Shown: positions 1-64,000 of the stretch, piece after piece
Position numbering within the stretch: position 1 is the first letter of the stretch
Layout: each line of letters opens with the position of its first letter
Source: Intoshia linei
Taxonomy: Eukaryota > Animalia > Orthonectida
NCBI GenBank assembly: GCA_001642005.1
Contig: LWCA01000054.1
Coordinates: 2,116-66,115, forward strand
Length of the DNA stretch: 64,000 nt
Direction of reading: 5' to 3'
Made by a program: the position numbers and the translations under genes
The notes under the pieces: model-generated
Databases searched by the model: none
The model's input: the letters and a program-made list of their open reading frames with translations, nothing else
Told to the model about the DNA's origin: nothing

Positions 1-2832
1 GTAAATTATTCAAATGATCATTTCCTGGATATTTTTGAAAAGCAAGACATTATATATTTAACAAGTGACTCGGAAAATGTAATTGACAAATTGCAAGATG
101 GAAAATGCTATGTGATAGGCGGGCTAATTGATCGAAATAGACATAAAAATTTATGCCTCACAACAGCTCAAGATTTACAACTTTATCATGCACGTTTACC
201 AATTCCCTCTGATTTATTAACTACATCAACTGTTTTAACCACCAACCAAGGTTATTTTACTATTTACAATATACTATGCGAGCCATTGTCAACGTGTGGT
301 ACGCGTTCCATTTTGTGATTCTTTTGGGAATTTTGGTGGCCCATGGTTATTTTTATGTAACACTAGCTTGAGTGTTATGTACTTAGTATAAACAGGAACT
401 AGCACTGTCGAGGGCGGACTTTTACAATTTTACCAAAAAATAGATCCAATAATAAAATCTTCTTTCACATGGATCCGTCATATCACATTATCTTTTCATT
501 TAAAGTGAAATATTCCATCTTAATTTTATTGTTAATATTTGTGTAAAGAATTTTAAAAACAATTTTTAGACCCCATTTTTTTAATTTATTAGAGAGATTG
601 AGTACACTGTATAATCTTAAAAATAAAGTCAAAACAGTACAATCCTAAAAATTGTCATAAATAATTTAAATTCCAAAAAAAATTGTAAATACGGGTATTC
701 AGTACATACCCTTTGCATCGATAAGAGATTTAATCGACGTGGCATACTATGAACGAGATGACATACACGACAAACTATAAAACTATCCGGAAATGTAATA
801 CTCCTATTCAAACATCGTGTGTTGTAAGTTTCTTCTTTTTTCCTCTAGACTCTAGGCCAATGGCCAACTCTAAAGGTGACAATCACACTTTATTAGTTTG
901 CAATTCTAAACACTATTAAAATAATGCTATTTATTTTTATAAATATTTATTACTGGCTTAACTATACATTTCAATTAATAAATGTATTATCTATTTTAGT
1001 TTAAAATAATTCATTATTTTAAACTGGGATTTTCTTTTGTACTCTACCAAAACCTCTCTTATATCCCAGACTAAATTAACTTTTTCATTGCAATTGTTGA
1101 TAAACCACGATTCCAGGTCATCTACCGATTTGCAACATTGTTGAAATGTTATAATTCTAAAATATAGATTAAATAGTTGAATTTAAGCAGCTACTTATCG
1201 TTTTCAGGTATGGTTGATTTGGTACATTCATCCTCTTATTTTCACTGAATTGTTTTATGAATATATGATCAGATTCAGAAATTTCTTCATATATATTTTC
1301 AAATATAAAATCGATTTTGTAGGATGATTCGATATTAGAATTTTTTATTTCATTATTCCAACAATTGGAAATCGTCGTATTCGACACCTCTCTCCAAACC
1401 TGATTTATAGATAGCAGGGCCTCATAAACGTCTATTTTTTTATTAAATCAAAATGTCTTTCAGAATCAATATCATGTATGTTATCAAGTTCAAACAATAT
1501 CTTATTTTTCGTAATGGATTTATATTTATCCTTGAATGCTTTTATTATACCTTGGTCTAAGGGTTGCAATTTCAAAAAAGGAAATCTATGTTGGACAATT
1601 CTATTCCATAAAAATGCACTGGTGCGTTATCAAGTGTTAACAAAATTTTTCAATTTTTATTTTTGTATTTAAATTAAGTAACCAATTGTTGAATATAACA
1701 GCAGTCATCCAAGCATTTCTAGAGTGAGAATATTCTACACTTAACTTTTTTAAGGTTTTTTGTTTTCCATTAAAGCATCTTGGATTTTTAGCTTTACCAA
1801 TAACCAATGGTGCTAATTTTTCTCCAGACATACTGGCACAAAATAAAATAGTTAACCTATCTTTATATTGTTTATAGCTTAAGTTAGTGTCATTATGTGC
1901 TACTAAACTTCTATTTCTGGTGCCTTTATACAGTAAACCAGTTTCATCACAATTAAATATATTGTCAGAATTATATTTTTTTAATTTTTTTTCGTAAATA
2001 GGTTTAAAATTATCAATCAAACTTTCGGGTACGAAGCCTGACTCTCCTATCAAAAATTTTGATTTTATATTATATCTATTTCTAAAGGAATTCAGCCATT
2101 CGGTTGAGGCACAAAAATTAAATATATTAGCAGATTCGGCTAATTTCAAGGCCATTATTTTGAGACTATCGCCAGATATGGAATGATGCATATGACGTCT
2201 ACTAACAAACCATTTAAATAAAGTGCTGTCAATTACATTGGTTTTCAAAAGTTTACGTTGTCTTTTATTTCTGTTATCATCAATTTGTAAAAGTTTTTCC
2301 TTATTTGATAAGATTCTATTTATTGTACCTATCATTATTAATATTATAAAAAGCTTAAATATATTTACCTAACGAAATTTTAAATTTAGTTGCCAGTTCC
2401 CGCTGTGAACAATGTGGATTCTGATCGTAGAAACAAATAATATCCTTTTTTTTCCTTTAAATTTAAGTCTACTCGTTTTCTTTTATTGTTCATATTTACA
2501 ATATAAAAAATAAAAAATCACGCTATAAAATGATAATATATTTGAATTGTCTTGGTATTCGAAAATATTTTTAGTTCAATGTTCAGATCGACAATGTTCA
2601 AATTAAAATTTTCTCATTGTATAGTAACCCTTAGAAAATATATCATAATTTGTTCAAAGTCGCAATGTTCGGATTATGCAGATTTGACTGTATATTAAGT
2701 AATTCTATATTAATTGTATCTTTGTATTATTTTTAATTTTTAGTTTTTGAAATACTAGTAAAAGTGGGAAATGGTGAAACCTGGTCAAATTCAATCAATA
2801 CAATAATTCCTGCGAGAAAATTAAAGAAATGA
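1..2832 (+). CDS. TRMT10: tRNA m1G9 methyltransferase (TRM10/TRMT10 family), 3' part; exons <1-250 and 2744-2832
   Basis: Frame +1 reads IIYLTSDSENVI..YVIGGLIDRNRHKNLC..HARLPI..STVLTTNQ. GT at 251 and AG at 2742-2743 join this to VFEILVKVGNGETWSNSINTIIPARKLKK*, which matches the SPOUT TRM10 C-terminal motif. Confidence 0.93.
363..690 (-). mobile_element. Non-autonomous Helitron, 3' fragment, in TRMT10 intron
   Basis: CTAG terminus at 363-366, followed by sequence shared with the copies at 7353, 37738 and 44944. Confidence 0.7.
1010..2690 (-). mobile_element. pogo/Tigger-family DNA transposon (degenerate), in TRMT10 intron
   Basis: One terminus reads TA|CAGTCAAATCTGCATAATCCGAAC on the minus strand, at 2690. 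The second TIR was not found, so the left boundary is approximate. Contains a CENP-B/DDE_1 transposase. Confidence 0.85.
1169..2493 (-). pseudogene. Tigger/CENP-B-like transposase pseudogene (HTH_psq, HTH CENP-B, DDE_1)
   Basis: ATG at 2493 (MNNKRKRVDLNLKEKK), a frameshift in an A-run, then CSQRELATKFKISLG, a 40-nt intron (2368-2329), and TINRILSNK..WLNSFRNRY..IFNCDETGL..GEKLAPLVIGKAKNPRCF..NAWMT. After another frameshift it reads LDNAPVH..LQPLDQGII. Confidence 0.9.
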
Positions 2833-3045
2833 TTTTGTTTATGTGCATTAAAAGTGATTTATTTGTATGATAAAAATGTATTTGGGTCAATAATATATAT
2901 GTCACTATGATTTTATAATTTTATTAAATTTTTGTAGTATCGACGTGATTTTTGCAAATAGATCGTTGTCTTGTATTTACAGAATAATTGGATATTTTTC
3001 AAATAATTATCAATTATAGTAATAATTTACTGATATATTCATTTA

Positions 3046-6000
3046 ATGAAAATGAGCGTTATGCTATCAGATAAACAAGATTCTATTAATATGAAAAGTG
3101 CATCTAGCGATCGTAGGTGTAGAATTGTGGAAAGTATAGTTCTTGCTGCTGTTGTAATTATATCTGTATGTGTGGTTATGATTGCATTGCTAAACTCAAT
3201 TCAATGGTAAAAATCAATACCAATTTTTGAAATTTTTAGGCATATTCAAAGGTTCTGGGGTATATCTGGAAATTTTTGGAATGGTATTTACAAATATTTG
3301 TACGAACATTATGGAAAATTGTCACCGTTTCTATTTTTAATGTTTGGTAATGCTGTAAATGTAAAATTATTTATTTTTATAAAGGTATGGGATTGTCGAG
3401 TCATATTCCATTTATACTTTTAAATTTACCATTACTGATAATTGACGTGTTTGAATGGCCATCTTGGTTAACTTGTTACAAAATTCAACCTCATCGAAAA
3501 GTGATTTGTTTTTAAAATTAATACATTCATTGTAAAATAGTTGAATGTTCAAAGACTACCCAAATTGCTGAAACAAGTTATTTTTAATCAAATTATTGTG
3601 GCTTCGATAACTGCTTTTATATTTTGTAAATTGCAATTTTTGAGATCTCCAGGTGTTGTAACTGATGATATTCCAACTTTTCAAAGATATATTATTGATA
3701 TCACTATATTTTCATTTGTTGAAGAAATTCTCTTTTACTATTTTCATAGGTATACATTTTTATTTAAATTTAACTTGACGTGTCATTGTATTGATTCTGA
3801 TTGAGTGACTTGATTTGATTAATCATTCTGTAGTGAATTTTACATCTTTGTGTTGCTCACAGTGTATGAGTTAATATTACCGTTCAATGAACAGTGTTCA
3901 TTATACTATTTCTTTTAATATTTTCGGAGGGGATTGAGAAATTTTTTTGTCAAATATGTTTACCATAATCTTACAAGTAACCCTGCGGGGTAGGGGTATA
4001 CAGACTATTTTTGGGATAATGACGAACCATATGGTCTATCGAGTGAAAAATTGAAAAATGTACTTAAATTTTATATTTTTGTATCTGTACAATTGGCTTA
4101 TCTTTACTTTCGCTTTTTAATAGTTAATCTGATTTTAACGAGCCGATAAAGGGTACTAATAAAAAATTTTAACGGAAACGGGCATTCAGACTACTTAGAC
4201 AAGAATTTTTCCAGCTTATGAAAAGTATAATTTTCTTATTAACCCAAATTTTTACGGTGAGATTAACGTTAATGAGGAAATTCGTCGGTTAATAAGGCAT
4301 TGCTAAAATTGCTAAAACTTTGTAATTTTTATTTTTATTATTTCAATTATCTCATTGTATTTAGATTGGCTCATCATCCAAGTTTATATAAATATGTTCA
4401 CAAACAACACCATGAATGGAAGGTAGTATTATATTTTAAAAAAAAAGATATATTTTTTAAAGACTTCAATTGGGTTAACATGTGTTTATGCTCATCCGAT
4501 AGAACACACATTGGTTAATTTAATCCCAGTTTTGGCTGGACCTCTTCTTACAGGAGCGCACGCGTCTTCCATTTGGATTTGGCTCGTTATTACCATAATA
4601 TCTACAATTATTTCTCATTGTGGGTATCATTTCCCATTTTTGCCTTCTCCTGAATCACACGATTATCATCATGTTCAGTAAATTTTACTTTCATTTATAA
4701 ATAATTACAGAATTGCAATACTGTATACAAAAAAAAATTTTATTCTTGTAATATTTCGTTTTTTTCGAGGCTATGAACACTACAATATGAATATTTTAGA
4801 CTTAATAATTGTAGTGTTTATTTGGGTGACCAAAAAAAGTAAACTATAGAAATTTAAAAAGTAGTTTTGAAAATGTTAAAGAAATTGTGTGAAACTTGCT
4901 TGTACCAGTAATCAGTAATAAAAATGATTATTATTTCTATAGTTTTACATTAACTGATCAACATGACTGATTTTTCTAAATTTGGAAAAAAATATTTTTA
5001 AATGTAGTAGAGAGAATAAGAATCTATAGCGCTATACTAAATTTCAAAGGCTTAAACTTTAATATTTCGATTTAATATTACATTAACTTGATTGTTTTGT
5101 ACTTGGTAACAAGCGCATTAGCTCTGCTGAGAGAAGACTTTTTTAATTTTATCCAAAAATAAAATCTTACTTAAAAATAAAATTAAACCGTTTTATCTAT
5201 TACTAATCATTTAAAGCAGCCATTCTCAACGGGTCCACAGCAGTTTTTGGGGCCCATAAAAAATTATTTAGAGAAATAAAAAAGTAAAAATAATATTTCG
5301 GGAATGACAGCAATTATTTCTAATTAACGCCATCTAATTTAATATCTTTTTTCCATTACAACTAAATTAAATTGAATACATTAAATACTCCATATAAACG
5401 TGAAAACAATAATTATATATCCTTTACTTATATAAAATTGAATATCTGTGTGTTACCGTATATTAAAAAAATTGAAAGTCGTAAAATTTAATAACCCAAT
5501 GTATAATACATTGTTTCCCATGGCGAGTTTATATCTATTTTTCAGTTTCCGAATTTGAGTTTTTCAGGGCCAAAACCCCAATTTTCCATTTTGCTTTCAA
5601 ATACAATCAGCCCAAAAATTTAATAAAACAAAAAATTCCTGGACGCGTTTTAAAATCATTAATATTGTCGTATATCTCAAATCTCAGAAACGCATACTTT
5701 CATAGTCAAAACCACAAATTACCCTATGTTTAAAAAATGAAACATGTCCTAAAATTTTATAAAACATATATTCTAAGATAGTTTTTAAAATAATAAGCAT
5801 TATAATAAATGGAAACCTCAAAAAAGTGTATTTTCAGTACCAAAACCCCAGATTGCCTTTTTTTAAAATGTAATGATGAAGTAAATTTAGAGGTAATGAT
5901 TTTCAAACGCGTCCTAGAATATATGTTTTATTTAATTTTAGGGTTCCTTTTTTTTAAAATAAAGTATAATTGAATTTTTGACCCTGAAGGACTCAATTTC

Positions 6001-6995
6001 GGGAAATAAAATTGCGATGCTGCATCACCATTAAAAAACTCTATTACCAATAGGAATTTTTTTAAATAAACGATAACACACACACATAACATTTTATATA
6101 TGTAATGTATATTAGTTTTTTTGGGTTCACAGCTTTTTTTCAATATCATCGTAGGGTTCACAGTAAAAAAGAGTTGATAATGTCTGATTTAAAGCAGTGA
6201 TTCCGATTGTGCTTTCTGAGATTTAAATAAAATATAAAAAATTTTTATCAATTTTGTTTATAAATAATTTTTCATATATATTAGAGTTTTCGATGTATTA
6301 ATTTATCCTAAACTCTTGACGACCGCGACATTATAATCCCACTTTTATCCCACCATTAATAAAATTTAAATTTAAATAAAAAATATAATTTCAAACCTTC
6401 AGGAAAAAATCGACTTAAACCTAAATAAAAAATTCAATTTTACCAACCCTTAATGGAAAAATTCTTTTTTTCCAATATTTTTTTGAAACCACGATTTTAC
6501 TAAATCTTATGAGAAAAACGTTTAATTTTGTCATAAATGTTTAATATTTCATGTCCTTGGGGTCCAAAAATAATAAATTTTTTCAAATGGAGGTCCGTAC
6601 ATTATTTGAATCGGGAACTACTGATTTAAAGGAATGGTTCCCAACGTGTGAAGAAAATTTTTTATTTTTAAATTCTTGGACTATTAACTATATCAAATTT
6701 GTTGTTTTCTGTTAATGAAATAATTTCACAAAAAAAGTGTAAATTGTTTTTTTAACCATGAAGGCTTAACTTTGTTAAATTTAAACTTTTTATGGATGTG
6801 TATGTTCATATTTATAGTTTTTCTTTTAAATTTACGTTTTAACTTAGATTCAACAATAATTTTGGTGTATTGGGTATATTAGATAAATTACATGGTACAG
6901 ATATCCATTTTAAAAACTCGGATACTTACCAATATCACTATGTTAGCATGTGCTTAAAACCATTTGATCGAAAAGACTATAACAAATCGTTGTAA
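3046..6995 (+). CDS. FAXDC2: Fatty acid hydroxylase domain-containing protein 2 (sterol desaturase family), ~7 exons
   Basis: Spliced product contains WHIQRFWGISGNFW, YKIQP, the His boxes YYFHRLAHHP, HKQHHEW and HDYHH, YAHPIEH, and NNFGVLGILDKLHGTD. The last exon is 6848-6995. Confidence 0.93.
5217..6186. mobile_element. hAT-type non-autonomous element carrying a nested Helitron fragment
   Basis: Ends are CAGCCATTCTCAAC and GTTGATAATGTCTG. It is flanked by the 8-bp duplication ATTTAAAG (5209-5216, 6187-6194). Confidence 0.75.
6195..6623. mobile_element. Second hAT-type MITE, directly adjacent to the first
   Basis: Ends are CAGTGATTCCGATT and AATCGGGAACTACTG, flanked by ATTTAAAG (6187-6194, 6624-6631). 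Related sequence occurs at ~14260-14540 and ~24120-24629. Confidence 0.75.
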
Positions 6996-7352
6996 TTGTA
7001 TTGTAAATTATAAATTGTAAACATACATATTAAACCAAACTTTTACGGTTGATTTATTTTTGTAATCCAACAGAACAAAAAATGGACACAAAACTGTGTT
7101 CAGTTAGGTTTATTAATAACACAGTCCAAGACAAAAAAAAACAAGGACGATGAATACATCATCTTGTTCGTCTCAATAAGCTGATCAACGTGATGCCAAT
7201 ATTGTTTTTCAATCACGTGCAGATTTTTAAATTGAGGTTAAAGTTGCAAAAATGCCCAAAACAGGAGGTTTTCTTAGTCATTTTGAACACAATTAGAAAC
7301 GTCAACTATGTATTATATACTGCACAATACATAGCTAACATATTATACTATA

Positions 7353-8506
7353 CTAGCTTGATTGTTATATACTATGTACATACAGCATTTAGCTCTGCCG
7401 AGAGCACATTTTTATAATACCAAAAAAATAAATTCATGTTGAAAATCTAACTTGAAAATCCTACTATTCACTATTATCAATCCTTTAAAAGAGTGGTTAT
7501 CTCATTTTTTTAATTTATTAGACAGAATGTGTGTATAATATTAAAAATGAAATAAAAACAGTCCAATCTCAAAAATTGTCATAAATAGCATAAATTCCAG
7601 AAAAAATTAAATTATAAAAACATATTTTGTTTGAAAAAAATTGCAAAGGAATGAATTATATAGATTTTCACCCATGTCTTTATTGGAAATGTGTAGACGT
7701 ACAATGCACATTTTTTTTAAATTGTAGGATCAATATTTACATTTTCAATTTTTGATTTTAATCGAAATGTTTGAAAAATATTGATTGATAATATATTAAA
7801 AATTATTTTTCACTTGGAATGCTTAGATTTCTGGGATTGATTTTGTATTTATATTAGCTGAAATAAGCTCTATCAGAATAATTTTTTTTTTAATTTTCGG
7901 ACCGCTAATTATTTCACATTTATTGTTTTAATAAAATAGTTCGGAAAAAAAATATATGAATACTAAAATGCTTTTTTGACCGTGAAGTCGTCACTTATTC
8001 AAATTGAAATTTTTTATGTGTGTTAACATAATACAACTCTACCACCTGTAAATTTTTTGAAATTCTAGAGCTGTTTGAAAAAAAAAGGGAATTTGTGGTT
8101 TTGGCCTTGAAGATATAATTTTTTTAAATTTAAATTTATGATAATGTTTATGATTTTAAAATCCGTATCAGCGTATATATTTTTTTAAATTCTCGAACTC
8201 GTTTGATTTTCAAAAAAAAGACAATTGGGATATATATTTTTTTAAATTCTCCAACTCGTTTGATTTTCAAAAAGAGGGACAATCATTTTTTTAAATTCTC
8301 TAACTAGTTTGATTTTCAAAAAGAGGGACAACATGGTTTTTGATTCGTAAGATGTGAAATTGGGAGGTTGAAATATATCTTATTATACGTCTCGTAAAAA
8401 ACTGTAATTTAAATGTGGCTTTAAAAAAATCTAAGAGTGGTAGTTATTTTAATAAAGTGAACAGACACACAAACAAAAATCGCGTAGCCTTTTATATAAG
8501 TTAGGA
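7353..8506 (-). mobile_element. Non-autonomous Helitron with both termini
   Basis: Minus strand reads A|TCCTAACTTATATAAAAGGCTACGCG..(TG)n....CAAGCTAG|T. This is a 5' TC and 3' CTAG between A and T with no TSD. A ~55-bp unit is triplicated internally at ~8175-8335. Confidence 0.85.
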
Positions 8507-10284
8507 TTTTATTTAATCAAAAATATTAAGATTATAGAAACAGCAATACAACTTTTAAACGCAAGGTTAAATTGCAATAAAATGTAAATTGTAATACAAA
8601 TTATAAAATTGATTAAAAAATGTAATTAAAATCTATTTTATCAAAAAATTAATTTTGTATTAAAAAATAAATTTACTAAATAGTAAATTAGTAAATAGAA
8701 TATAAAGAAAATTTTTTGTAAGCGTAATATACATATTCCCTTTTTTTAAATAAATGTATTATCCATCTGCGTTATTAAACATTTAAGTGTTCTGTTACAA
8801 TTTAGAAGCATTTTAAATTTCAACGTGATATAAAAGTTAAGTAGATAAATTTTCAAATTTTACGATTTCATCATAAAATCGAAATTAATTTTGAAATTGT
8901 ATTTTAAAATTTATATAAATGAGCGAGTAAGAGAATTGGCTAATAGTGTAGCGAATACTGTATTTTAAAAATAAGCAATATTTAATACATCTATTTCCAT
9001 TTAAAATATAAAAAAATTTTCAATGTTAAGTCAAGCCTTGATGTTCAAAAAACTAAGTTTCAGAATTCAAAAAAAGATTGCATTTACATGTTAAGGTGTT
9101 AATAGTTTTTTCCGTTAAGTTTCCATGTGAAGTTAAGGCTTCATGTCCAAAAAAGCAATTGACGGTTTACTCTTTTTATTGAGAAATTATTTCATTAACA
9201 ACAACAAAAAATTTAGTATTTAAAAATTTAATAAAAAAAGAAAAACAAAAATTTGATACAATGAATGGATCCAGAATTTAAAAATAAAAAATTATCCTTA
9301 CACTTTATGAAACCATTCATTTAAAAGATTTGCAATAGTGAATAGTATCATTTTTGTGTAAGATTTTATTTTTTTGGTATAATTAAAACAGTCTGCTCTA
9401 GCAGATCTAGGTGCTGCTTGTACAAAGTACAAAACAGTCAAGTTGATTTATTATAAAATTATATTTTTTTCAATAATTTTTTACTATTGGTCATAATTCT
9501 GAGGACTGCAGCTCATCAGTCCTTAAAAACGGGACGCCACTGATCATCAACCAATATTTTTCAAATTTTTAAAATTAAATTTAAAATCAAAATGTAAATA
9601 TAAATATTTATTTTACAATTTCAATAAAAATAATAGTAAAATTTTGAGATTTATTTCAAAGTAAACCAATTGAAAAAAATAAAAAAATTTAAACTGTGTT
9701 TGTTTCAATTGATTTAAGAAAGTTAACTGTATAGAGTTTTCAAAACGTCAATTTCGAATACAGTTTTTAATGGAAAATGAGGTTAAAACACCCATTATCC
9801 ATATTATTTTTTTAAATTAAAACCAAAACCAGAATTATAAAAAATACACAATATGATAAAAATTTTACCTTTTTAAATTTATTTGCAACTGTTGTCTATG
9901 TTTCTTAAAAAAACATTATTATCTCTCAATACCTCCATTGAATGTTGCTCTAACAAACGAAGTGACCGAACGTGGAATACACAGAGTCCAATACCATCGT
10001 GAAAGAGCGTCAGTCAAGGATATTGATGATTAATTATTACATTACAGTGTTAATCATCTTAAAAATTATAATAAATTTAAGTCTTTATTTATCAATTTAA
10101 ATGTTATTTTAAATTTTAATTAACATTATATGAATTGTAAATAACAATTTTAACAATTTAAAATTTACAGGATTTTATTAACGATTTAATTTCTCAAATT
10201 CTGGCAATTTACATTATTTAAATTGTATTTAATGTATATAATTTAGCAAAAATCCAAAAAATTGAGCTAGAAACAAATTTAAAA

Positions 10285-10598
10285 AAAAAGGTAGTTTGGG
10301 GTTTTGGCCCTGAAGATATATTTTTTTTAAATTTAAATATATGATAATATTTATGATTTTAAAATCTGTATCAGAGTGTATATTTTTTATATTTTCGAAC
10401 TCGTTTGATTTTCAAACAAAGGATAATTGGGGTTTTTGACCCGTAAGATCTCAGTTAAGGAGGTTGAAATTAATCTTACTTTCACCCGGAAAAAAACTAT
10501 AATAGAAATGTGGACTTTATAAAATTCTAAGACTCGTAGTTATTGAAATAAACGATAACACACACACAGACAAACAAAGCGTTTTATATAAGTAAGGA
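10285..10598 (-). mobile_element. Helitron 5' fragment immediately upstream of UFC1
   Basis: Ends in ..ACACACACAGACAAAC..TTTTATATAAGTAAGGA|T, the family 5' terminus. Confidence 0.75.
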
Positions 10599-10639
10599 TA
10601 ATCAATAAAGATATATTGATTTTTAACACACATTTTTAA

Positions 10640-11220
10640 ATGGATGAAAAAACACAACATTTGATAGGTCGCATACCAGAACATACAATGAACATTGGAC
10701 CAAGAGATCATGATTTATGGGTAGATAGATTAAAGTCAGAATACATGTCAATTATAAAATATGTAGAAAATAACAAACAGGACGATAACGATTGGTTTGA
10801 AATAGAATGTAACAGTGATGGCACCAAATGGTTTAATTATAATATTATATTCATGACGTTAATTTAATTTCAATTAGGTTCGGAAAGTGTTGGTATATTC
10901 ACAATATGCAGCGTTACGAATTTAAAATGACATTTGATTTACCTGCTTTCTACCCATCAATTGCCCCAGAAATTTGTTTACCTGAATTGGACGGAAAAAC
11001 TGCCAAAATGTATAGAGGTGGTAAAATTTGTTTAACTGATCATTTCAAACCGCTTTGGGCTCGGAACGTTCCAAAGGTGAATATTTAATTTGTTGAGATT
11101 ATATTTTGACTGTAAATTTAGTTTGGAATAGCCCACTGTTTAGCTTTGGGATTAGCACCTTGGTTAGCTGTTGAAGTGCCGGAATTGGCGTCAAAAAAGT
11201 TAATTACTCCTGTTTCTTAA
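10640..11220 (+). CDS. UFC1: UFM1-conjugating enzyme (E2); exons 10640-10830, 10878-11076, 11122-11220
   Basis: [83 protein letters not shown]. The catalytic Cys is present. Confidence 0.97.
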
Positions 11221-11417
11221 AAATTTATATATACTATTGTTTCATGTGTAAATAAAATTTACAAATTGATACAAATCCAAAAGTGTAATTAAAAAAATTC
11301 TGATTGTAATAATTAGTTTGAGGCAACAATCTTGATATTTCCAAGAAATTATTATTTATTTACTCCAACTACCAACTGATTATTGATTATGACTTGGGGC
11401 ATTAGAAAAATTTTTAA

Positions 11418-14400
11418 ATGGATAAAATTATTTTCTTCAATTTAATTTTTCTTTTAATATTAAATAATATATGCGTCTGCGATGGTAAATGTTTTTAATG
11501 TAATTTAAATTTTTCCTCGTGTAGCAAACAATTGCAATATTAATTTCTGTGAAAAATGCGAAAAAGATAGTTTAACTTGTTTATCGTGCAAAGGAGGGTA
11601 TTTTTTCGACCAAGAAACTTTCAAATGTCAAAGTAATTATTTTAAGTATTAATTTGGTCAAAAATATTTAGAATGCATTAAAAATTGCGACACATGCGGT
11701 TATGTTGATCATTGTAATTTTTTCAATTTTATAAATAAAAAGAACATTTGGTAAAATAGGTACAATATGTAATGTTGGTTTTAAATTTAATTACCAATCT
11801 CGAAAATGTGAAAGTAAATTTTTTTGTACATTATGTATTTTGATTTCTTTATAAAGCTCTTAATATTAGGATGTGTTCCAAACTGTCAACATTGTAATGA
11901 TAATAAAACATGTACTAGCTGTTTGTCCAAGTTTTACAAAACTACAGATAAATACATTTGTTTCGGTATTATGAAGGTAAACTTTATAATAAATTTTTTA
12001 GCTTGTCCGAAAAATTGTAATCGTTGCAGCAATCCCACTGATTGTGTGGATTGTTTAAAAAATTTCTTTTTATTGGATCTAAAATGCTATGGTATAAAAT
12101 ATGTTGTAGTTTATAATTTACAAAATAATGCAAATTTTTATAAAATATATGCATTTGTAGAATGCTCTGAAAATTGTGACATTTGTGAAAATGTTGAAAA
12201 ATGTAATATATGCAAGTTTGGATATTTTTGGGACGCGCAAAATAAAAAATGTACATGTAATGTTTACGTAATTTATGGAATCAACATTTTACACTTTTTA
12301 TGTTTTACTTTGAAATACTAGCTTGTGGAATCGGATGTCTCTCAGGTCAGTGTGATTTAAAGCTTGGATGTCTAAAATGTAAAAACGGATACATGATTGA
12401 TTTGCAAAAATGCAAAAGTATAAAAATTGACTGAATAATTATATTATAATATAATCATAAATACTGTTTATAACAATTAATAAATAATCGAATATAAATT
12501 ACTCTTATTAATAATTGTATTGATAACATTTGAGATTATTTAATATTACCTGTTTTCGAAATATTTTAAATGGCGCAATTTGCTTAGTCACAAATTAAAA
12601 ATATTTCAATTTCATTTTACATTTGTTATATATTTTTTTATTATTTAAAAGAATGTGCAATATTGGAATCGCACAATTGTAATACATGTGTAACTAGCCA
12701 GTTCGGGAATATGTGGCATGGAACAAAATGCATTAGTAATTTAGTCTTTTAAATTTACAATTACAATTATAGAATGTTTGCAATACTGTTCTAAATGTAC
12801 TAGTTCAAATTCTTGTATTATAAATGATCAAGACATGTGTTTGGAAGATTACGCTTTTGATGACAACGCAAAATTATGCAAAGGTAGTTTTTTAATATAT
12901 CGATTTCTGAGGCTAATTTTAAGCTAGGAATAAAAAATACTTGTTTGTTTCTACTGAAATAATTATTTTTTTGGGAATATTTCGATCTAGTATATTTTAT
13001 GTCATAGGCCGAACTAGGGAATTTCATTATTTCTTTTTTTATTTTCTAAATAATGGGTCATTTTGGGTTTTGACCGTGAAAGTGTCGATTTTTGAATTTT
13101 ATCTTGCTTTATGCGTCAGAAACATATAAGTTGGAATTTTTATTTTTTAAATTTGTGAGACAGACAGTTTTCTTTTGACAGAAAACACATTTTGAACAAC
13201 TTTTACTTTATATTTATACATTATACAATCTGCATCTATACTATAATTATAATATTAGTTTGTATCAGTTTAATTACCGATATGAGTGGATTATACAATT
13301 ATGAATCTAGTTGTTTGAAATGCAATGGGTTTTATTACTTGAATGGCATTTGCTCTGGTATATCCGTTTTATTAGAAATTAATCTGTTCTTATTTAGCGT
13401 GTACAACGGATCATTCAATTAAAGAAAAATGTCCATGTATTGATCGAGAAAATTTTTACACCGCTAAAAGTTTTTGGATAGAAACAAACGTGTGTAGAGG
13501 TAATTTAATTTTTTTATTCTTTTATTTGATTCAAAATTGTAAGTTATTTATTGTGAAACATACATGGTTCAGAAGGTCTTGTCTGCCGTAACAAACGAAG
13601 ACGAATGCAATTTTTGTGCTGGTTACTATTTCGATCCAACTTTGAAACAATGCAAAGGTATACTTTAATACAATAATACGCAATTTATTTACTAAGAGAT
13701 CAATTATAACTAAAATGATAATTCATGGGCTAAAATTCATAGTGCATTATAATAAGAGTAATCAAAAAGGTTAAAAAAACTACCTAAATATTATAAATGG
13801 TAATTGTAGTTTTAAAAAAAATATAGTTTACGGCGATTGCCAAAATAGTTGAAATGCTTTTTTCAGAAAAGATTTTTAAATTAAAATTTTAAATTAAATA
13901 ATAAATTCTTGAACCTAACATGATTAATATTTTGATTAATTCTATCACAGATACTGGTTGGGTTTAATAAATTTAAAAAATAAAATTCAATATTATAAAG
14001 ATGAATACAAAATGTAAATGTATAGTATAATTACTCGTACAATATTAAAAATTGTATTTATTTAAAAATGCAAGCTAATTCCTAAGATTGGGGTTCAAAA
14101 TTATTGTTTGATGATCGGTGCGATTCAAATTAAATATAGAAAAATTTTGATCAACTTTTGTTTATTTTTAAGGGTATTTTTTTATATTTATGACAGAGTT
14201 TCTAGATGTTAATTATCCCGAATCCTAGACGACTGCTACATTACTATTTCAAAAATCCTAGATTTATCCCACCATTAATAAAATTTAATAAAAAATACAA
14301 TTTCAAGCCCTATGGAAAAATTGACTTTTACCGATATTTTTTTGAAAAACCCGATTTTACGAAACCTTATGAAAAAAATCCAAAATAAAAAATCCAATTT

Positions 14401-17400
14401 TACCAAATCTTATTAGAAAAATCTCATATTTCAACCATCATATACAACTCCAATATTACCAATCGTTAAGGGAAATATTCTCTTTTCCCAATATCGTTTT
14501 GAAAAATCTTATGAGCAGTAATTTCCTAATCCAAAACCAAAAATAAAACTTAAAAATCTTACTATTGACTAGTATCAATCCTTTAAAGGAGTGGTTCCCA
14601 AAAATGTTTCGGGTGGATCACATTACTTTTTACTTTAAAGTGAATTATTCCATCTTAATTTTTTTTGTTAACACATTTGTGTAAAAGAATTATAAAAATA
14701 ATTGTTATCCTATTTGTTTTATTTATTAGACAGAATGTGTGTACATTTTACAATATTAAAAATAAAGTGAAAACAGTCCAATCCTAAAAATTGTCATTAA
14801 TAGCATAAATGCCAGAAAAAATAAAATTTTGTCATTTTCAATGATATAATATATTTTCGGTATCAATTTAATAAATACTTAAAAATTCCAATTAAGTATC
14901 AATAATTAACGGAATCAGCACTTTATAAACATATTTAGGTGGATTTTACCAATACTGCAAAGGATTGTAATAAATATAAAAATGATAATAACAAAGTTGT
15001 ATTACTTTTAGTAATCGTTGTTGTAGTTTTAATTTAAATTTTAAACAAAAATTTTTGAAAATGAAATTTGAAATTTAAAAATTGCGTAGCTATAAAAAAA
15101 ATTCCGAAGGAATGAATTATATAGATTTTCACCCATATTTCTTTATTGAAAATGTGTAGAGGTTCAATACACATTTTTTTTTTTGAAATTGTAGGATCAA
15201 TATTTACATTTTCAATTTTTATTTTAATCGGATTTATTTAAAAAATATTGGAAATACTAATATTAATTGACTATTTTTCTACATTGAACCATTTATTTAG
15301 CTGTATTGTGTTTGGAATATTCAACAATAATTAAAAAAATAGAATGTGATGCATGCAGCAATTTATTTTATGATACAATAACTGCATCTTGTAAAGGTAT
15401 ATTATAAATGGTTTTTATTCAATTTATTTTATCTTAAAGCATGGGTTCTTATCTTAGGGTGCCAGAAATTTATTTTATAAATATCACTATAATAATTTTA
15501 AATTTTAATTTAATTTATTCGAAATTAAGTTTATTAGAACGGGCACAGAACAGTAAGTTACATGAGGGACAGTTGTTTTGTTATTTAAATGTAATTCTAT
15601 TTAATTTTCAGAATTGACCTGTTCATTGGTTAATCTTAATTCATTGGAAAATACAACCACAAGAATAATTGCCATAAGTAAATGCAATGATTTCAAACAC
15701 GGAATATATTTGGACCCAAAAACTAAATTAGCTAAGAGTAAACTCAATATTTCATTTTAATCATTATTTAGAAATTGACTGTCAAATTTCCCTATTAACA
15801 ACTGATAAAATTGAGTGCGAGTCATGTATAAGCTATTATTGGGATATATACGCAAATAAATGCCAAAGTAATGTACAAATTTGTTTAATTATTAACATTG
15901 ATGAACAATTATTCTATTATTATTTATTACCTATTATAATTATATTATGTAATATTAAGATATTAATATAATATACATTCAAAAACAACCTTAAAAAAGA
16001 TAATTTTATTGTCAAAAACCCAGATTACTATTTTTTGTAAAAATGAAAACAGCCCGTGTATCGATTGAATACACATGTAAATTTGACTTGGAAATTGACT
16101 TGGAAACTTTAAGCTGTACTAAAATTGATCAAAGAAATCTTTTTAGAAAAAATTAAATTAACCCAAGAAATGAAATGCATAAGAATATGTGGAATCTTGA
16201 TTCTAGAATGTGACAAATTTTTATTAAATTTATTATTTTTATCTTTTTGCAACACATTATATTTGAAGTGACACAGGGAGTATCAATAATGTTTTTTTAA
16301 AATATAATTATATTTTAGAGCTATTGTGTAATAATCAACCATTAAATTCTATGGAAAAGTGTCAAGGGTGTAATAGATTGTATTCTTCAAAAAGTGGATC
16401 ATGCTTTAGTAATTTACTATTTAATTCAGTATCCGACAACCAGGGAGGAAAGATTCATTATTGGGAAATTTAATTTATGAAATTTACACTAAATCATTTT
16501 TCCGATTTTATCCCATTAGGTTAAAAATGTTCTTAACCTTTTTCCACTTGGCACCCTTAATTCAATAAAATTTAAGTTTAAAAAATATAGCTTTGAAATA
16601 ATTTTTATTCAAAAATTATCTGACATTTAAAACTGGTTTGGCACCTCAGGTTAAGAACCCATAACCTAATGTCTTTGACCAAAAGTTGACCAAAATTTTC
16701 AGTATTTACAACTATTTTAATCGAGTCACCCCTTTCAATATGGGTACGCGATATTAAGATTTAATAAATAAATTAATAATAAATAATAAGATATTAATTA
16801 AGACATAATTGATTTAATTATAGAATGTCCTGATAATGCCATATCGTGTAACCTGTTTGAAAGCATTTGCAAGAATAATTATTATTTTGATCAGAAAACT
16901 TGGACATGCATTCGTAAACAATCTAATTAATATTAAATATTGTATCAATTATTTATTTGTTTAGTTGCCAATTGTCAAGCTTCAGATTTAAAGAAAAATT
17001 GTGTCAGTTGTCTCACATTTTATTGGAACAAGGAGAAATGCAATAGTACAATACATTCAATAAAATTTATATTTTACTTGTAGAATGCCCCGAAAATTGT
17101 CAAGTATGCCAAAATTCAATTTCATGTGTTAGGTGTAAAACCAACTATGTTTGGTCTGCAGAAGATAATTCTTGTGTTTGTACGTTATATATCAATGCTT
17201 CATAAACTGGGTTCATATAATTTGTTTCTAAAGTTTTAAAAAAAATTTTTTAGTTTACAAATAATTTTAAATCTACTTAGAGTCGAACCTACCGAACAGG
17301 AAACCTCTCTTAGGATATCGACAAAGGTTTTTTAAATGGGCCTCATTTTTTCATAATTGAGCAAATTTTACAATTTTACAAATATATTGTATTTTAATCT

Positions 17401-20400
17401 TAAATTGTCAACTCTAGTCCGGTGCCAGAAGTTAGGGGTAAAGGTTGGTATGGCTACAATGCATTATGTATTGTTTGGAGAAAATTTTTGATGACCTAAT
17501 TTAGATTTTAAGGGATCCTGATTGGGTATTTAACATGTTGGGCTCGTTTCAGGGCATACTTTTTTGTAACTTATGTATTCTTTTACAAATCATAATTAAT
17601 GTTGGATATGTATTAGTGTGCATCTTGAAAGTAAAGGACGAGTGTGCTCAATGTTCAACGCCATTGGAACCATTTTATTTATCTGATTTGCATCAAAAGT
17701 GTCAATGTAATCAAAATACAATTATGTACAATGTAAATTGTACATTATATTAAATTGATTGTAATTTCAATTTTTAAATAATCTAATTAGTATGCAAACA
17801 TGCAGCTATTGATGATATATTGACAGAATCAATGTGCCATGAATGTGGACCAATTAAATTAAAAACTGGAATATATTGGGATAGTTCTGTAGTACCGCGT
17901 TGTAATGGTAAAATATTATTACATGTACAATTTATTAAAACTTATTATAATATTATAATAGTATATATGATATATAGTTTATATAATAATAGTTTATTTT
18001 AATAATGTATATTACTATATGGTATTAAGTACATAAGGGAATCAACTTTTTTAATTTTGTTGTTTATTACTTAGGTAGGTAGTTTTAAATAAATTTAAAA
18101 TATTTTTTAAGCATATTACAATAAAAAATTTTAAAAAAAATTCAGAAGCAAAGTCAAAATAAATCTTTTTATACCCTACCACGAAAAAAGTATTAAAACT
18201 GGAATAACTACTTAGTACATCTTTTGTTTTTAAAATTCTTTACGAAAATGTTAACAAAACAAAATTAAGATGGAATAATTCTTTAATTAATAAACTTTAA
18301 AGTAAAAAGTAATATGATATGATGGTTCCACCTGAAACAAGTTTGGGAACCACTTTTTTAAAGGATTGATAATAATGAATAGTAGAATTTTTAAGTTGGA
18401 TTTTTGACGTAAATGTATTTTTTTGGTAGAATAAAAATGTACCCTCGGCAGAGCTACGTGCTGCTTGTACGTAGTACATAACTGTCAACCTAGTGTATTT
18501 ATAACTAGCAATATTCTCAATAAATATCTAATAAAAAATAATAATTGAATTAGTGTAATTATCTCATTGGCCACTCGATTATTTTATTATTTTTTTCGGT
18601 GATGTTGAAATATAACCTTAAATATTATTAAAATATTGTTTATAACCCAAACTTTTTTTGAGTGTTGTGCAGTATTATAGAAAACGAATCCATGATATGA
18701 ATAATACTCTTTTTTTTTTAAAAGGGGCATTTAATTTTTTGGCCCTAAATAACTCAATTTCTGAAAATGAAATTTACGATAAAATATCACTTTTGAAAAA
18801 TTGTATGAGAAATTTGGTTTTTTTAATTCTAGGACTATTAATTTTTTGATTAAGCAGTAGAACCGACATAAAGACTTTACATCTTATAAAAGTAAAGGAT
18901 TGCTAGTATTTTGTAATTATTTATGATGGATATATAGCGAGTGGTCAGTGGCCACTAATAGAAATAATCTAATGTATTTTCATTGACCAATTTCAATCAG
19001 TATTGTTAATATTCTGAAATTATTTAATATTGTACTTTTATCTAGGTTGTATTGATAACTGCTTATATTGTAATAAAACTGATACGTGTATTGAATGCAG
19101 AACGCATATGTATTTTAAACCCAAAAGTGACGACGAAAAATCTGTATGTTTGGGTAAAAAAATATAAAACTTACAAATATTTAATTTAAATTAGATTGTT
19201 TAAAAAATTGCAAAAAATGCAAAAATTCTCAAACATGTGATGAGTGTAATCAAGGATATTATTACAGTACACAAGACTCTGAAAATAAATGCTTATGTAA
19301 TTTTTATTATAATTTAACGCCTAAGTATTAGTAAGTTAGTACACTATCTCAATGATTAAAATTTAATATTTTCTTAAGGGTTGTGGAAACACAATTTTCC
19401 TGACAAAAATTGGACAAAATTAGATTAATAAAGCAGCATTTTTTTAATACGAGGTAGTGAAAAATTTTTACCGGTCTGCGAAATAATTAGAAGTCAATTT
19501 ATTGCTTTAATGAAAATTTAATGTTTCCTCGTAATTTCACTTTATTGGTCCGCGATAAAAAATAAAAATTTAAAATTTTAATTGATAATTTATCACCATA
19601 TAGTTACTATGTGATATACATCTGATTTAATAATTGCTTTTATATTAGCTTGCCCTCAGAATTGTATTTCATGTGCGAAGCCAACGACATGTATTCAATG
19701 TAAATCACAAACATTTGCAGATTATGAAACTGGAGAATGTTTCGGTAAATTTTTTTAATTTACAAAAATACTTAATTAATTTACTATTAATTAAATTTAT
19801 TAACAAAAAAATAAAATAACATTTAATGTTTAGAATTTTTTATGTTTATTTTTAAACCCAAGAAATTTTTTTAATGATGTGATGTGACCCTTTTTATTAA
19901 GGGTCCACTTTAAATTGGATTGGAATTTTTCTCATAAATTTTTTTTTTCAATAATAAATTGTCATTTTTTACTGTAACCCTTATTTTTCGTGTAAATGAA
20001 CAATGTTATAATTCTCAACATAATTTTTTTTATCATGTCTTTTCTTCTTTTTTGGCGAACATTCAGTTGAGCGATGTATTGTTAGAACGATATATCTTAG
20101 AACAACATAATCATATATTTTGCTAATTAATCATATTATTGATTTTTTCACATAATTTTTAAACATTTTTAAGATAATTTTGGGATCAATATGTGGTAGG
20201 GTTTTTAAGGGAAGTTTTTTTTTAATACAATTTTTAAAAATTTTTAGGGGTAAATTTTTACCCTTTTAGCAGTAGGGAATATTTTTAACATTTTAAGGTT
20301 TTTCAAAATCTTTAAAAATTGCTTAAAAAAAAGCTTCCCTTAAATACCCTACCAAATTATTTTAGAAAAATCTTTAAAAATTGGGTAAAAAAAATTGTTC

Positions 20401-23400
20401 CCATTAAAACTCTTCAAAATATTTGTAGAAAAATTATTATAAAAATTTTTAAAAATTAGTTTAAAAAAAATTCCTTAAAAACCCTACCAAATTTATCTTC
20501 AAAGTCTTTATAAATTTTCCCTAAAGTCCTCAAGTCTGAAGTGTGATATTTTGTTGATAAGTATTTCATAAGTACTTATTTATAAATGTGTGCCGTTTTT
20601 GTAGATTACCCTTAAATTAGTCCCACAAAAAAAATTTTAAAAAATCCATAATATAATAAATTAGTATAATCGATGATTATGTTGTTCCATGATGTATCGC
20701 TCCAACAATACATCGCTCTAGAGAATGGACGTCTCTTTTTTAGCACGGTGACACTATCAAAATCTGAAATTATTTTAGCGCCACGGGATATACAAATATA
20801 TATTTATTATTTGTTTATGTATTTAAAAAAACATTGTATAATGGGATATATTTTTTTTGTTTGAAATGTAGATTACTCTGTAAAAAAAAATTGTCATTTT
20901 TAGAATTCTATGAAATTGTAAATATTAAAAATAATCTGTTTAAAAAAATATGAAAATTTGCACTATATTATACTTTTTTATAAATTTAGATTGCATTAAA
21001 TATTGCAAATATTGTAACACAAACAATAAATGCACAACATGTGACAATGGATTTTATTTAATTTCAAATTTACAAGAATATGAATGTGTCGGTAATAAAA
21101 TTGGATATTATTAAAATTTATTAACATGTACATGTAAATGTAAATACAAGTACAATAAATAATTATTTATTATAATAAATACAACAGTATTTAAGTAAAT
21201 TTATTAATACAGCGAATGTACTTGTATTATTTATAATAAAAATTAAAATTAAAGCTTGCCCTATAAATTGTTCAACTTGTTTGGAGAAAAATTGCTTTAC
21301 TTGTGATTTCGGTTATTGTTTAAATGAAGCCAATTTGTGTACAAGTAATTTTTTTAAATAAAATAAGTGTTATTTGTCTAATTGTCAGAGTCAAACCTAG
21401 CTATCTCGAGGCCATCGAAAATGAAAAATAGGCACTTAAAAAAAATTTTCAACAACTATTCATTGCGACATACAGCCCTAACAACGTCTCTAAGGTTCTT
21501 CACTTGATATTTTGAATTTAACACACAAAATAGTTATGATATTCCAGAATAATATTTTTAATGCTTAATTTTAAAAAATGAAGGCCCCATTTTTCAAAAA
21601 TTTCGCCGCCCCCCCCCCTTCCCTCACCGAAGAACGGTCTCGGTATGGTAGGTCGTTGCTGATAATAGTATTTGAATATTATTGTACAATGTATATCCAT
21701 ACTACTTAAATTGTATGTATTTGTTGTAATAAAAAAATAACTTAATAATTAATTAATGACTTGTATATAATATAATTACATATTATATCACATTTTACTT
21801 TATTTACACTTAATCAGAAAAATTTAGAAAATGATAATAATTGTAAAACATGTAAATACGAAAGTGGAATTGCTCCAATACTTTCTTGTACGAGCTGTTT
21901 CAATGGATATGAATTTGAAATTTGTAAAAGTAAACGTTTAAGTATACAATGTATAAATTATACTATAGTATTATAATACTAGATGTATAATATACATTGT
22001 ATATATAGTAGTAAAATTTTAACTAGCTTTGCAGTTATGTACTTCGTACAAACATCAGTTAGCTCTGACGAGATCTACTTTTTAATTTTAAAACGGATTT
22101 TTTTACTGAAAATTGAAATTTGAAAAATATTTGAAGATATTGGAAGATATATATTAAAAGTTATTTTTGACCGGCCATCCGTAGGATTCTGCGGTTCACA
22201 TTTTATCTCTAGATCAACTGGAATAATCTGTATCAGAATAAAAAATTTTTTAAATTCTACGAGTTTTAGTTTTCCGAGAGTAATATTTCATATCAAATTG
22301 AATTTTTTACAAAACAAAAAATTAATTTATCCTTTTTTTAAAAATAAAATCAACTCTTGAATTTCAAAAAACCTAAATGCCAGGACGTGTTTTACAATTA
22401 TTAATATGTTCATAAATATCAACCTTAGAAACTTACATTTTCATGGCCATAACCACAAATTACCTTTTTTTTATAAATAAAAAAGTTATATGATTTTAAT
22501 AAAACACATTTTAAATTTAAATTTTAAAAGATTAATTTCACAAATTGACGCTTTCACGGTCATAAAATCAACATAATATTTATTTTATTATTTGGTCATT
22601 ATTTTTTTAAAACAAAAAATATGAAATAAATGTTAATTTTTTAATAAAACCGTAACACACAAACATTTAATTTATGCAATAATTAATAATAATTAAAAAT
22701 TTATAATATATTAATTAGAATGCCCAGAAAATTGCGATCTTTGCAACGATAATAATTGTATATATTGCGTAAAGGGTTTTTATTTGGATAAAACATGCTT
22801 TAGTAAATCTTACTTACTTTTTATACATTTTAACATAAAAGTAGAGTCTTTCTTATATTGGTAGACTCAAAATTTTAATTTTTTTATTAAATCTACACAA
22901 AAATCACAACTTTTTGGGTTATCTTGTGTAAATGTTTTTAAACTTTAAAATTCTTAAAATCTCGTGTCACCATTGGTGACTCAACAATACAAAAAATACA
23001 AGAACCACTTTTTTAATTGTTACCTTTGTAATAAAAAAGATTTGGACAATTTTTATACTATACATTTATGTGATAATTTAAAACTGTTAGAATGTGCCGA
23101 AAATTGCATCGAATGCAATACAGCTACAGATTGTGTTAAATGCAAAACTAGTGTAATGGTTTTCGACGAGTCATTGCTCAAATGTGTGGGTATGCTTTTT
23201 TTATACTATTTTTCAAAATGTTTTAATATGTTTAATAGAATGTCTTCAAAATTGTATCGAATGTGTCACTTTTAATAAATGCTTAAAGTGCTTTGATAGC
23301 TATTTTCTAGAAAATGATGTTTGCAAATGTTAGATTTTTTGAAATATATTTAAATAATTTTTCTGTTTATTCATTAATAATAAAATAATCATAGTATAGC

Positions 23401-26229
23401 TTGTCCAATTAATTGCAAAAAATGCGAGAGCAAATCATCGTGTCGAGAATGTATAAAATATGGGATGAATTTTATTGAAACAAAAAATAAGTGTATAGGT
23501 AATATTTATCTTTATTAATATTAGCAATCTTGATTAGAATGCAGTCCAAATTGCAAAGAGTGTTACAACGATGAAAAATGTCTAATTTGTGATGATTATT
23601 CTTATCAAGATTTTACACAAATTGATTCTGTTTGTTTAGGTATGTTTAAGACATATACTTATATATTTGTATATCCTTACTTATATAGTATGCCACGCAA
23701 TATTTGTTTGTGTGTGTGTTCCAGTTTATTTCAAAACTACAAGTCTTAGAATTTTATAAAGTCCACATTTCAATTACAGTGTTTTCCGAAGGATTGATAA
23801 TAGTGAATCGTAGGATTTTTAAGATTCATTTTCAAAGTGAATTTATTTTTTTGGTATAATAAAAATGTGCCTCCGGCAGAGTTAGGTGCTATTTCCACAT
23901 AACAGTCAACCTAGTTACATATATAGCGGTGTTTGCTATAAAGCAGGGCTGGGAAACTTTTTGTACTATCGACGTTATTTTTTTAAAGATTTTATAGATT
24001 CATTTAATAAATTCTGGGATACCGGTTTAGTAAATAAATGGTTACACAAACACAAATACATTTTTAGAAACTTTTACGTTACATGAATAAGGATGTGATA
24101 TCTGATTTAGAGATTGCTGATTAATCCCACCATTAATAAAATTTAATAAAAAATAGCTTCAAAGAAAAATTGACTTTTACCGATATTTTTTTGAAAAATC
24201 CGATTTGATTAAATTTTATCAGCAACAACTTCGTCATCCAAAACCCTAAATAAAAAGTCCAATTTTACCAACCTAAATTAAGGGAAAAATCACCTTTTTC
24301 TAATATTTTTTTTCAAACATCCGATTTGACCAAATCTTATGAACAACTTTGTAATCCAAAACCCTAAATAAAAAATCCAATTTACCAACCTAAATTAAGG
24401 CAAAATCCACTTTTTTAAATAATTTTTCGAAAAATCCAATTTATCAACCTAAATTAACGAAAAATCACCTTTTTCTATTATTTTTTTAAAAAACATGATT
24501 TACCAAATCTTATGAGAAAAAACCTTTAATTTTGTCATAAATGTTATATATTTCATGTTTCCTTTGGGGTCCAAAAACATAAACGTTTTGAAATGGGGGT
24601 CCATACACTATTTGAATCGGTAACCACTGATCTAGATGCTTATTTATTTAGATACTTTCAATGGGACCCCGTGTCGCGTACTGTTAATTAACGAATTTTT
24701 TTCTTTCTCACAAAAAATGAATAAAAATGCATAATTAATGTCTACTCTCCATTTCAACATTTTACCACGAGATAGCCATTACAGCCAGAATATTAAATTG
24801 TAGTGTATTAATTTTATTTGCATTACTAAAAAAAATTTATCTTAAAATGTCAAAATTTCAAAGAACCACAAATTTTTCAAACCCCAATGCTGCGCGCATT
24901 CCGTTTGAGATCCACTGGTCTAATAATTAAAAATTTAGCTTGTAAAAGTAAAATTGATCATTGCAATAAATGCTTTGTTAAGGATAATAATTTACTTTGT
25001 ACCGAGTGCGAGAAAGGATTTACCACGAGAGATGATTTTAGAAGTTGTACTAGTAATTTTGAACTACTTAATTGAAAATTTTAAAAGTATTAATTTTACA
25101 ATTTTATATTTCAGAATGTGAAGTGAGTTGTAATTCGTGCATTGATAGGCCATCAATTTGTTTAGAATGTCAAAAACATTACTTTCTGAGTTTGGATAAA
25201 TCGTATTGTGGATACAAGCAATGCTATGAATGTAATTTCGAAAAAGATGACAACTGCAATATACCCTTAAAAAACCAAACATTGAATGGATGTTTGCATG
25301 ATTGCTCGGTATACCTTTATATAGACATTTCTAAAATTTGATTCTCTCTGAAAAAGTATAGAATTAACAATTACAGTTTATTAAAAATTAAGAAATGGCG
25401 TTACGAACATAAACTCTTGTACTTTATGTTACGAATAAAACAATTAACTAATTTAATATTTATCTAACCCTAATCACTTTTTAAAGACTCTTGACTTGAC
25501 ATTTTGACTTTAAAACGTAAAATAATCGATATTCAAGAGTAGATATTTTTTTAATGTTCAATTTGAAAAAAGGAGGGGGCTTTTTACAAAAGTTTAATCG
25601 AGAACTCGTACAGAAAGGTCTCGGAGTACGGTAGATTCGGCACTGCAAAAATTACCACTAAAAATATGAATAATAAAATTTCTATGAAAATACAGAAACT
25701 ATAATACCCTTTTCTGGAGCCTCAACGAAATTATTGTATGATGGGTCTCATTTTCTCAAATTTCATAAATTATATTTTAATTAATAAATTTATAGTTTAA
25801 ATTCTAAAATGTTGAACTATCTTCTTGACCGGAAGAATCAAATTTCTGAGAATTAAATTCATGATATTTTTTTCACAATTTATTGACATTGTTCGAGTTT
25901 TTGTGTGCAAAATTTAAAAAATTAGAATTATGAAATTATGTATTCGTCCATTTTTAGACGAAATCAATACTGGGCAATGTTGTTGAAAGATCATGCAGCA
26001 CGTTTGATTGTACTGCAATTAACCTAAACGTATGCGAATTTAAAAATGAGGTAATGAAGGATTGATAAAAATAACCGAGTTTTAGATGTGTGAGCACTGT
26101 TGCAGTTCACATAAATGCAATAATATGATTTCATCAGCAATGCATTTAAACGGGATTTACACTGCGAATTTTAACATTTTATTTATAGAATTAATAATAA
26201 TAAGTATATTTTTATTTAAGTGTGATTAA
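11418..26229 (+). CDS. Large Cys-rich cell-surface protein: signal peptide, ~33 furin-like/VSP-like CxxC repeats, Ly6/uPAR (three-finger) domain, hydrophobic GPI-like tail; ~37 exons
   Basis: Exon 1 (11418-11484) is MDKIIFFNLIFLLILNNICVCD. Exon starts traced at about 11525, 11672, 11760, 11870, 12002, 12161, 12322, 12652, 12773, 13259, 13399, 13544, 15301, 15612, 15772, 16319, 16823, 16965, 17084, 17617, 17791, 19046, 19195, 19649, 20990, 21255, 21828, 22719, 23091, 23239, 23400, 23538, 24939, 25115, 25958 and 26086. All use GT-AG and stay in frame (e.g. CPENCQVCQNSISCVRCKTNYVW). The protein ends CCSSHKCNN..FNILFIELIIISIFLFKCD*. Confidence 0.88.
14550..15260 (-). mobile_element. Helitron internal fragment in an intron of the Cys-rich gene
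   Basis: Shares ATCAATCCTTTAAAGGAGTGGTTCCC, AAAAATTGTCAT and GAAGGAATGAATTATATAGATTTTCACCCAT with the 7353 and 44944 copies. Boundaries are approximate. Confidence 0.7.
18225..18493 (+). mobile_element. Helitron 3' fragment
   Basis: Ends GTACGTAGTACATAACTGTCAACCTAG|T, a hairpin followed by CTAG. Confidence 0.75.
20054..20733. mobile_element. Long-TIR (foldback-like) MITE, superfamily uncertain (Mutator/Merlin-like)
   Basis: Imperfect inverted termini of ~60 bp (GGCGAACATTC..GAGCGATGTATTGTT..AACAACATAATCAT and ATGATTATGTTGTT..AACAATACATCGCTC..GAATGGACGTC). It has an 8-bp direct flank TCTTTTTT and internal inverted subrepeats (CCCTACCAAA). Confidence 0.7.
21386..21661. mobile_element. hAT-like MITE (CAGAGTCGAACCTAC family)
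   Basis: Ends are CAGAGTCAAACCTAG and GGTAGGTCGTTGCTG, with a degenerate 8-bp flank (CTAATTGT/ATAATAGT). Related ends occur at ~17280, 25640, 39250, 44682 and 52740. Confidence 0.55.
23674..23914 (+). mobile_element. 241-bp mini-Helitron (internally deleted, both termini retained)
   Basis: A|TCCTTACTTATATAG..TTTGTTTGTGTGTGTG....ATAACAGTCAACCTAG|T. Confidence 0.85.
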
Positions 26230-27238
26230 ATTTAATAATTACTACAATATTCATTATGGCTTATGTATCATTAATACAGTATGTATATTATCAATAAATT
26301 TCATTAATATTGGTGTTTATCCAAATGTTCATTTCATATTATACATAATATTTATCGCAACATAATTAGTGTCAAAGTAGATCTACCAAATACATATAGT
26401 ATGGATTGGAGTTAATCCAATTAATTTATTTTATTTCTCAATTGTAACAATACAAACAAATATCAGTTAAAATTAATATATTTCGATATTATCATTACAT
26501 TTTTAAGTTTGCCGCACATTGTATTATTTCTGTAAAGGTCAAATTAATTTATAACGTTATTCATCATATTCAGCGTGATATGTTTATTTAATATTGGTTT
26601 TAAAAATGTTCAAATACATTAAATACAAGTAATATTGCCTTTTGATTTGTAAAACAATTTATTTAAAACCGCCTTCATTGATTAATGTTGTTATTATACT
26701 TTATAATTGAATTTAATGGACACGCCTTTAAGTAAACTAATTGAACATTTTGACGATGAATTCATAAAATAAAATTTTATTTTATAATCACATCAAAATT
26801 AAAAGACATAAAAATGGAAATTGGCATGCAAGTAAATGGAATTAATTCACCTTTTAATTCATTTTTATTCTAAAAAATAGTCAATTCGTCAAACATTTCA
26901 ATGAAACATATTCAAAAAAGCTGGGTGGTTTTATCTAAACGAACATATATTAAAATTTTATTTAGTTTTAAATAGTTAGTATAATTACAATGCTGGTTTT
27001 TTTAACTTAAAATTTAATTGACTTTTTGTATTTTAGAATAATTAACAGTCCAATATTAAAAGTTAATCAGGAATTTACAAGGAAAAACTGTAATTTTAAG
27101 AAAAAAGGTTGTTTCGCACAAAAAAATAAAATATATGATATAGCTGATGCCGGTGATATAGTATATAGTTTATTTTCAATTTTATACTGGGAACTCAAAA
27201 TTTGCTGGGCACACTGGTTGAGAAACAATTCACTAGTG

Positions 27239-27692
27239 CAGAGGTGGGGAAGCATTTACTGTTCGAAGGCTACACTAACGTCTCTATAACATTAACAAGG
27301 CTGCACCTTTCTATATAGAATTTACACAAATACAGCAGTGCTTCATATGGGGGACTGGTCACCCCAAGGGGTGAATAATTTTAGTGAAGAATAATTAGGC
27401 GATGAATACGAAAATTTTAGATAATTAGGGTGAATGATAAATTTTTATCACATTTTATTCAATTTAAAAAATCCAATTATATCAAAATTTTAGATCAAAA
27501 AACCTTCTATCTGATCTCAAAAGAAAAAATTTAATTTTACCAACCCTTAAAAAAAGCCCATTTTTACCAATATTTTTCTGAAAAATCCCATTTTACAAAA
27601 ATTAATATTTTAAAAATAATAGAATAGATAAAATAATTTTAAATGAAAAATAATTCAAATTGTTCACAAGGAAGCACATTGCCTCACCTCTG
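27239..27692. mobile_element. hAT-type MITE
   Basis: TIRs CAGAGGTGGGGAA and TTGCCTCACCTCTG, with 8-bp flanks CACTAGTG/CACTATTG. Confidence 0.7.
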
Positions 27693-28228
27693 CACTATTG
27701 TATTAATTTACTTGTTTAGCATTATCTAATGATTGACCTTTATCGAAATCTAAAAAATTGAGTTATAATATAAAATTTTAATTTTTATAATTTTAAAAAT
27801 TTAGATTTGGTCCAGTATCACAAATTACTACATTATTGTATATCAATAGTAAATTTTAATTGTGAGAAAAAACTAACTTAAAAAAATTAAAAATTTATTA
27901 ACAATTCACAACATGCCAAAATTGATAAAAGATTTTAAATTTGAAATATTAATTACTAAAAATTACTATAAAGATTATAAAACATTTCATCAAATTTTGA
28001 AATCGATTATACTAGACTCATTTGGCGTCAGTAAATCTATTGAAGAAATTTACGCATGATGAAATGAACCAGACAACAACATTGAAATCAGCGGGATATA
28101 CTGACTAATTGACTTTATGATTTAAAAAAAGGATATTGACAACACGAGCGTAATTATAAATAAAATAATAAGGATCAACAAACTGTAAAATTATGGTTTA
28201 TTGACAAAAGATGAAAAGCTTAATACAG

Positions 28229-30504
28229 CTATTTTAACGGTAATTTTTGTTTTACATTTTTTAAAGCATTTTTAACAAAATTTGACCAATCTTTAGGTTT
28301 TCCTTTTATAATTTCCTCTAAAAATAAATTTGACATGAAAAGATAAATAAATTACTAAATTCAATAAAATCATGCATTTTTTCCCTCAACAATATACATG
28401 AATTTATTAGTGCGTCACACAACTGAGCCTATACAAATGGATGATGATTAGCATTTTTAATTAAAATTTATCTACTTTTTACCTCTTTAGAAAAAATTTG
28501 TAAAATTTTTTTACGTTTAACATTTATTAATTGTTTGTTTTTTGATTTTGTTTTTTCATTTATTGTAAATGTAATAAACAGAGAAGGGAAACAATCCTTA
28601 TCGGTGGAATTTGGTAGTCCCAATTGCCAATGTAGCTTTTTCAGTGGTATTCCAATTAAAAATTTCTGAAAAAATGAAAATATTAAAAAAATAGTACCAC
28701 ATCATCCATATCTATTATAAACAACCCAAGCGGGTTTATTGCAATGTAAACTGGATCGTCTTGAAAAGCACTGAGACCCATTTTAGGGTGTTCAATTTGA
28801 CCTCGGAAATACGCAGCGCTAAATTAATTACATTTAAAAAATGTAGATTATATTTAATGATAATTATACTCATTTTGTAAAGAAATAAATACCCATAAAA
28901 TGGCAATTTTCGACATTCATTTAAAAATGAAATGTAAGCTTCGTTCATTTTTAAAGTACTATCTAAATTCCCCCAATGTCGATATGCCAAACAGTAAGCT
29001 TCTTTCAGATGAAAATGAGGTTTATCAGTGGAACATGGGTTTAATGCTGGTTTGGCTCTATGAAAAGGAAAATATTTTGGGACTAATTTTCTATAAGTAA
29101 AATTAAAAGAAACAGTAGAGCAAAACTTGTAATTATCATTTGTTATGTTTTGGTCATATACTTTATTATTAATTAATAACGACAATCCGCACATATTATC
29201 ACATTCTTCTATCGAAATTGGGTATCTAGCATCGATAATGTTTTCAAATGATTCATAATACAATAATCTGTTTAAATTTATGTCTTCAATCTAAATTGGT
29301 ATGTTAAGAGAGTTTTAATTGATTTATCATCATTTTTAACCAAAATATACAGGGACTGTCACTTATACGAAATATGTTAATTTCAACATTTTTTTAGAAA
29401 TCAAATTAAATCTTTTCAGAGAAAAATAAAATTTACAAAAATTTAAATTCACGATTTCAAAATCTGAACCTTAGAGACAAAACCCAGAATTTGGTAAAAT
29501 TATCAAATGATTTCGATTGGAAAATAAATATTTAAGTATATTTTGAAGACAAAATTGTAATATCAAGTTAAATACATAAAGGATATTACATTTTCTTCTT
29601 TTTCTTTTGGAAAATAAATATTACGCTGTATCATCAAAATAGGTTCATCTGAAAATGTTAAAAAACTGATAATTATAATATACCTCTTTCTATTTCAGTA
29701 TCAGAGGCATCAGAATATAATTCTAAAAGTTCCTCCCAATAAGAACAATATTTGAATGGAATATGGTTAGGTTTTAATTGTAACTCTAATATATAATTAG
29801 ACTTTCGCAACATGTCAACTATGTAACTCGACGTTTCCAAAATTTTTGATCAACAACCAAGAAGGGATTTAAATTGTAAAATCGAAATTTGAAACTGAAA
29901 ATTTAGTACAATATTTACTATTTTTCTAAAAGATTTAGTTGTACATTAAATTATACAATCTTTTAGAAACGCTGAATTATTCAAAAAAGATTACCCAAAT
30001 AATCAGAAACTATCCACAATGAAAATAGTTGGCGTGCCATAAATAATGGCAAACCTTTCCTATTTATAGATTCTTCAAATAAATCTCCAGCATTCATATT
30101 TTCACCATCAACCAAATTCATTTTTATATAAGATTTATCCATAAAATAAACGACACACTGAACAACTAAATAAAAAAATAATTTAAAAATTTAAACTAAA
30201 TTGAAATTATTTAACCATTATTTTGATTCTTTTTTGAATTAATGTGATAAACGGGACCAGGAATATGAATGGTAGTATCGTCAAGAGCATAAGCCGTGTG
30301 ATCACATTCATTTTTTATAAAAGGTAATTTGTCAAAATTTTCTTTCGGTAAGATATTAGACCCTGAACATCTAATTCTGTTTTTTCTAGTGGCCAATTCA
30401 ATTTCAACGCCTTAAATTATATATACTTTTCATATAACATTTTTCATTAATAAACCTTCCGGATAAATTGTATTTTGAGAATTTTTCTTTTCTTTTTTAC
30501 TCAT
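28229..30504 (-). CDS. FRMD8: FERM domain-containing protein 8 (iTAP), ~10 exons
   Basis: Spliced product LFSLWIVSDYLELQLKPNHIPF..WEELLELY..DEPILMIQRNIYFPKEKE..LLYYESFENIIDARYP..CRKLPFYG..KILQIFSKEAQLCDALINSCI matches FRMD8/KRIT-like FERM motifs. The 3' end is less certain. Confidence 0.88.
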
Positions 30505-30951
30505 TTTTGTTGTATTGTATATTTAAAATATTGTTGGTATTTTTTATACCTACATGTTTCATGCGTATCTATGAGAATACAAATCAAGCATGCAACGGTA
30601 TCTGAGTATTATTTGGTAAATATTTCATTATAAAAATTTGATCATTAAATCGTTTTGAATGTATAACAATAAACTTATAAACATAATAAAGAAACAATTT
30701 TCTAAACCTAGACAGTTATCTGCATTATTAGATACATTGACTGAGATTTATTCCAACAAAACCAAGCTTACTACTGAATAAATTAATCATTAATGTAAAA
30801 TTTACATTGTAAATCGATGCATTGAACCAGCTGTAATGAGATGGGATACATGTACTACAATTGTATTGTATTTTTGTTTAAATTTTTAAAATAAAACATA
30901 TATAAGATAAATAGTTTATTACAAAGATAGAAAAGTCTTTTAAATAAATGA

Positions 30952-33900
30952 TCAATCGTCGTTTTCCAGAAGCATGGAATCCCAAATAGCCGAACTACCT
31001 CGTCTTAGAAATCTTGATTCGTTACTGGTATCAAACATGGTTACCAAGTTTGGTGTTTCAGCATAATAAAAGTTTTTTGGAATTCCACATTTTTCGTAAA
31101 TTTGATTTAGAAAAGAAGTTTTTAAATTTTTACCTAAAAATAATAATAATAAAATGTATTGTATAGCAGATTTTCTCAATCTTTTCACGTTGTAGACCTT
31201 CAATTTTTAATGTTTATAAAGTAAAGATAAATTCAGAAATATTTTTATGGGCGCATTGAAATTTGGGTTTATGGCGTAACAGTTGAAAAACATTATTAAA
31301 TCAAAATTCACCATGTGACATATGGTAATAAAAATTGACGGTTTTTAAAACAAAAACAAAAGGTTACACAATGTAACATTTTCCAAAAAAAGTAATTTTT
31401 TTGTCAATCACTAAATACATTCTATGGATGATTCGTATAATGTATAAAATCTTCATTTATTAATTATCTATATTAGTGTTTCCCTTAGAAGTTACGGGTA
31501 GTGTTGTGAAATTTACCAAAAATTTAACCTGTTTTTAAATAATGCAAGCATACGGGATTTTTAATTTTATAATTTCACCAATTTACTGTTTTTTAATTTT
31601 CCATTAAAATTTAATTTAAATCAAAATCACGCATAATAACGAAAATTTTAGTGAAATGTAGATGAAAACTGTTGTAAAATTGACAACAAATCAGCAATGA
31701 ACCAATCGTATAAAAATAAAAAAATTGGTCCAAGACAATGTCAAATATAAAAAATAGTGAAGATTAATTAAAAACATTATTTTCTTTCAATTTTTTTAAA
31801 AAACCGGTACATCAAGCATTTCAGGATTTAGTCAATTTTTTAGTTAGAAAAAACTTAGAAATCTAAAATTAACTTTTTGAACATGTAAGCTATCATTCCT
31901 TCACTTCCAAAAGAGTACAACCATTCCTACTCAATAGGGCAATAATTATAATGGTTTTAAAATATGAATGAATTAATTTTTAAAAACCCAATCTTCCTTT
32001 TTTTGAAAATAAAATTAAAATTTCAAAATAAATATTTAACATTTTTAAAAAATAACTCTAAAAAACTCTTAAAATGATAATAATACATTTATTATAATGT
32101 ACGCTTTTTAAATTTAAATTAAAAAAAAGTAAACCTTTGGCCCATATAGGTATAACTTTTTTAGGGTTACATTCGTCGTCCGTAGAACACGAAGTGTCTA
32201 AATCATTGATACCATAATTTTGGCTATTATCTAGTAACATTGGAGGATCCGGTAAGGTCATATCATAAGATTGAACTTCTTGCTCCACCTCCATTGCTGA
32301 TGGTATTGGTTGTATAACATTATCAACTTGTTTACGTTCTTCTTGTTCGATAAAACTACCAACTACAGTCTTTTCAGCTTTTGTTATAGTCACGTCAACT
32401 TTTTTAACATAGGTACTATTGGCATTATCATTAGACACAATCTGCTTTACATTATCAATCTTCACGTTTACAAGAGTATCTCGTTTTTGAGGTTCAGTTT
32501 CAACTTTAAAAGTTCTATCATCACAAGAAATTTTAACAGTGTCATTATTATTAATAACAAAATTTTGATCCAATGTACTTACATTAGAAAAATTTGCATC
32601 TTTATGAGATGCATCATAATTGTCAACATTCTTATTAAAAAGTTTGTTTTTAAAAAGACAAGCTTTTTTACGTTTTTCTTCATTTTCTAAATAAAGTTTA
32701 GCCAATTCATTTGCTTTTTTATTTTCATTTTCAATTTTTTTTCTTAAAACATTGGCTCGTTTAGTTTCTTCCCTAAGTCTCTTATTTTTAAATCCATCAT
32801 TTTTTACATTAGAATCAATTTCTTTCAATTTTTTCCGACTAGGTTCATTTATGCCAAATTTCGTCTTGAAATTGACAAGTGATGATACACTTGTAGACAT
32901 TTCCATTTTATCTGCAAAATTGTTACGAGAAATTCCAAATTTATTTAACGATTTTACTTTTGTTTTTCTCAATTCTAATGCTCTCAATCTACGTTCTTCT
33001 GCTTTAGTCATTCGTTCTTCTCGTAATCTGAAAATGTATATTATCATTTAGTTTATTTTTAAATATTCAATAACCTTTTTTTATCCTTTATAAATTCTGC
33101 GTGTTCTCTTTGTCTTTTGATTATGTTTTCGTTTGTAAGAATGTGCCTTTCTCGAATTTTCATTATTCCAGTCAATGAATTAAAATTTGCATTAATTTTG
33201 CTAGTTGAAGCACATCTACCATATTATTATTTTAAATAAACGACCCTTTCACTTTCATTCTTCTTGCATATCATATTATTTAAATTAAAATTTAGAAAAT
33301 TTTTATAAACTCACGCATTACATATTAAATTAATAATTCCCATCAATAATATAAAACTAATATAACAATTGTTCAAATTCACAGTTCAAATTAAAATGAA
33401 TATTTCAGACAGTGAAAATAAATAAATCACCTGCTTTTTAAATTCATGTCCGCCGTGGTTGATTTTTCAATTTTAAAAATATTGTTATCATTTTTCTTAG
33501 CTGTAGGTGCAAGTTCATTTCCCCAGGACATTGCATTTAGTAAAGGGGTAGATGTAGTTATACCACATTTTTTTTTAATTGACATGTTTGTTTGTTTTAC
33601 AGGTGATCTGTCGAAATAAATTATGTATATTTAATAATTGAAATTTACATGAATAATTTATGGTTCTGTTTTAATGGTGACATATATTCTTGATTGTCAT
33701 CTTCACATTCCTAATAAAAATTAATTTAGAGAAAAATATTTTGAAATTCAACTACAATAATTGTAATTGTAATCTATTGAAATAATATTCTGAAACCTCT
33801 GTATCAGTGGGGAATAAATTATTTTAAGTAAATAAATTTAATTTATTTTTAACCTAAAAAACAGATAGAATAATGTTATTTTTAATTTATAGAATCCATA

Positions 33901-36258
33901 ATTATTTTGTCCTCCACTGTAATAAACACAGTGATTTCGTGGAATCTTTAAAATTAGGCGTCTACTTAAATCCAACCATTTTTTTTAAAAATCAAAATTT
34001 ACCAACCCTAAAAGGAAAAATCTCACATTTACCGAATTTCAGAGTATCCCATAAATACTCAGATTCGTAAACAAAACAAAATTCTTAAATTGAAGGATTA
34101 TAGATAAACCGATGTTATAACCACTTTATTACTTACTTAATCAAACTAATGATAAAACAAATAAAACTAAAATTAATTTATTCATTATGAATAATAATTT
34201 ACTCATTTCTTTCCTTACAATACGTGATATTTGATTTATTACATGTTTTTAGTAGTCTTCCTCGCTTTGTAAGTATTTTCAAGGGTAAATGAATGAGATC
34301 TAACCTTTTTTCATGAAGGACATGTAAAACGTAGTATCATTTTTTTCTTAGAAAACATTTTACCGCTACACTTAATCAACTTATAATCAATAATTGGAAT
34401 AAAAAAAATAAATTTTAACAAACGTATAATTTTTAAGAAATTTTTTGAATTTACATGAATTTGTTGAATCAGATATTGTTTTGTTTTTCAATATTAAATA
34501 AAACGAAGGCGTGACTTTATCAGATTGAAATTTTTTCTGTGTGTTAACATGATATAACTGTATCATCTGTAATTTTTTTTAAAATTGTAGGACCATTTTC
34601 ATTTTTTAAAAAAATGGTAATCTGGGGTTTTGGCCGTGAAGAGATCAGATTTTGATATTAAAAATTATCATAACATTGATAAATTAAAAACTTTTTATTA
34701 GCATGTGTATTTTTTATAATTCTAGGATGGTTTGAATTTAAAAACAAAGGACTATTGGGGTTTTTGACCTTCAAAGAGTAAATTTCTGAAAATGAAATTT
34801 GCGGTAAAACTGTTATAAAAATATGGAATTTATAAAACTCGACTCATCTTACTTTCTTAAATAAAAAACTTTACTTTACTTTATTAAACTGGAAAAAACA
34901 AAAAATATATTTTTAACCATTTTACTCTATACAAAATATAATTTTATATTTTGTATTTATATTTTTGTATAAGTAAAGATAATATCATACATACATTTAG
35001 TGGTTTAAATATTCTATAATAATATGCAGTTATGGATTTTCACTTAAGGGTTTGTAAATTTTGATTATTAGTAAAAATGGTTGATTTATTCTCATTAAAA
35101 TTTAACGAATATAAATCAATTATAAAATAAGATTACATTTAAGGTTTTTATTTTTTTAAAAGGTATCTCCTCTATTTCGTCCCTAAATCTATAATTATAT
35201 ATGATATTAATAAATCCATGAACAATAATTAATTTTTTATCAATAAACAATAAAGATGTTAAACAAAAATTTATAAAAGAGTCATAAAGTTCATAAAATT
35301 ACACACATAAATCGTAACGTAACAAAATTTCCAAATTTTTTATTGTGCCAATATAAAAGAAATCCAAACTAACATTCGGTTACCCATCAATTAAATTTAA
35401 TTCAAAATTAGCCAAAGGTCACTTTTGTTAACAATAAATACAATTCTACACATGAAAATATCGCCTACTGAGATCAGCTGAGATTCGTGACTTGCTATCA
35501 AAAGCACACCCATAAACTCTAATTATATATATGAAATTACAAGCATTCATTCAGGGTTGGTTCAGAATGTGCACGAGATTCATTTAAATTACAAACAAAG
35601 GTGTCGTAATTGAAGGATGGATTTAAAATACAATCGTCTTCGGAAAGTACCATACTATTTACCATTTCCTCATTATGCTCCACAATATTAGATTCATCGG
35701 AGGTATTTTCTATAGCTACCAAAGTTTTGTTAGTATTATTAGTAATTTCGTCCAGCCTACAAAAAAATTTGATCAAAATCTAGAAAGTCAAAAAAACCTG
35801 CTTTTCAAATTCATAATTGGAATTGGAGCAGTTTTAACGGAACTATAATTCATAATTAATAAGAAAAATTTTAAATTACACATTATAATAAGTTGTAATT
35901 ACCCATTAGAAGCCATTGAACAATTATATTGGCTCATGCTTCGTGTTATCGGACGATTAAAGCTACACAATTATTTAATGATAAATGTTAATAATACTTG
36001 GAAAATTTATATGCCCCAAGTCTAGATTTATTTCTCGATTTGGCTGATGGTGTTTTTGGAAGTAAACCGCGGCTATTTCTATTTTTTAATTAAATTTTAG
36101 GTAATGTACGCTTACAATTTAGAAGATTTAACTGCTTCATTGTAGGCCTCTTTCAGCCACAAAAAACGATATTTTTGTTGAGATATCCATTCTTTTTTAA
36201 AGTTGTCTGTTTTATCCGATATTATGTCTAAACCCAAGTCATATTTTGATTTAGCCAT
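30952..36258 (-). CDS. INCENP: Inner centromere protein (chromosomal passenger complex)
   Basis: N-terminal FLWLKEAYNEA..LLPKTPS, a charged helical middle, and the C-terminal IN-box NYGINDLDTSCSTDDECNPKKVIPIWAKG..TPNLVTMF..RFLRRGSSAIWDS. Confidence 0.92.
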
Positions 36259-37737
36259 ACTCAAGCTTGGCTCTAAAGATTAAATCACAAGTGATCATAT
36301 TGGTAATTATTTGATAAAAATCATCACAAATTAATTACCGTTTAAGATTTATGTTGCAATTATATCGGATTATAAAATTGTGTATTAAAATAACGCACCG
36401 TTACGCGCCTTATTTAAATTTATTGATACGTTGTTATAGACACTGTAAAATCAAAATTGTTTTCTTGATATCAACAATTTATTTCTATGGTAGTGTAGAA
36501 TATCTACGCTAAAGTTTGTAGTGGTATGTCCCTTCTAAAATTAGAGTAAAATTTTCGAAACGATAGAAATATCTTTACATTTAATCCACAAACAAAATAA
36601 ATATAGCTATAATTTGAAAAAATTTTTTTTTTGTTATTATAGAATAACATCAATGATACCTGATGCAGCTTGACATTATCAAAATATACAAAAATTTTTA
36701 AATTTTCAACAAAAACGAAGCATGATGTAGTGAAAATAAATATATTTAATCAGTAAAATACAAATTATGTTTCTGATTACGATAATAAATGTACACAATA
36801 AGGTTTATATTGTTATTAACGGAACATAGTTATTTACATATTCATATTTATAACATATTTATAACATATTTACAATGGTAACTGTTTTGGTTAAAGTTTA
36901 GTATAATGATACAGTCTAAGTCAGTGCTTCTCAAACTTTTTTCAATAAATTGATAATTCGATCGATAATTGAGATCAATATGGAAACAGCATTACACTAA
37001 CAAAACAAAGTAATTGAGCAGACATAAGCACACATAATAAGCAAAACATAAGCCAGATTAATTTTAGGTTAAATGACAGCCTGCAAAATGAACGAAATTT
37101 TGCATTATAAGCCAAAATTATACTGTACTATTTTAGTCACAAATATTAACTAAAATTAAATCGGTAGGCATAAAATTTTTCACGACGAATTGATGTTATC
37201 ATTGTAAATTTTCGACCTACCAAAAAAAATTTATTTACACATAAATCCACTCTGAACTAGCCATAAAAAAACCTTAAAAATTTTGAAATTTTATCACTCT
37301 TTGATGAATAGTACGTGTTTAAATAAATTCTCATATTCCTGTTAAGCAGTGGTTCAACCGGTGCACTGAAAAGAAATTTGAGTTTATTTTGTAAATTTTT
37401 ACATTATACTTATCAAATCATTTTTATTTATTTAAACAAACTTCAAATGTTAATTTCTTTGATTTTACGATCGGTTTGTTATCGACGGGATTAAGATTAT
37501 TTTTTAATTAAAACATATCCTGTTGAGGAGATTTATTGTTATTTAAATGTGATCTTTGGAAATTTGATTTTTTTTATAATTCGAGCTGATTATAAATTTG
37601 ATTTTTTTTATAATTTGAGCTGATTATAAATTAGATAATTGTTTATCATTGCTCTGATTTAAATTTTCAATTAAACTTAAGTGCACTAAGTGCATTGCAC
37701 TAGTAAGTGTAATATAAGTGTAATCTTATATGTAATA

Positions 37738-38250
37738 CTAGGTTGACTGTTATGTACTACGTACAAACAGTACCTAGCTCTGCTGAGACCACATTTTTAT
37801 TATACCAAAAAAATAAATTCATATTGAAAATCTAACTTATTAAAAATCCTACTATTTACTATTATCATTGATAATAATAATTATCAATCCTTTAAATGAG
37901 TGGTTCCCAAATTTGTTTCAGGTGGAACCATCATATCACATTACTTTTTACTTTATTATTATTCCATTATTTCATATTTTTATTATTATATTATTCCAGT
38001 TAATTATTCCATCTTAATTTTTTGTTTGTTAACATTTGCGTAAAGAATTTTAAAAACAATTGTTATCCCATTTTTTTAATTTATTAGACAGAATGTGTGT
38101 ATAATATTAAAAATAAAGAAAAAACAGTCAAATCCTAAAAATTGTCATAAATAGCATAAATTCAGTACCATATTAATAAATACTTAAAAATACCAATTGC
38201 ATATCAATAATAACTGAATCTTCACTTTATAAATATTTCAGTCGAATTTT
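37738..38250 (-). mobile_element. Helitron 3' portion (well-conserved copy)
   Basis: CTAG at 37738-37741 followed by the hairpin CTGTTATGTAC-TAC-GTACAAACAG and the family body. Confidence 0.8.
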
Positions 38251-38746
38251 ATATAATAATTATAATGGCGGTATTGATTGGTCTGATTGTACGTATTTTT
38301 TCTAGCCACTTTAGTTAAATGTATAAAATCAGCTATAATTATATGAAGAACATTTTATGGTTTTTACACCATTTTTTTGTAGTATTCGTTGCTTCTGCAG
38401 TTTTTCAGTCTTAACTTGGATTTTTAGGTACTTTGTACCCTATTAGGGACCAATCATATCATATTAAAACTTGAAATTTAAATGTACTGTCTATTTCACG
38501 TTTAACTTATCGCTCAATGTATCAATAATTTTTAAATTAATAAATTGTCGATCATACTAATTTTGTTGTACGACCGTCGTACTACGACGTGAAATAACAT
38601 TGATGAATCATAAATTATGACATTATAACTTATGTATACGTCAAAATAAATATAATATAATGTAGTCACTAATAACAAAATATATGATTTTGAATCACAA
38701 CTTGATTGATTGTTTATTAAACTTATATAAACACTATTATAAAATT

Positions 38747-41700
38747 ATGTCACTAAGATCTATGCCAGATTCAGTGGTACTTAAATATGAAATTTTAAAA
38801 GAAAAGTATCAACTGGTATGAATAATAATTTATTTAGAATTTCTAATATATTTTACTAATCCAAGGAAATGAATATTAAATTTTCTATTGCGATGAGTAT
38901 TTGTAATTGTACATTGTACAATATTCATATGTATTCATCGGCAAAATGTGTATATGATGCCGTTTGAATAGTTTTTGGAGAATTTCTAGTTCGCTAATGT
39001 TGAGAGTCCCAACATGGGACTTAATAATTTTGTTATAAAGAAAAGATGCCTGGGTATGATCGGCTCGTAAATAATCATCGAATTCCCTGTCAACAATAGA
39101 CCCATAAGGAGAGTTGAACCTTCAAGCTCGAGGGCCCCGAAAATGAACATACACAATTTTTGGATTTGGAAAAGTAAGGCCTTTTTTAAGAAAAGTAATT
39201 TTACAAAAATTCAACCACGAAGATGGCCTAGTAGTACGGTAGGTTCAGCTCTGCTTGTATACATCCACGTGATCGTCATGTAACGGGTTATAACATAATG
39301 AAAAAAATAAATTTTTATTTAACTTTGATCATAGTTTAGTTTCATTTTATTCAATTACTAGAAATTTTACTGATTTTAACCAATTACCCTAGTTTGAATC
39401 TTAATGATACTTTAACTCATCGTTTATTCCAGGGGTTCCCACACTTTTGATACGGCGTCCCGGTAATAATTACAAAATTTATCGCGGACTACTAAAGAGA
39501 TATTACTAGACAACATTAAAAAAATTTATACGAAAAACGTAATAAATTTACTTATAATTACTAAATTAATTTTTTCAAAATTATTTCGCGGACTGGCATT
39601 TGGGAAACGCTGGTTTATTCATTCCACCATGATGATGTTATCATCTACAAATTGATTTTCGTCCTCATTTTCAATTTGTTTTATTTTAGTAAATGGAAAA
39701 CTACTGTAAATTGTTCAGACATTAACTAATATAAATTTAATAATATTACGAGACAAAATAATTTTGGAATTATGTATACTCTATAAGTGGGTCCATAAAC
39801 CGTTGACTCATGAACCCCTGTGAAAAATATAATTTGTAGATGTATTTAAAATTAATTATTATTACAATATTCCTAAACCTAGATGTTTGAAAATTTTCAT
39901 GAACTCTTCTTGAATATTTTGAAAAAGGGTGGTTTGAGATTAATCAATTTAAAATAATTTAAAAATTAAAATGATAATGGTAGCGATTAATTTACAAAAA
40001 ATAAAATAATACAGATACAAAACAATTCTTCAATATTTTATTTCTATTCAAACTCTTAAAGAAAACCCAATGGGCATGCTAAATTGATTTGTTATAAAAA
40101 GCTTAATAAAGTGGTCAGTGACCACTTTTAAACCATCACGCACCCATCTATTTTTTTTGATTATTTATAATAAAGTCAATTATATATTAATAATTTGTCG
40201 AGTTATCGCATACCAAGAATCAAAAACGTATTTTCAATTAAAGAATCGCATCATTTGTTATTTATTTATAAATTGATATGAAGAAAATTTGTTTTTTTGA
40301 AATATATTTTATCGTTGATGAAAATATTTATCTCTAAAACTACATCCAATTAAAAAATTTTGCATAAATTTGTATGGAGATACATAGATCCGTCTATTAG
40401 ATGGGTACAACATTGTACAATATACATGAAAAAATAATTTCTTTTTTCCGAAACCCAATTTCAGAAACACTGAATTTGATTAGTAACGTTATATAATTGC
40501 CACGTTTATGCGTCGTTGACAAATTATCAAATTATTATAGAAATTAGTACTGTTGATGTTAACTTTTATGCCGCAATCTAAGTTTATATATTTAATTTTC
40601 CTTAATTTATAAATGAATGTTTTATTATTGTGTACTTATTTAGTTATACAAACAATATCAAGATGTCAAATTAGCACTAGAATGTAAAATTGAATCAGAA
40701 AAAAACCTCAAAGTATTTTTAATTAAAGTTAATACTGTGGTCGCTCTCAAAACTGACCACTTTTAAATTTTCAATTAATAATAATTTTTTGGTAGAGATA
40801 TGATGGTCCGCCCTCGGCAAGCCTAGGTACTTTTGGTATAAAGTAAATGACAGTCAAGCTAGTTATATTATATATTTATGTTCATTATATCGTATAATAA
40901 TATTCATATTTATTACATGAAAAATACGATTTTTGTCGTTTTCAGATCAATCCCGTCACAATTAGCATGTTAATTACTGATTTTCACGAATAATAAAGAT
41001 TTTAAAAAATATACTTGTAAAAATCGTATTTCAAGAGGAAAGTGATGTATAATACGTTTTGTGTCGTTTTCAGCTCAATTCCGTATCATTTAGCATGTTA
41101 ATTACTCATTTGCACGAATAATAAAGATTTAAAAAAATATACTTGTAAAAATCGTATTTTAAGAGGAAATTGATGTATAATACATTTTTTGTCGTTTTCA
41201 GCTCAATTCCGTATCATTTAGCATATTATTTACTCATTTGCACGAATAATAAAGATTTAAAAAAATATACTTGTAAAAATCGTATTTTAAGAAAAAATTG
41301 ATGTATAATACGTTTTTTGTCGTTTTCAGTTCAATTCCGTATCATTTAGCATGTTATTTACTCATTTGCACGAATAATAAAGATTTTAAAAATTTAAAAA
41401 TTTTTACTCGTAAAAATCGTATTTTAAGAAGAAATTTATGAAAAATACGATTTTTGTCGTTTTCAGATCAATTCAGTCACAATTGGCATGTTATTAAATA
41501 TTTATAAGATAATTTAATATGTTGTAGTCCAAATTACAAAACATTCAACAAGAAAAGGAGAGCCTTTCTTATTTAAATAAGAGTTTTCTGAAACGAATAG
41601 AAATTATGCAAACCTCACTACTAAACAATAAAAATGCATTACCTATTTCCACCGATTCGGTATTTTTATACATTAAATAAATTGGATTAGTGGTTCTCAA

Positions 41701-43802
41701 CGCGTGCCATTTTAGTAAAAAATATGTGGAAATATTTAGAAAATTAATAAATTTCTATGAAATATTCATTAAGTATTGTATTGAATTACTATTCTATAGA
41801 AGCTAACCACATTTGTCAGGATTAAAAAAATTTAGACTATAGAAAATCTCTTGAAATGTTTTTATTTTCAATATTAATCAACTTCAAAACAAATGCACGT
41901 TTAACGGGCCTTGACGAAAACCATAATTAATGAAAAGGCTGAATAACAAGTTATGACTGAACAATTTGATTTTGTGTTAAGGGCAACGAAAAAATTAACG
42001 TAACTAGAGGCCAGTACCACGAAAGATTAATGACCACTTTAATTGGTCTGCTATGATACATTTAAACGCGATAAATATATTAACTAATTACGTTTTATTT
42101 AGTACGATTCTGTATACGCATCGGAACTTCAACTAAAAATATTACAAACTTTTCTAGAGATAGAGGTATTAAAATTATCTAAAATTTTGAGAGGAAATTA
42201 CCTATCGGTGAGTAATGATAAATTATTTAAATAGGATAAATCCACAAATTCAATGGAACGACCCATCAAACAGTTAAAAAAACCAACTCGGAAATCTAAA
42301 CTTTCTGATTCCAAGAGTAATTTTTCAAATATTATTTATTGAATATATCATAATACATGCAATGATTATTACTAGTAATTAAAATGGATGGGGACAGTAC
42401 TCTGCTTTTGTTTCAATTGGTTTTTGACGTAGAACAATTTGCTTCTATTCATGTTGATATTAAACTAACATTTTTAAATTTTACATTTATTAGATAAAGT
42501 ATAGTCGAAATGACTTTGTAAAGAAGAACATTGACACATTCATGTCCGGAATTGCTAGCCTGCAAACCGGTGTAAATGTCACTAAAAATAACATTAAAAA
42601 TACATTTAAGGTAGATAAATTAAATTTCGAGACTATTAAGATTGCGTATCAAAGAATCAGTCATTATTACAATTCTGTTGAGGAAAGTCAAAATGTTAAA
42701 CTGTAAATAATGAAAGACTATTTAAAAAATAAATTAGGTCCACCTATTCTAGACTGAAAAGCAGTTTTATATTGACCTTGCGTTCTACATTCATCTCTCT
42801 ATTAAACGAATTTATGGGGAGATTGCAGACACGAGGTAAATTGATTGAAAGCTATAAAAATATTAAGTTTAAGATAACACGATTTACGAATTTTCAGAAT
42901 CTATAGTAGAATCTCTTATAGACCGCTTGACAGGTAAATATTTTGATGAAATGTAGTTTATATTTTAGCAATCATTATTTTACTATATTTTGTTAAATTT
43001 AAAAAACCTCAAAACATTTTTAACCATTTTGCTATTGTAAAAATTTCCAGCAAATCAGAAACGATAAAAAACTGTCTTGTTGCTTTAAATGAAGTAAATT
43101 TTAATTTACTTTTGTTAATTGATAACTAATTAAAATTTAATTTTCAGGATTTGACAGTCTACTCCAAATTATGTAAAATTGTCAATTTAAAAAATGAGAA
43201 TATAAAATTAAATTTGAAAGAATTTAATCAAGACGAAAGCCTTATCAACATTGCAAATTTGCGCCTGTCATTACGTGATATTTATTGTAAAATGCAAGAC
43301 TATCAAAATATGGTTGGAAAATATTTAAATTGAAAAAACCTTAGATTCACTTAAAATCAAAAAAATTGGAAATATTTGCTGCCAAGATTGAAATTTTAAA
43401 GATGGAAAATGAAATGTTTGATTTAAATGAACACGAGAGGGTTTAATTATTCAAATGTATACATAATATATTCAAAGGATACAATTTTACATTTCAATCA
43501 AAAATTGCTGAACAAAATTCAAAGCATGGCAAAAAAAATTCAAAAATCAGATTCAAATGCTTTGGAATATCAAATGGAGGTATATTTTTGGAAATTTAAT
43601 TTTCACTTTTTGAAAAAATTAGGCTAGTTCAATTACGGCAAAATGCATCAAATTAGATGACACTATTTCTAGTTTATCTGTCAAATTAATAGCTTATGCA
43701 GAGAAAATAAAATTTTTACAGGAAAAATTGGTTCTTTTATCAAAAAATTGGGAAGAAAAATACAAGTTGCTTTCCAAAAGAGTTAAACTACCATCAAATT
43801 AA
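38747..43802 (+). CDS. PPP1R21: Coiled-coil protein resembling PPP1R21 (CCDC128/KLRAQ1, FERRY subunit Fy-2), ~14 exons
   Basis: Phase-0 exons 38747-38815, 40644-40712 and 41528-41659 give ..SKLQNIQQEKESLSYLNKSFLKRIEIMQTSL, resembling the PPP1R21 N-terminal coiled coil. The C-terminus RE..KIQKSDSNALEYQME..LQEKL..WEEKYKLLS resembles its C-terminal domain. Similarity was recognised by eye only, and the middle exons are tentative. Confidence 0.62.
39430..39612. mobile_element. 183-bp hAT MITE
   Basis: TIRs CAGGGGTTCCCA and TGGGAAACGCTG, with a perfect 8-bp TSD GTTTATTC. Confidence 0.85.
40917..41495. repeat. 128-bp minisatellite, ~4.5 copies, intronic
   Basis: GTCGTTTTCAG recurs at 40935, 41063, 41191, 41319 and 41456. 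Confidence 0.92.
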
Positions 43803-43824
43803 CATTTATAAACATTTTTACAAT

Positions 43825-46800
43825 TTACAGGAATACACGTTTCTTTGTCGTTCGCATGAAAGGTCTGTGAACCCATTCTACCTTTGATATATTTACTAAA
43901 TCTATTGTTCCTAATATTATTTTGTATACTAAAGTTAAATATATAGTTTCATTTTATATTTACATTTCATTTCAAAACGAGGGCCCAATTCCATTAGTTT
44001 AAGTTCTGGGTATTTTTTGAATGCGTGGTGTCTAAACATAAAGATAACTAAATTTGTGGGTTTATAATTATAATAGTCATTAGTATAGTTTCATAAAGTG
44101 GTTCCAAACGTTTTAAGGGCTAACCCTTAATTTCACGTTAATTTTAAGAACCCCATAAACGACTAAACTTTGAGTTAATTTGTATACACTAATTACCTCA
44201 TTGAAATAAAGTCTTCAGTATTGCTAAATGTAACAATTCTCTTTGAATTTAATTTAGGTACAGGAAATAGATATTTTAGAATATTAGTAACCTAACGTAA
44301 ATGTTTAGATTTTAAATAATATACAAATTGTAATACCCTGAATCCTAAATCTGTTTTAAAGCCATCGAAAATTAAATGGGGGTAACTTTCAGGTAATTTT
44401 GCTATAGCTTCAATATCGTGTCGCATAACAACATTAGATATTGTGAAATATGCGGTCGGGCCATAAGGTAGATGAGAAATTACTAATCCATCTAAAATAT
44501 TAAATTAACAAATCTTTTAGTTTAATGAATAGGGGTCCACGGCAATTGTAACAATACTTCTTTTTAAAACATTAGTATGGGTCTACTGAAGTCAGTGGTT
44601 TCCAAAGTGGTCCATAGGAAATTCTAGATGGTTCACAAGAAAAATTTTAAATAAAATGAAGATAAAGTTTTTTAATTCTACCAGTGTCGAACCTACCGTA
44701 TCTGAGACCCCTAATCCGTGTTTTAGACGAAATTTTTGTAAAATGGGTCATAATTTTTTTAAATACCATAATTAAATTTGTATTTTGTATGATAAATATA
44801 AAGTATCAAGTCAAGGGTCTTAGAGCTATATACCAGTATGCATAGCTTGTGAAAAACGTTTTTAGGCTCTATTTTTGATTTTTGACAGCCTCGAACTAGG
44901 TAGGTTCAGCTGTGGGTTCTACCTTTCTTTACTTATAAACTTACTAGCTTGACTGTTATGTACTAAGTACTAAGGAATAAGTACCAATTTAATAAATAGT
45001 TAAAAATACCAATTGTGTATCAATAATTAACTGAACCTTCACTTTATAAACATTTCAGTCAAATTTTACTATTATTGCAAAGGATTGTAATATAAAAATG
45101 ATATTAACAAAGTTTTTTTAGTTTCGTTGTTTAGTTTATTATTTAAATTTGAATGTTTTAATAAAAATGTTTTGAAAATGAAAATTTGAAATTTAAAAAT
45201 TGCGAAGGAATGAATTATATTTTGATTATCACCCATATTTCTTTATTGGAAATGTGTAGACGTTTAATGCACATTTTTTTGAAATTGTAGGATCAATATT
45301 TACATTTTCAATTTTTATTTTAATCGAATTTATTTGAAAAATATTGGTTGGTATTATATTAAAAATTATTTTGCACCGGGAATACGTAGATTTCTGGGGT
45401 TCAAGTTTTGTATTTATATTAACTGGAATAAGCTCTATCAGAATGATCTTTTTTTTAATTTTCGGACTTTTAATTATTTCACATTTTTTGTTTTAATAAA
45501 ATATTTCGGAAAAAAAATATATTAAAACAAATGCTTTTTTGACCGTGAAGGTGTCACTTATTCAGATTGACATTTTTTGTGTGTGTTAACAGGATACAAC
45601 TGTACCACCTGTAAATTTTTTTAAATTATAGGGTTGTTTTCATCAAAAAAAAAAGGAAATTTGGGGTTTTGGCCCTAAAGATATATTTTTTTTAAATTTA
45701 AATTTTAGATAATATTTATTAATTTAAAATCCGTATCAGAATATATATTTTTGTATATTCTCGAACTCGTTTGATATACAAAAAAATGGCAATTGGGGTT
45801 TTTGACCCCGTAAGATGTGAGTTTAGTAGGTTGAAATTTATCTTATTAAACGTTCTGGAAAAAACTGTAATTGAAATGTGGTTTTTAAAAAATTCTAAAA
45901 GTGGTAGTTATTTCAATAAAGTGGAACACACACACACAAACAAAAATCGCGTAGCCTTTTATGTTTACTCTTAACTTGTCCCCATTAAATTGACTTTTAG
46001 TTTAGTCTGTCATTAGTAATGATACACAGTCATTACACATCAGCTCAGCTACCAATTGCTTGATTAATTATTTATTAATTGTATTTTGAGTTATTTATTT
46101 GTTTCATTAGTTTTTTACATGGGGTATATTTGCTTAGTAACGTTTTTAATGCCTACCAACGCTTAAGGTCGAAGATCCACTGCAGCATATGATTTTTTCC
46201 AAACATTATACACTGCTTTATCACCTTTAACTTCATATTTTGTTCAAATGTTGAATATTATTTATATTTTAATTTGTTCAACAATTTTTTTATTGAAATC
46301 CCTAGAAATCATAAAAATCCCGGGAATATTATCCCGGCATTTTTCCCGAGCACAATCCTTATATCAAAGTGACTACAACAATCCAAAATTTGACAAACTA
46401 TTTTGCTCAACCCAGTAATTAAAAACATGTAAATATTAAAAAAATACCGGGTACACCGCGATGTTCATGAACAAATATTAAATCAGTAACTCCATTTTTA
46501 CGGCAAACTTGAACCAATTGTTTAATATCTACATTACCACGATTAATACGCTGTGAAGTAGGAAAAAGTAATCGAACTTCCTAAATATTAAATTAAAAAT
46601 GTATTACGCATAATTATTAGTGCTACTGTCTTTTCTCGATTATAAGAAGTATTCTTATATTCGAGAGTAAAAGGAAAAATGCTTATAATCAAAAACAAGC
46701 AGACTTTTAAGCAGACCTTGAAAAATATAAAAAATACACTAAAAGTATGCTTTTATAATTTAAGAACTCGTTAGATTTGTATTAAATTACATCTTGGGGT

Positions 46801-48051
46801 ATTCTCAAAATCTATTTGAGATAAAACTTATAAATTAAATAAATAACGATAACAATGAAGTCTATTATGAAGGAAGTAAAAAATAAGGTCTGTGAAGGAC
46901 TTAAATAATTTTTGGTCCCGCTTGATATCATTGATTATAAGTACATTGACAATATTAAAAACACGTCCGAATCACTTTATCTTAATGAATTTTTTGTTGC
47001 TTCAAAAAATTTGAAATTCAGATTACTTTCAACGAATTGCATAAACAACATATTGTATATGGTGAAAGCAAAACTTGTAAATTAGACATTCTATTGTATG
47101 AAGGAAGTTATTTTTTAAAAATAAATTGATATGTTGTCTATTTTTTGTTTAAAGTTTTTTCTTTCGAATACAAGCAGAAACTGCTTATATTCAAATTTTA
47201 TTTAGTTAAAAATTTCACTGAAAATTTGTATTTCAGGGGTCTGCTTATAATCGAGAAAAGACAGTAGAAGTTGATGAGAAATTTTACATACAGTATTATC
47301 TCAAATCTTGGAGACAACTCAACGGAGAGGACAACAAAAAATTAAAAATAGAATTTAAAAAAGCGATTTATTTTTTTCATTTAAGGGCTTGGGAAACTCT
47401 TCTTTAAAAAAAAAAGTCTTAAATATGTTAGTCTTATTAACATTAGTGTTGACAGTTGATAAAAATGTATAGATTAACTTTCATCAATCCTTTTGAGAAA
47501 AATTGGTAAATATAATTAATTAAAGACAATAATTCAAAACACGGCCAAATGAGCAGTGGTTACTGACCACTGTATAATGAAAAAATAAAAAATCAACCTT
47601 AACAAATTCTTTTAATTTAGCACTAGGGTTATGAGAAGTAGTGACTACAATTTTTGGATCCGTTAAACCAGCGCATCTATATTCGTCATCGATTTCCGAG
47701 TTAATTTCTTAATAAAAATTAACAGTGAAATGAAAAAAAAACTTTTAGTATTATTATCTTCCCAATCGACGATATTTTTGAGCTTATCGGCTTCGTCTTT
47801 AAGTTGGTGAGGTATTCTATCGCCACCTAATTTATTTTGATGAAAATTGAAAAATTTATAAAAAATTTAATGATTTGACAGTCGTCATAAAAATTTAAAA
47901 GCACCGTCAATGGCATCAGAAATTTTTTGTTTTTTAACATTCAGTAATTTTTTTTCTTGTTCAGCAGATTTACGGTAAATATACTCACGTCGTTCTCTGG
48001 CTTGTCTGCGTAGCTAAACAATATACAATTTTACCTAAAACATATTACCAT
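43825..48051 (-). CDS. IMP4: U3 snoRNP protein IMP4 (Brix domain), ~9 exons; the first coding exon is only the ATG
   Basis: M|[111 protein letters not shown]. It is absent from the ORF track. Confidence 0.96.
44682..44914. mobile_element. hAT-like MITE in IMP4 intron
   Basis: Ends are CAGTGTCGAACCTACC and GGTAGGTTCAGCTGTG, with flanks AATTCTAC/GGTTCTAC. Confidence 0.65.
44944..45962 (-). mobile_element. Near-complete non-autonomous Helitron in IMP4 intron
   Basis: CTAG end at 44944. The other end is ACACACACACAAACAAAAATCGCGTAGCCTTTTAT. Colinear with 7353-8506. Confidence 0.85.
46626..47264. mobile_element. Tc1/mariner-pogo superfamily MITE in IMP4 intron
   Basis: Perfect 21-bp TIR CTGTCTTTTCTCGATTATAAG / CTTATAATCGAGAAAAGACAG, flanked by TA on both sides. 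Confidence 0.9.
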
Positions 48052-48136
48052 ATGTCGATATAATATAATTAATTTGGTTACTATATAAATGTAATTTAAA
48101 TTGAAACTTTATTGGATTGTCACGAGTAAAATTTCA
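48052..48136. promoter_or_regulatory. Putative bidirectional promoter between IMP4 and PWP1
   Basis: Only 85 bp separate the divergent ATGs at 48051 (-) and 48137 (+). Confidence 0.6.
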
Positions 48137-49234
48137 ATGAAGGTAATTCCAGATATTTGTTGGATAAAACAGGGCATACCAGAAGAACACCCAACTAAAA
48201 TTTCTATTGATAAACAGTATAGTTCTGATTGCAGTGAAGAAGAGAATAGTATTTGTGATAGTGACAACTCATCTAATTCTAGTGACGAAGATTTACAAGT
48301 TTTGGAAACTGACAATTTGTTGGTATTCCCTGTTGTAGAAGATTCATATCTTTTTAATTTACAAGTAGATGTTTATACTGGAGATGATATTGATGATTTT
48401 TACTGTCATCATGATCATATGCTAGATTTTCACCCTCTTTGTATCGACAATTTACACTCTGATAATGGTAATTTTGTAGTTGTTGGAGGAAAGGATGGGT
48501 TTTTGCGATTATGGGATATCAATATTATAAATTCGGCTGAACCACAATTATACCTTGGTAAATCCGAAGAAAATGATGATTATTCTCCGACAAATGAAAA
48601 TGCAACATTATGTGTCTCTGCTCATAAATCTGACGAAAACGTAGTTTGTAGTGGTCATCTTGATAATAAATTATGCGTTTGGGATTTAAATGATTCAGAA
48701 AAACCAAAATTATCTGTTACAACCAAAGATAGTGTAACATGCATAGCTTGGATGAATAAATCAACAATCTTATTTGGTTGCGATAATTCTACTATAGCAT
48801 TACGCGATATCCGTGAAAAAAAAAGCAAATCTAAAACTAATTCCCAATTTTATAATCTGGACGGAGCCGTAGAATCTTTATTTTGTTGTTTTCATAACAC
48901 AAATTCAATATTTGTGTGTACTAATAAAAATACAATGTATGAGATGGATACTAGAAATTTTAATAAACCCACTGAAAAATTAGAATTGGTTCATTCTAAA
49001 CTAATTTCTTCAATTAGTCAATTTCGTAGTTCACCTCATCACATTATTACCGCATCACACGATAAATCCGTTTCTCTGTGGGAAATTAACGGCTTCAATA
49101 AAATTTATTCACAAAAATTAAACCTTGGCCGCATCACCTCTGTAAAGGAATCACCAGATAATGATTTAATATTTGCCGTTTCCGGTGAAAAATTTTACAA
49201 ATTGTATGATATCAATAAATTTATTAATATATAA
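48137..49234 (+). CDS. PWP1: Periodic tryptophan protein 1 (WD40, ribosome biogenesis), intronless
   Basis: ICWIKQGIPEEHPTKI, an acidic stretch, DNLLV..NLQVDVY..FYCHHDHMLDFHPLCI, GNFVVVG..LWDINIIN, then WD40 repeats. Confidence 0.88.
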   Translation: MKVIPDICWIKQGIPEEHPTKISIDKQYSSDCSEEENSICDSDNSSNSSDEDLQVLETDNLLVFPVVEDSYLFNLQVDVYTGDDIDDFYCHHDHMLDFHPLCIDNLHSDNGNFVVVGGKDGFLRLWDINIINSAEPQLYLGKSEENDDYSPTNENATLCVSAHKSDENVVCSGHLDNKLCVWDLNDSEKPKLSVTTKDSVTCIAWMNKSTILFGCDNSTIALRDIREKKSKSKTNSQFYNLDGAVESLFCCFHNTNSIFVCTNKNTMYEMDTRNFNKPTEKLELVHSKLISSISQFRSSPHHIITASHDKSVSLWEINGFNKIYSQKLNLGRITSVKESPDNDLIFAVSGEKFYKLYDINKFINI

Positions 49235-49235
49235 A

Positions 49236-49521
49236 TTATTTCTTGTCGGACAGGAGTTCTAGCATTTCGTCTTTATTGGTTAATCTTTTATTTTTTAAGC
49301 TAAAATTCTCAAACTCTAATTGATACATCAATCCATCTTTTGGTTTTGCCAGCATTAAACCCTGTTGGCCTAAATTCATCATTTACAGTGCTATATGCTA
49401 TATAGTATATATTTATACCCATGTTAACCATCCATTCACTATATTAGTTTACAACTCATAATCATTAATCAATTGACTACCACTGCATAATCAATGGTAG
49501 AAAACCGTTATATAATTTCAT
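49236..49521 (-). CDS. Hypothetical 64-aa protein; exons 49521-49481, 49438-49419, 49369-49236
   Basis: An ATG and two GT-AG introns (42 and 49 nt, typical of this genome) keep the frame: MKLYNGFLPLIMQCEWMVNMGQQGLMLAKPKDGLMYQLEFENFSLKNKRLTNKDEMLELLSDKK*. No homology recognised. Confidence 0.42.
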
Positions 49522-49637
49522 CAACTCAAATTAAAATTAAACGACTTTTTTTGTAATATCACTTCTAAAAGGATAAGTGGGTTGTTTATTCTTAATTAAT
49601 TCATGCATGGATAGTTGACAAATTTAATTAAATCGTA

Positions 49638-50414
49638 TCAATTACTCAGATTTAAATTATCCCAATTTTCAAATTTTTGTTTTATATGATTTTCAAATAT
49701 ATATTTTGAGCCATAGTGCCATACAAAAGTAAACATTAAAAGTCGTGGCACAAAGTTAAACCAAAAGTAAGGTTGGGCATTAAATCTTCTTTTCATAACC
49801 GTATTTATCGAATGATCTCTGTTTAATTGTATATAAATAAACTTGTATTCAATTTGTATTTTATTATGTATTAGCCTAATGGGAAAATCCAATCGAAAAG
49901 TAATTTCTGAATTAAAAGCATATTTATATGGAATAACTGTCCCACCTAAAAAAAGAATTTGAGATTGTCCATTATAAAATTTTTCCAAAAAAAAACTTGT
50001 AAAATTAGTTTTCGCTGTAAATTTGTATTTAGATATAATTAAATCAACAAACGTCGGATTCATTATCGAATCAACTATAGTAGATAAATAATGGAAATTA
50101 AATAAATAATTATCAAATTTTGGATGAACCACAATTAAATATAAATTTGGATCTATGTATTGTATTTTTAGAATTTGTTCTAAAGGGGTATTTACAAAAG
50201 GCAATTCACCAACTCGACGTATTGCTTTCACAAATTTTCCTGTGGTAGGTATCAAAAGTTTAACTTTATAATCAAAAATTATATTTTATTTTTTTGCATT
50301 ATGATATTCAAGTTTGTAATCCAAAATGCTTTCACCAAATTCATTTTTCAATACACATTTTTTTAATTTTTCTTTTTTTTTCCAACTAAATCCCAAGGCA
50401 GTCAAAATTACCAT
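49638..50414 (-). CDS. Orphan intronless reading frame (259 codons from ATG 50414) with one in-frame TAA at 50288-50286; possible pseudogene
   Basis: The frame is open from 50414 to 49638 except for one TAA, which is long for such AT-rich DNA. There is a hydrophobic segment near the C-terminus. Confidence 0.45.
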
Positions 50415-50433
50415 TAATTGTCCGAATTGAATT

Positions 50434-50970
50434 AATATGAATACTAAAATGCTTTTTTGACCGTGAAGTCGTCACTTATTCGGATTGAAATTTTTTGTGT
50501 ATGTTAACAGGATACAACTGTACAACTTGTAAATTTTTTGAAATTCTAGGGCTGTTTTCATTAAAAAAAGAAGGGTAATCTGTGGTTTTGATCGTGAAAA
50601 TTATCTTTTTTTATGTTTCTATTTATGATAATCTTGATGAACAGTTTAAAAATTATCCCAGAATTTATGCATAAAAAAATTTTAAGACATGTTTCATTTT
50701 TAAAACAAAGGGTAATTTGTGGTTTTGACCATAAAGGTATACGTTTCTGAAGCTGATATTAACGATAATGTTGATGATTTTAAAACGCGTTCCAGAATGT
50801 ATGCTTCATTATATTTTTAGGCTGATTTGTTTTTAAACAAAAGGGAAATTGGGTTTTTGACCGTGAAGGACTCAAATTCTGAAACTGAAAAATAAATAAA
50901 AACACGTCCTGGTAAAAACTGCATTAGAAATTTGGTTTTTTAAATCCTACGACTGTCAATTTTCTAACTA
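50434..50970 (-). mobile_element. Helitron internal fragment
   Basis: AATATGAATACTAAAATGCTTTTTTGACCGTGAAGTCGTCACTTATTC is nearly identical to ~7955-8000. Confidence 0.75.
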
Positions 50971-51117
50971 AATGGAATTCAAAAATGTACGTGTAAGTAA
51001 AAAATAGAACCACAAGGTGACTAATTTGAAATTAAGTTTATTGGTGTGTAAAACTTGATTTTAAATTATTTTATATTAGTTGTTAATATTTTAAAAACAT
51101 TGTAAAAATATCAATTG

Positions 51118-54100
51118 ATGCAAAATAATTCTAATCTACCTCCAGACATTCAAGGAATCATAAAACAAATTGAAACAAAATCACACGTGACCAAACAAAA
51201 GGTAGTTTAAAATATGTAAGTTAATGAACTCATGTACTTGAAATGTATTGTTGATAATAGAATATATATACTATTAATTTAAATTAAATTACAATGTATA
51301 TTTTTAATTAGTAATGTAGGCCTTGGAAAAATTGGAATTGAACCTGAAATGTATCATAAAAGATGAATCACATATAATTAAATTTTTGCACACATGGTCG
51401 AATCTTTTTCGAAAATATTTATTTGTATAATTGTACCTTAATACTTTGTAAGTCATAAAAATATTTAGTGTGATAATGCAGCAACTATTCTTGCTTTGTT
51501 ACAAGTTCATAAACACTTGTGTCTATATATCGGCAAAGACATTGTAAAAATTTTGAAATATATTATCGGCTATTGGTTTATAAGCTTTCAATCTTCCAAC
51601 AAGACAGTCTCAACATTATCTTTAAATATTTTTGTCGATACATTTAAAACCACTGAAAATCGAAAAAATTTGTTTATCAAATATTACAAGGATATTTTGA
51701 AAGATATTGAAATTATTTGTAATATTCAAAATTTGGAAAAGTGTCGGTATCATTTATTGTTTAAAATTATTAACATTAAATTATCATTTTAGATTAAAAT
51801 GTGATAGAGATGAAATCATTTCTTTCAGTTTTGTTTCTTTTTTAGTTTTATTTGAAAAATGCCAATTATATTTTAAACAAACATGTGATTTCGATATTTT
51901 TGTCTCTACCTTTCGCAAAATTGATGCTAATAAAATTGTAAATGTTAAGATTGTACAGGTTTGTTTATTTTTATTATAATTTACATTTTTAATTTTCTAT
52001 CATTACAGAAATTTCCATTGTCTATCACTAATTTGGTTTATATTGTTAAAGAATTTTACAATATACATGGCCATTTTTTGGAAAATGCATATAATCATGA
52101 AAATTTTGTCAAGAGTGTTTCCGTCATTTTTCTCAATTCTACAAATATCAATCTTTTATCTTTTTTTTTTAAATTTATCATATCAATTGAAAAACAAGTA
52201 TTTTTAATGTTGATTTTATTCATTTTCAAAAAAGGGAAAGGACTCAATATTGATATCAGATTTTAAAACTTTCATAGGCAAAGTTATCAGAGTTAATGAA
52301 CCGAAATTATTTAATTTATTCGCCAAAGAAGTGTCAGAATGTGCTAAAAAAGATATTGAAATTATAGAACTGGTATACAATATGTCGCTGGAGATTTTAT
52401 TTGGGTAAATATTTTTATAACATTGTAAAATGAACTACATTGTAGTAAATTTTATTGTAGAGATTTTTAAAAGACACTTGACACTTTTTTAAGTGTTTTA
52501 GAGTATTTTATTGGTGAAAACTTTTACCTGGTCAAATGCGACATAGTGCACTGGGGTTGGCAATTTTTCGATAAAATATTGATAAACAAATTATGTAGCC
52601 ATGTTATTAAATTATGGACTTAAGAGCTGAAATTTGATTTAGAAATATGAATCTTTTATGTTCTAATTTTGGAAAAAGCAAGGGTCATTTTTCAAACATT
52701 TCCTCGATCCCTTCTCCGCAGTGGTCGCGGTTACGATAGGTTCGGATCTAATCAAATTACTACCATTTAAAATACTTTTATCGATAAATTTTGATGGTTT
52801 GTCAACCCTATTCGACTCTGATCAGTATGTATGTTTATGACAACTAATATGCTGTATTTTTACTTTTTTAAATTTTTTCGTTTTATCAATGTTTAAAATT
52901 ATATATTTCCATTATAGATCTGATCAAATTAAATTTATCACCCGAAATATACAATTGAAATTATTTCTTTATATAATAGTGAATTTGTCTAATGCAATTT
53001 TTTCACTTGATGGCAATTCTAATGACTCAAAATGTATTGAAATGTTGAATACGGTATTTTTTAAAATTTATTTTGTAATTTTCGCATTGTTTACTCATTT
53101 CTGAAGCATATTTTTAATTGTATATTGCTTGAGATTTGGAATAGACTCCTGATTATTCGAAAATTTGAAAAAACGATTTTCAAGTAATGGAAAATATATC
53201 GAATTTTAGATAAAACTTGGATAAAATCTCCACAATATAAATATATAGGGTATTAATCTTCAGGTGTATCAAGTAAAAGTTGCTCAAAATGTATGTGTCT
53301 GTGTGTTATCAATTATTTAGAAAATTATTAATTCTAGAAATATAAAAAACGAAATTCTAAAGTTATGTTTTTAGTGCATTAATTAAGTTAAATTTCACTC
53401 AGAAATTTACTGCTTTACGGACAAAAATTTAATTAACAGATTTTTTTAAAATGAAAAAACTAAGTGTCCTTTTATTTGAAAAAATAAAAATGCTTATAGT
53501 TGTATTGTAAAAAAAGTTTATACCATAAAATTTGTATATTCACCGTCAAAAATACAAATTAAACGTCAGACGTTAAATTCAAGTTTGACGTGTAAATACA
53601 TTGTGTATCATACATTTAAATAAATATTTAAATACGTTGTTTTCGTGTTAAAAATACATAATTGACGTATTTTTTAACTTTAAAAAATCTACACCTTAAA
53701 AATTAAATTTACAATTAATTTATAAGATTATAAGAAAAAAATCATAAATCAAATGAATTCCATGAGTAAACAAGGTTCACCGAGCATAGATTTGATGGAC
53801 ATATTTAATCATAGATTTTGCTAATTAATGATATTATTGATTTTTTGAACAATTTTGTAGGTTCCTTTAAGGAAAATTTTTTTAATCTAATTTTTAAAGA
53901 TTTGAAGATAATATTGGTCCCAAAATTGGGTAAAATTTGTAAGGTATAATTGTTAGTTAAAAATATATTTCTGTTTGTTCCAGTTTAGTTAATAAAGTAA
54001 GAGGAATCGTGTTGTAAAAATTCTATATTTCTATAACAGTTTTCGATAGTGTTGTTTTATCGCAAATTTTATTTCAAAAACCCCAATTATCCTTTTTTTT

Positions 54101-57100
54101 AAATTTATCAATATTATGATAATTTTCAATTTCAAAATCTTATATCTTCACGGCCAAAACCACAACCTTTTTTGTCAAAATTAAGAATGTCCTAGAATTT
54201 TATGCAAATTATAAATTCTGGGATGGTTTTTAAATTCATAAGTATTATCATAAATGAAAACTTAAAAAAGAATCATTTTCATATTTAAAACCAGATTACA
54301 TTTTTTTACAAATGAAGACAGACCTAGAATTTTAAAAAAAGTTACTGATGATACAGTTATATCGAGTTAACTCACACAAAAATTTTCAATCTGAAAAAGT
54401 GACGATTTCACGGTCAAAAAAACACTTTAGTATTCATTTTTTTTATTTTGCTACTATTTTATTAAAACAAAAAATTTGAAATAATGAACGTTCCTACAAT
54501 TAAAAAAAAATTATTCTGATGTAGCATATTCTAGTTGATATAGATACAAAATCTCAATCCCAGAAATCTACGCATTCCCAGTGAAAAATAACTTACTATG
54601 TTACATTTAATGGTTTTCAAATATCTGAATTAAAAATGAAAATATTTTACAATTTCAAAAAAAATGTGCATTGAACGTCTACACATTTCCAATAGATATA
54701 GATGCACGGAAATATCATAAATTCATTGCTTGGGCTTTTTTCATTGGTTTTTATAATTTATTATTTAAATTTAAATTAAAATATATCCAATTTTTATTTT
54801 TTAATACTTGACGACCAAATGTACAAATTACCCTTTGCTTTAAAAATGAAAAAAGTCGGAAAATTTCAATAATTAATATTTTAAAATATAGTGAAAACAA
54901 TACAATTATTGTTACAACCCTAAAAAATCGTCATAAATAGCATGAACTCTAAAAAAAATAAAATTGTAAATCTACATATTGATTTCTCCAAAAATTATAA
55001 TTTGGTAAAATATTTTCAGTGTTCTTTTTGATTAATAAGAATTATTTTTAATCAATAATGGATTCATCCCTTTTAAACATATTTTTTGGATGAAGGAATT
55101 GTCCGTTTTGTACCAAATTACCAAAGGTATATTTCAATTTACCATAAGCTTTGCCTGTTTTTGAAAATCAGAAAAAGTGTAGCAATGTTAAAAAAACTAA
55201 AGGAATCAATTTATAATACTGAAACCCAGATTTCTGTAATTCAATCATGTACTTTAAATTCTTTAAATTTTTTTTCGAAAAGAGTAAATAGAACATTCAT
55301 CTTTTCACCGGTCAAGGTGTAACTTTGTGAGATTGAATATTTTGTATGTGTTAACTGAAAATAACTAATATTATCTGTGATGTTTTTTTAAATTGTAGGG
55401 CTATAAATTCCGAAATAATAAAAATGAAAAAAATTCCGAAGGAATGAATTATATCGATTTTCACCCATATTTCTTTATTGGAAATGTGTAGACGTTCAAT
55501 ACACATTTTTTGATAAAATTGTAGGATCAATATTTTCAATTTTTATTTTAAATTTAAATTGGTTTTTATCATTTTTTGAAAATAAGGAATAATTTGGGAT
55601 AATAATAGTTTTGACTGAGAAGATATACGTTTTTGAGGTTGAAATTTATGAAAATATTTATGATTTTCAAAACTATCATATTTTATGTTTTGTAAATTTT
55701 GGGAGCCATTTAATTTAAAAAAAAGGGTATTTTAGGATTTTGATCATGAAGATTCAAGTTTATGAGATTGAAATTTACGATAACATTAATTATTTCAAAA
55801 ATTGTGTTATAATTGGTATTTTGAAAACTTTACGCCTTGTATTTTTTTGAATAAATGTTTACAAACAGGTATATATTTGGCTGAATTACTTTATATAAGT
55901 TAGGATTTGTATGAGACTATTGAAAATGATTTACCCACATCTAGTGAGTTATATATAATTATAAAATTTTCAAAATATGAAACACCCTAATAGGCCTTTT
56001 TAAAATTTAAATTTTAGCTAATGTGGACATTTGTGCAGATTTTGATTGATAATTATAACGAACTAAAATTTATTGAAGCTATATTACAAGTTCAATATTC
56101 TGGAAACGTTATTTATTTAATTATATCCCATATATACATGAGGATTATGACGTCATATACGTATACTTTTAATGATAATTCAAAAGATGATAAAGACTTG
56201 AGGTATGATTATTTGCGAGAAATGAAATGTATGATTACAAGATATGCCATTGATTCTAAATATATACTTGATAAAGGAAATTTTGATGCATTATGTCCCA
56301 GTTCAAAAAAAGCGTTTACCAATCAATTGACAGAAATTTACATTCAATTAAAAACAGAAAACCAATTGGAATGTAGTAAAATTGAACATGTGCAATACGA
56401 GAAAATTAATTATCAATGCGCGTCTCTTTCACATGCGTTGACCTCTGTTGAAATATATACTTGTATGAAAATTTTAAAAGATTTACAAAAACCGATATAC
56501 CAATTTTTAAATAAAATGGACGATGAATTTGACAATACTATATGCTTAAACAAATTAATTTCAAATTTAAACATTTTATACATGAATTTGTGTGTTTCAA
56601 AAATTAGAAACTATTTATCTGTATATCAAACTTTTTTAAAGGATCCTCTTAATTTTTATTTGTTCAAGTTTTTACTTGACCAAAAACATATAGTTTGGTT
56701 TTTTAGAAACATGTTTGAAGAAAATCTTGATATTGATCATTATCTGTTTACTAGATTGTTGTTTCCATTTTTTGTAAATGTTTATATGGACGACGCATCA
56801 CGATTCTACACTGCATTTGATTCACGTTGTAGCGTCTTTGCAAGTATGTTTGTTATTAAATTTTCAACAGATGAAAAAAATGACAAAATTTCAAAACCAG
56901 TAATATTCGAAAAAATAAAAAATATATTTGAAAATCAAAATTTCCAATACCTATTCAATAATTTCATACAGTTTAATAACCATTTGAATATAGATACTTT
57001 TAAAATATACGCCATTCCTATATATACATGTCTATATTATTATTCTGTTAATTTACCAAAATTTGTTGAATTATTTGTGACGATACCTTTCACTGAATGT

Positions 57101-60100
57101 AGTCATTTTATCCATGTTTTTTCTTCAATATTAATATATCAAATCTCAAAATTTGCAAATTTAGATAAAAATTCAATATATGTTTTAATTTTGGACTATA
57201 TAAGTGATGTATATATTTGCATCCAAAAAATTTCAAATCTGTGCAATGAATCTTTTAAAGTGTACAAGAATGTTTTGCGTGATGTAATTTTTTATACATT
57301 CACACATTATGTCTTCAAGGACATTGCATGTTTTGATGGTAAAAAAAAAAAATGTAACCAAGTTTATCCAATATTATTTGCCATTTCCACACTATCCGAA
57401 TTATTCCTCAATACCAACCATATTTTGCATGATGAAATGGATTTGAAATTTTTATCCATCTTTGCTTCTAAAAATTTTTTAATTTTCTTAAAATACGTAT
57501 TTTCCCATTCCACTTCTAGATTCAGTGTTAAGACTGACAATGAAACAAAATCATTTTTAAAAAAAAATATTTATGTGATTGTTATGCGTGTATATTTGAT
57601 ATTTGAAGTGGTTTGTTTGAAAATGAAGAGATTTAGTCAAGTTGAATCTTTAAAAAATTTTTTTGTCGATAATTTATCTGTAAAGGGAATTTATTTTGAA
57701 TGCGATTATGATTTTTTGTTTTATTGTGTTGTTCTTTCTAGATTATATGTAATTTTGGATCAAAAAAAATTTAAATTATATGAATATTTTGATGATCCAA
57801 AGGTTAATCTTTTATATCAACTGTACACTCAAAATTTAATCTACTATTGCATAATAAATAAATTGGATCAATGGTTATTTTATACAGACAAACCGTACGT
57901 TTACTGTGATTTAGTGAATCATGAATCGAATCATGTAAATGTCCCCCAGGGTTTATCAAAATTCTGCACCATTTTATTGGTTACAAAATTGTACATTATG
58001 AAATCTTTTGGTAATACTTATCATTTACCAGAAATTAATAAATATCTCAGCAAATGCCATGTTTTGTATAAAAGTTTGCTTTTTGTTTTGTTTAATTGCT
58101 CCCGAAAATGCGGAGTATGCCAAAAATTGTTCAAATACCATGAAAATATGTATATAATACTACACGAGCATGTGTTTGGTTCCGAAAATGTTTTTTATGC
58201 CATTTTAGCATCAGATTTGAATTGTGAAATGATTGAACTGGAATTTTTACAATTACAAGAAAAAATGGCTTTCGATGTATTGAATTACCCGTGTAACGAA
58301 TTGCGAAATGTGAAATTTTCTGTAGATGATTTTACTGCATGTATCAATTTAATTAAAACGGAAATTAGAAAAAATGAAGATATTTCATTTTATAAATCTC
58401 GTATTTTCTTGAAATTGCTAGAAAATGAAACCGAAATCTTGAAATTAGATTCAAGTGGTAAAAAATCTCAAAAATCTTTATTTTTTTCAAATTTTATTGA
58501 TGGCACTTTAATTCAAAGTCAAACTCATGAATCGAATATTGATCTTGACAGAGAAATGGAATTGAAGCACACGTGTTGTAAAATTTATCGTGACAATTTT
58601 TCAAAAATATTGAAACAACTGACCAACGATTCAAATGCACAATTTCAACCAGTCGCAAACCTTATTTTACATTTTAATTTAGATTATTTTGACGAATCGA
58701 TCAAAGACGTCAAGGTTGAAATTTACAATTTTTTGTATATAGTTAGAGAAGCTTTATTGAATTGGCCAAATAATGATAATTTTGTGTGGATATATTCCTA
58801 TTTCTTGTTAAATTTAAATTTTAACAGCAATTTAATTGAAAAAAAAATTATTGTTGATATTATATACATTTTTATATTGAGAGAAAGGCAAAGCAATGTC
58901 GGATTTAAATTGGATTTTATCAATGTAGTCAAATTTTTGAAGGGTGTTGATGATGGAATTTTGTTGCATGCGTTGAATTCTTATAGTGATTTATTTATTT
59001 CTCATTTTGATTGTTTCAATTTTACTTCAACTTGCAATTCTAGTATAATTTGCCTTTATATGCCTTATTTGCAGGCAAAATGTTGTACACTATTATTTAA
59101 TGATTTTCAAAAATTGGTACTGTTGAAAGATTATGATTTTAAAAATCAAACGATTGAAACGTATTCAAGTCTTTATCAATTACAAAAAAACTTTTCCAAA
59201 ATTAAATTAAAATTTTTGGTTGGAAATTGCGAAAATAAAAAACAAGAATTTTTAATGTATATATTCATATGGGACATTTTAATAAGTGTTATTAATAATT
59301 TGCAAGAAATGTATCTGATTCATGGAAATTTATATTTCAATTGCTTAAAAACTTGTGTCGAACAGTGTGCATCTCTTTTTAATTCAAATCAAATTGTGTA
59401 TATTTGTGTTGATGCCATTTTAAAAAATGATAAATTGAAGAGTACCCACGTTTTTTTTGTTTACCAACTTTTTCGTAATCTCATCAAAACTAATCCAAGA
59501 TACATTTCAATGGCACTTGACAATGTTTCTCCATTTTGCTGTCAACATTTTTATAAAATTTATACCAAATTTAAAATTGGTTCATTTATTTTTCAGTCTC
59601 ATATTGATAAACTACGAGAATATATTTGTAGAAATAAATCCTTTTCAATGAATATAAAAAACAAAGTTGTAAATACAAAAAATTTTATTTTAAAATATAC
59701 TATATCTGATGTCATTATTACTCTACATTTGTCTATTGATAATCTTTATCCCATTTCTAATGTTAAAACTACATTTTCAACTAATTTTAACCCGTCAGAT
59801 AATAAAATTAGACAATGGGTGTTCAAAATCGAAAAACACTTGAAATATTCGGTACTTTTTTACATTTTTTATACGTTTATGTTTTTATTTTGAAATTAGC
59901 ATACTAATTTATCAATGGTGGCTTCTTTTTTGAAAGATTTATTTGCCAAGGAATTTAAAGATTCGTCGGAATGTTTAATTTGTTTTTCCTATTTTGATCA
60001 AAGTCGACGTAAGTATCCAGATATGAAGTGCCCGCAATGTTTAAAGTTATATCATCAAGATTGTCTAGTATTTTTTTATTTTATTTTGTTTTTATCTTTT

Positions 60101-60183
60101 TTAAGAAATCATGGATTACTCAGCGACAAAAAAATTTATCTGACAGTACTTGCCCGCATTGTCTAGCTAAAATTACAATCTAA
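51118..60183 (+). CDS. LTN1: E3 ubiquitin ligase listerin (ribosome quality control)
   Basis: N-terminal IIKQIETKSHVTKQKALEKL..FLHTWSNLF..ILKYIIGYWF resembles the Ltn1 N-terminal HEAT region. A large exon spans ~56018-59851, including an RWD-like LHLSIDNLYPI..IRQW. The C-terminal RING is FKDSSECLICFS..PDMKCPQCLKLYHQDCLKSW..STCPHC. Confidence 0.9.
53960..54960 (+). mobile_element. Helitron-family fragments in an LTN1 intron (more fragments at ~53290-53700 and ~55290-55905)
   Basis: Reverse complement of the family body, e.g. GTGACGATTTCACGGTCAAAAA, CCCAGAAATCTACGCATTCC and ATGTGCATTGAACGTCTACACATTTCC. Boundaries are approximate. Confidence 0.7.
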
Positions 60184-63064
60184 CAGATTTATATCGTTTT
60201 AATGGTTATGTATCAATATTTTTTAGGTTTAAATGTTTATTTTATAATAAACTTTACTTTATAATTTTATATATTTCATGAAATTTTTTATTTCTTTGTC
60301 TGTTTTTGTGCTTGTGGTCGTTATTAATGGTATTTTAATATATTAATAAATGTATTTTGAATGTTGTTTTTATATATTTAAACTTTATAGGAGGTATTGG
60401 TGTAAATTACAAGATACATATTATTTTTTTAGGAAGTATGTTTTCTTTGTACTGTTTAGCTGTTTTTCTTATTTTTTTTATAAAGTTTGTAAATTTAAAT
60501 TTATTTTTTTTAATTTTGTTTATTACTGATTGTGCCATGTTTAATTTAAAAATTATAGTTTGTAAAATTTTTTTTTATTTTATTTTTAAATTTTAATTAC
60601 ATTTATTCTACAGCACGTAAACTTTAAAAATTTTTAACTTATATTATCAAAATTTTATTCAATTCAATTTTTTCTTACCTTTTTTTAATATTAAGTTATT
60701 TTAAACTTTTTGGTATGGTACATAGATGTATTTATTATTTTCTAAATTGGATCTTAGTCCATTGACAGAGGATGGCCGCGAACAGTGGACTATGTCCACT
60801 GGACATGGTTAGATTAAAATTATTATGATATTCAAGAATATAATTTTTTTAATGCAAAAATTGGAGAAATGGGGCCGCTATTTTCAAAAATTCCACTGAA
60901 AAATAGTCTCTGATACGGTAAGTTTTGAACGTTGAATCATAGCCTATTTTTTAATTGATAATTTTTAAACTAAGGTGGTAATTTAATACTTTAATTAATA
61001 ATAATTAATAATTGTATTAATTTATATTATTAAATTAACTTAAATATAATGTATTCTTATGTTTATTGTATATATATGTATTATCTCATATTTGATGCGT
61101 TATTTATACTCATATGTAGTCTGTAATATAATTATGTTTATTGGAATGTTAATTTTTTTCGTTAAATTTAAATTAAAAAAATTACGAGGATTTTTAAATT
61201 GCAGAACACGTCAATGTTTTTGCAGTAATTTTAAAAACAAACACAATATATGTTATTTTTATTGCATCTATCATACCGTACGGCTTGGTATTTCCTTATT
61301 TTATAATATTTTATTAAAAACTTAACACGCTAATGTTTATATATTTATTTAGAAATTATTAAAATATTTTAAAAATTAGACAGTAAGTTTTATGGAATTA
61401 TTTAATGAGCAAATTGCACTTGCAAATAAAATTTTTGCTTTGCAAACAAATATTTTTAGTTTTAAAACATTTCATTAATTTTACAATACTAAGCATCTCA
61501 GATTTTCATCGGTTTTAAAAGTGTTTTATTAAGTTTTACTAAGTTGAGAAAGTGAAAATTGATTGATCAATTAATACTAAATAAAACCAATATAATGTTA
61601 ATATTTTAAAGATGGTAATTAAAAAAGATTTATATATAAAAACTAAGCTTGGCAATCGATAAAAATTAGCGTCAGAATATTTTTATCGGTAAATTTAATT
61701 TTATTAATCTATTTTTAAATTATTATTGAAACATTTGAAATCTAAACATTCTCATCTTGAAAATAAGGATAAAAACTATTTTCTTACTAATTCAACTTAA
61801 CTAAGGTTGTTAAATGAAAAATGATTTATTAATGATTAATTTATTGTTAATTAAAAATTAAATAAAATGACCGGTAATTTATTGGTAAAAGATTATTAGG
61901 TAAATTGCCAATCCTAATAAATACTGAAAAAACGTTAATGCAATTTTTCTGACATCATAAAATTTAAATTAATTTAAATAGATGGTATTTTTATACTACT
62001 TGTATTGTATTTTATAATATACTGTACTACTAATACATTAAAATTAAAAAACACAATTTCAATTATTATTAGTTGGTAAAATTATTCACAATTTTCACTT
62101 TTCGTAACAAATTATATAAAAAAACGTAGCAAGCACACTATAAGTTATTAAAGGTTAGATTAATACAAGAGAGTAGTAAAACGTTGTAACTCAATTTGGG
62201 AGTAAGGACCACCAAATTTAAAAAATTAATCATGAAATCATAAATAAATTGAATAAAATTTCTACCATTATAAATTTTATATTGGTTAATGTATTCGTTA
62301 TATAAAATATGTTTTTTCTTTAGTAAAGTCTTTATTAAATTTATGGATTTGGTCCATTTTTTATATTCTATTGTATTATTAGATGGTACACGAAAATTAT
62401 TATTAATTCAATAATGTTTGTATTTCATTAACTAAATTTAAAAAGCAAGTAATTTATAGAAATATAATCAAGTACACTCAAATCCTTGATAATTAACAGA
62501 CCGCCAAGCTTTTAACGCCGTGTTGTTTATTAAAAGTCAACAATTCATTGAATTTCAATGTATGTTAATCCTTTGTTTTTTTTAATTTTTAGAAAAAAGA
62601 TATACTAGTTTTTTATCATCAAAAAGTTTGGAATTTACAAATTGTAATTTTCTAATTATATTAAATTAAAATACATTGAATGTGGTAGTTTAAATTTAAA
62701 TTAAATAATGTACAATGTACAGTACACAATTTTTATCATTTAAATATCAAATAAGTACATACTATTTTGTTCTAAATAGAAGTACAAATAGTGAAACGGT
62801 TCGTTATTAAGGGATTTGACTGTACTATAATATTGTTTCAACTCTAACATTTTATTTTGAATAGTTCGTATTCCATTTAAAAATATTAAAATATGCAATA
62901 AATTTAATTTATTTAACATCATTTAATAATACAAAATATTTTAAATTTTTGTACAGCAGGTATCATAATCATAAATGTAATTTTAACATATTTAACGTTA
63001 AACAATATTTGCATATTCAGTGAGTAATTTTTTATTATATTAATTATGTTTCACCGGGAATGCA

Positions 63065-63364
63065 AAAAAAGGAATGTTGTTTTGGCCCTGAATATATATT
63101 TTTTTAAATTCTCTAACTCGGTTGATTTTAAAAAAAAAGTACAATTGGGGTTTTTGACTCGTAAGATGTGAGCTTGGCAGGTTGAAATTTATTTTGCTAT
63201 ACCCGGAAAAACTGTAATAGAAATGTGGACATTATAAAATTCTACGACTGGTAATTATTGAAATAAACGGTAACACACACACAAAAGCAAAACAAAAGCA
63301 TATTATATACAATTATTATTAAGTTATTAATTATTATTATTATTAATACAATATTAAGTAAGGA
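63065..63364 (-). mobile_element. Helitron 5' fragment
   Basis: TTTTGGCCCTGAA..GTAAGATGTGAG..AACACACACACAAAA..AAGTAAGGA|T, as at 10285-10598. Confidence 0.7.
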
Positions 63365-64000
63365 TTACCCGTCCGTGGTGACGAATATGTGAGAACCCCT
63401 TTAATAAATGATATATAATCGTATTTTTTATTTTCATTTATAAATCATTAGTGTGTATGTTTTGAAAATATAAAATTTTTACATTAATTTTAACTAATAT
63501 TGTATTAAATTAATAGCAAGTAAGCATTTAAGATATACATTTAGATCAGTGTTTCCCAACTGTGGGGCCAGGTCCCACTGGTAGGCATGACGAAATTTTT
63601 GGTGGGGCCTGGAAAATATTACAAATTTATAGGATTATGAATACTTTAGATTAATTTTATACAATATTCTCAGGTTTATAAGTGGTTATGTGATACTTGA
63701 ACCAATTAATTGTATTATTAAATTATTAGAAGGACAAAAAACATATTTATATCTTTAATGATCGTAGGCTATCTTTCAAATTTGTAAAATTATCCGACTT
63801 TAACTAATTTTTCTAGGGTTGCTTTGTTGCCATTTCTATCCTCTTATTTAGCAGAATGCGGGTTTAGACTTACTGACAAAAAAATAAATAGACTACAAAT
63901 TTCAAAAAGGGAGATCTACGATTAAAGCTTACAACATTATTACTTCATATTAATAAACTCTGTCAGAATCGTCAGGCTCAATCGTCTCATTAATTCTAAA

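What the first reader, a model, noticed from the sequence alone, without database searches (positions are those of the whole stretch)
11418..26229. VSP-like surface protein built from ~33 symmetric cassette exons: a candidate splicing-based antigenic variation system
Seen in sequence: exons 2-34 are ~40-125 nt and all are bounded by phase-1 introns. Nearly every one encodes a single divergent CxxxCxxC..CxxC..aromatic..C module, so any subset can be skipped without breaking the frame. A signal peptide and a hydrophobic tail flank the array. Established knowledge: tandem CxxC repeats with a membrane anchor are the layout of Giardia VSPs, ciliate immobilization antigens and Entamoeba Igl, and symmetric micro-exon genes (schistosome MEGs) make variant proteins by exon skipping. 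Inference: this animal gene may combine both to build a variable surface coat. Caveat: phase 1-1 exons are also normal for shuffled extracellular modules, so symmetry alone does not prove skipping.
Basis: partly seen in the sequence, partly recalled or inferred. Interest (0 to 1): 0.85.

Follow-up and report, generated by a model that had tools for sequence, protein, structure and literature searches.

The report
Orthonectid GPI-anchored furin-repeat surface protein gene
This is a real 37-exon gene of the parasitic worm Intoshia linei for a long cysteine-rich surface protein, one of at least 13 related genes, but nothing shows that it varies its coat by skipping exons.

Summary
At 11418-26229 (+) I rebuilt a 37-exon, 1219-aa open frame with no internal stop. 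Exons 2-34 are 42-126 nt, all multiples of 3, all bounded by phase-1 GT-AG introns, and mostly encode one Cys module each. The gene is public: OAF71400.1, a hypothetical protein of Intoshia linei. That annotation misses the true last exon.

New here:
- The array ends in a Ly6/uPAR-like domain and a GPI-type tail.
- The modules are furin-like (R-spondin/insulin-receptor type) repeats that no Pfam model detects.
- The gene belongs to a family: modules lie on at least 17 contigs and the same terminal exon at 13 loci. First-stage notes of this scan describe similar genes elsewhere in this genome.

The splicing idea is unsupported:
- Module order is conserved position by position in 8 paralogues.
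- One module is split across exons 3/4, with a Cys coded at the junction.
- Exons 27/28 carry a conserved 7+5 Cys pair.
- One paralogue has about 29 modules fused in two giant exons.
- 48 of 561 skip junctions would create a stop.
- Close paralogue pairs give dN/dS 0.14-0.30.

Best reading: a constitutively spliced GPI-anchored surface rod. Any diversity lies in the gene family.

The parts
11418..11484 (+). Exon 1: start codon and signal-peptide-like MDKIIFFNLIFLLILNNICVCD; ends in phase 1
   Evidence: same start as public protein P0001
11525..11632 (+). Exon 2, 108 nt, phase 1-1, 6-Cys furin-like module
11672..11713 (+). Exon 3, 42 nt, phase 1-1: first half of a module
   Evidence: the junction codon with exon 4 encodes Cys
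11760..11813 (+). Exon 4, 54 nt, phase 1-1: second half of the same module
11870..12417 (+). Exons 5-8 (11870-11965, 12002-12091, 12161-12256, 12322-12417): four 6-Cys modules, phase 1-1, separated by introns of 36-69 nt
12652..12735 (+). Exon 9, 84 nt, 4-Cys module (CAILESHNCNTC...), position-specific type also seen in paralogues
12773..12883 (+). Exon 10, 111 nt, 6-Cys module
13259..17045 (+). Exons 11-19 (13259-13357, 13398-13499, 13544-13657, 15301-15396, 15612-15737, 15772-15867, 16319-16408, 16824-16913, 16965-17045): central block of reduced 4-Cys modules; exon 15 is degenerate with 2 Cys; all phase 1-1
17084..17179 (+). Exon 20, 96 nt, 6-Cys module
17617..17907 (+). Exons 21-22 (17617-17706, 17791-17907): 4-Cys modules
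19046..21091 (+). Exons 23-26 (19046-19153, 19195-19296, 19649-19744, 20990-21091): 6-Cys modules
21255..21929 (+). Exons 27 (21255-21344, 7 Cys) and 28 (21828-21929, 5 Cys): a linked pair with odd Cys counts, conserved as 7+5 in at least 5 paralogues
22719..25052 (+). Exons 29-34 (22719-22802, 23091-23189, 23239-23328, 23400-23498, 23538-23639, 24939-25052): 6-Cys modules, phase 1-1
25115..25308 (+). Exon 35, 194 nt, phase 1 to 0: last furin-like module, then the start of the Ly6/uPAR-like domain (from 25216, KQCYEC...)
25958..26050 (+). Exon 36, 93 nt, phase 0-0: middle of the Ly6/uPAR-like domain
26086..26124 (+). Exon 37, first part: end of the Ly6/uPAR-like domain, MCEHCCSSHKCNN (CC-x4-CN signature)
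26125..26229 (+). Exon 37, rest: GPI-type signal (small residues ISSA, spacer, hydrophobic ILFIELIIISIFLF) and TAA stop
   Evidence: absent from public model P0001

Best explanation
The locus is an intact Intoshia linei gene, publicly annotated as hypothetical protein OAF71400.1. It encodes a secreted protein that is most likely GPI-anchored. The layout is a signal peptide, a rod of about 33 furin-like cysteine-rich modules (6-Cys types at both ends, a block of reduced 4-Cys types in the middle), one membrane-proximal Ly6/uPAR-like three-finger domain, and a GPI attachment signal. It is one member of a lineage-specific family of at least 13 genes with the same architecture. The one-module-per-exon, phase 1-1 structure is best read as the trace of how the array was built, by tandem exon duplication before the family expanded. 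All modules are most likely spliced in constitutively. Shown here: gene structure, open frame, family size, collinearity of modules, and terminal exon conservation. Inferred: GPI anchoring, surface location, constitutive splicing, and a coat or adhesion role on the parasite's outer cell surface.
For: The 37-exon model has no stops and agrees with P0001. The only hydrophobic stretches are at the two ends. The terminal exon xCExCC..D.CN + ISSA + hydrophobic tail + stop occurs at 13 loci. Language-model features of the paralogue's C-terminus point only to UPAR_LY6/QVR/Toxin_TOLIP clusters, scores 0.91-0.92. The module profile best matches R-spondin-2 FU repeats (E 0.011) and the insulin-receptor CR region. 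An AF2 model of 10 paralogue modules has pLDDT 90.3, and its best structural neighbours are R-spondin Fu1-Fu2 (Foldseek prob 0.93-0.97; VIA Z 5.5, rmsd 3.2 A over 56 residues), then IR and ErbB CR domains. Modules lie on at least 17 contigs. Eight paralogous loci are collinear with this gene module by module: z 3.1-6.8, at most 1 of 300 permutations reaches the observed score, and an unrelated FU gene on C261 gives z 0.1. The intron-poor paralogue C1055 has the array plus LU plus tail in ORFs of 525 and 585 aa, collinear with exons 7-35. The split module and the 7+5 Cys pair need neighbouring exons together. dN/dS is 0.14-0.30 in three close paralogue pairs.
Against: No RNA evidence of any kind was obtainable, so constitutive splicing is inferred and not seen. 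Pfam finds no family in P0001 or in the 585-aa paralogue ORF. The furin-like assignment rests on borderline scores (E 0.011, Z 5.5). The LU fold could not be modelled: single-sequence AF2 gave pLDDT 47.5. No GPI predictor was run. The dN/dS values cover only the C-terminal 43-167 codons of other family members, not this gene's array.
Confidence: 0.7

Rival explanations
1. One reading: the 33 symmetric exons act as cassettes, and combinatorial exon skipping produces variant surface coats from this one gene.
For: All of exons 2-34 are phase 1-1 and multiples of 3, so skipping keeps the frame. 513 of 561 skip junctions are stop-free. The protein looks surface-exposed, and the organism is a parasite.
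Against: Symmetry is expected for exon-duplicated extracellular modules. Module order and position-specific types are conserved in 8 paralogues. Exons 3/4 and 27/28 are not autonomous. A paralogue has the array fused into two exons and cannot skip. Splice sites are uniformly strong. There are no near-identical alternative exons within the gene: the highest module identity is 56%.
Confidence: 0.07
2. Family-level variation: the 13 or more paralogues form a variant surface coat used by switching or mutually exclusive expression, as with Giardia VSPs or ciliate immobilisation antigens. This gene would be one constitutively spliced variant.
For: It is a multigene family with a shared scaffold and strongly diverged loops: 36-39% identity between matched modules, 23-28% outside Cys. 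Some pairs are more recent, and some copies appear to be decaying. The layout is GPI plus CxxC repeats. The closest database proteins are ciliate VSP-type proteins.
Against: Thirteen to about twenty old, diverged genes is a small repertoire. dN/dS of 0.14-0.30 shows no diversifying selection where it was measured. There are no expression data. The hosts are invertebrates without antibody-based immunity (my knowledge).
Confidence: 0.15
3. It is a diverged orthologue of a conserved animal furin-repeat protein (PCSK5-type Cys-rich region, R-spondin, FRAS1-like matrix protein) with an ordinary signalling or matrix role.
For: The modules are furin-like. A separate PCSK-type FU-repeat gene exists on C261.
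Against: phmmer against 1.84 billion representatives found only 11 hits at E<=0.001, and no animal protein besides the gene itself was identified among them. The full-length search found only protist-type VSP proteins. There is no protease, TSP or other partner domain. The FU array + LU + GPI architecture is shared by the paralogues but matches no known animal protein that I could find.
Confidence: 0.05
4. The contig is protist (for example ciliate) contamination of the assembly, which would explain the VSP-like hits and the 25% GC.
For: The nearest sequence relatives are ciliate proteins, and GC is low.
Against: The standard genetic code is used: long ORFs without in-frame TAA/TAG and a TAA stop. 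The neighbours are ordinary genes: UFC1, a WD40 protein, a pogo-type transposase. An LU domain is present, which is an animal-type domain (my knowledge; the named look-alike clusters were all from animal phyla). The same gene type lies on at least 17 contigs with the same intron style.
Confidence: 0.02

Closest known systems
Furin-like cysteine-rich repeats (FU) of R-spondins, insulin/ErbB receptor CR regions and PCSK5/6
   Same: The module consensus C-x2-N-C-x2-C-x4-5-C-x2-C-x2-G-Y/F...C matches R-spondin-2 Fu repeats. The predicted beta-hairpin rod superposes best on R-spondin Fu1-Fu2, then on IR and ErbB CR domains.
   Different: No Pfam FU model scores. There are about 33 tandem copies, one per exon. 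A third of them are a reduced 4-Cys form. There is no receptor, protease or TSP partner domain. The array is GPI-anchored through an LU domain.
Giardia variant-specific surface proteins (Pfam VSP, PF03302) and VSP-type proteins of ciliates
   Same: CxxC-rich tandem modules on a surface protein, in a multigene family. The closest database proteins carry PF03302 (28-31% identity, E about 1e-21).
   Different: The VSP model scores below threshold: 11.2 bits against a cut-off of 31.4 on a piece, and nothing on the whole protein. The C-terminus is LU + GPI rather than TM + CRGKA. The gene has 36 introns and belongs to an animal.
Ciliate immobilisation antigens (Paramecium, Tetrahymena, Ichthyophthirius) and Entamoeba Igl
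   Same: The layout is signal peptide + periodic Cys repeats + GPI anchor, in a gene family. This comparison comes from my knowledge and was not tested beyond layout.
   Different: The repeat unit differs, those proteins have no LU domain, and mutually exclusive expression is not shown here.
Ly6/uPAR (LU) GPI-anchored proteins such as CD59
   Same: The C-terminal ~85 residues (25216-26124) have C-x2-C at the start and CC-x4-CN at the end, followed directly by a GPI-type signal. ESM features of the paralogue's C-terminus point to UPAR_LY6/QVR clusters.
   Different: There are 12 Cys rather than 8-10. Neither Pfam nor the PDB sequence search gives a match. The domain sits at the base of a rod of about 1100 residues instead of standing alone.
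Schistosome micro-exon genes (MEGs)
   Same: Runs of symmetric exons whose skipping would keep the frame.
   Different: MEG exons are 6-36 nt and do not encode folded modules (my knowledge). Here the exons are 42-126 nt, and each is a disulphide-bonded module or half of one. Skipping is documented for MEGs and untested here.

Membership tests
Giardia VSP (PF03302) | Scores above the Pfam gathering threshold | tested here: not met
   P0001 gives no family at E<=0.1. The 167-aa piece scores 11.2 bits against a cut-off of 31.4. The 585-aa paralogue ORF gives none.
Giardia VSP (PF03302) | C-terminal transmembrane helix followed by the conserved CRGKA tail (my knowledge) | tested here: not met
   The C-terminus is ...CNNMISSA...ILFIELIIISIFLFKCD, a GPI-type end. 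The tails at all 13 loci end at or within a few residues of the hydrophobic stretch.
Furin-like repeat (FU; PF00757 / PF15913) | Match to the family profile | tested here: not met
   No Furin-like hit in P0001 or in the paralogue ORF.
Furin-like repeat (FU; PF00757 / PF15913) | Cys spacing and sequence resembling solved FU repeats | tested here: inconclusive
   The profile of 32 modules against PDB sequences gives R-spondin-2 at E 0.011 and insulin receptor CR at E 0.08.
Furin-like repeat (FU; PF00757 / PF15913) | Disulphide-bonded beta-hairpin rod fold | tested here: inconclusive
   The AF2 model of 10 modules of paralogue C1055 has pLDDT 90.3. Top neighbours are R-spondin Fu1-Fu2 (Foldseek E 0.03, prob 0.93-0.97; VIA Z 5.5), IR and ErbB CR; no match reaches E<=0.001. 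The model is of a paralogue, not of this gene.
Ly6/uPAR (LU) domain | 8-10 or more Cys in about 80 residues, with N-terminal C-x2-C and C-terminal CC-x4-CN | tested here: met
   KQCYEC...CEHCCSSHKCN, with 12 Cys, across exons 35-37. The same pattern occurs in at least 6 paralogues.
Ly6/uPAR (LU) domain | Match to UPAR_LY6 or a related Pfam profile, or to a solved LU sequence | tested here: not met
   No Pfam hit at E<=1. phmmer against the PDB finds no LU protein.
Ly6/uPAR (LU) domain | Three-finger fold | tested here: inconclusive
   Single-sequence AF2 gave pLDDT 47.5 and is unusable. ESM-Atlas features are nearest to UPAR_LY6, QVR, Toxin_TOLIP and Activin_recp clusters, scores 0.91-0.92 with 171-182 shared features. 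That is a lead only.
GPI-anchored protein | C-terminal signal: small omega residues, polar spacer, hydrophobic end, no cytoplasmic tail | tested here: met
   Judged by pattern only: ISSA / ISNA / VSSS, then 6-12 residues, then 12-17 hydrophobic residues before the stop, at 13 loci. Hydropathy peaks only at the two ends. No dedicated predictor was available.
Schistosome-type micro-exon gene | Most of the CDS in symmetric exons of 36 nt or less (my knowledge) | tested here: not met
   Exons are 42-126 nt.
Schistosome-type micro-exon gene | Transcript variants made by exon skipping | not testable with these tools
No transcript-derived proteins turned up in the protein collections.

The most novel reading that the evidence does not exclude
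The 13 or more FU-array + LU + GPI genes form a variable surface coat of an orthonectid, an animal counterpart of Giardia VSPs and ciliate immobilisation antigens. Variation would come from paralogue choice, possibly supplemented by skipping of the symmetric exons.
Probability: 0.15. Interest if true: 0.8.

Novelty: new variant of a known kind. Interest (0 to 1): 0.45.

Why it matters
Orthonectids are extremely reduced parasitic animals, and how they interact with the host is essentially unknown at the molecular level. This 41.6-Mb genome keeps at least 13 large genes (this one is 14.8 kb; the few others that could be sized are of similar scale) for GPI-type, cysteine-rich surface rods. That family is an obvious candidate for the parasite-host or ciliary surface interface. 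The architecture, a long furin-repeat array resting on a Ly6/uPAR domain, does not appear in the literature I could search. The practical gains are a corrected gene model (the public one lacks the GPI tail), a defined family, and a clear RNA test. The more exciting claim, antigenic variation by splicing, is not supported by any evidence available here.

Tried and rejected
- Pfam on eight exon or ORF pieces, on P0001, on the 585-aa paralogue ORF and on the last exon gave nothing at or near threshold.
- The search for homologous proteins with the 167-aa read-through ORF found nothing.
- phmmer of P0001 and of the LU region against PDB sequences gave nothing useful.
- Single-sequence AF2 of the paralogue's last module + LU gave pLDDT 47.5 with spurious helices and was discarded.
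- Alignment A3 (LU fragments, exon by exon) was mis-stacked by MAFFT. A4 (shifted 3-module windows) aligned only to itself. Neither was used.
Several paralogues are therefore only partly covered.
- Simple best-hit mapping of paralogue modules was noisy. I replaced it with an order-preserving chain score tested against permutations.
- Rfam found nothing in the window.
- Literature searches for Intoshia with cysteine-rich, surface or GPI terms, and for furin-like repeat with Ly6, found no description of this family. The genome paper (PMID 27374341) is not held.
- Joined model: the spliced 1219-aa model was never sent to any search, fold or family tool. Searches used single exons by reference, the stop-free read-through ORF 11818-12318, the public protein P0001 returned by a tool, and stop-free ORFs of paralogue C1055. 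Exons were joined only inside local scripts, to count stops, compare with P0001 and compute hydropathy.
Full report
**The window and the organism.** The window is about 25% GC throughout. It lies on contig C2509 of a 41.6-Mb assembly in 3520 contigs. phmmer against 1.84 billion representative proteins returned one strong hit, P0001. A cluster look-up identifies it as OAF71400.1, 'hypothetical protein A3Q56_00828 [Intoshia linei]', 1278 aa, on a 66,115-bp contig. The gene is therefore an already deposited but uncharacterised gene of an orthonectid, a highly reduced parasitic animal. Its neighbours are ordinary genes: a UFC1 exon about 330 bp upstream (Pfam E 1.6e-28), a WD40 protein and a pogo-type transposase fragment.

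**Checking the observation.** I enumerated every AG...GT interval in phase 1-1 that contains cysteines and read the two ends by eye.
- This gave a 37-exon model from the ATG at 11418 to the TAA at 26227-26229. It has 3660 coding nt, 1219 aa, no internal stop and 187 cysteines.
- Exons 2-34 are 42-126 nt, every one a multiple of three and every one phase 1-1.
- Exon 35 goes from phase 1 to phase 0. Exons 36 and 37 are phase 0.
- All introns are GT-AG (35 of 36 donors GTA, acceptors mostly TTAG). Twenty of the 36 are 34-84 nt; the rest are 163-1643 nt.
- The strict 6-Cys motif occurs 16 times in the window, only in this gene and only on the + strand. It occurs 0 times in 20 shuffles.
- The model is identical to P0001 over residues 1-611 and most of the rest. 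P0001 differs by four in-frame extensions that look like retained intron sequence, and by a different, shorter last exon.

- Only 19 of the 33 symmetric exons (20 modules, counting the first part of exon 35) carry the 6/7-Cys module. A central block (exons 9, 11-19, 21-22) is mostly a reduced 4-Cys form, exon 28 has 5 Cys, and exon 15 has only two Cys.
- Exons 3 and 4 together form one module, and the codon split across their junction encodes a cysteine.
- 48 of the 561 possible skip junctions would create a stop codon at the split codon, so 'any subset' overstates the case.

**The C-terminus.** After the last module, exon 35 continues with KQCYEC... Together with exons 36 and 37 this gives a 12-Cys stretch of ~85 residues ending in CEHCCSSHKCN. 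That is the C-x2-C ... CC-x4-CN pattern of Ly6/uPAR (LU) domains. It is followed by ISSA, a polar spacer and a hydrophobic end.
- Hydropathy shows only two hydrophobic segments in the whole protein, residues 1-23 and 1199-1219.
- The same terminal exon (xCExCC..D.CN, small residues, hydrophobic tail, stop) aligns across six family members. A profile of it finds 13 loci in the genome, all of which I read.
- Pfam does not recognise the domain, and neither does a PDB sequence search. A single-sequence AF2 model was unusable, with pLDDT 47.5.
- ESM-Atlas features of the contiguous copy in paralogue C1055 are nearest only to UPAR_LY6, QVR, Toxin_TOLIP and Activin_recp clusters. Scores are 0.91-0.92 with 171-182 shared features.

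I take the LU + GPI reading as likely but not proven. The public model P0001 lacks this tail.

**What the modules are.**
- Pfam finds nothing in P0001.
- A profile of 32 modules, each given exon by exon by reference (A1), best matches R-spondin-2 furin-like repeats (E 0.011) and the insulin-receptor Cys-rich region (E 0.08) among PDB sequences.
- A 310-residue stretch of ten modules from paralogue C1055 was folded with a 20-row alignment and gave pLDDT 90.3, all beta-hairpins.
- Its best structural neighbours are R-spondin Fu1-Fu2 (Foldseek E about 0.03, prob 0.93-0.97; VIA Z 5.5, rmsd 3.2 A over 56 residues), then the Cys-rich regions of IR, IGF1R and ErbB. Chlamydomonas mastigoneme protein also appears at the top of the Foldseek list.
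- None of these matches is individually significant, but all point the same way: furin-like repeats.
- The closest full-length proteins in 5.8 billion sequences are protist-type proteins carrying Pfam VSP, from Pseudocohnilembus, Tetrahymena, Paramecium and unnamed sources. They are 28-31% identical at E about 1e-21. No animal relative was found.

**The family.**
- Module-profile hits lie on at least 17 contigs, and 13 loci have the LU/GPI terminal exon.
- In the fetched loci the paralogues show the same anatomy: one module per phase 1-1 exon with TTAG/GTA splice sites and the same LU exon partition.
- For eight loci, an order-preserving chain of module matches to this gene's exons scores far above permuted module orders. 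z is 3.1-6.8, and at most 1 of 300 permutations reaches the observed value.
- As an example, the 17 modules of C30 map to exons 16, 17, 20 and 22-34 in order.
- An unrelated PCSK-type FU gene on C261 gives z 0.1.
- Position-specific oddities are conserved. The pair corresponding to exons 27/28 has 7 + 5 cysteines in at least five other paralogues.
- Matched modules are only 36-39% identical, or 23-28% outside Cys columns. That is barely above unmatched modules within the gene, so most duplications are old.
- A few pairs are closer (C30/C2714, C1791/C1716, C1651/C1426), and some copies have lost cysteines.
- Over the C-terminal 43-167 codons of these three pairs, dN/dS is 0.14-0.30.

**The intron-poor paralogue.** On C1055 the same protein type is encoded by two giant open frames of 525 and 585 aa. 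Together they hold about 29 modules, the LU domain and the GPI-type tail, with no intervening introns. They are collinear with exons 7-35 of this gene: z 2.8, with 1 of 100 permutations reaching the observed score. In that gene the modules cannot be skipped. The full tandem array is therefore a functional form of the protein. If the introns were lost through a cDNA intermediate, which is inference, the template mRNA contained the modules in full order.

**Interpretation.** The gene encodes a long furin-repeat rod resting on an LU domain, most likely GPI-anchored on the outer face of a parasite cell. It belongs to a lineage-specific family. The symmetric exon structure is what tandem exon duplication of an extracellular module leaves behind. 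The conserved module order, the non-autonomous exon pairs, the uniformly consensus splice sites and the fused paralogue all argue that the array is a fixed architecture and not a set of interchangeable cassettes. None of this excludes some exon skipping. If the family has a role in variation, the evidence points to paralogy and not to splicing, and even that is speculative. The repertoire is small and old, selection is purifying where measured, and no expression data exist. First-stage notes of this scan describe the same kind of gene on other pieces of this genome, and the LU domain on this window. They are unverified and agree with what I found.

**Literature.** Full-text searches for Intoshia with cysteine-rich, surface, GPI, Ly6, EGF or expansion terms found no description of this family. 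Nothing combined furin-like repeats with Ly6. The genome paper itself is not held. I therefore rate the family as undescribed as far as I could check: a new variant (a new domain combination and a lineage-specific expansion) of known kinds of protein.

Noticed in passing
L020 (G000:C1055:3000-12999), minus strand, ORFs 8245-9822 and 5202-6947: An intron-poor paralogue. About 29 furin-like modules, the LU domain and the GPI-type tail sit in two giant exons of 525 and 581-585 aa, whereas the other family members have one module per exon. Possibly intron loss through a cDNA intermediate.
   Followed up: partly
window 26086-26229 compared with public protein OAF71400.1 (P0001): The public gene model uses a different last exon and lacks the conserved CC-x4-CN + GPI-type tail. 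It also contains four in-frame insertions (61, 11, 14 and 4 aa) that look like retained intron or shifted splice sites.
   Followed up: yes
L035 (C1791:1-2979) and L037 (C1716:15750-17950); also L036 (C1426:36596-39724): C1791 and C1716 form a recent pair, 88% aa identity over 101 codons. The C1716 copy and the C1426 copy have lost conserved cysteines in the LU exon, which suggests decaying family members.
   Followed up: partly
L024 (G000:C261:20000-29999), minus strand: A different furin-repeat gene with spacing CxxxCxxCxxxxxxCxxC (PCSK5-like), also one repeat per phase 1-1 exon. It is not collinear with this family (z 0.1).
   Followed up: partly
window 24186-24493 and 20305-20467: Tandem repeats inside large introns: a 118-bp unit x2.2 (with nested 30- and 59-bp periods) in intron 33, and a 62-bp unit x2.4 in intron 25. 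I did not check whether they are dispersed elements.
   Followed up: no
window 10906-11088 (+): An exon of UFC1 (Ufm1-conjugating enzyme 1; Pfam E 1.6e-28) lies only about 330 bp upstream of the start codon, so the promoter region is very short.
   Followed up: partly
window 1637-2335 (-): A 232-aa ORF with HTH_Tnp_Tc5 and the start of a DDE_1 domain: a fragment of a pogo/Tigger-type transposase.
   Followed up: partly
window 56021-59893 (+): A single uninterrupted 1290-aa ORF with only a weak UBC_like match at its C-terminus (E 5.6e-5). It is unusually long and intron-free for this window.
   Followed up: no
model m861ae2a5aa70 (L020:5847-6776:-): The top two Foldseek rows for the furin-repeat rod were Chlamydomonas mastigoneme (ciliary hair) proteins, at E about 0.02 with a low TM-score. 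This is a weak lead, but orthonectid adults are ciliated.
   Followed up: no
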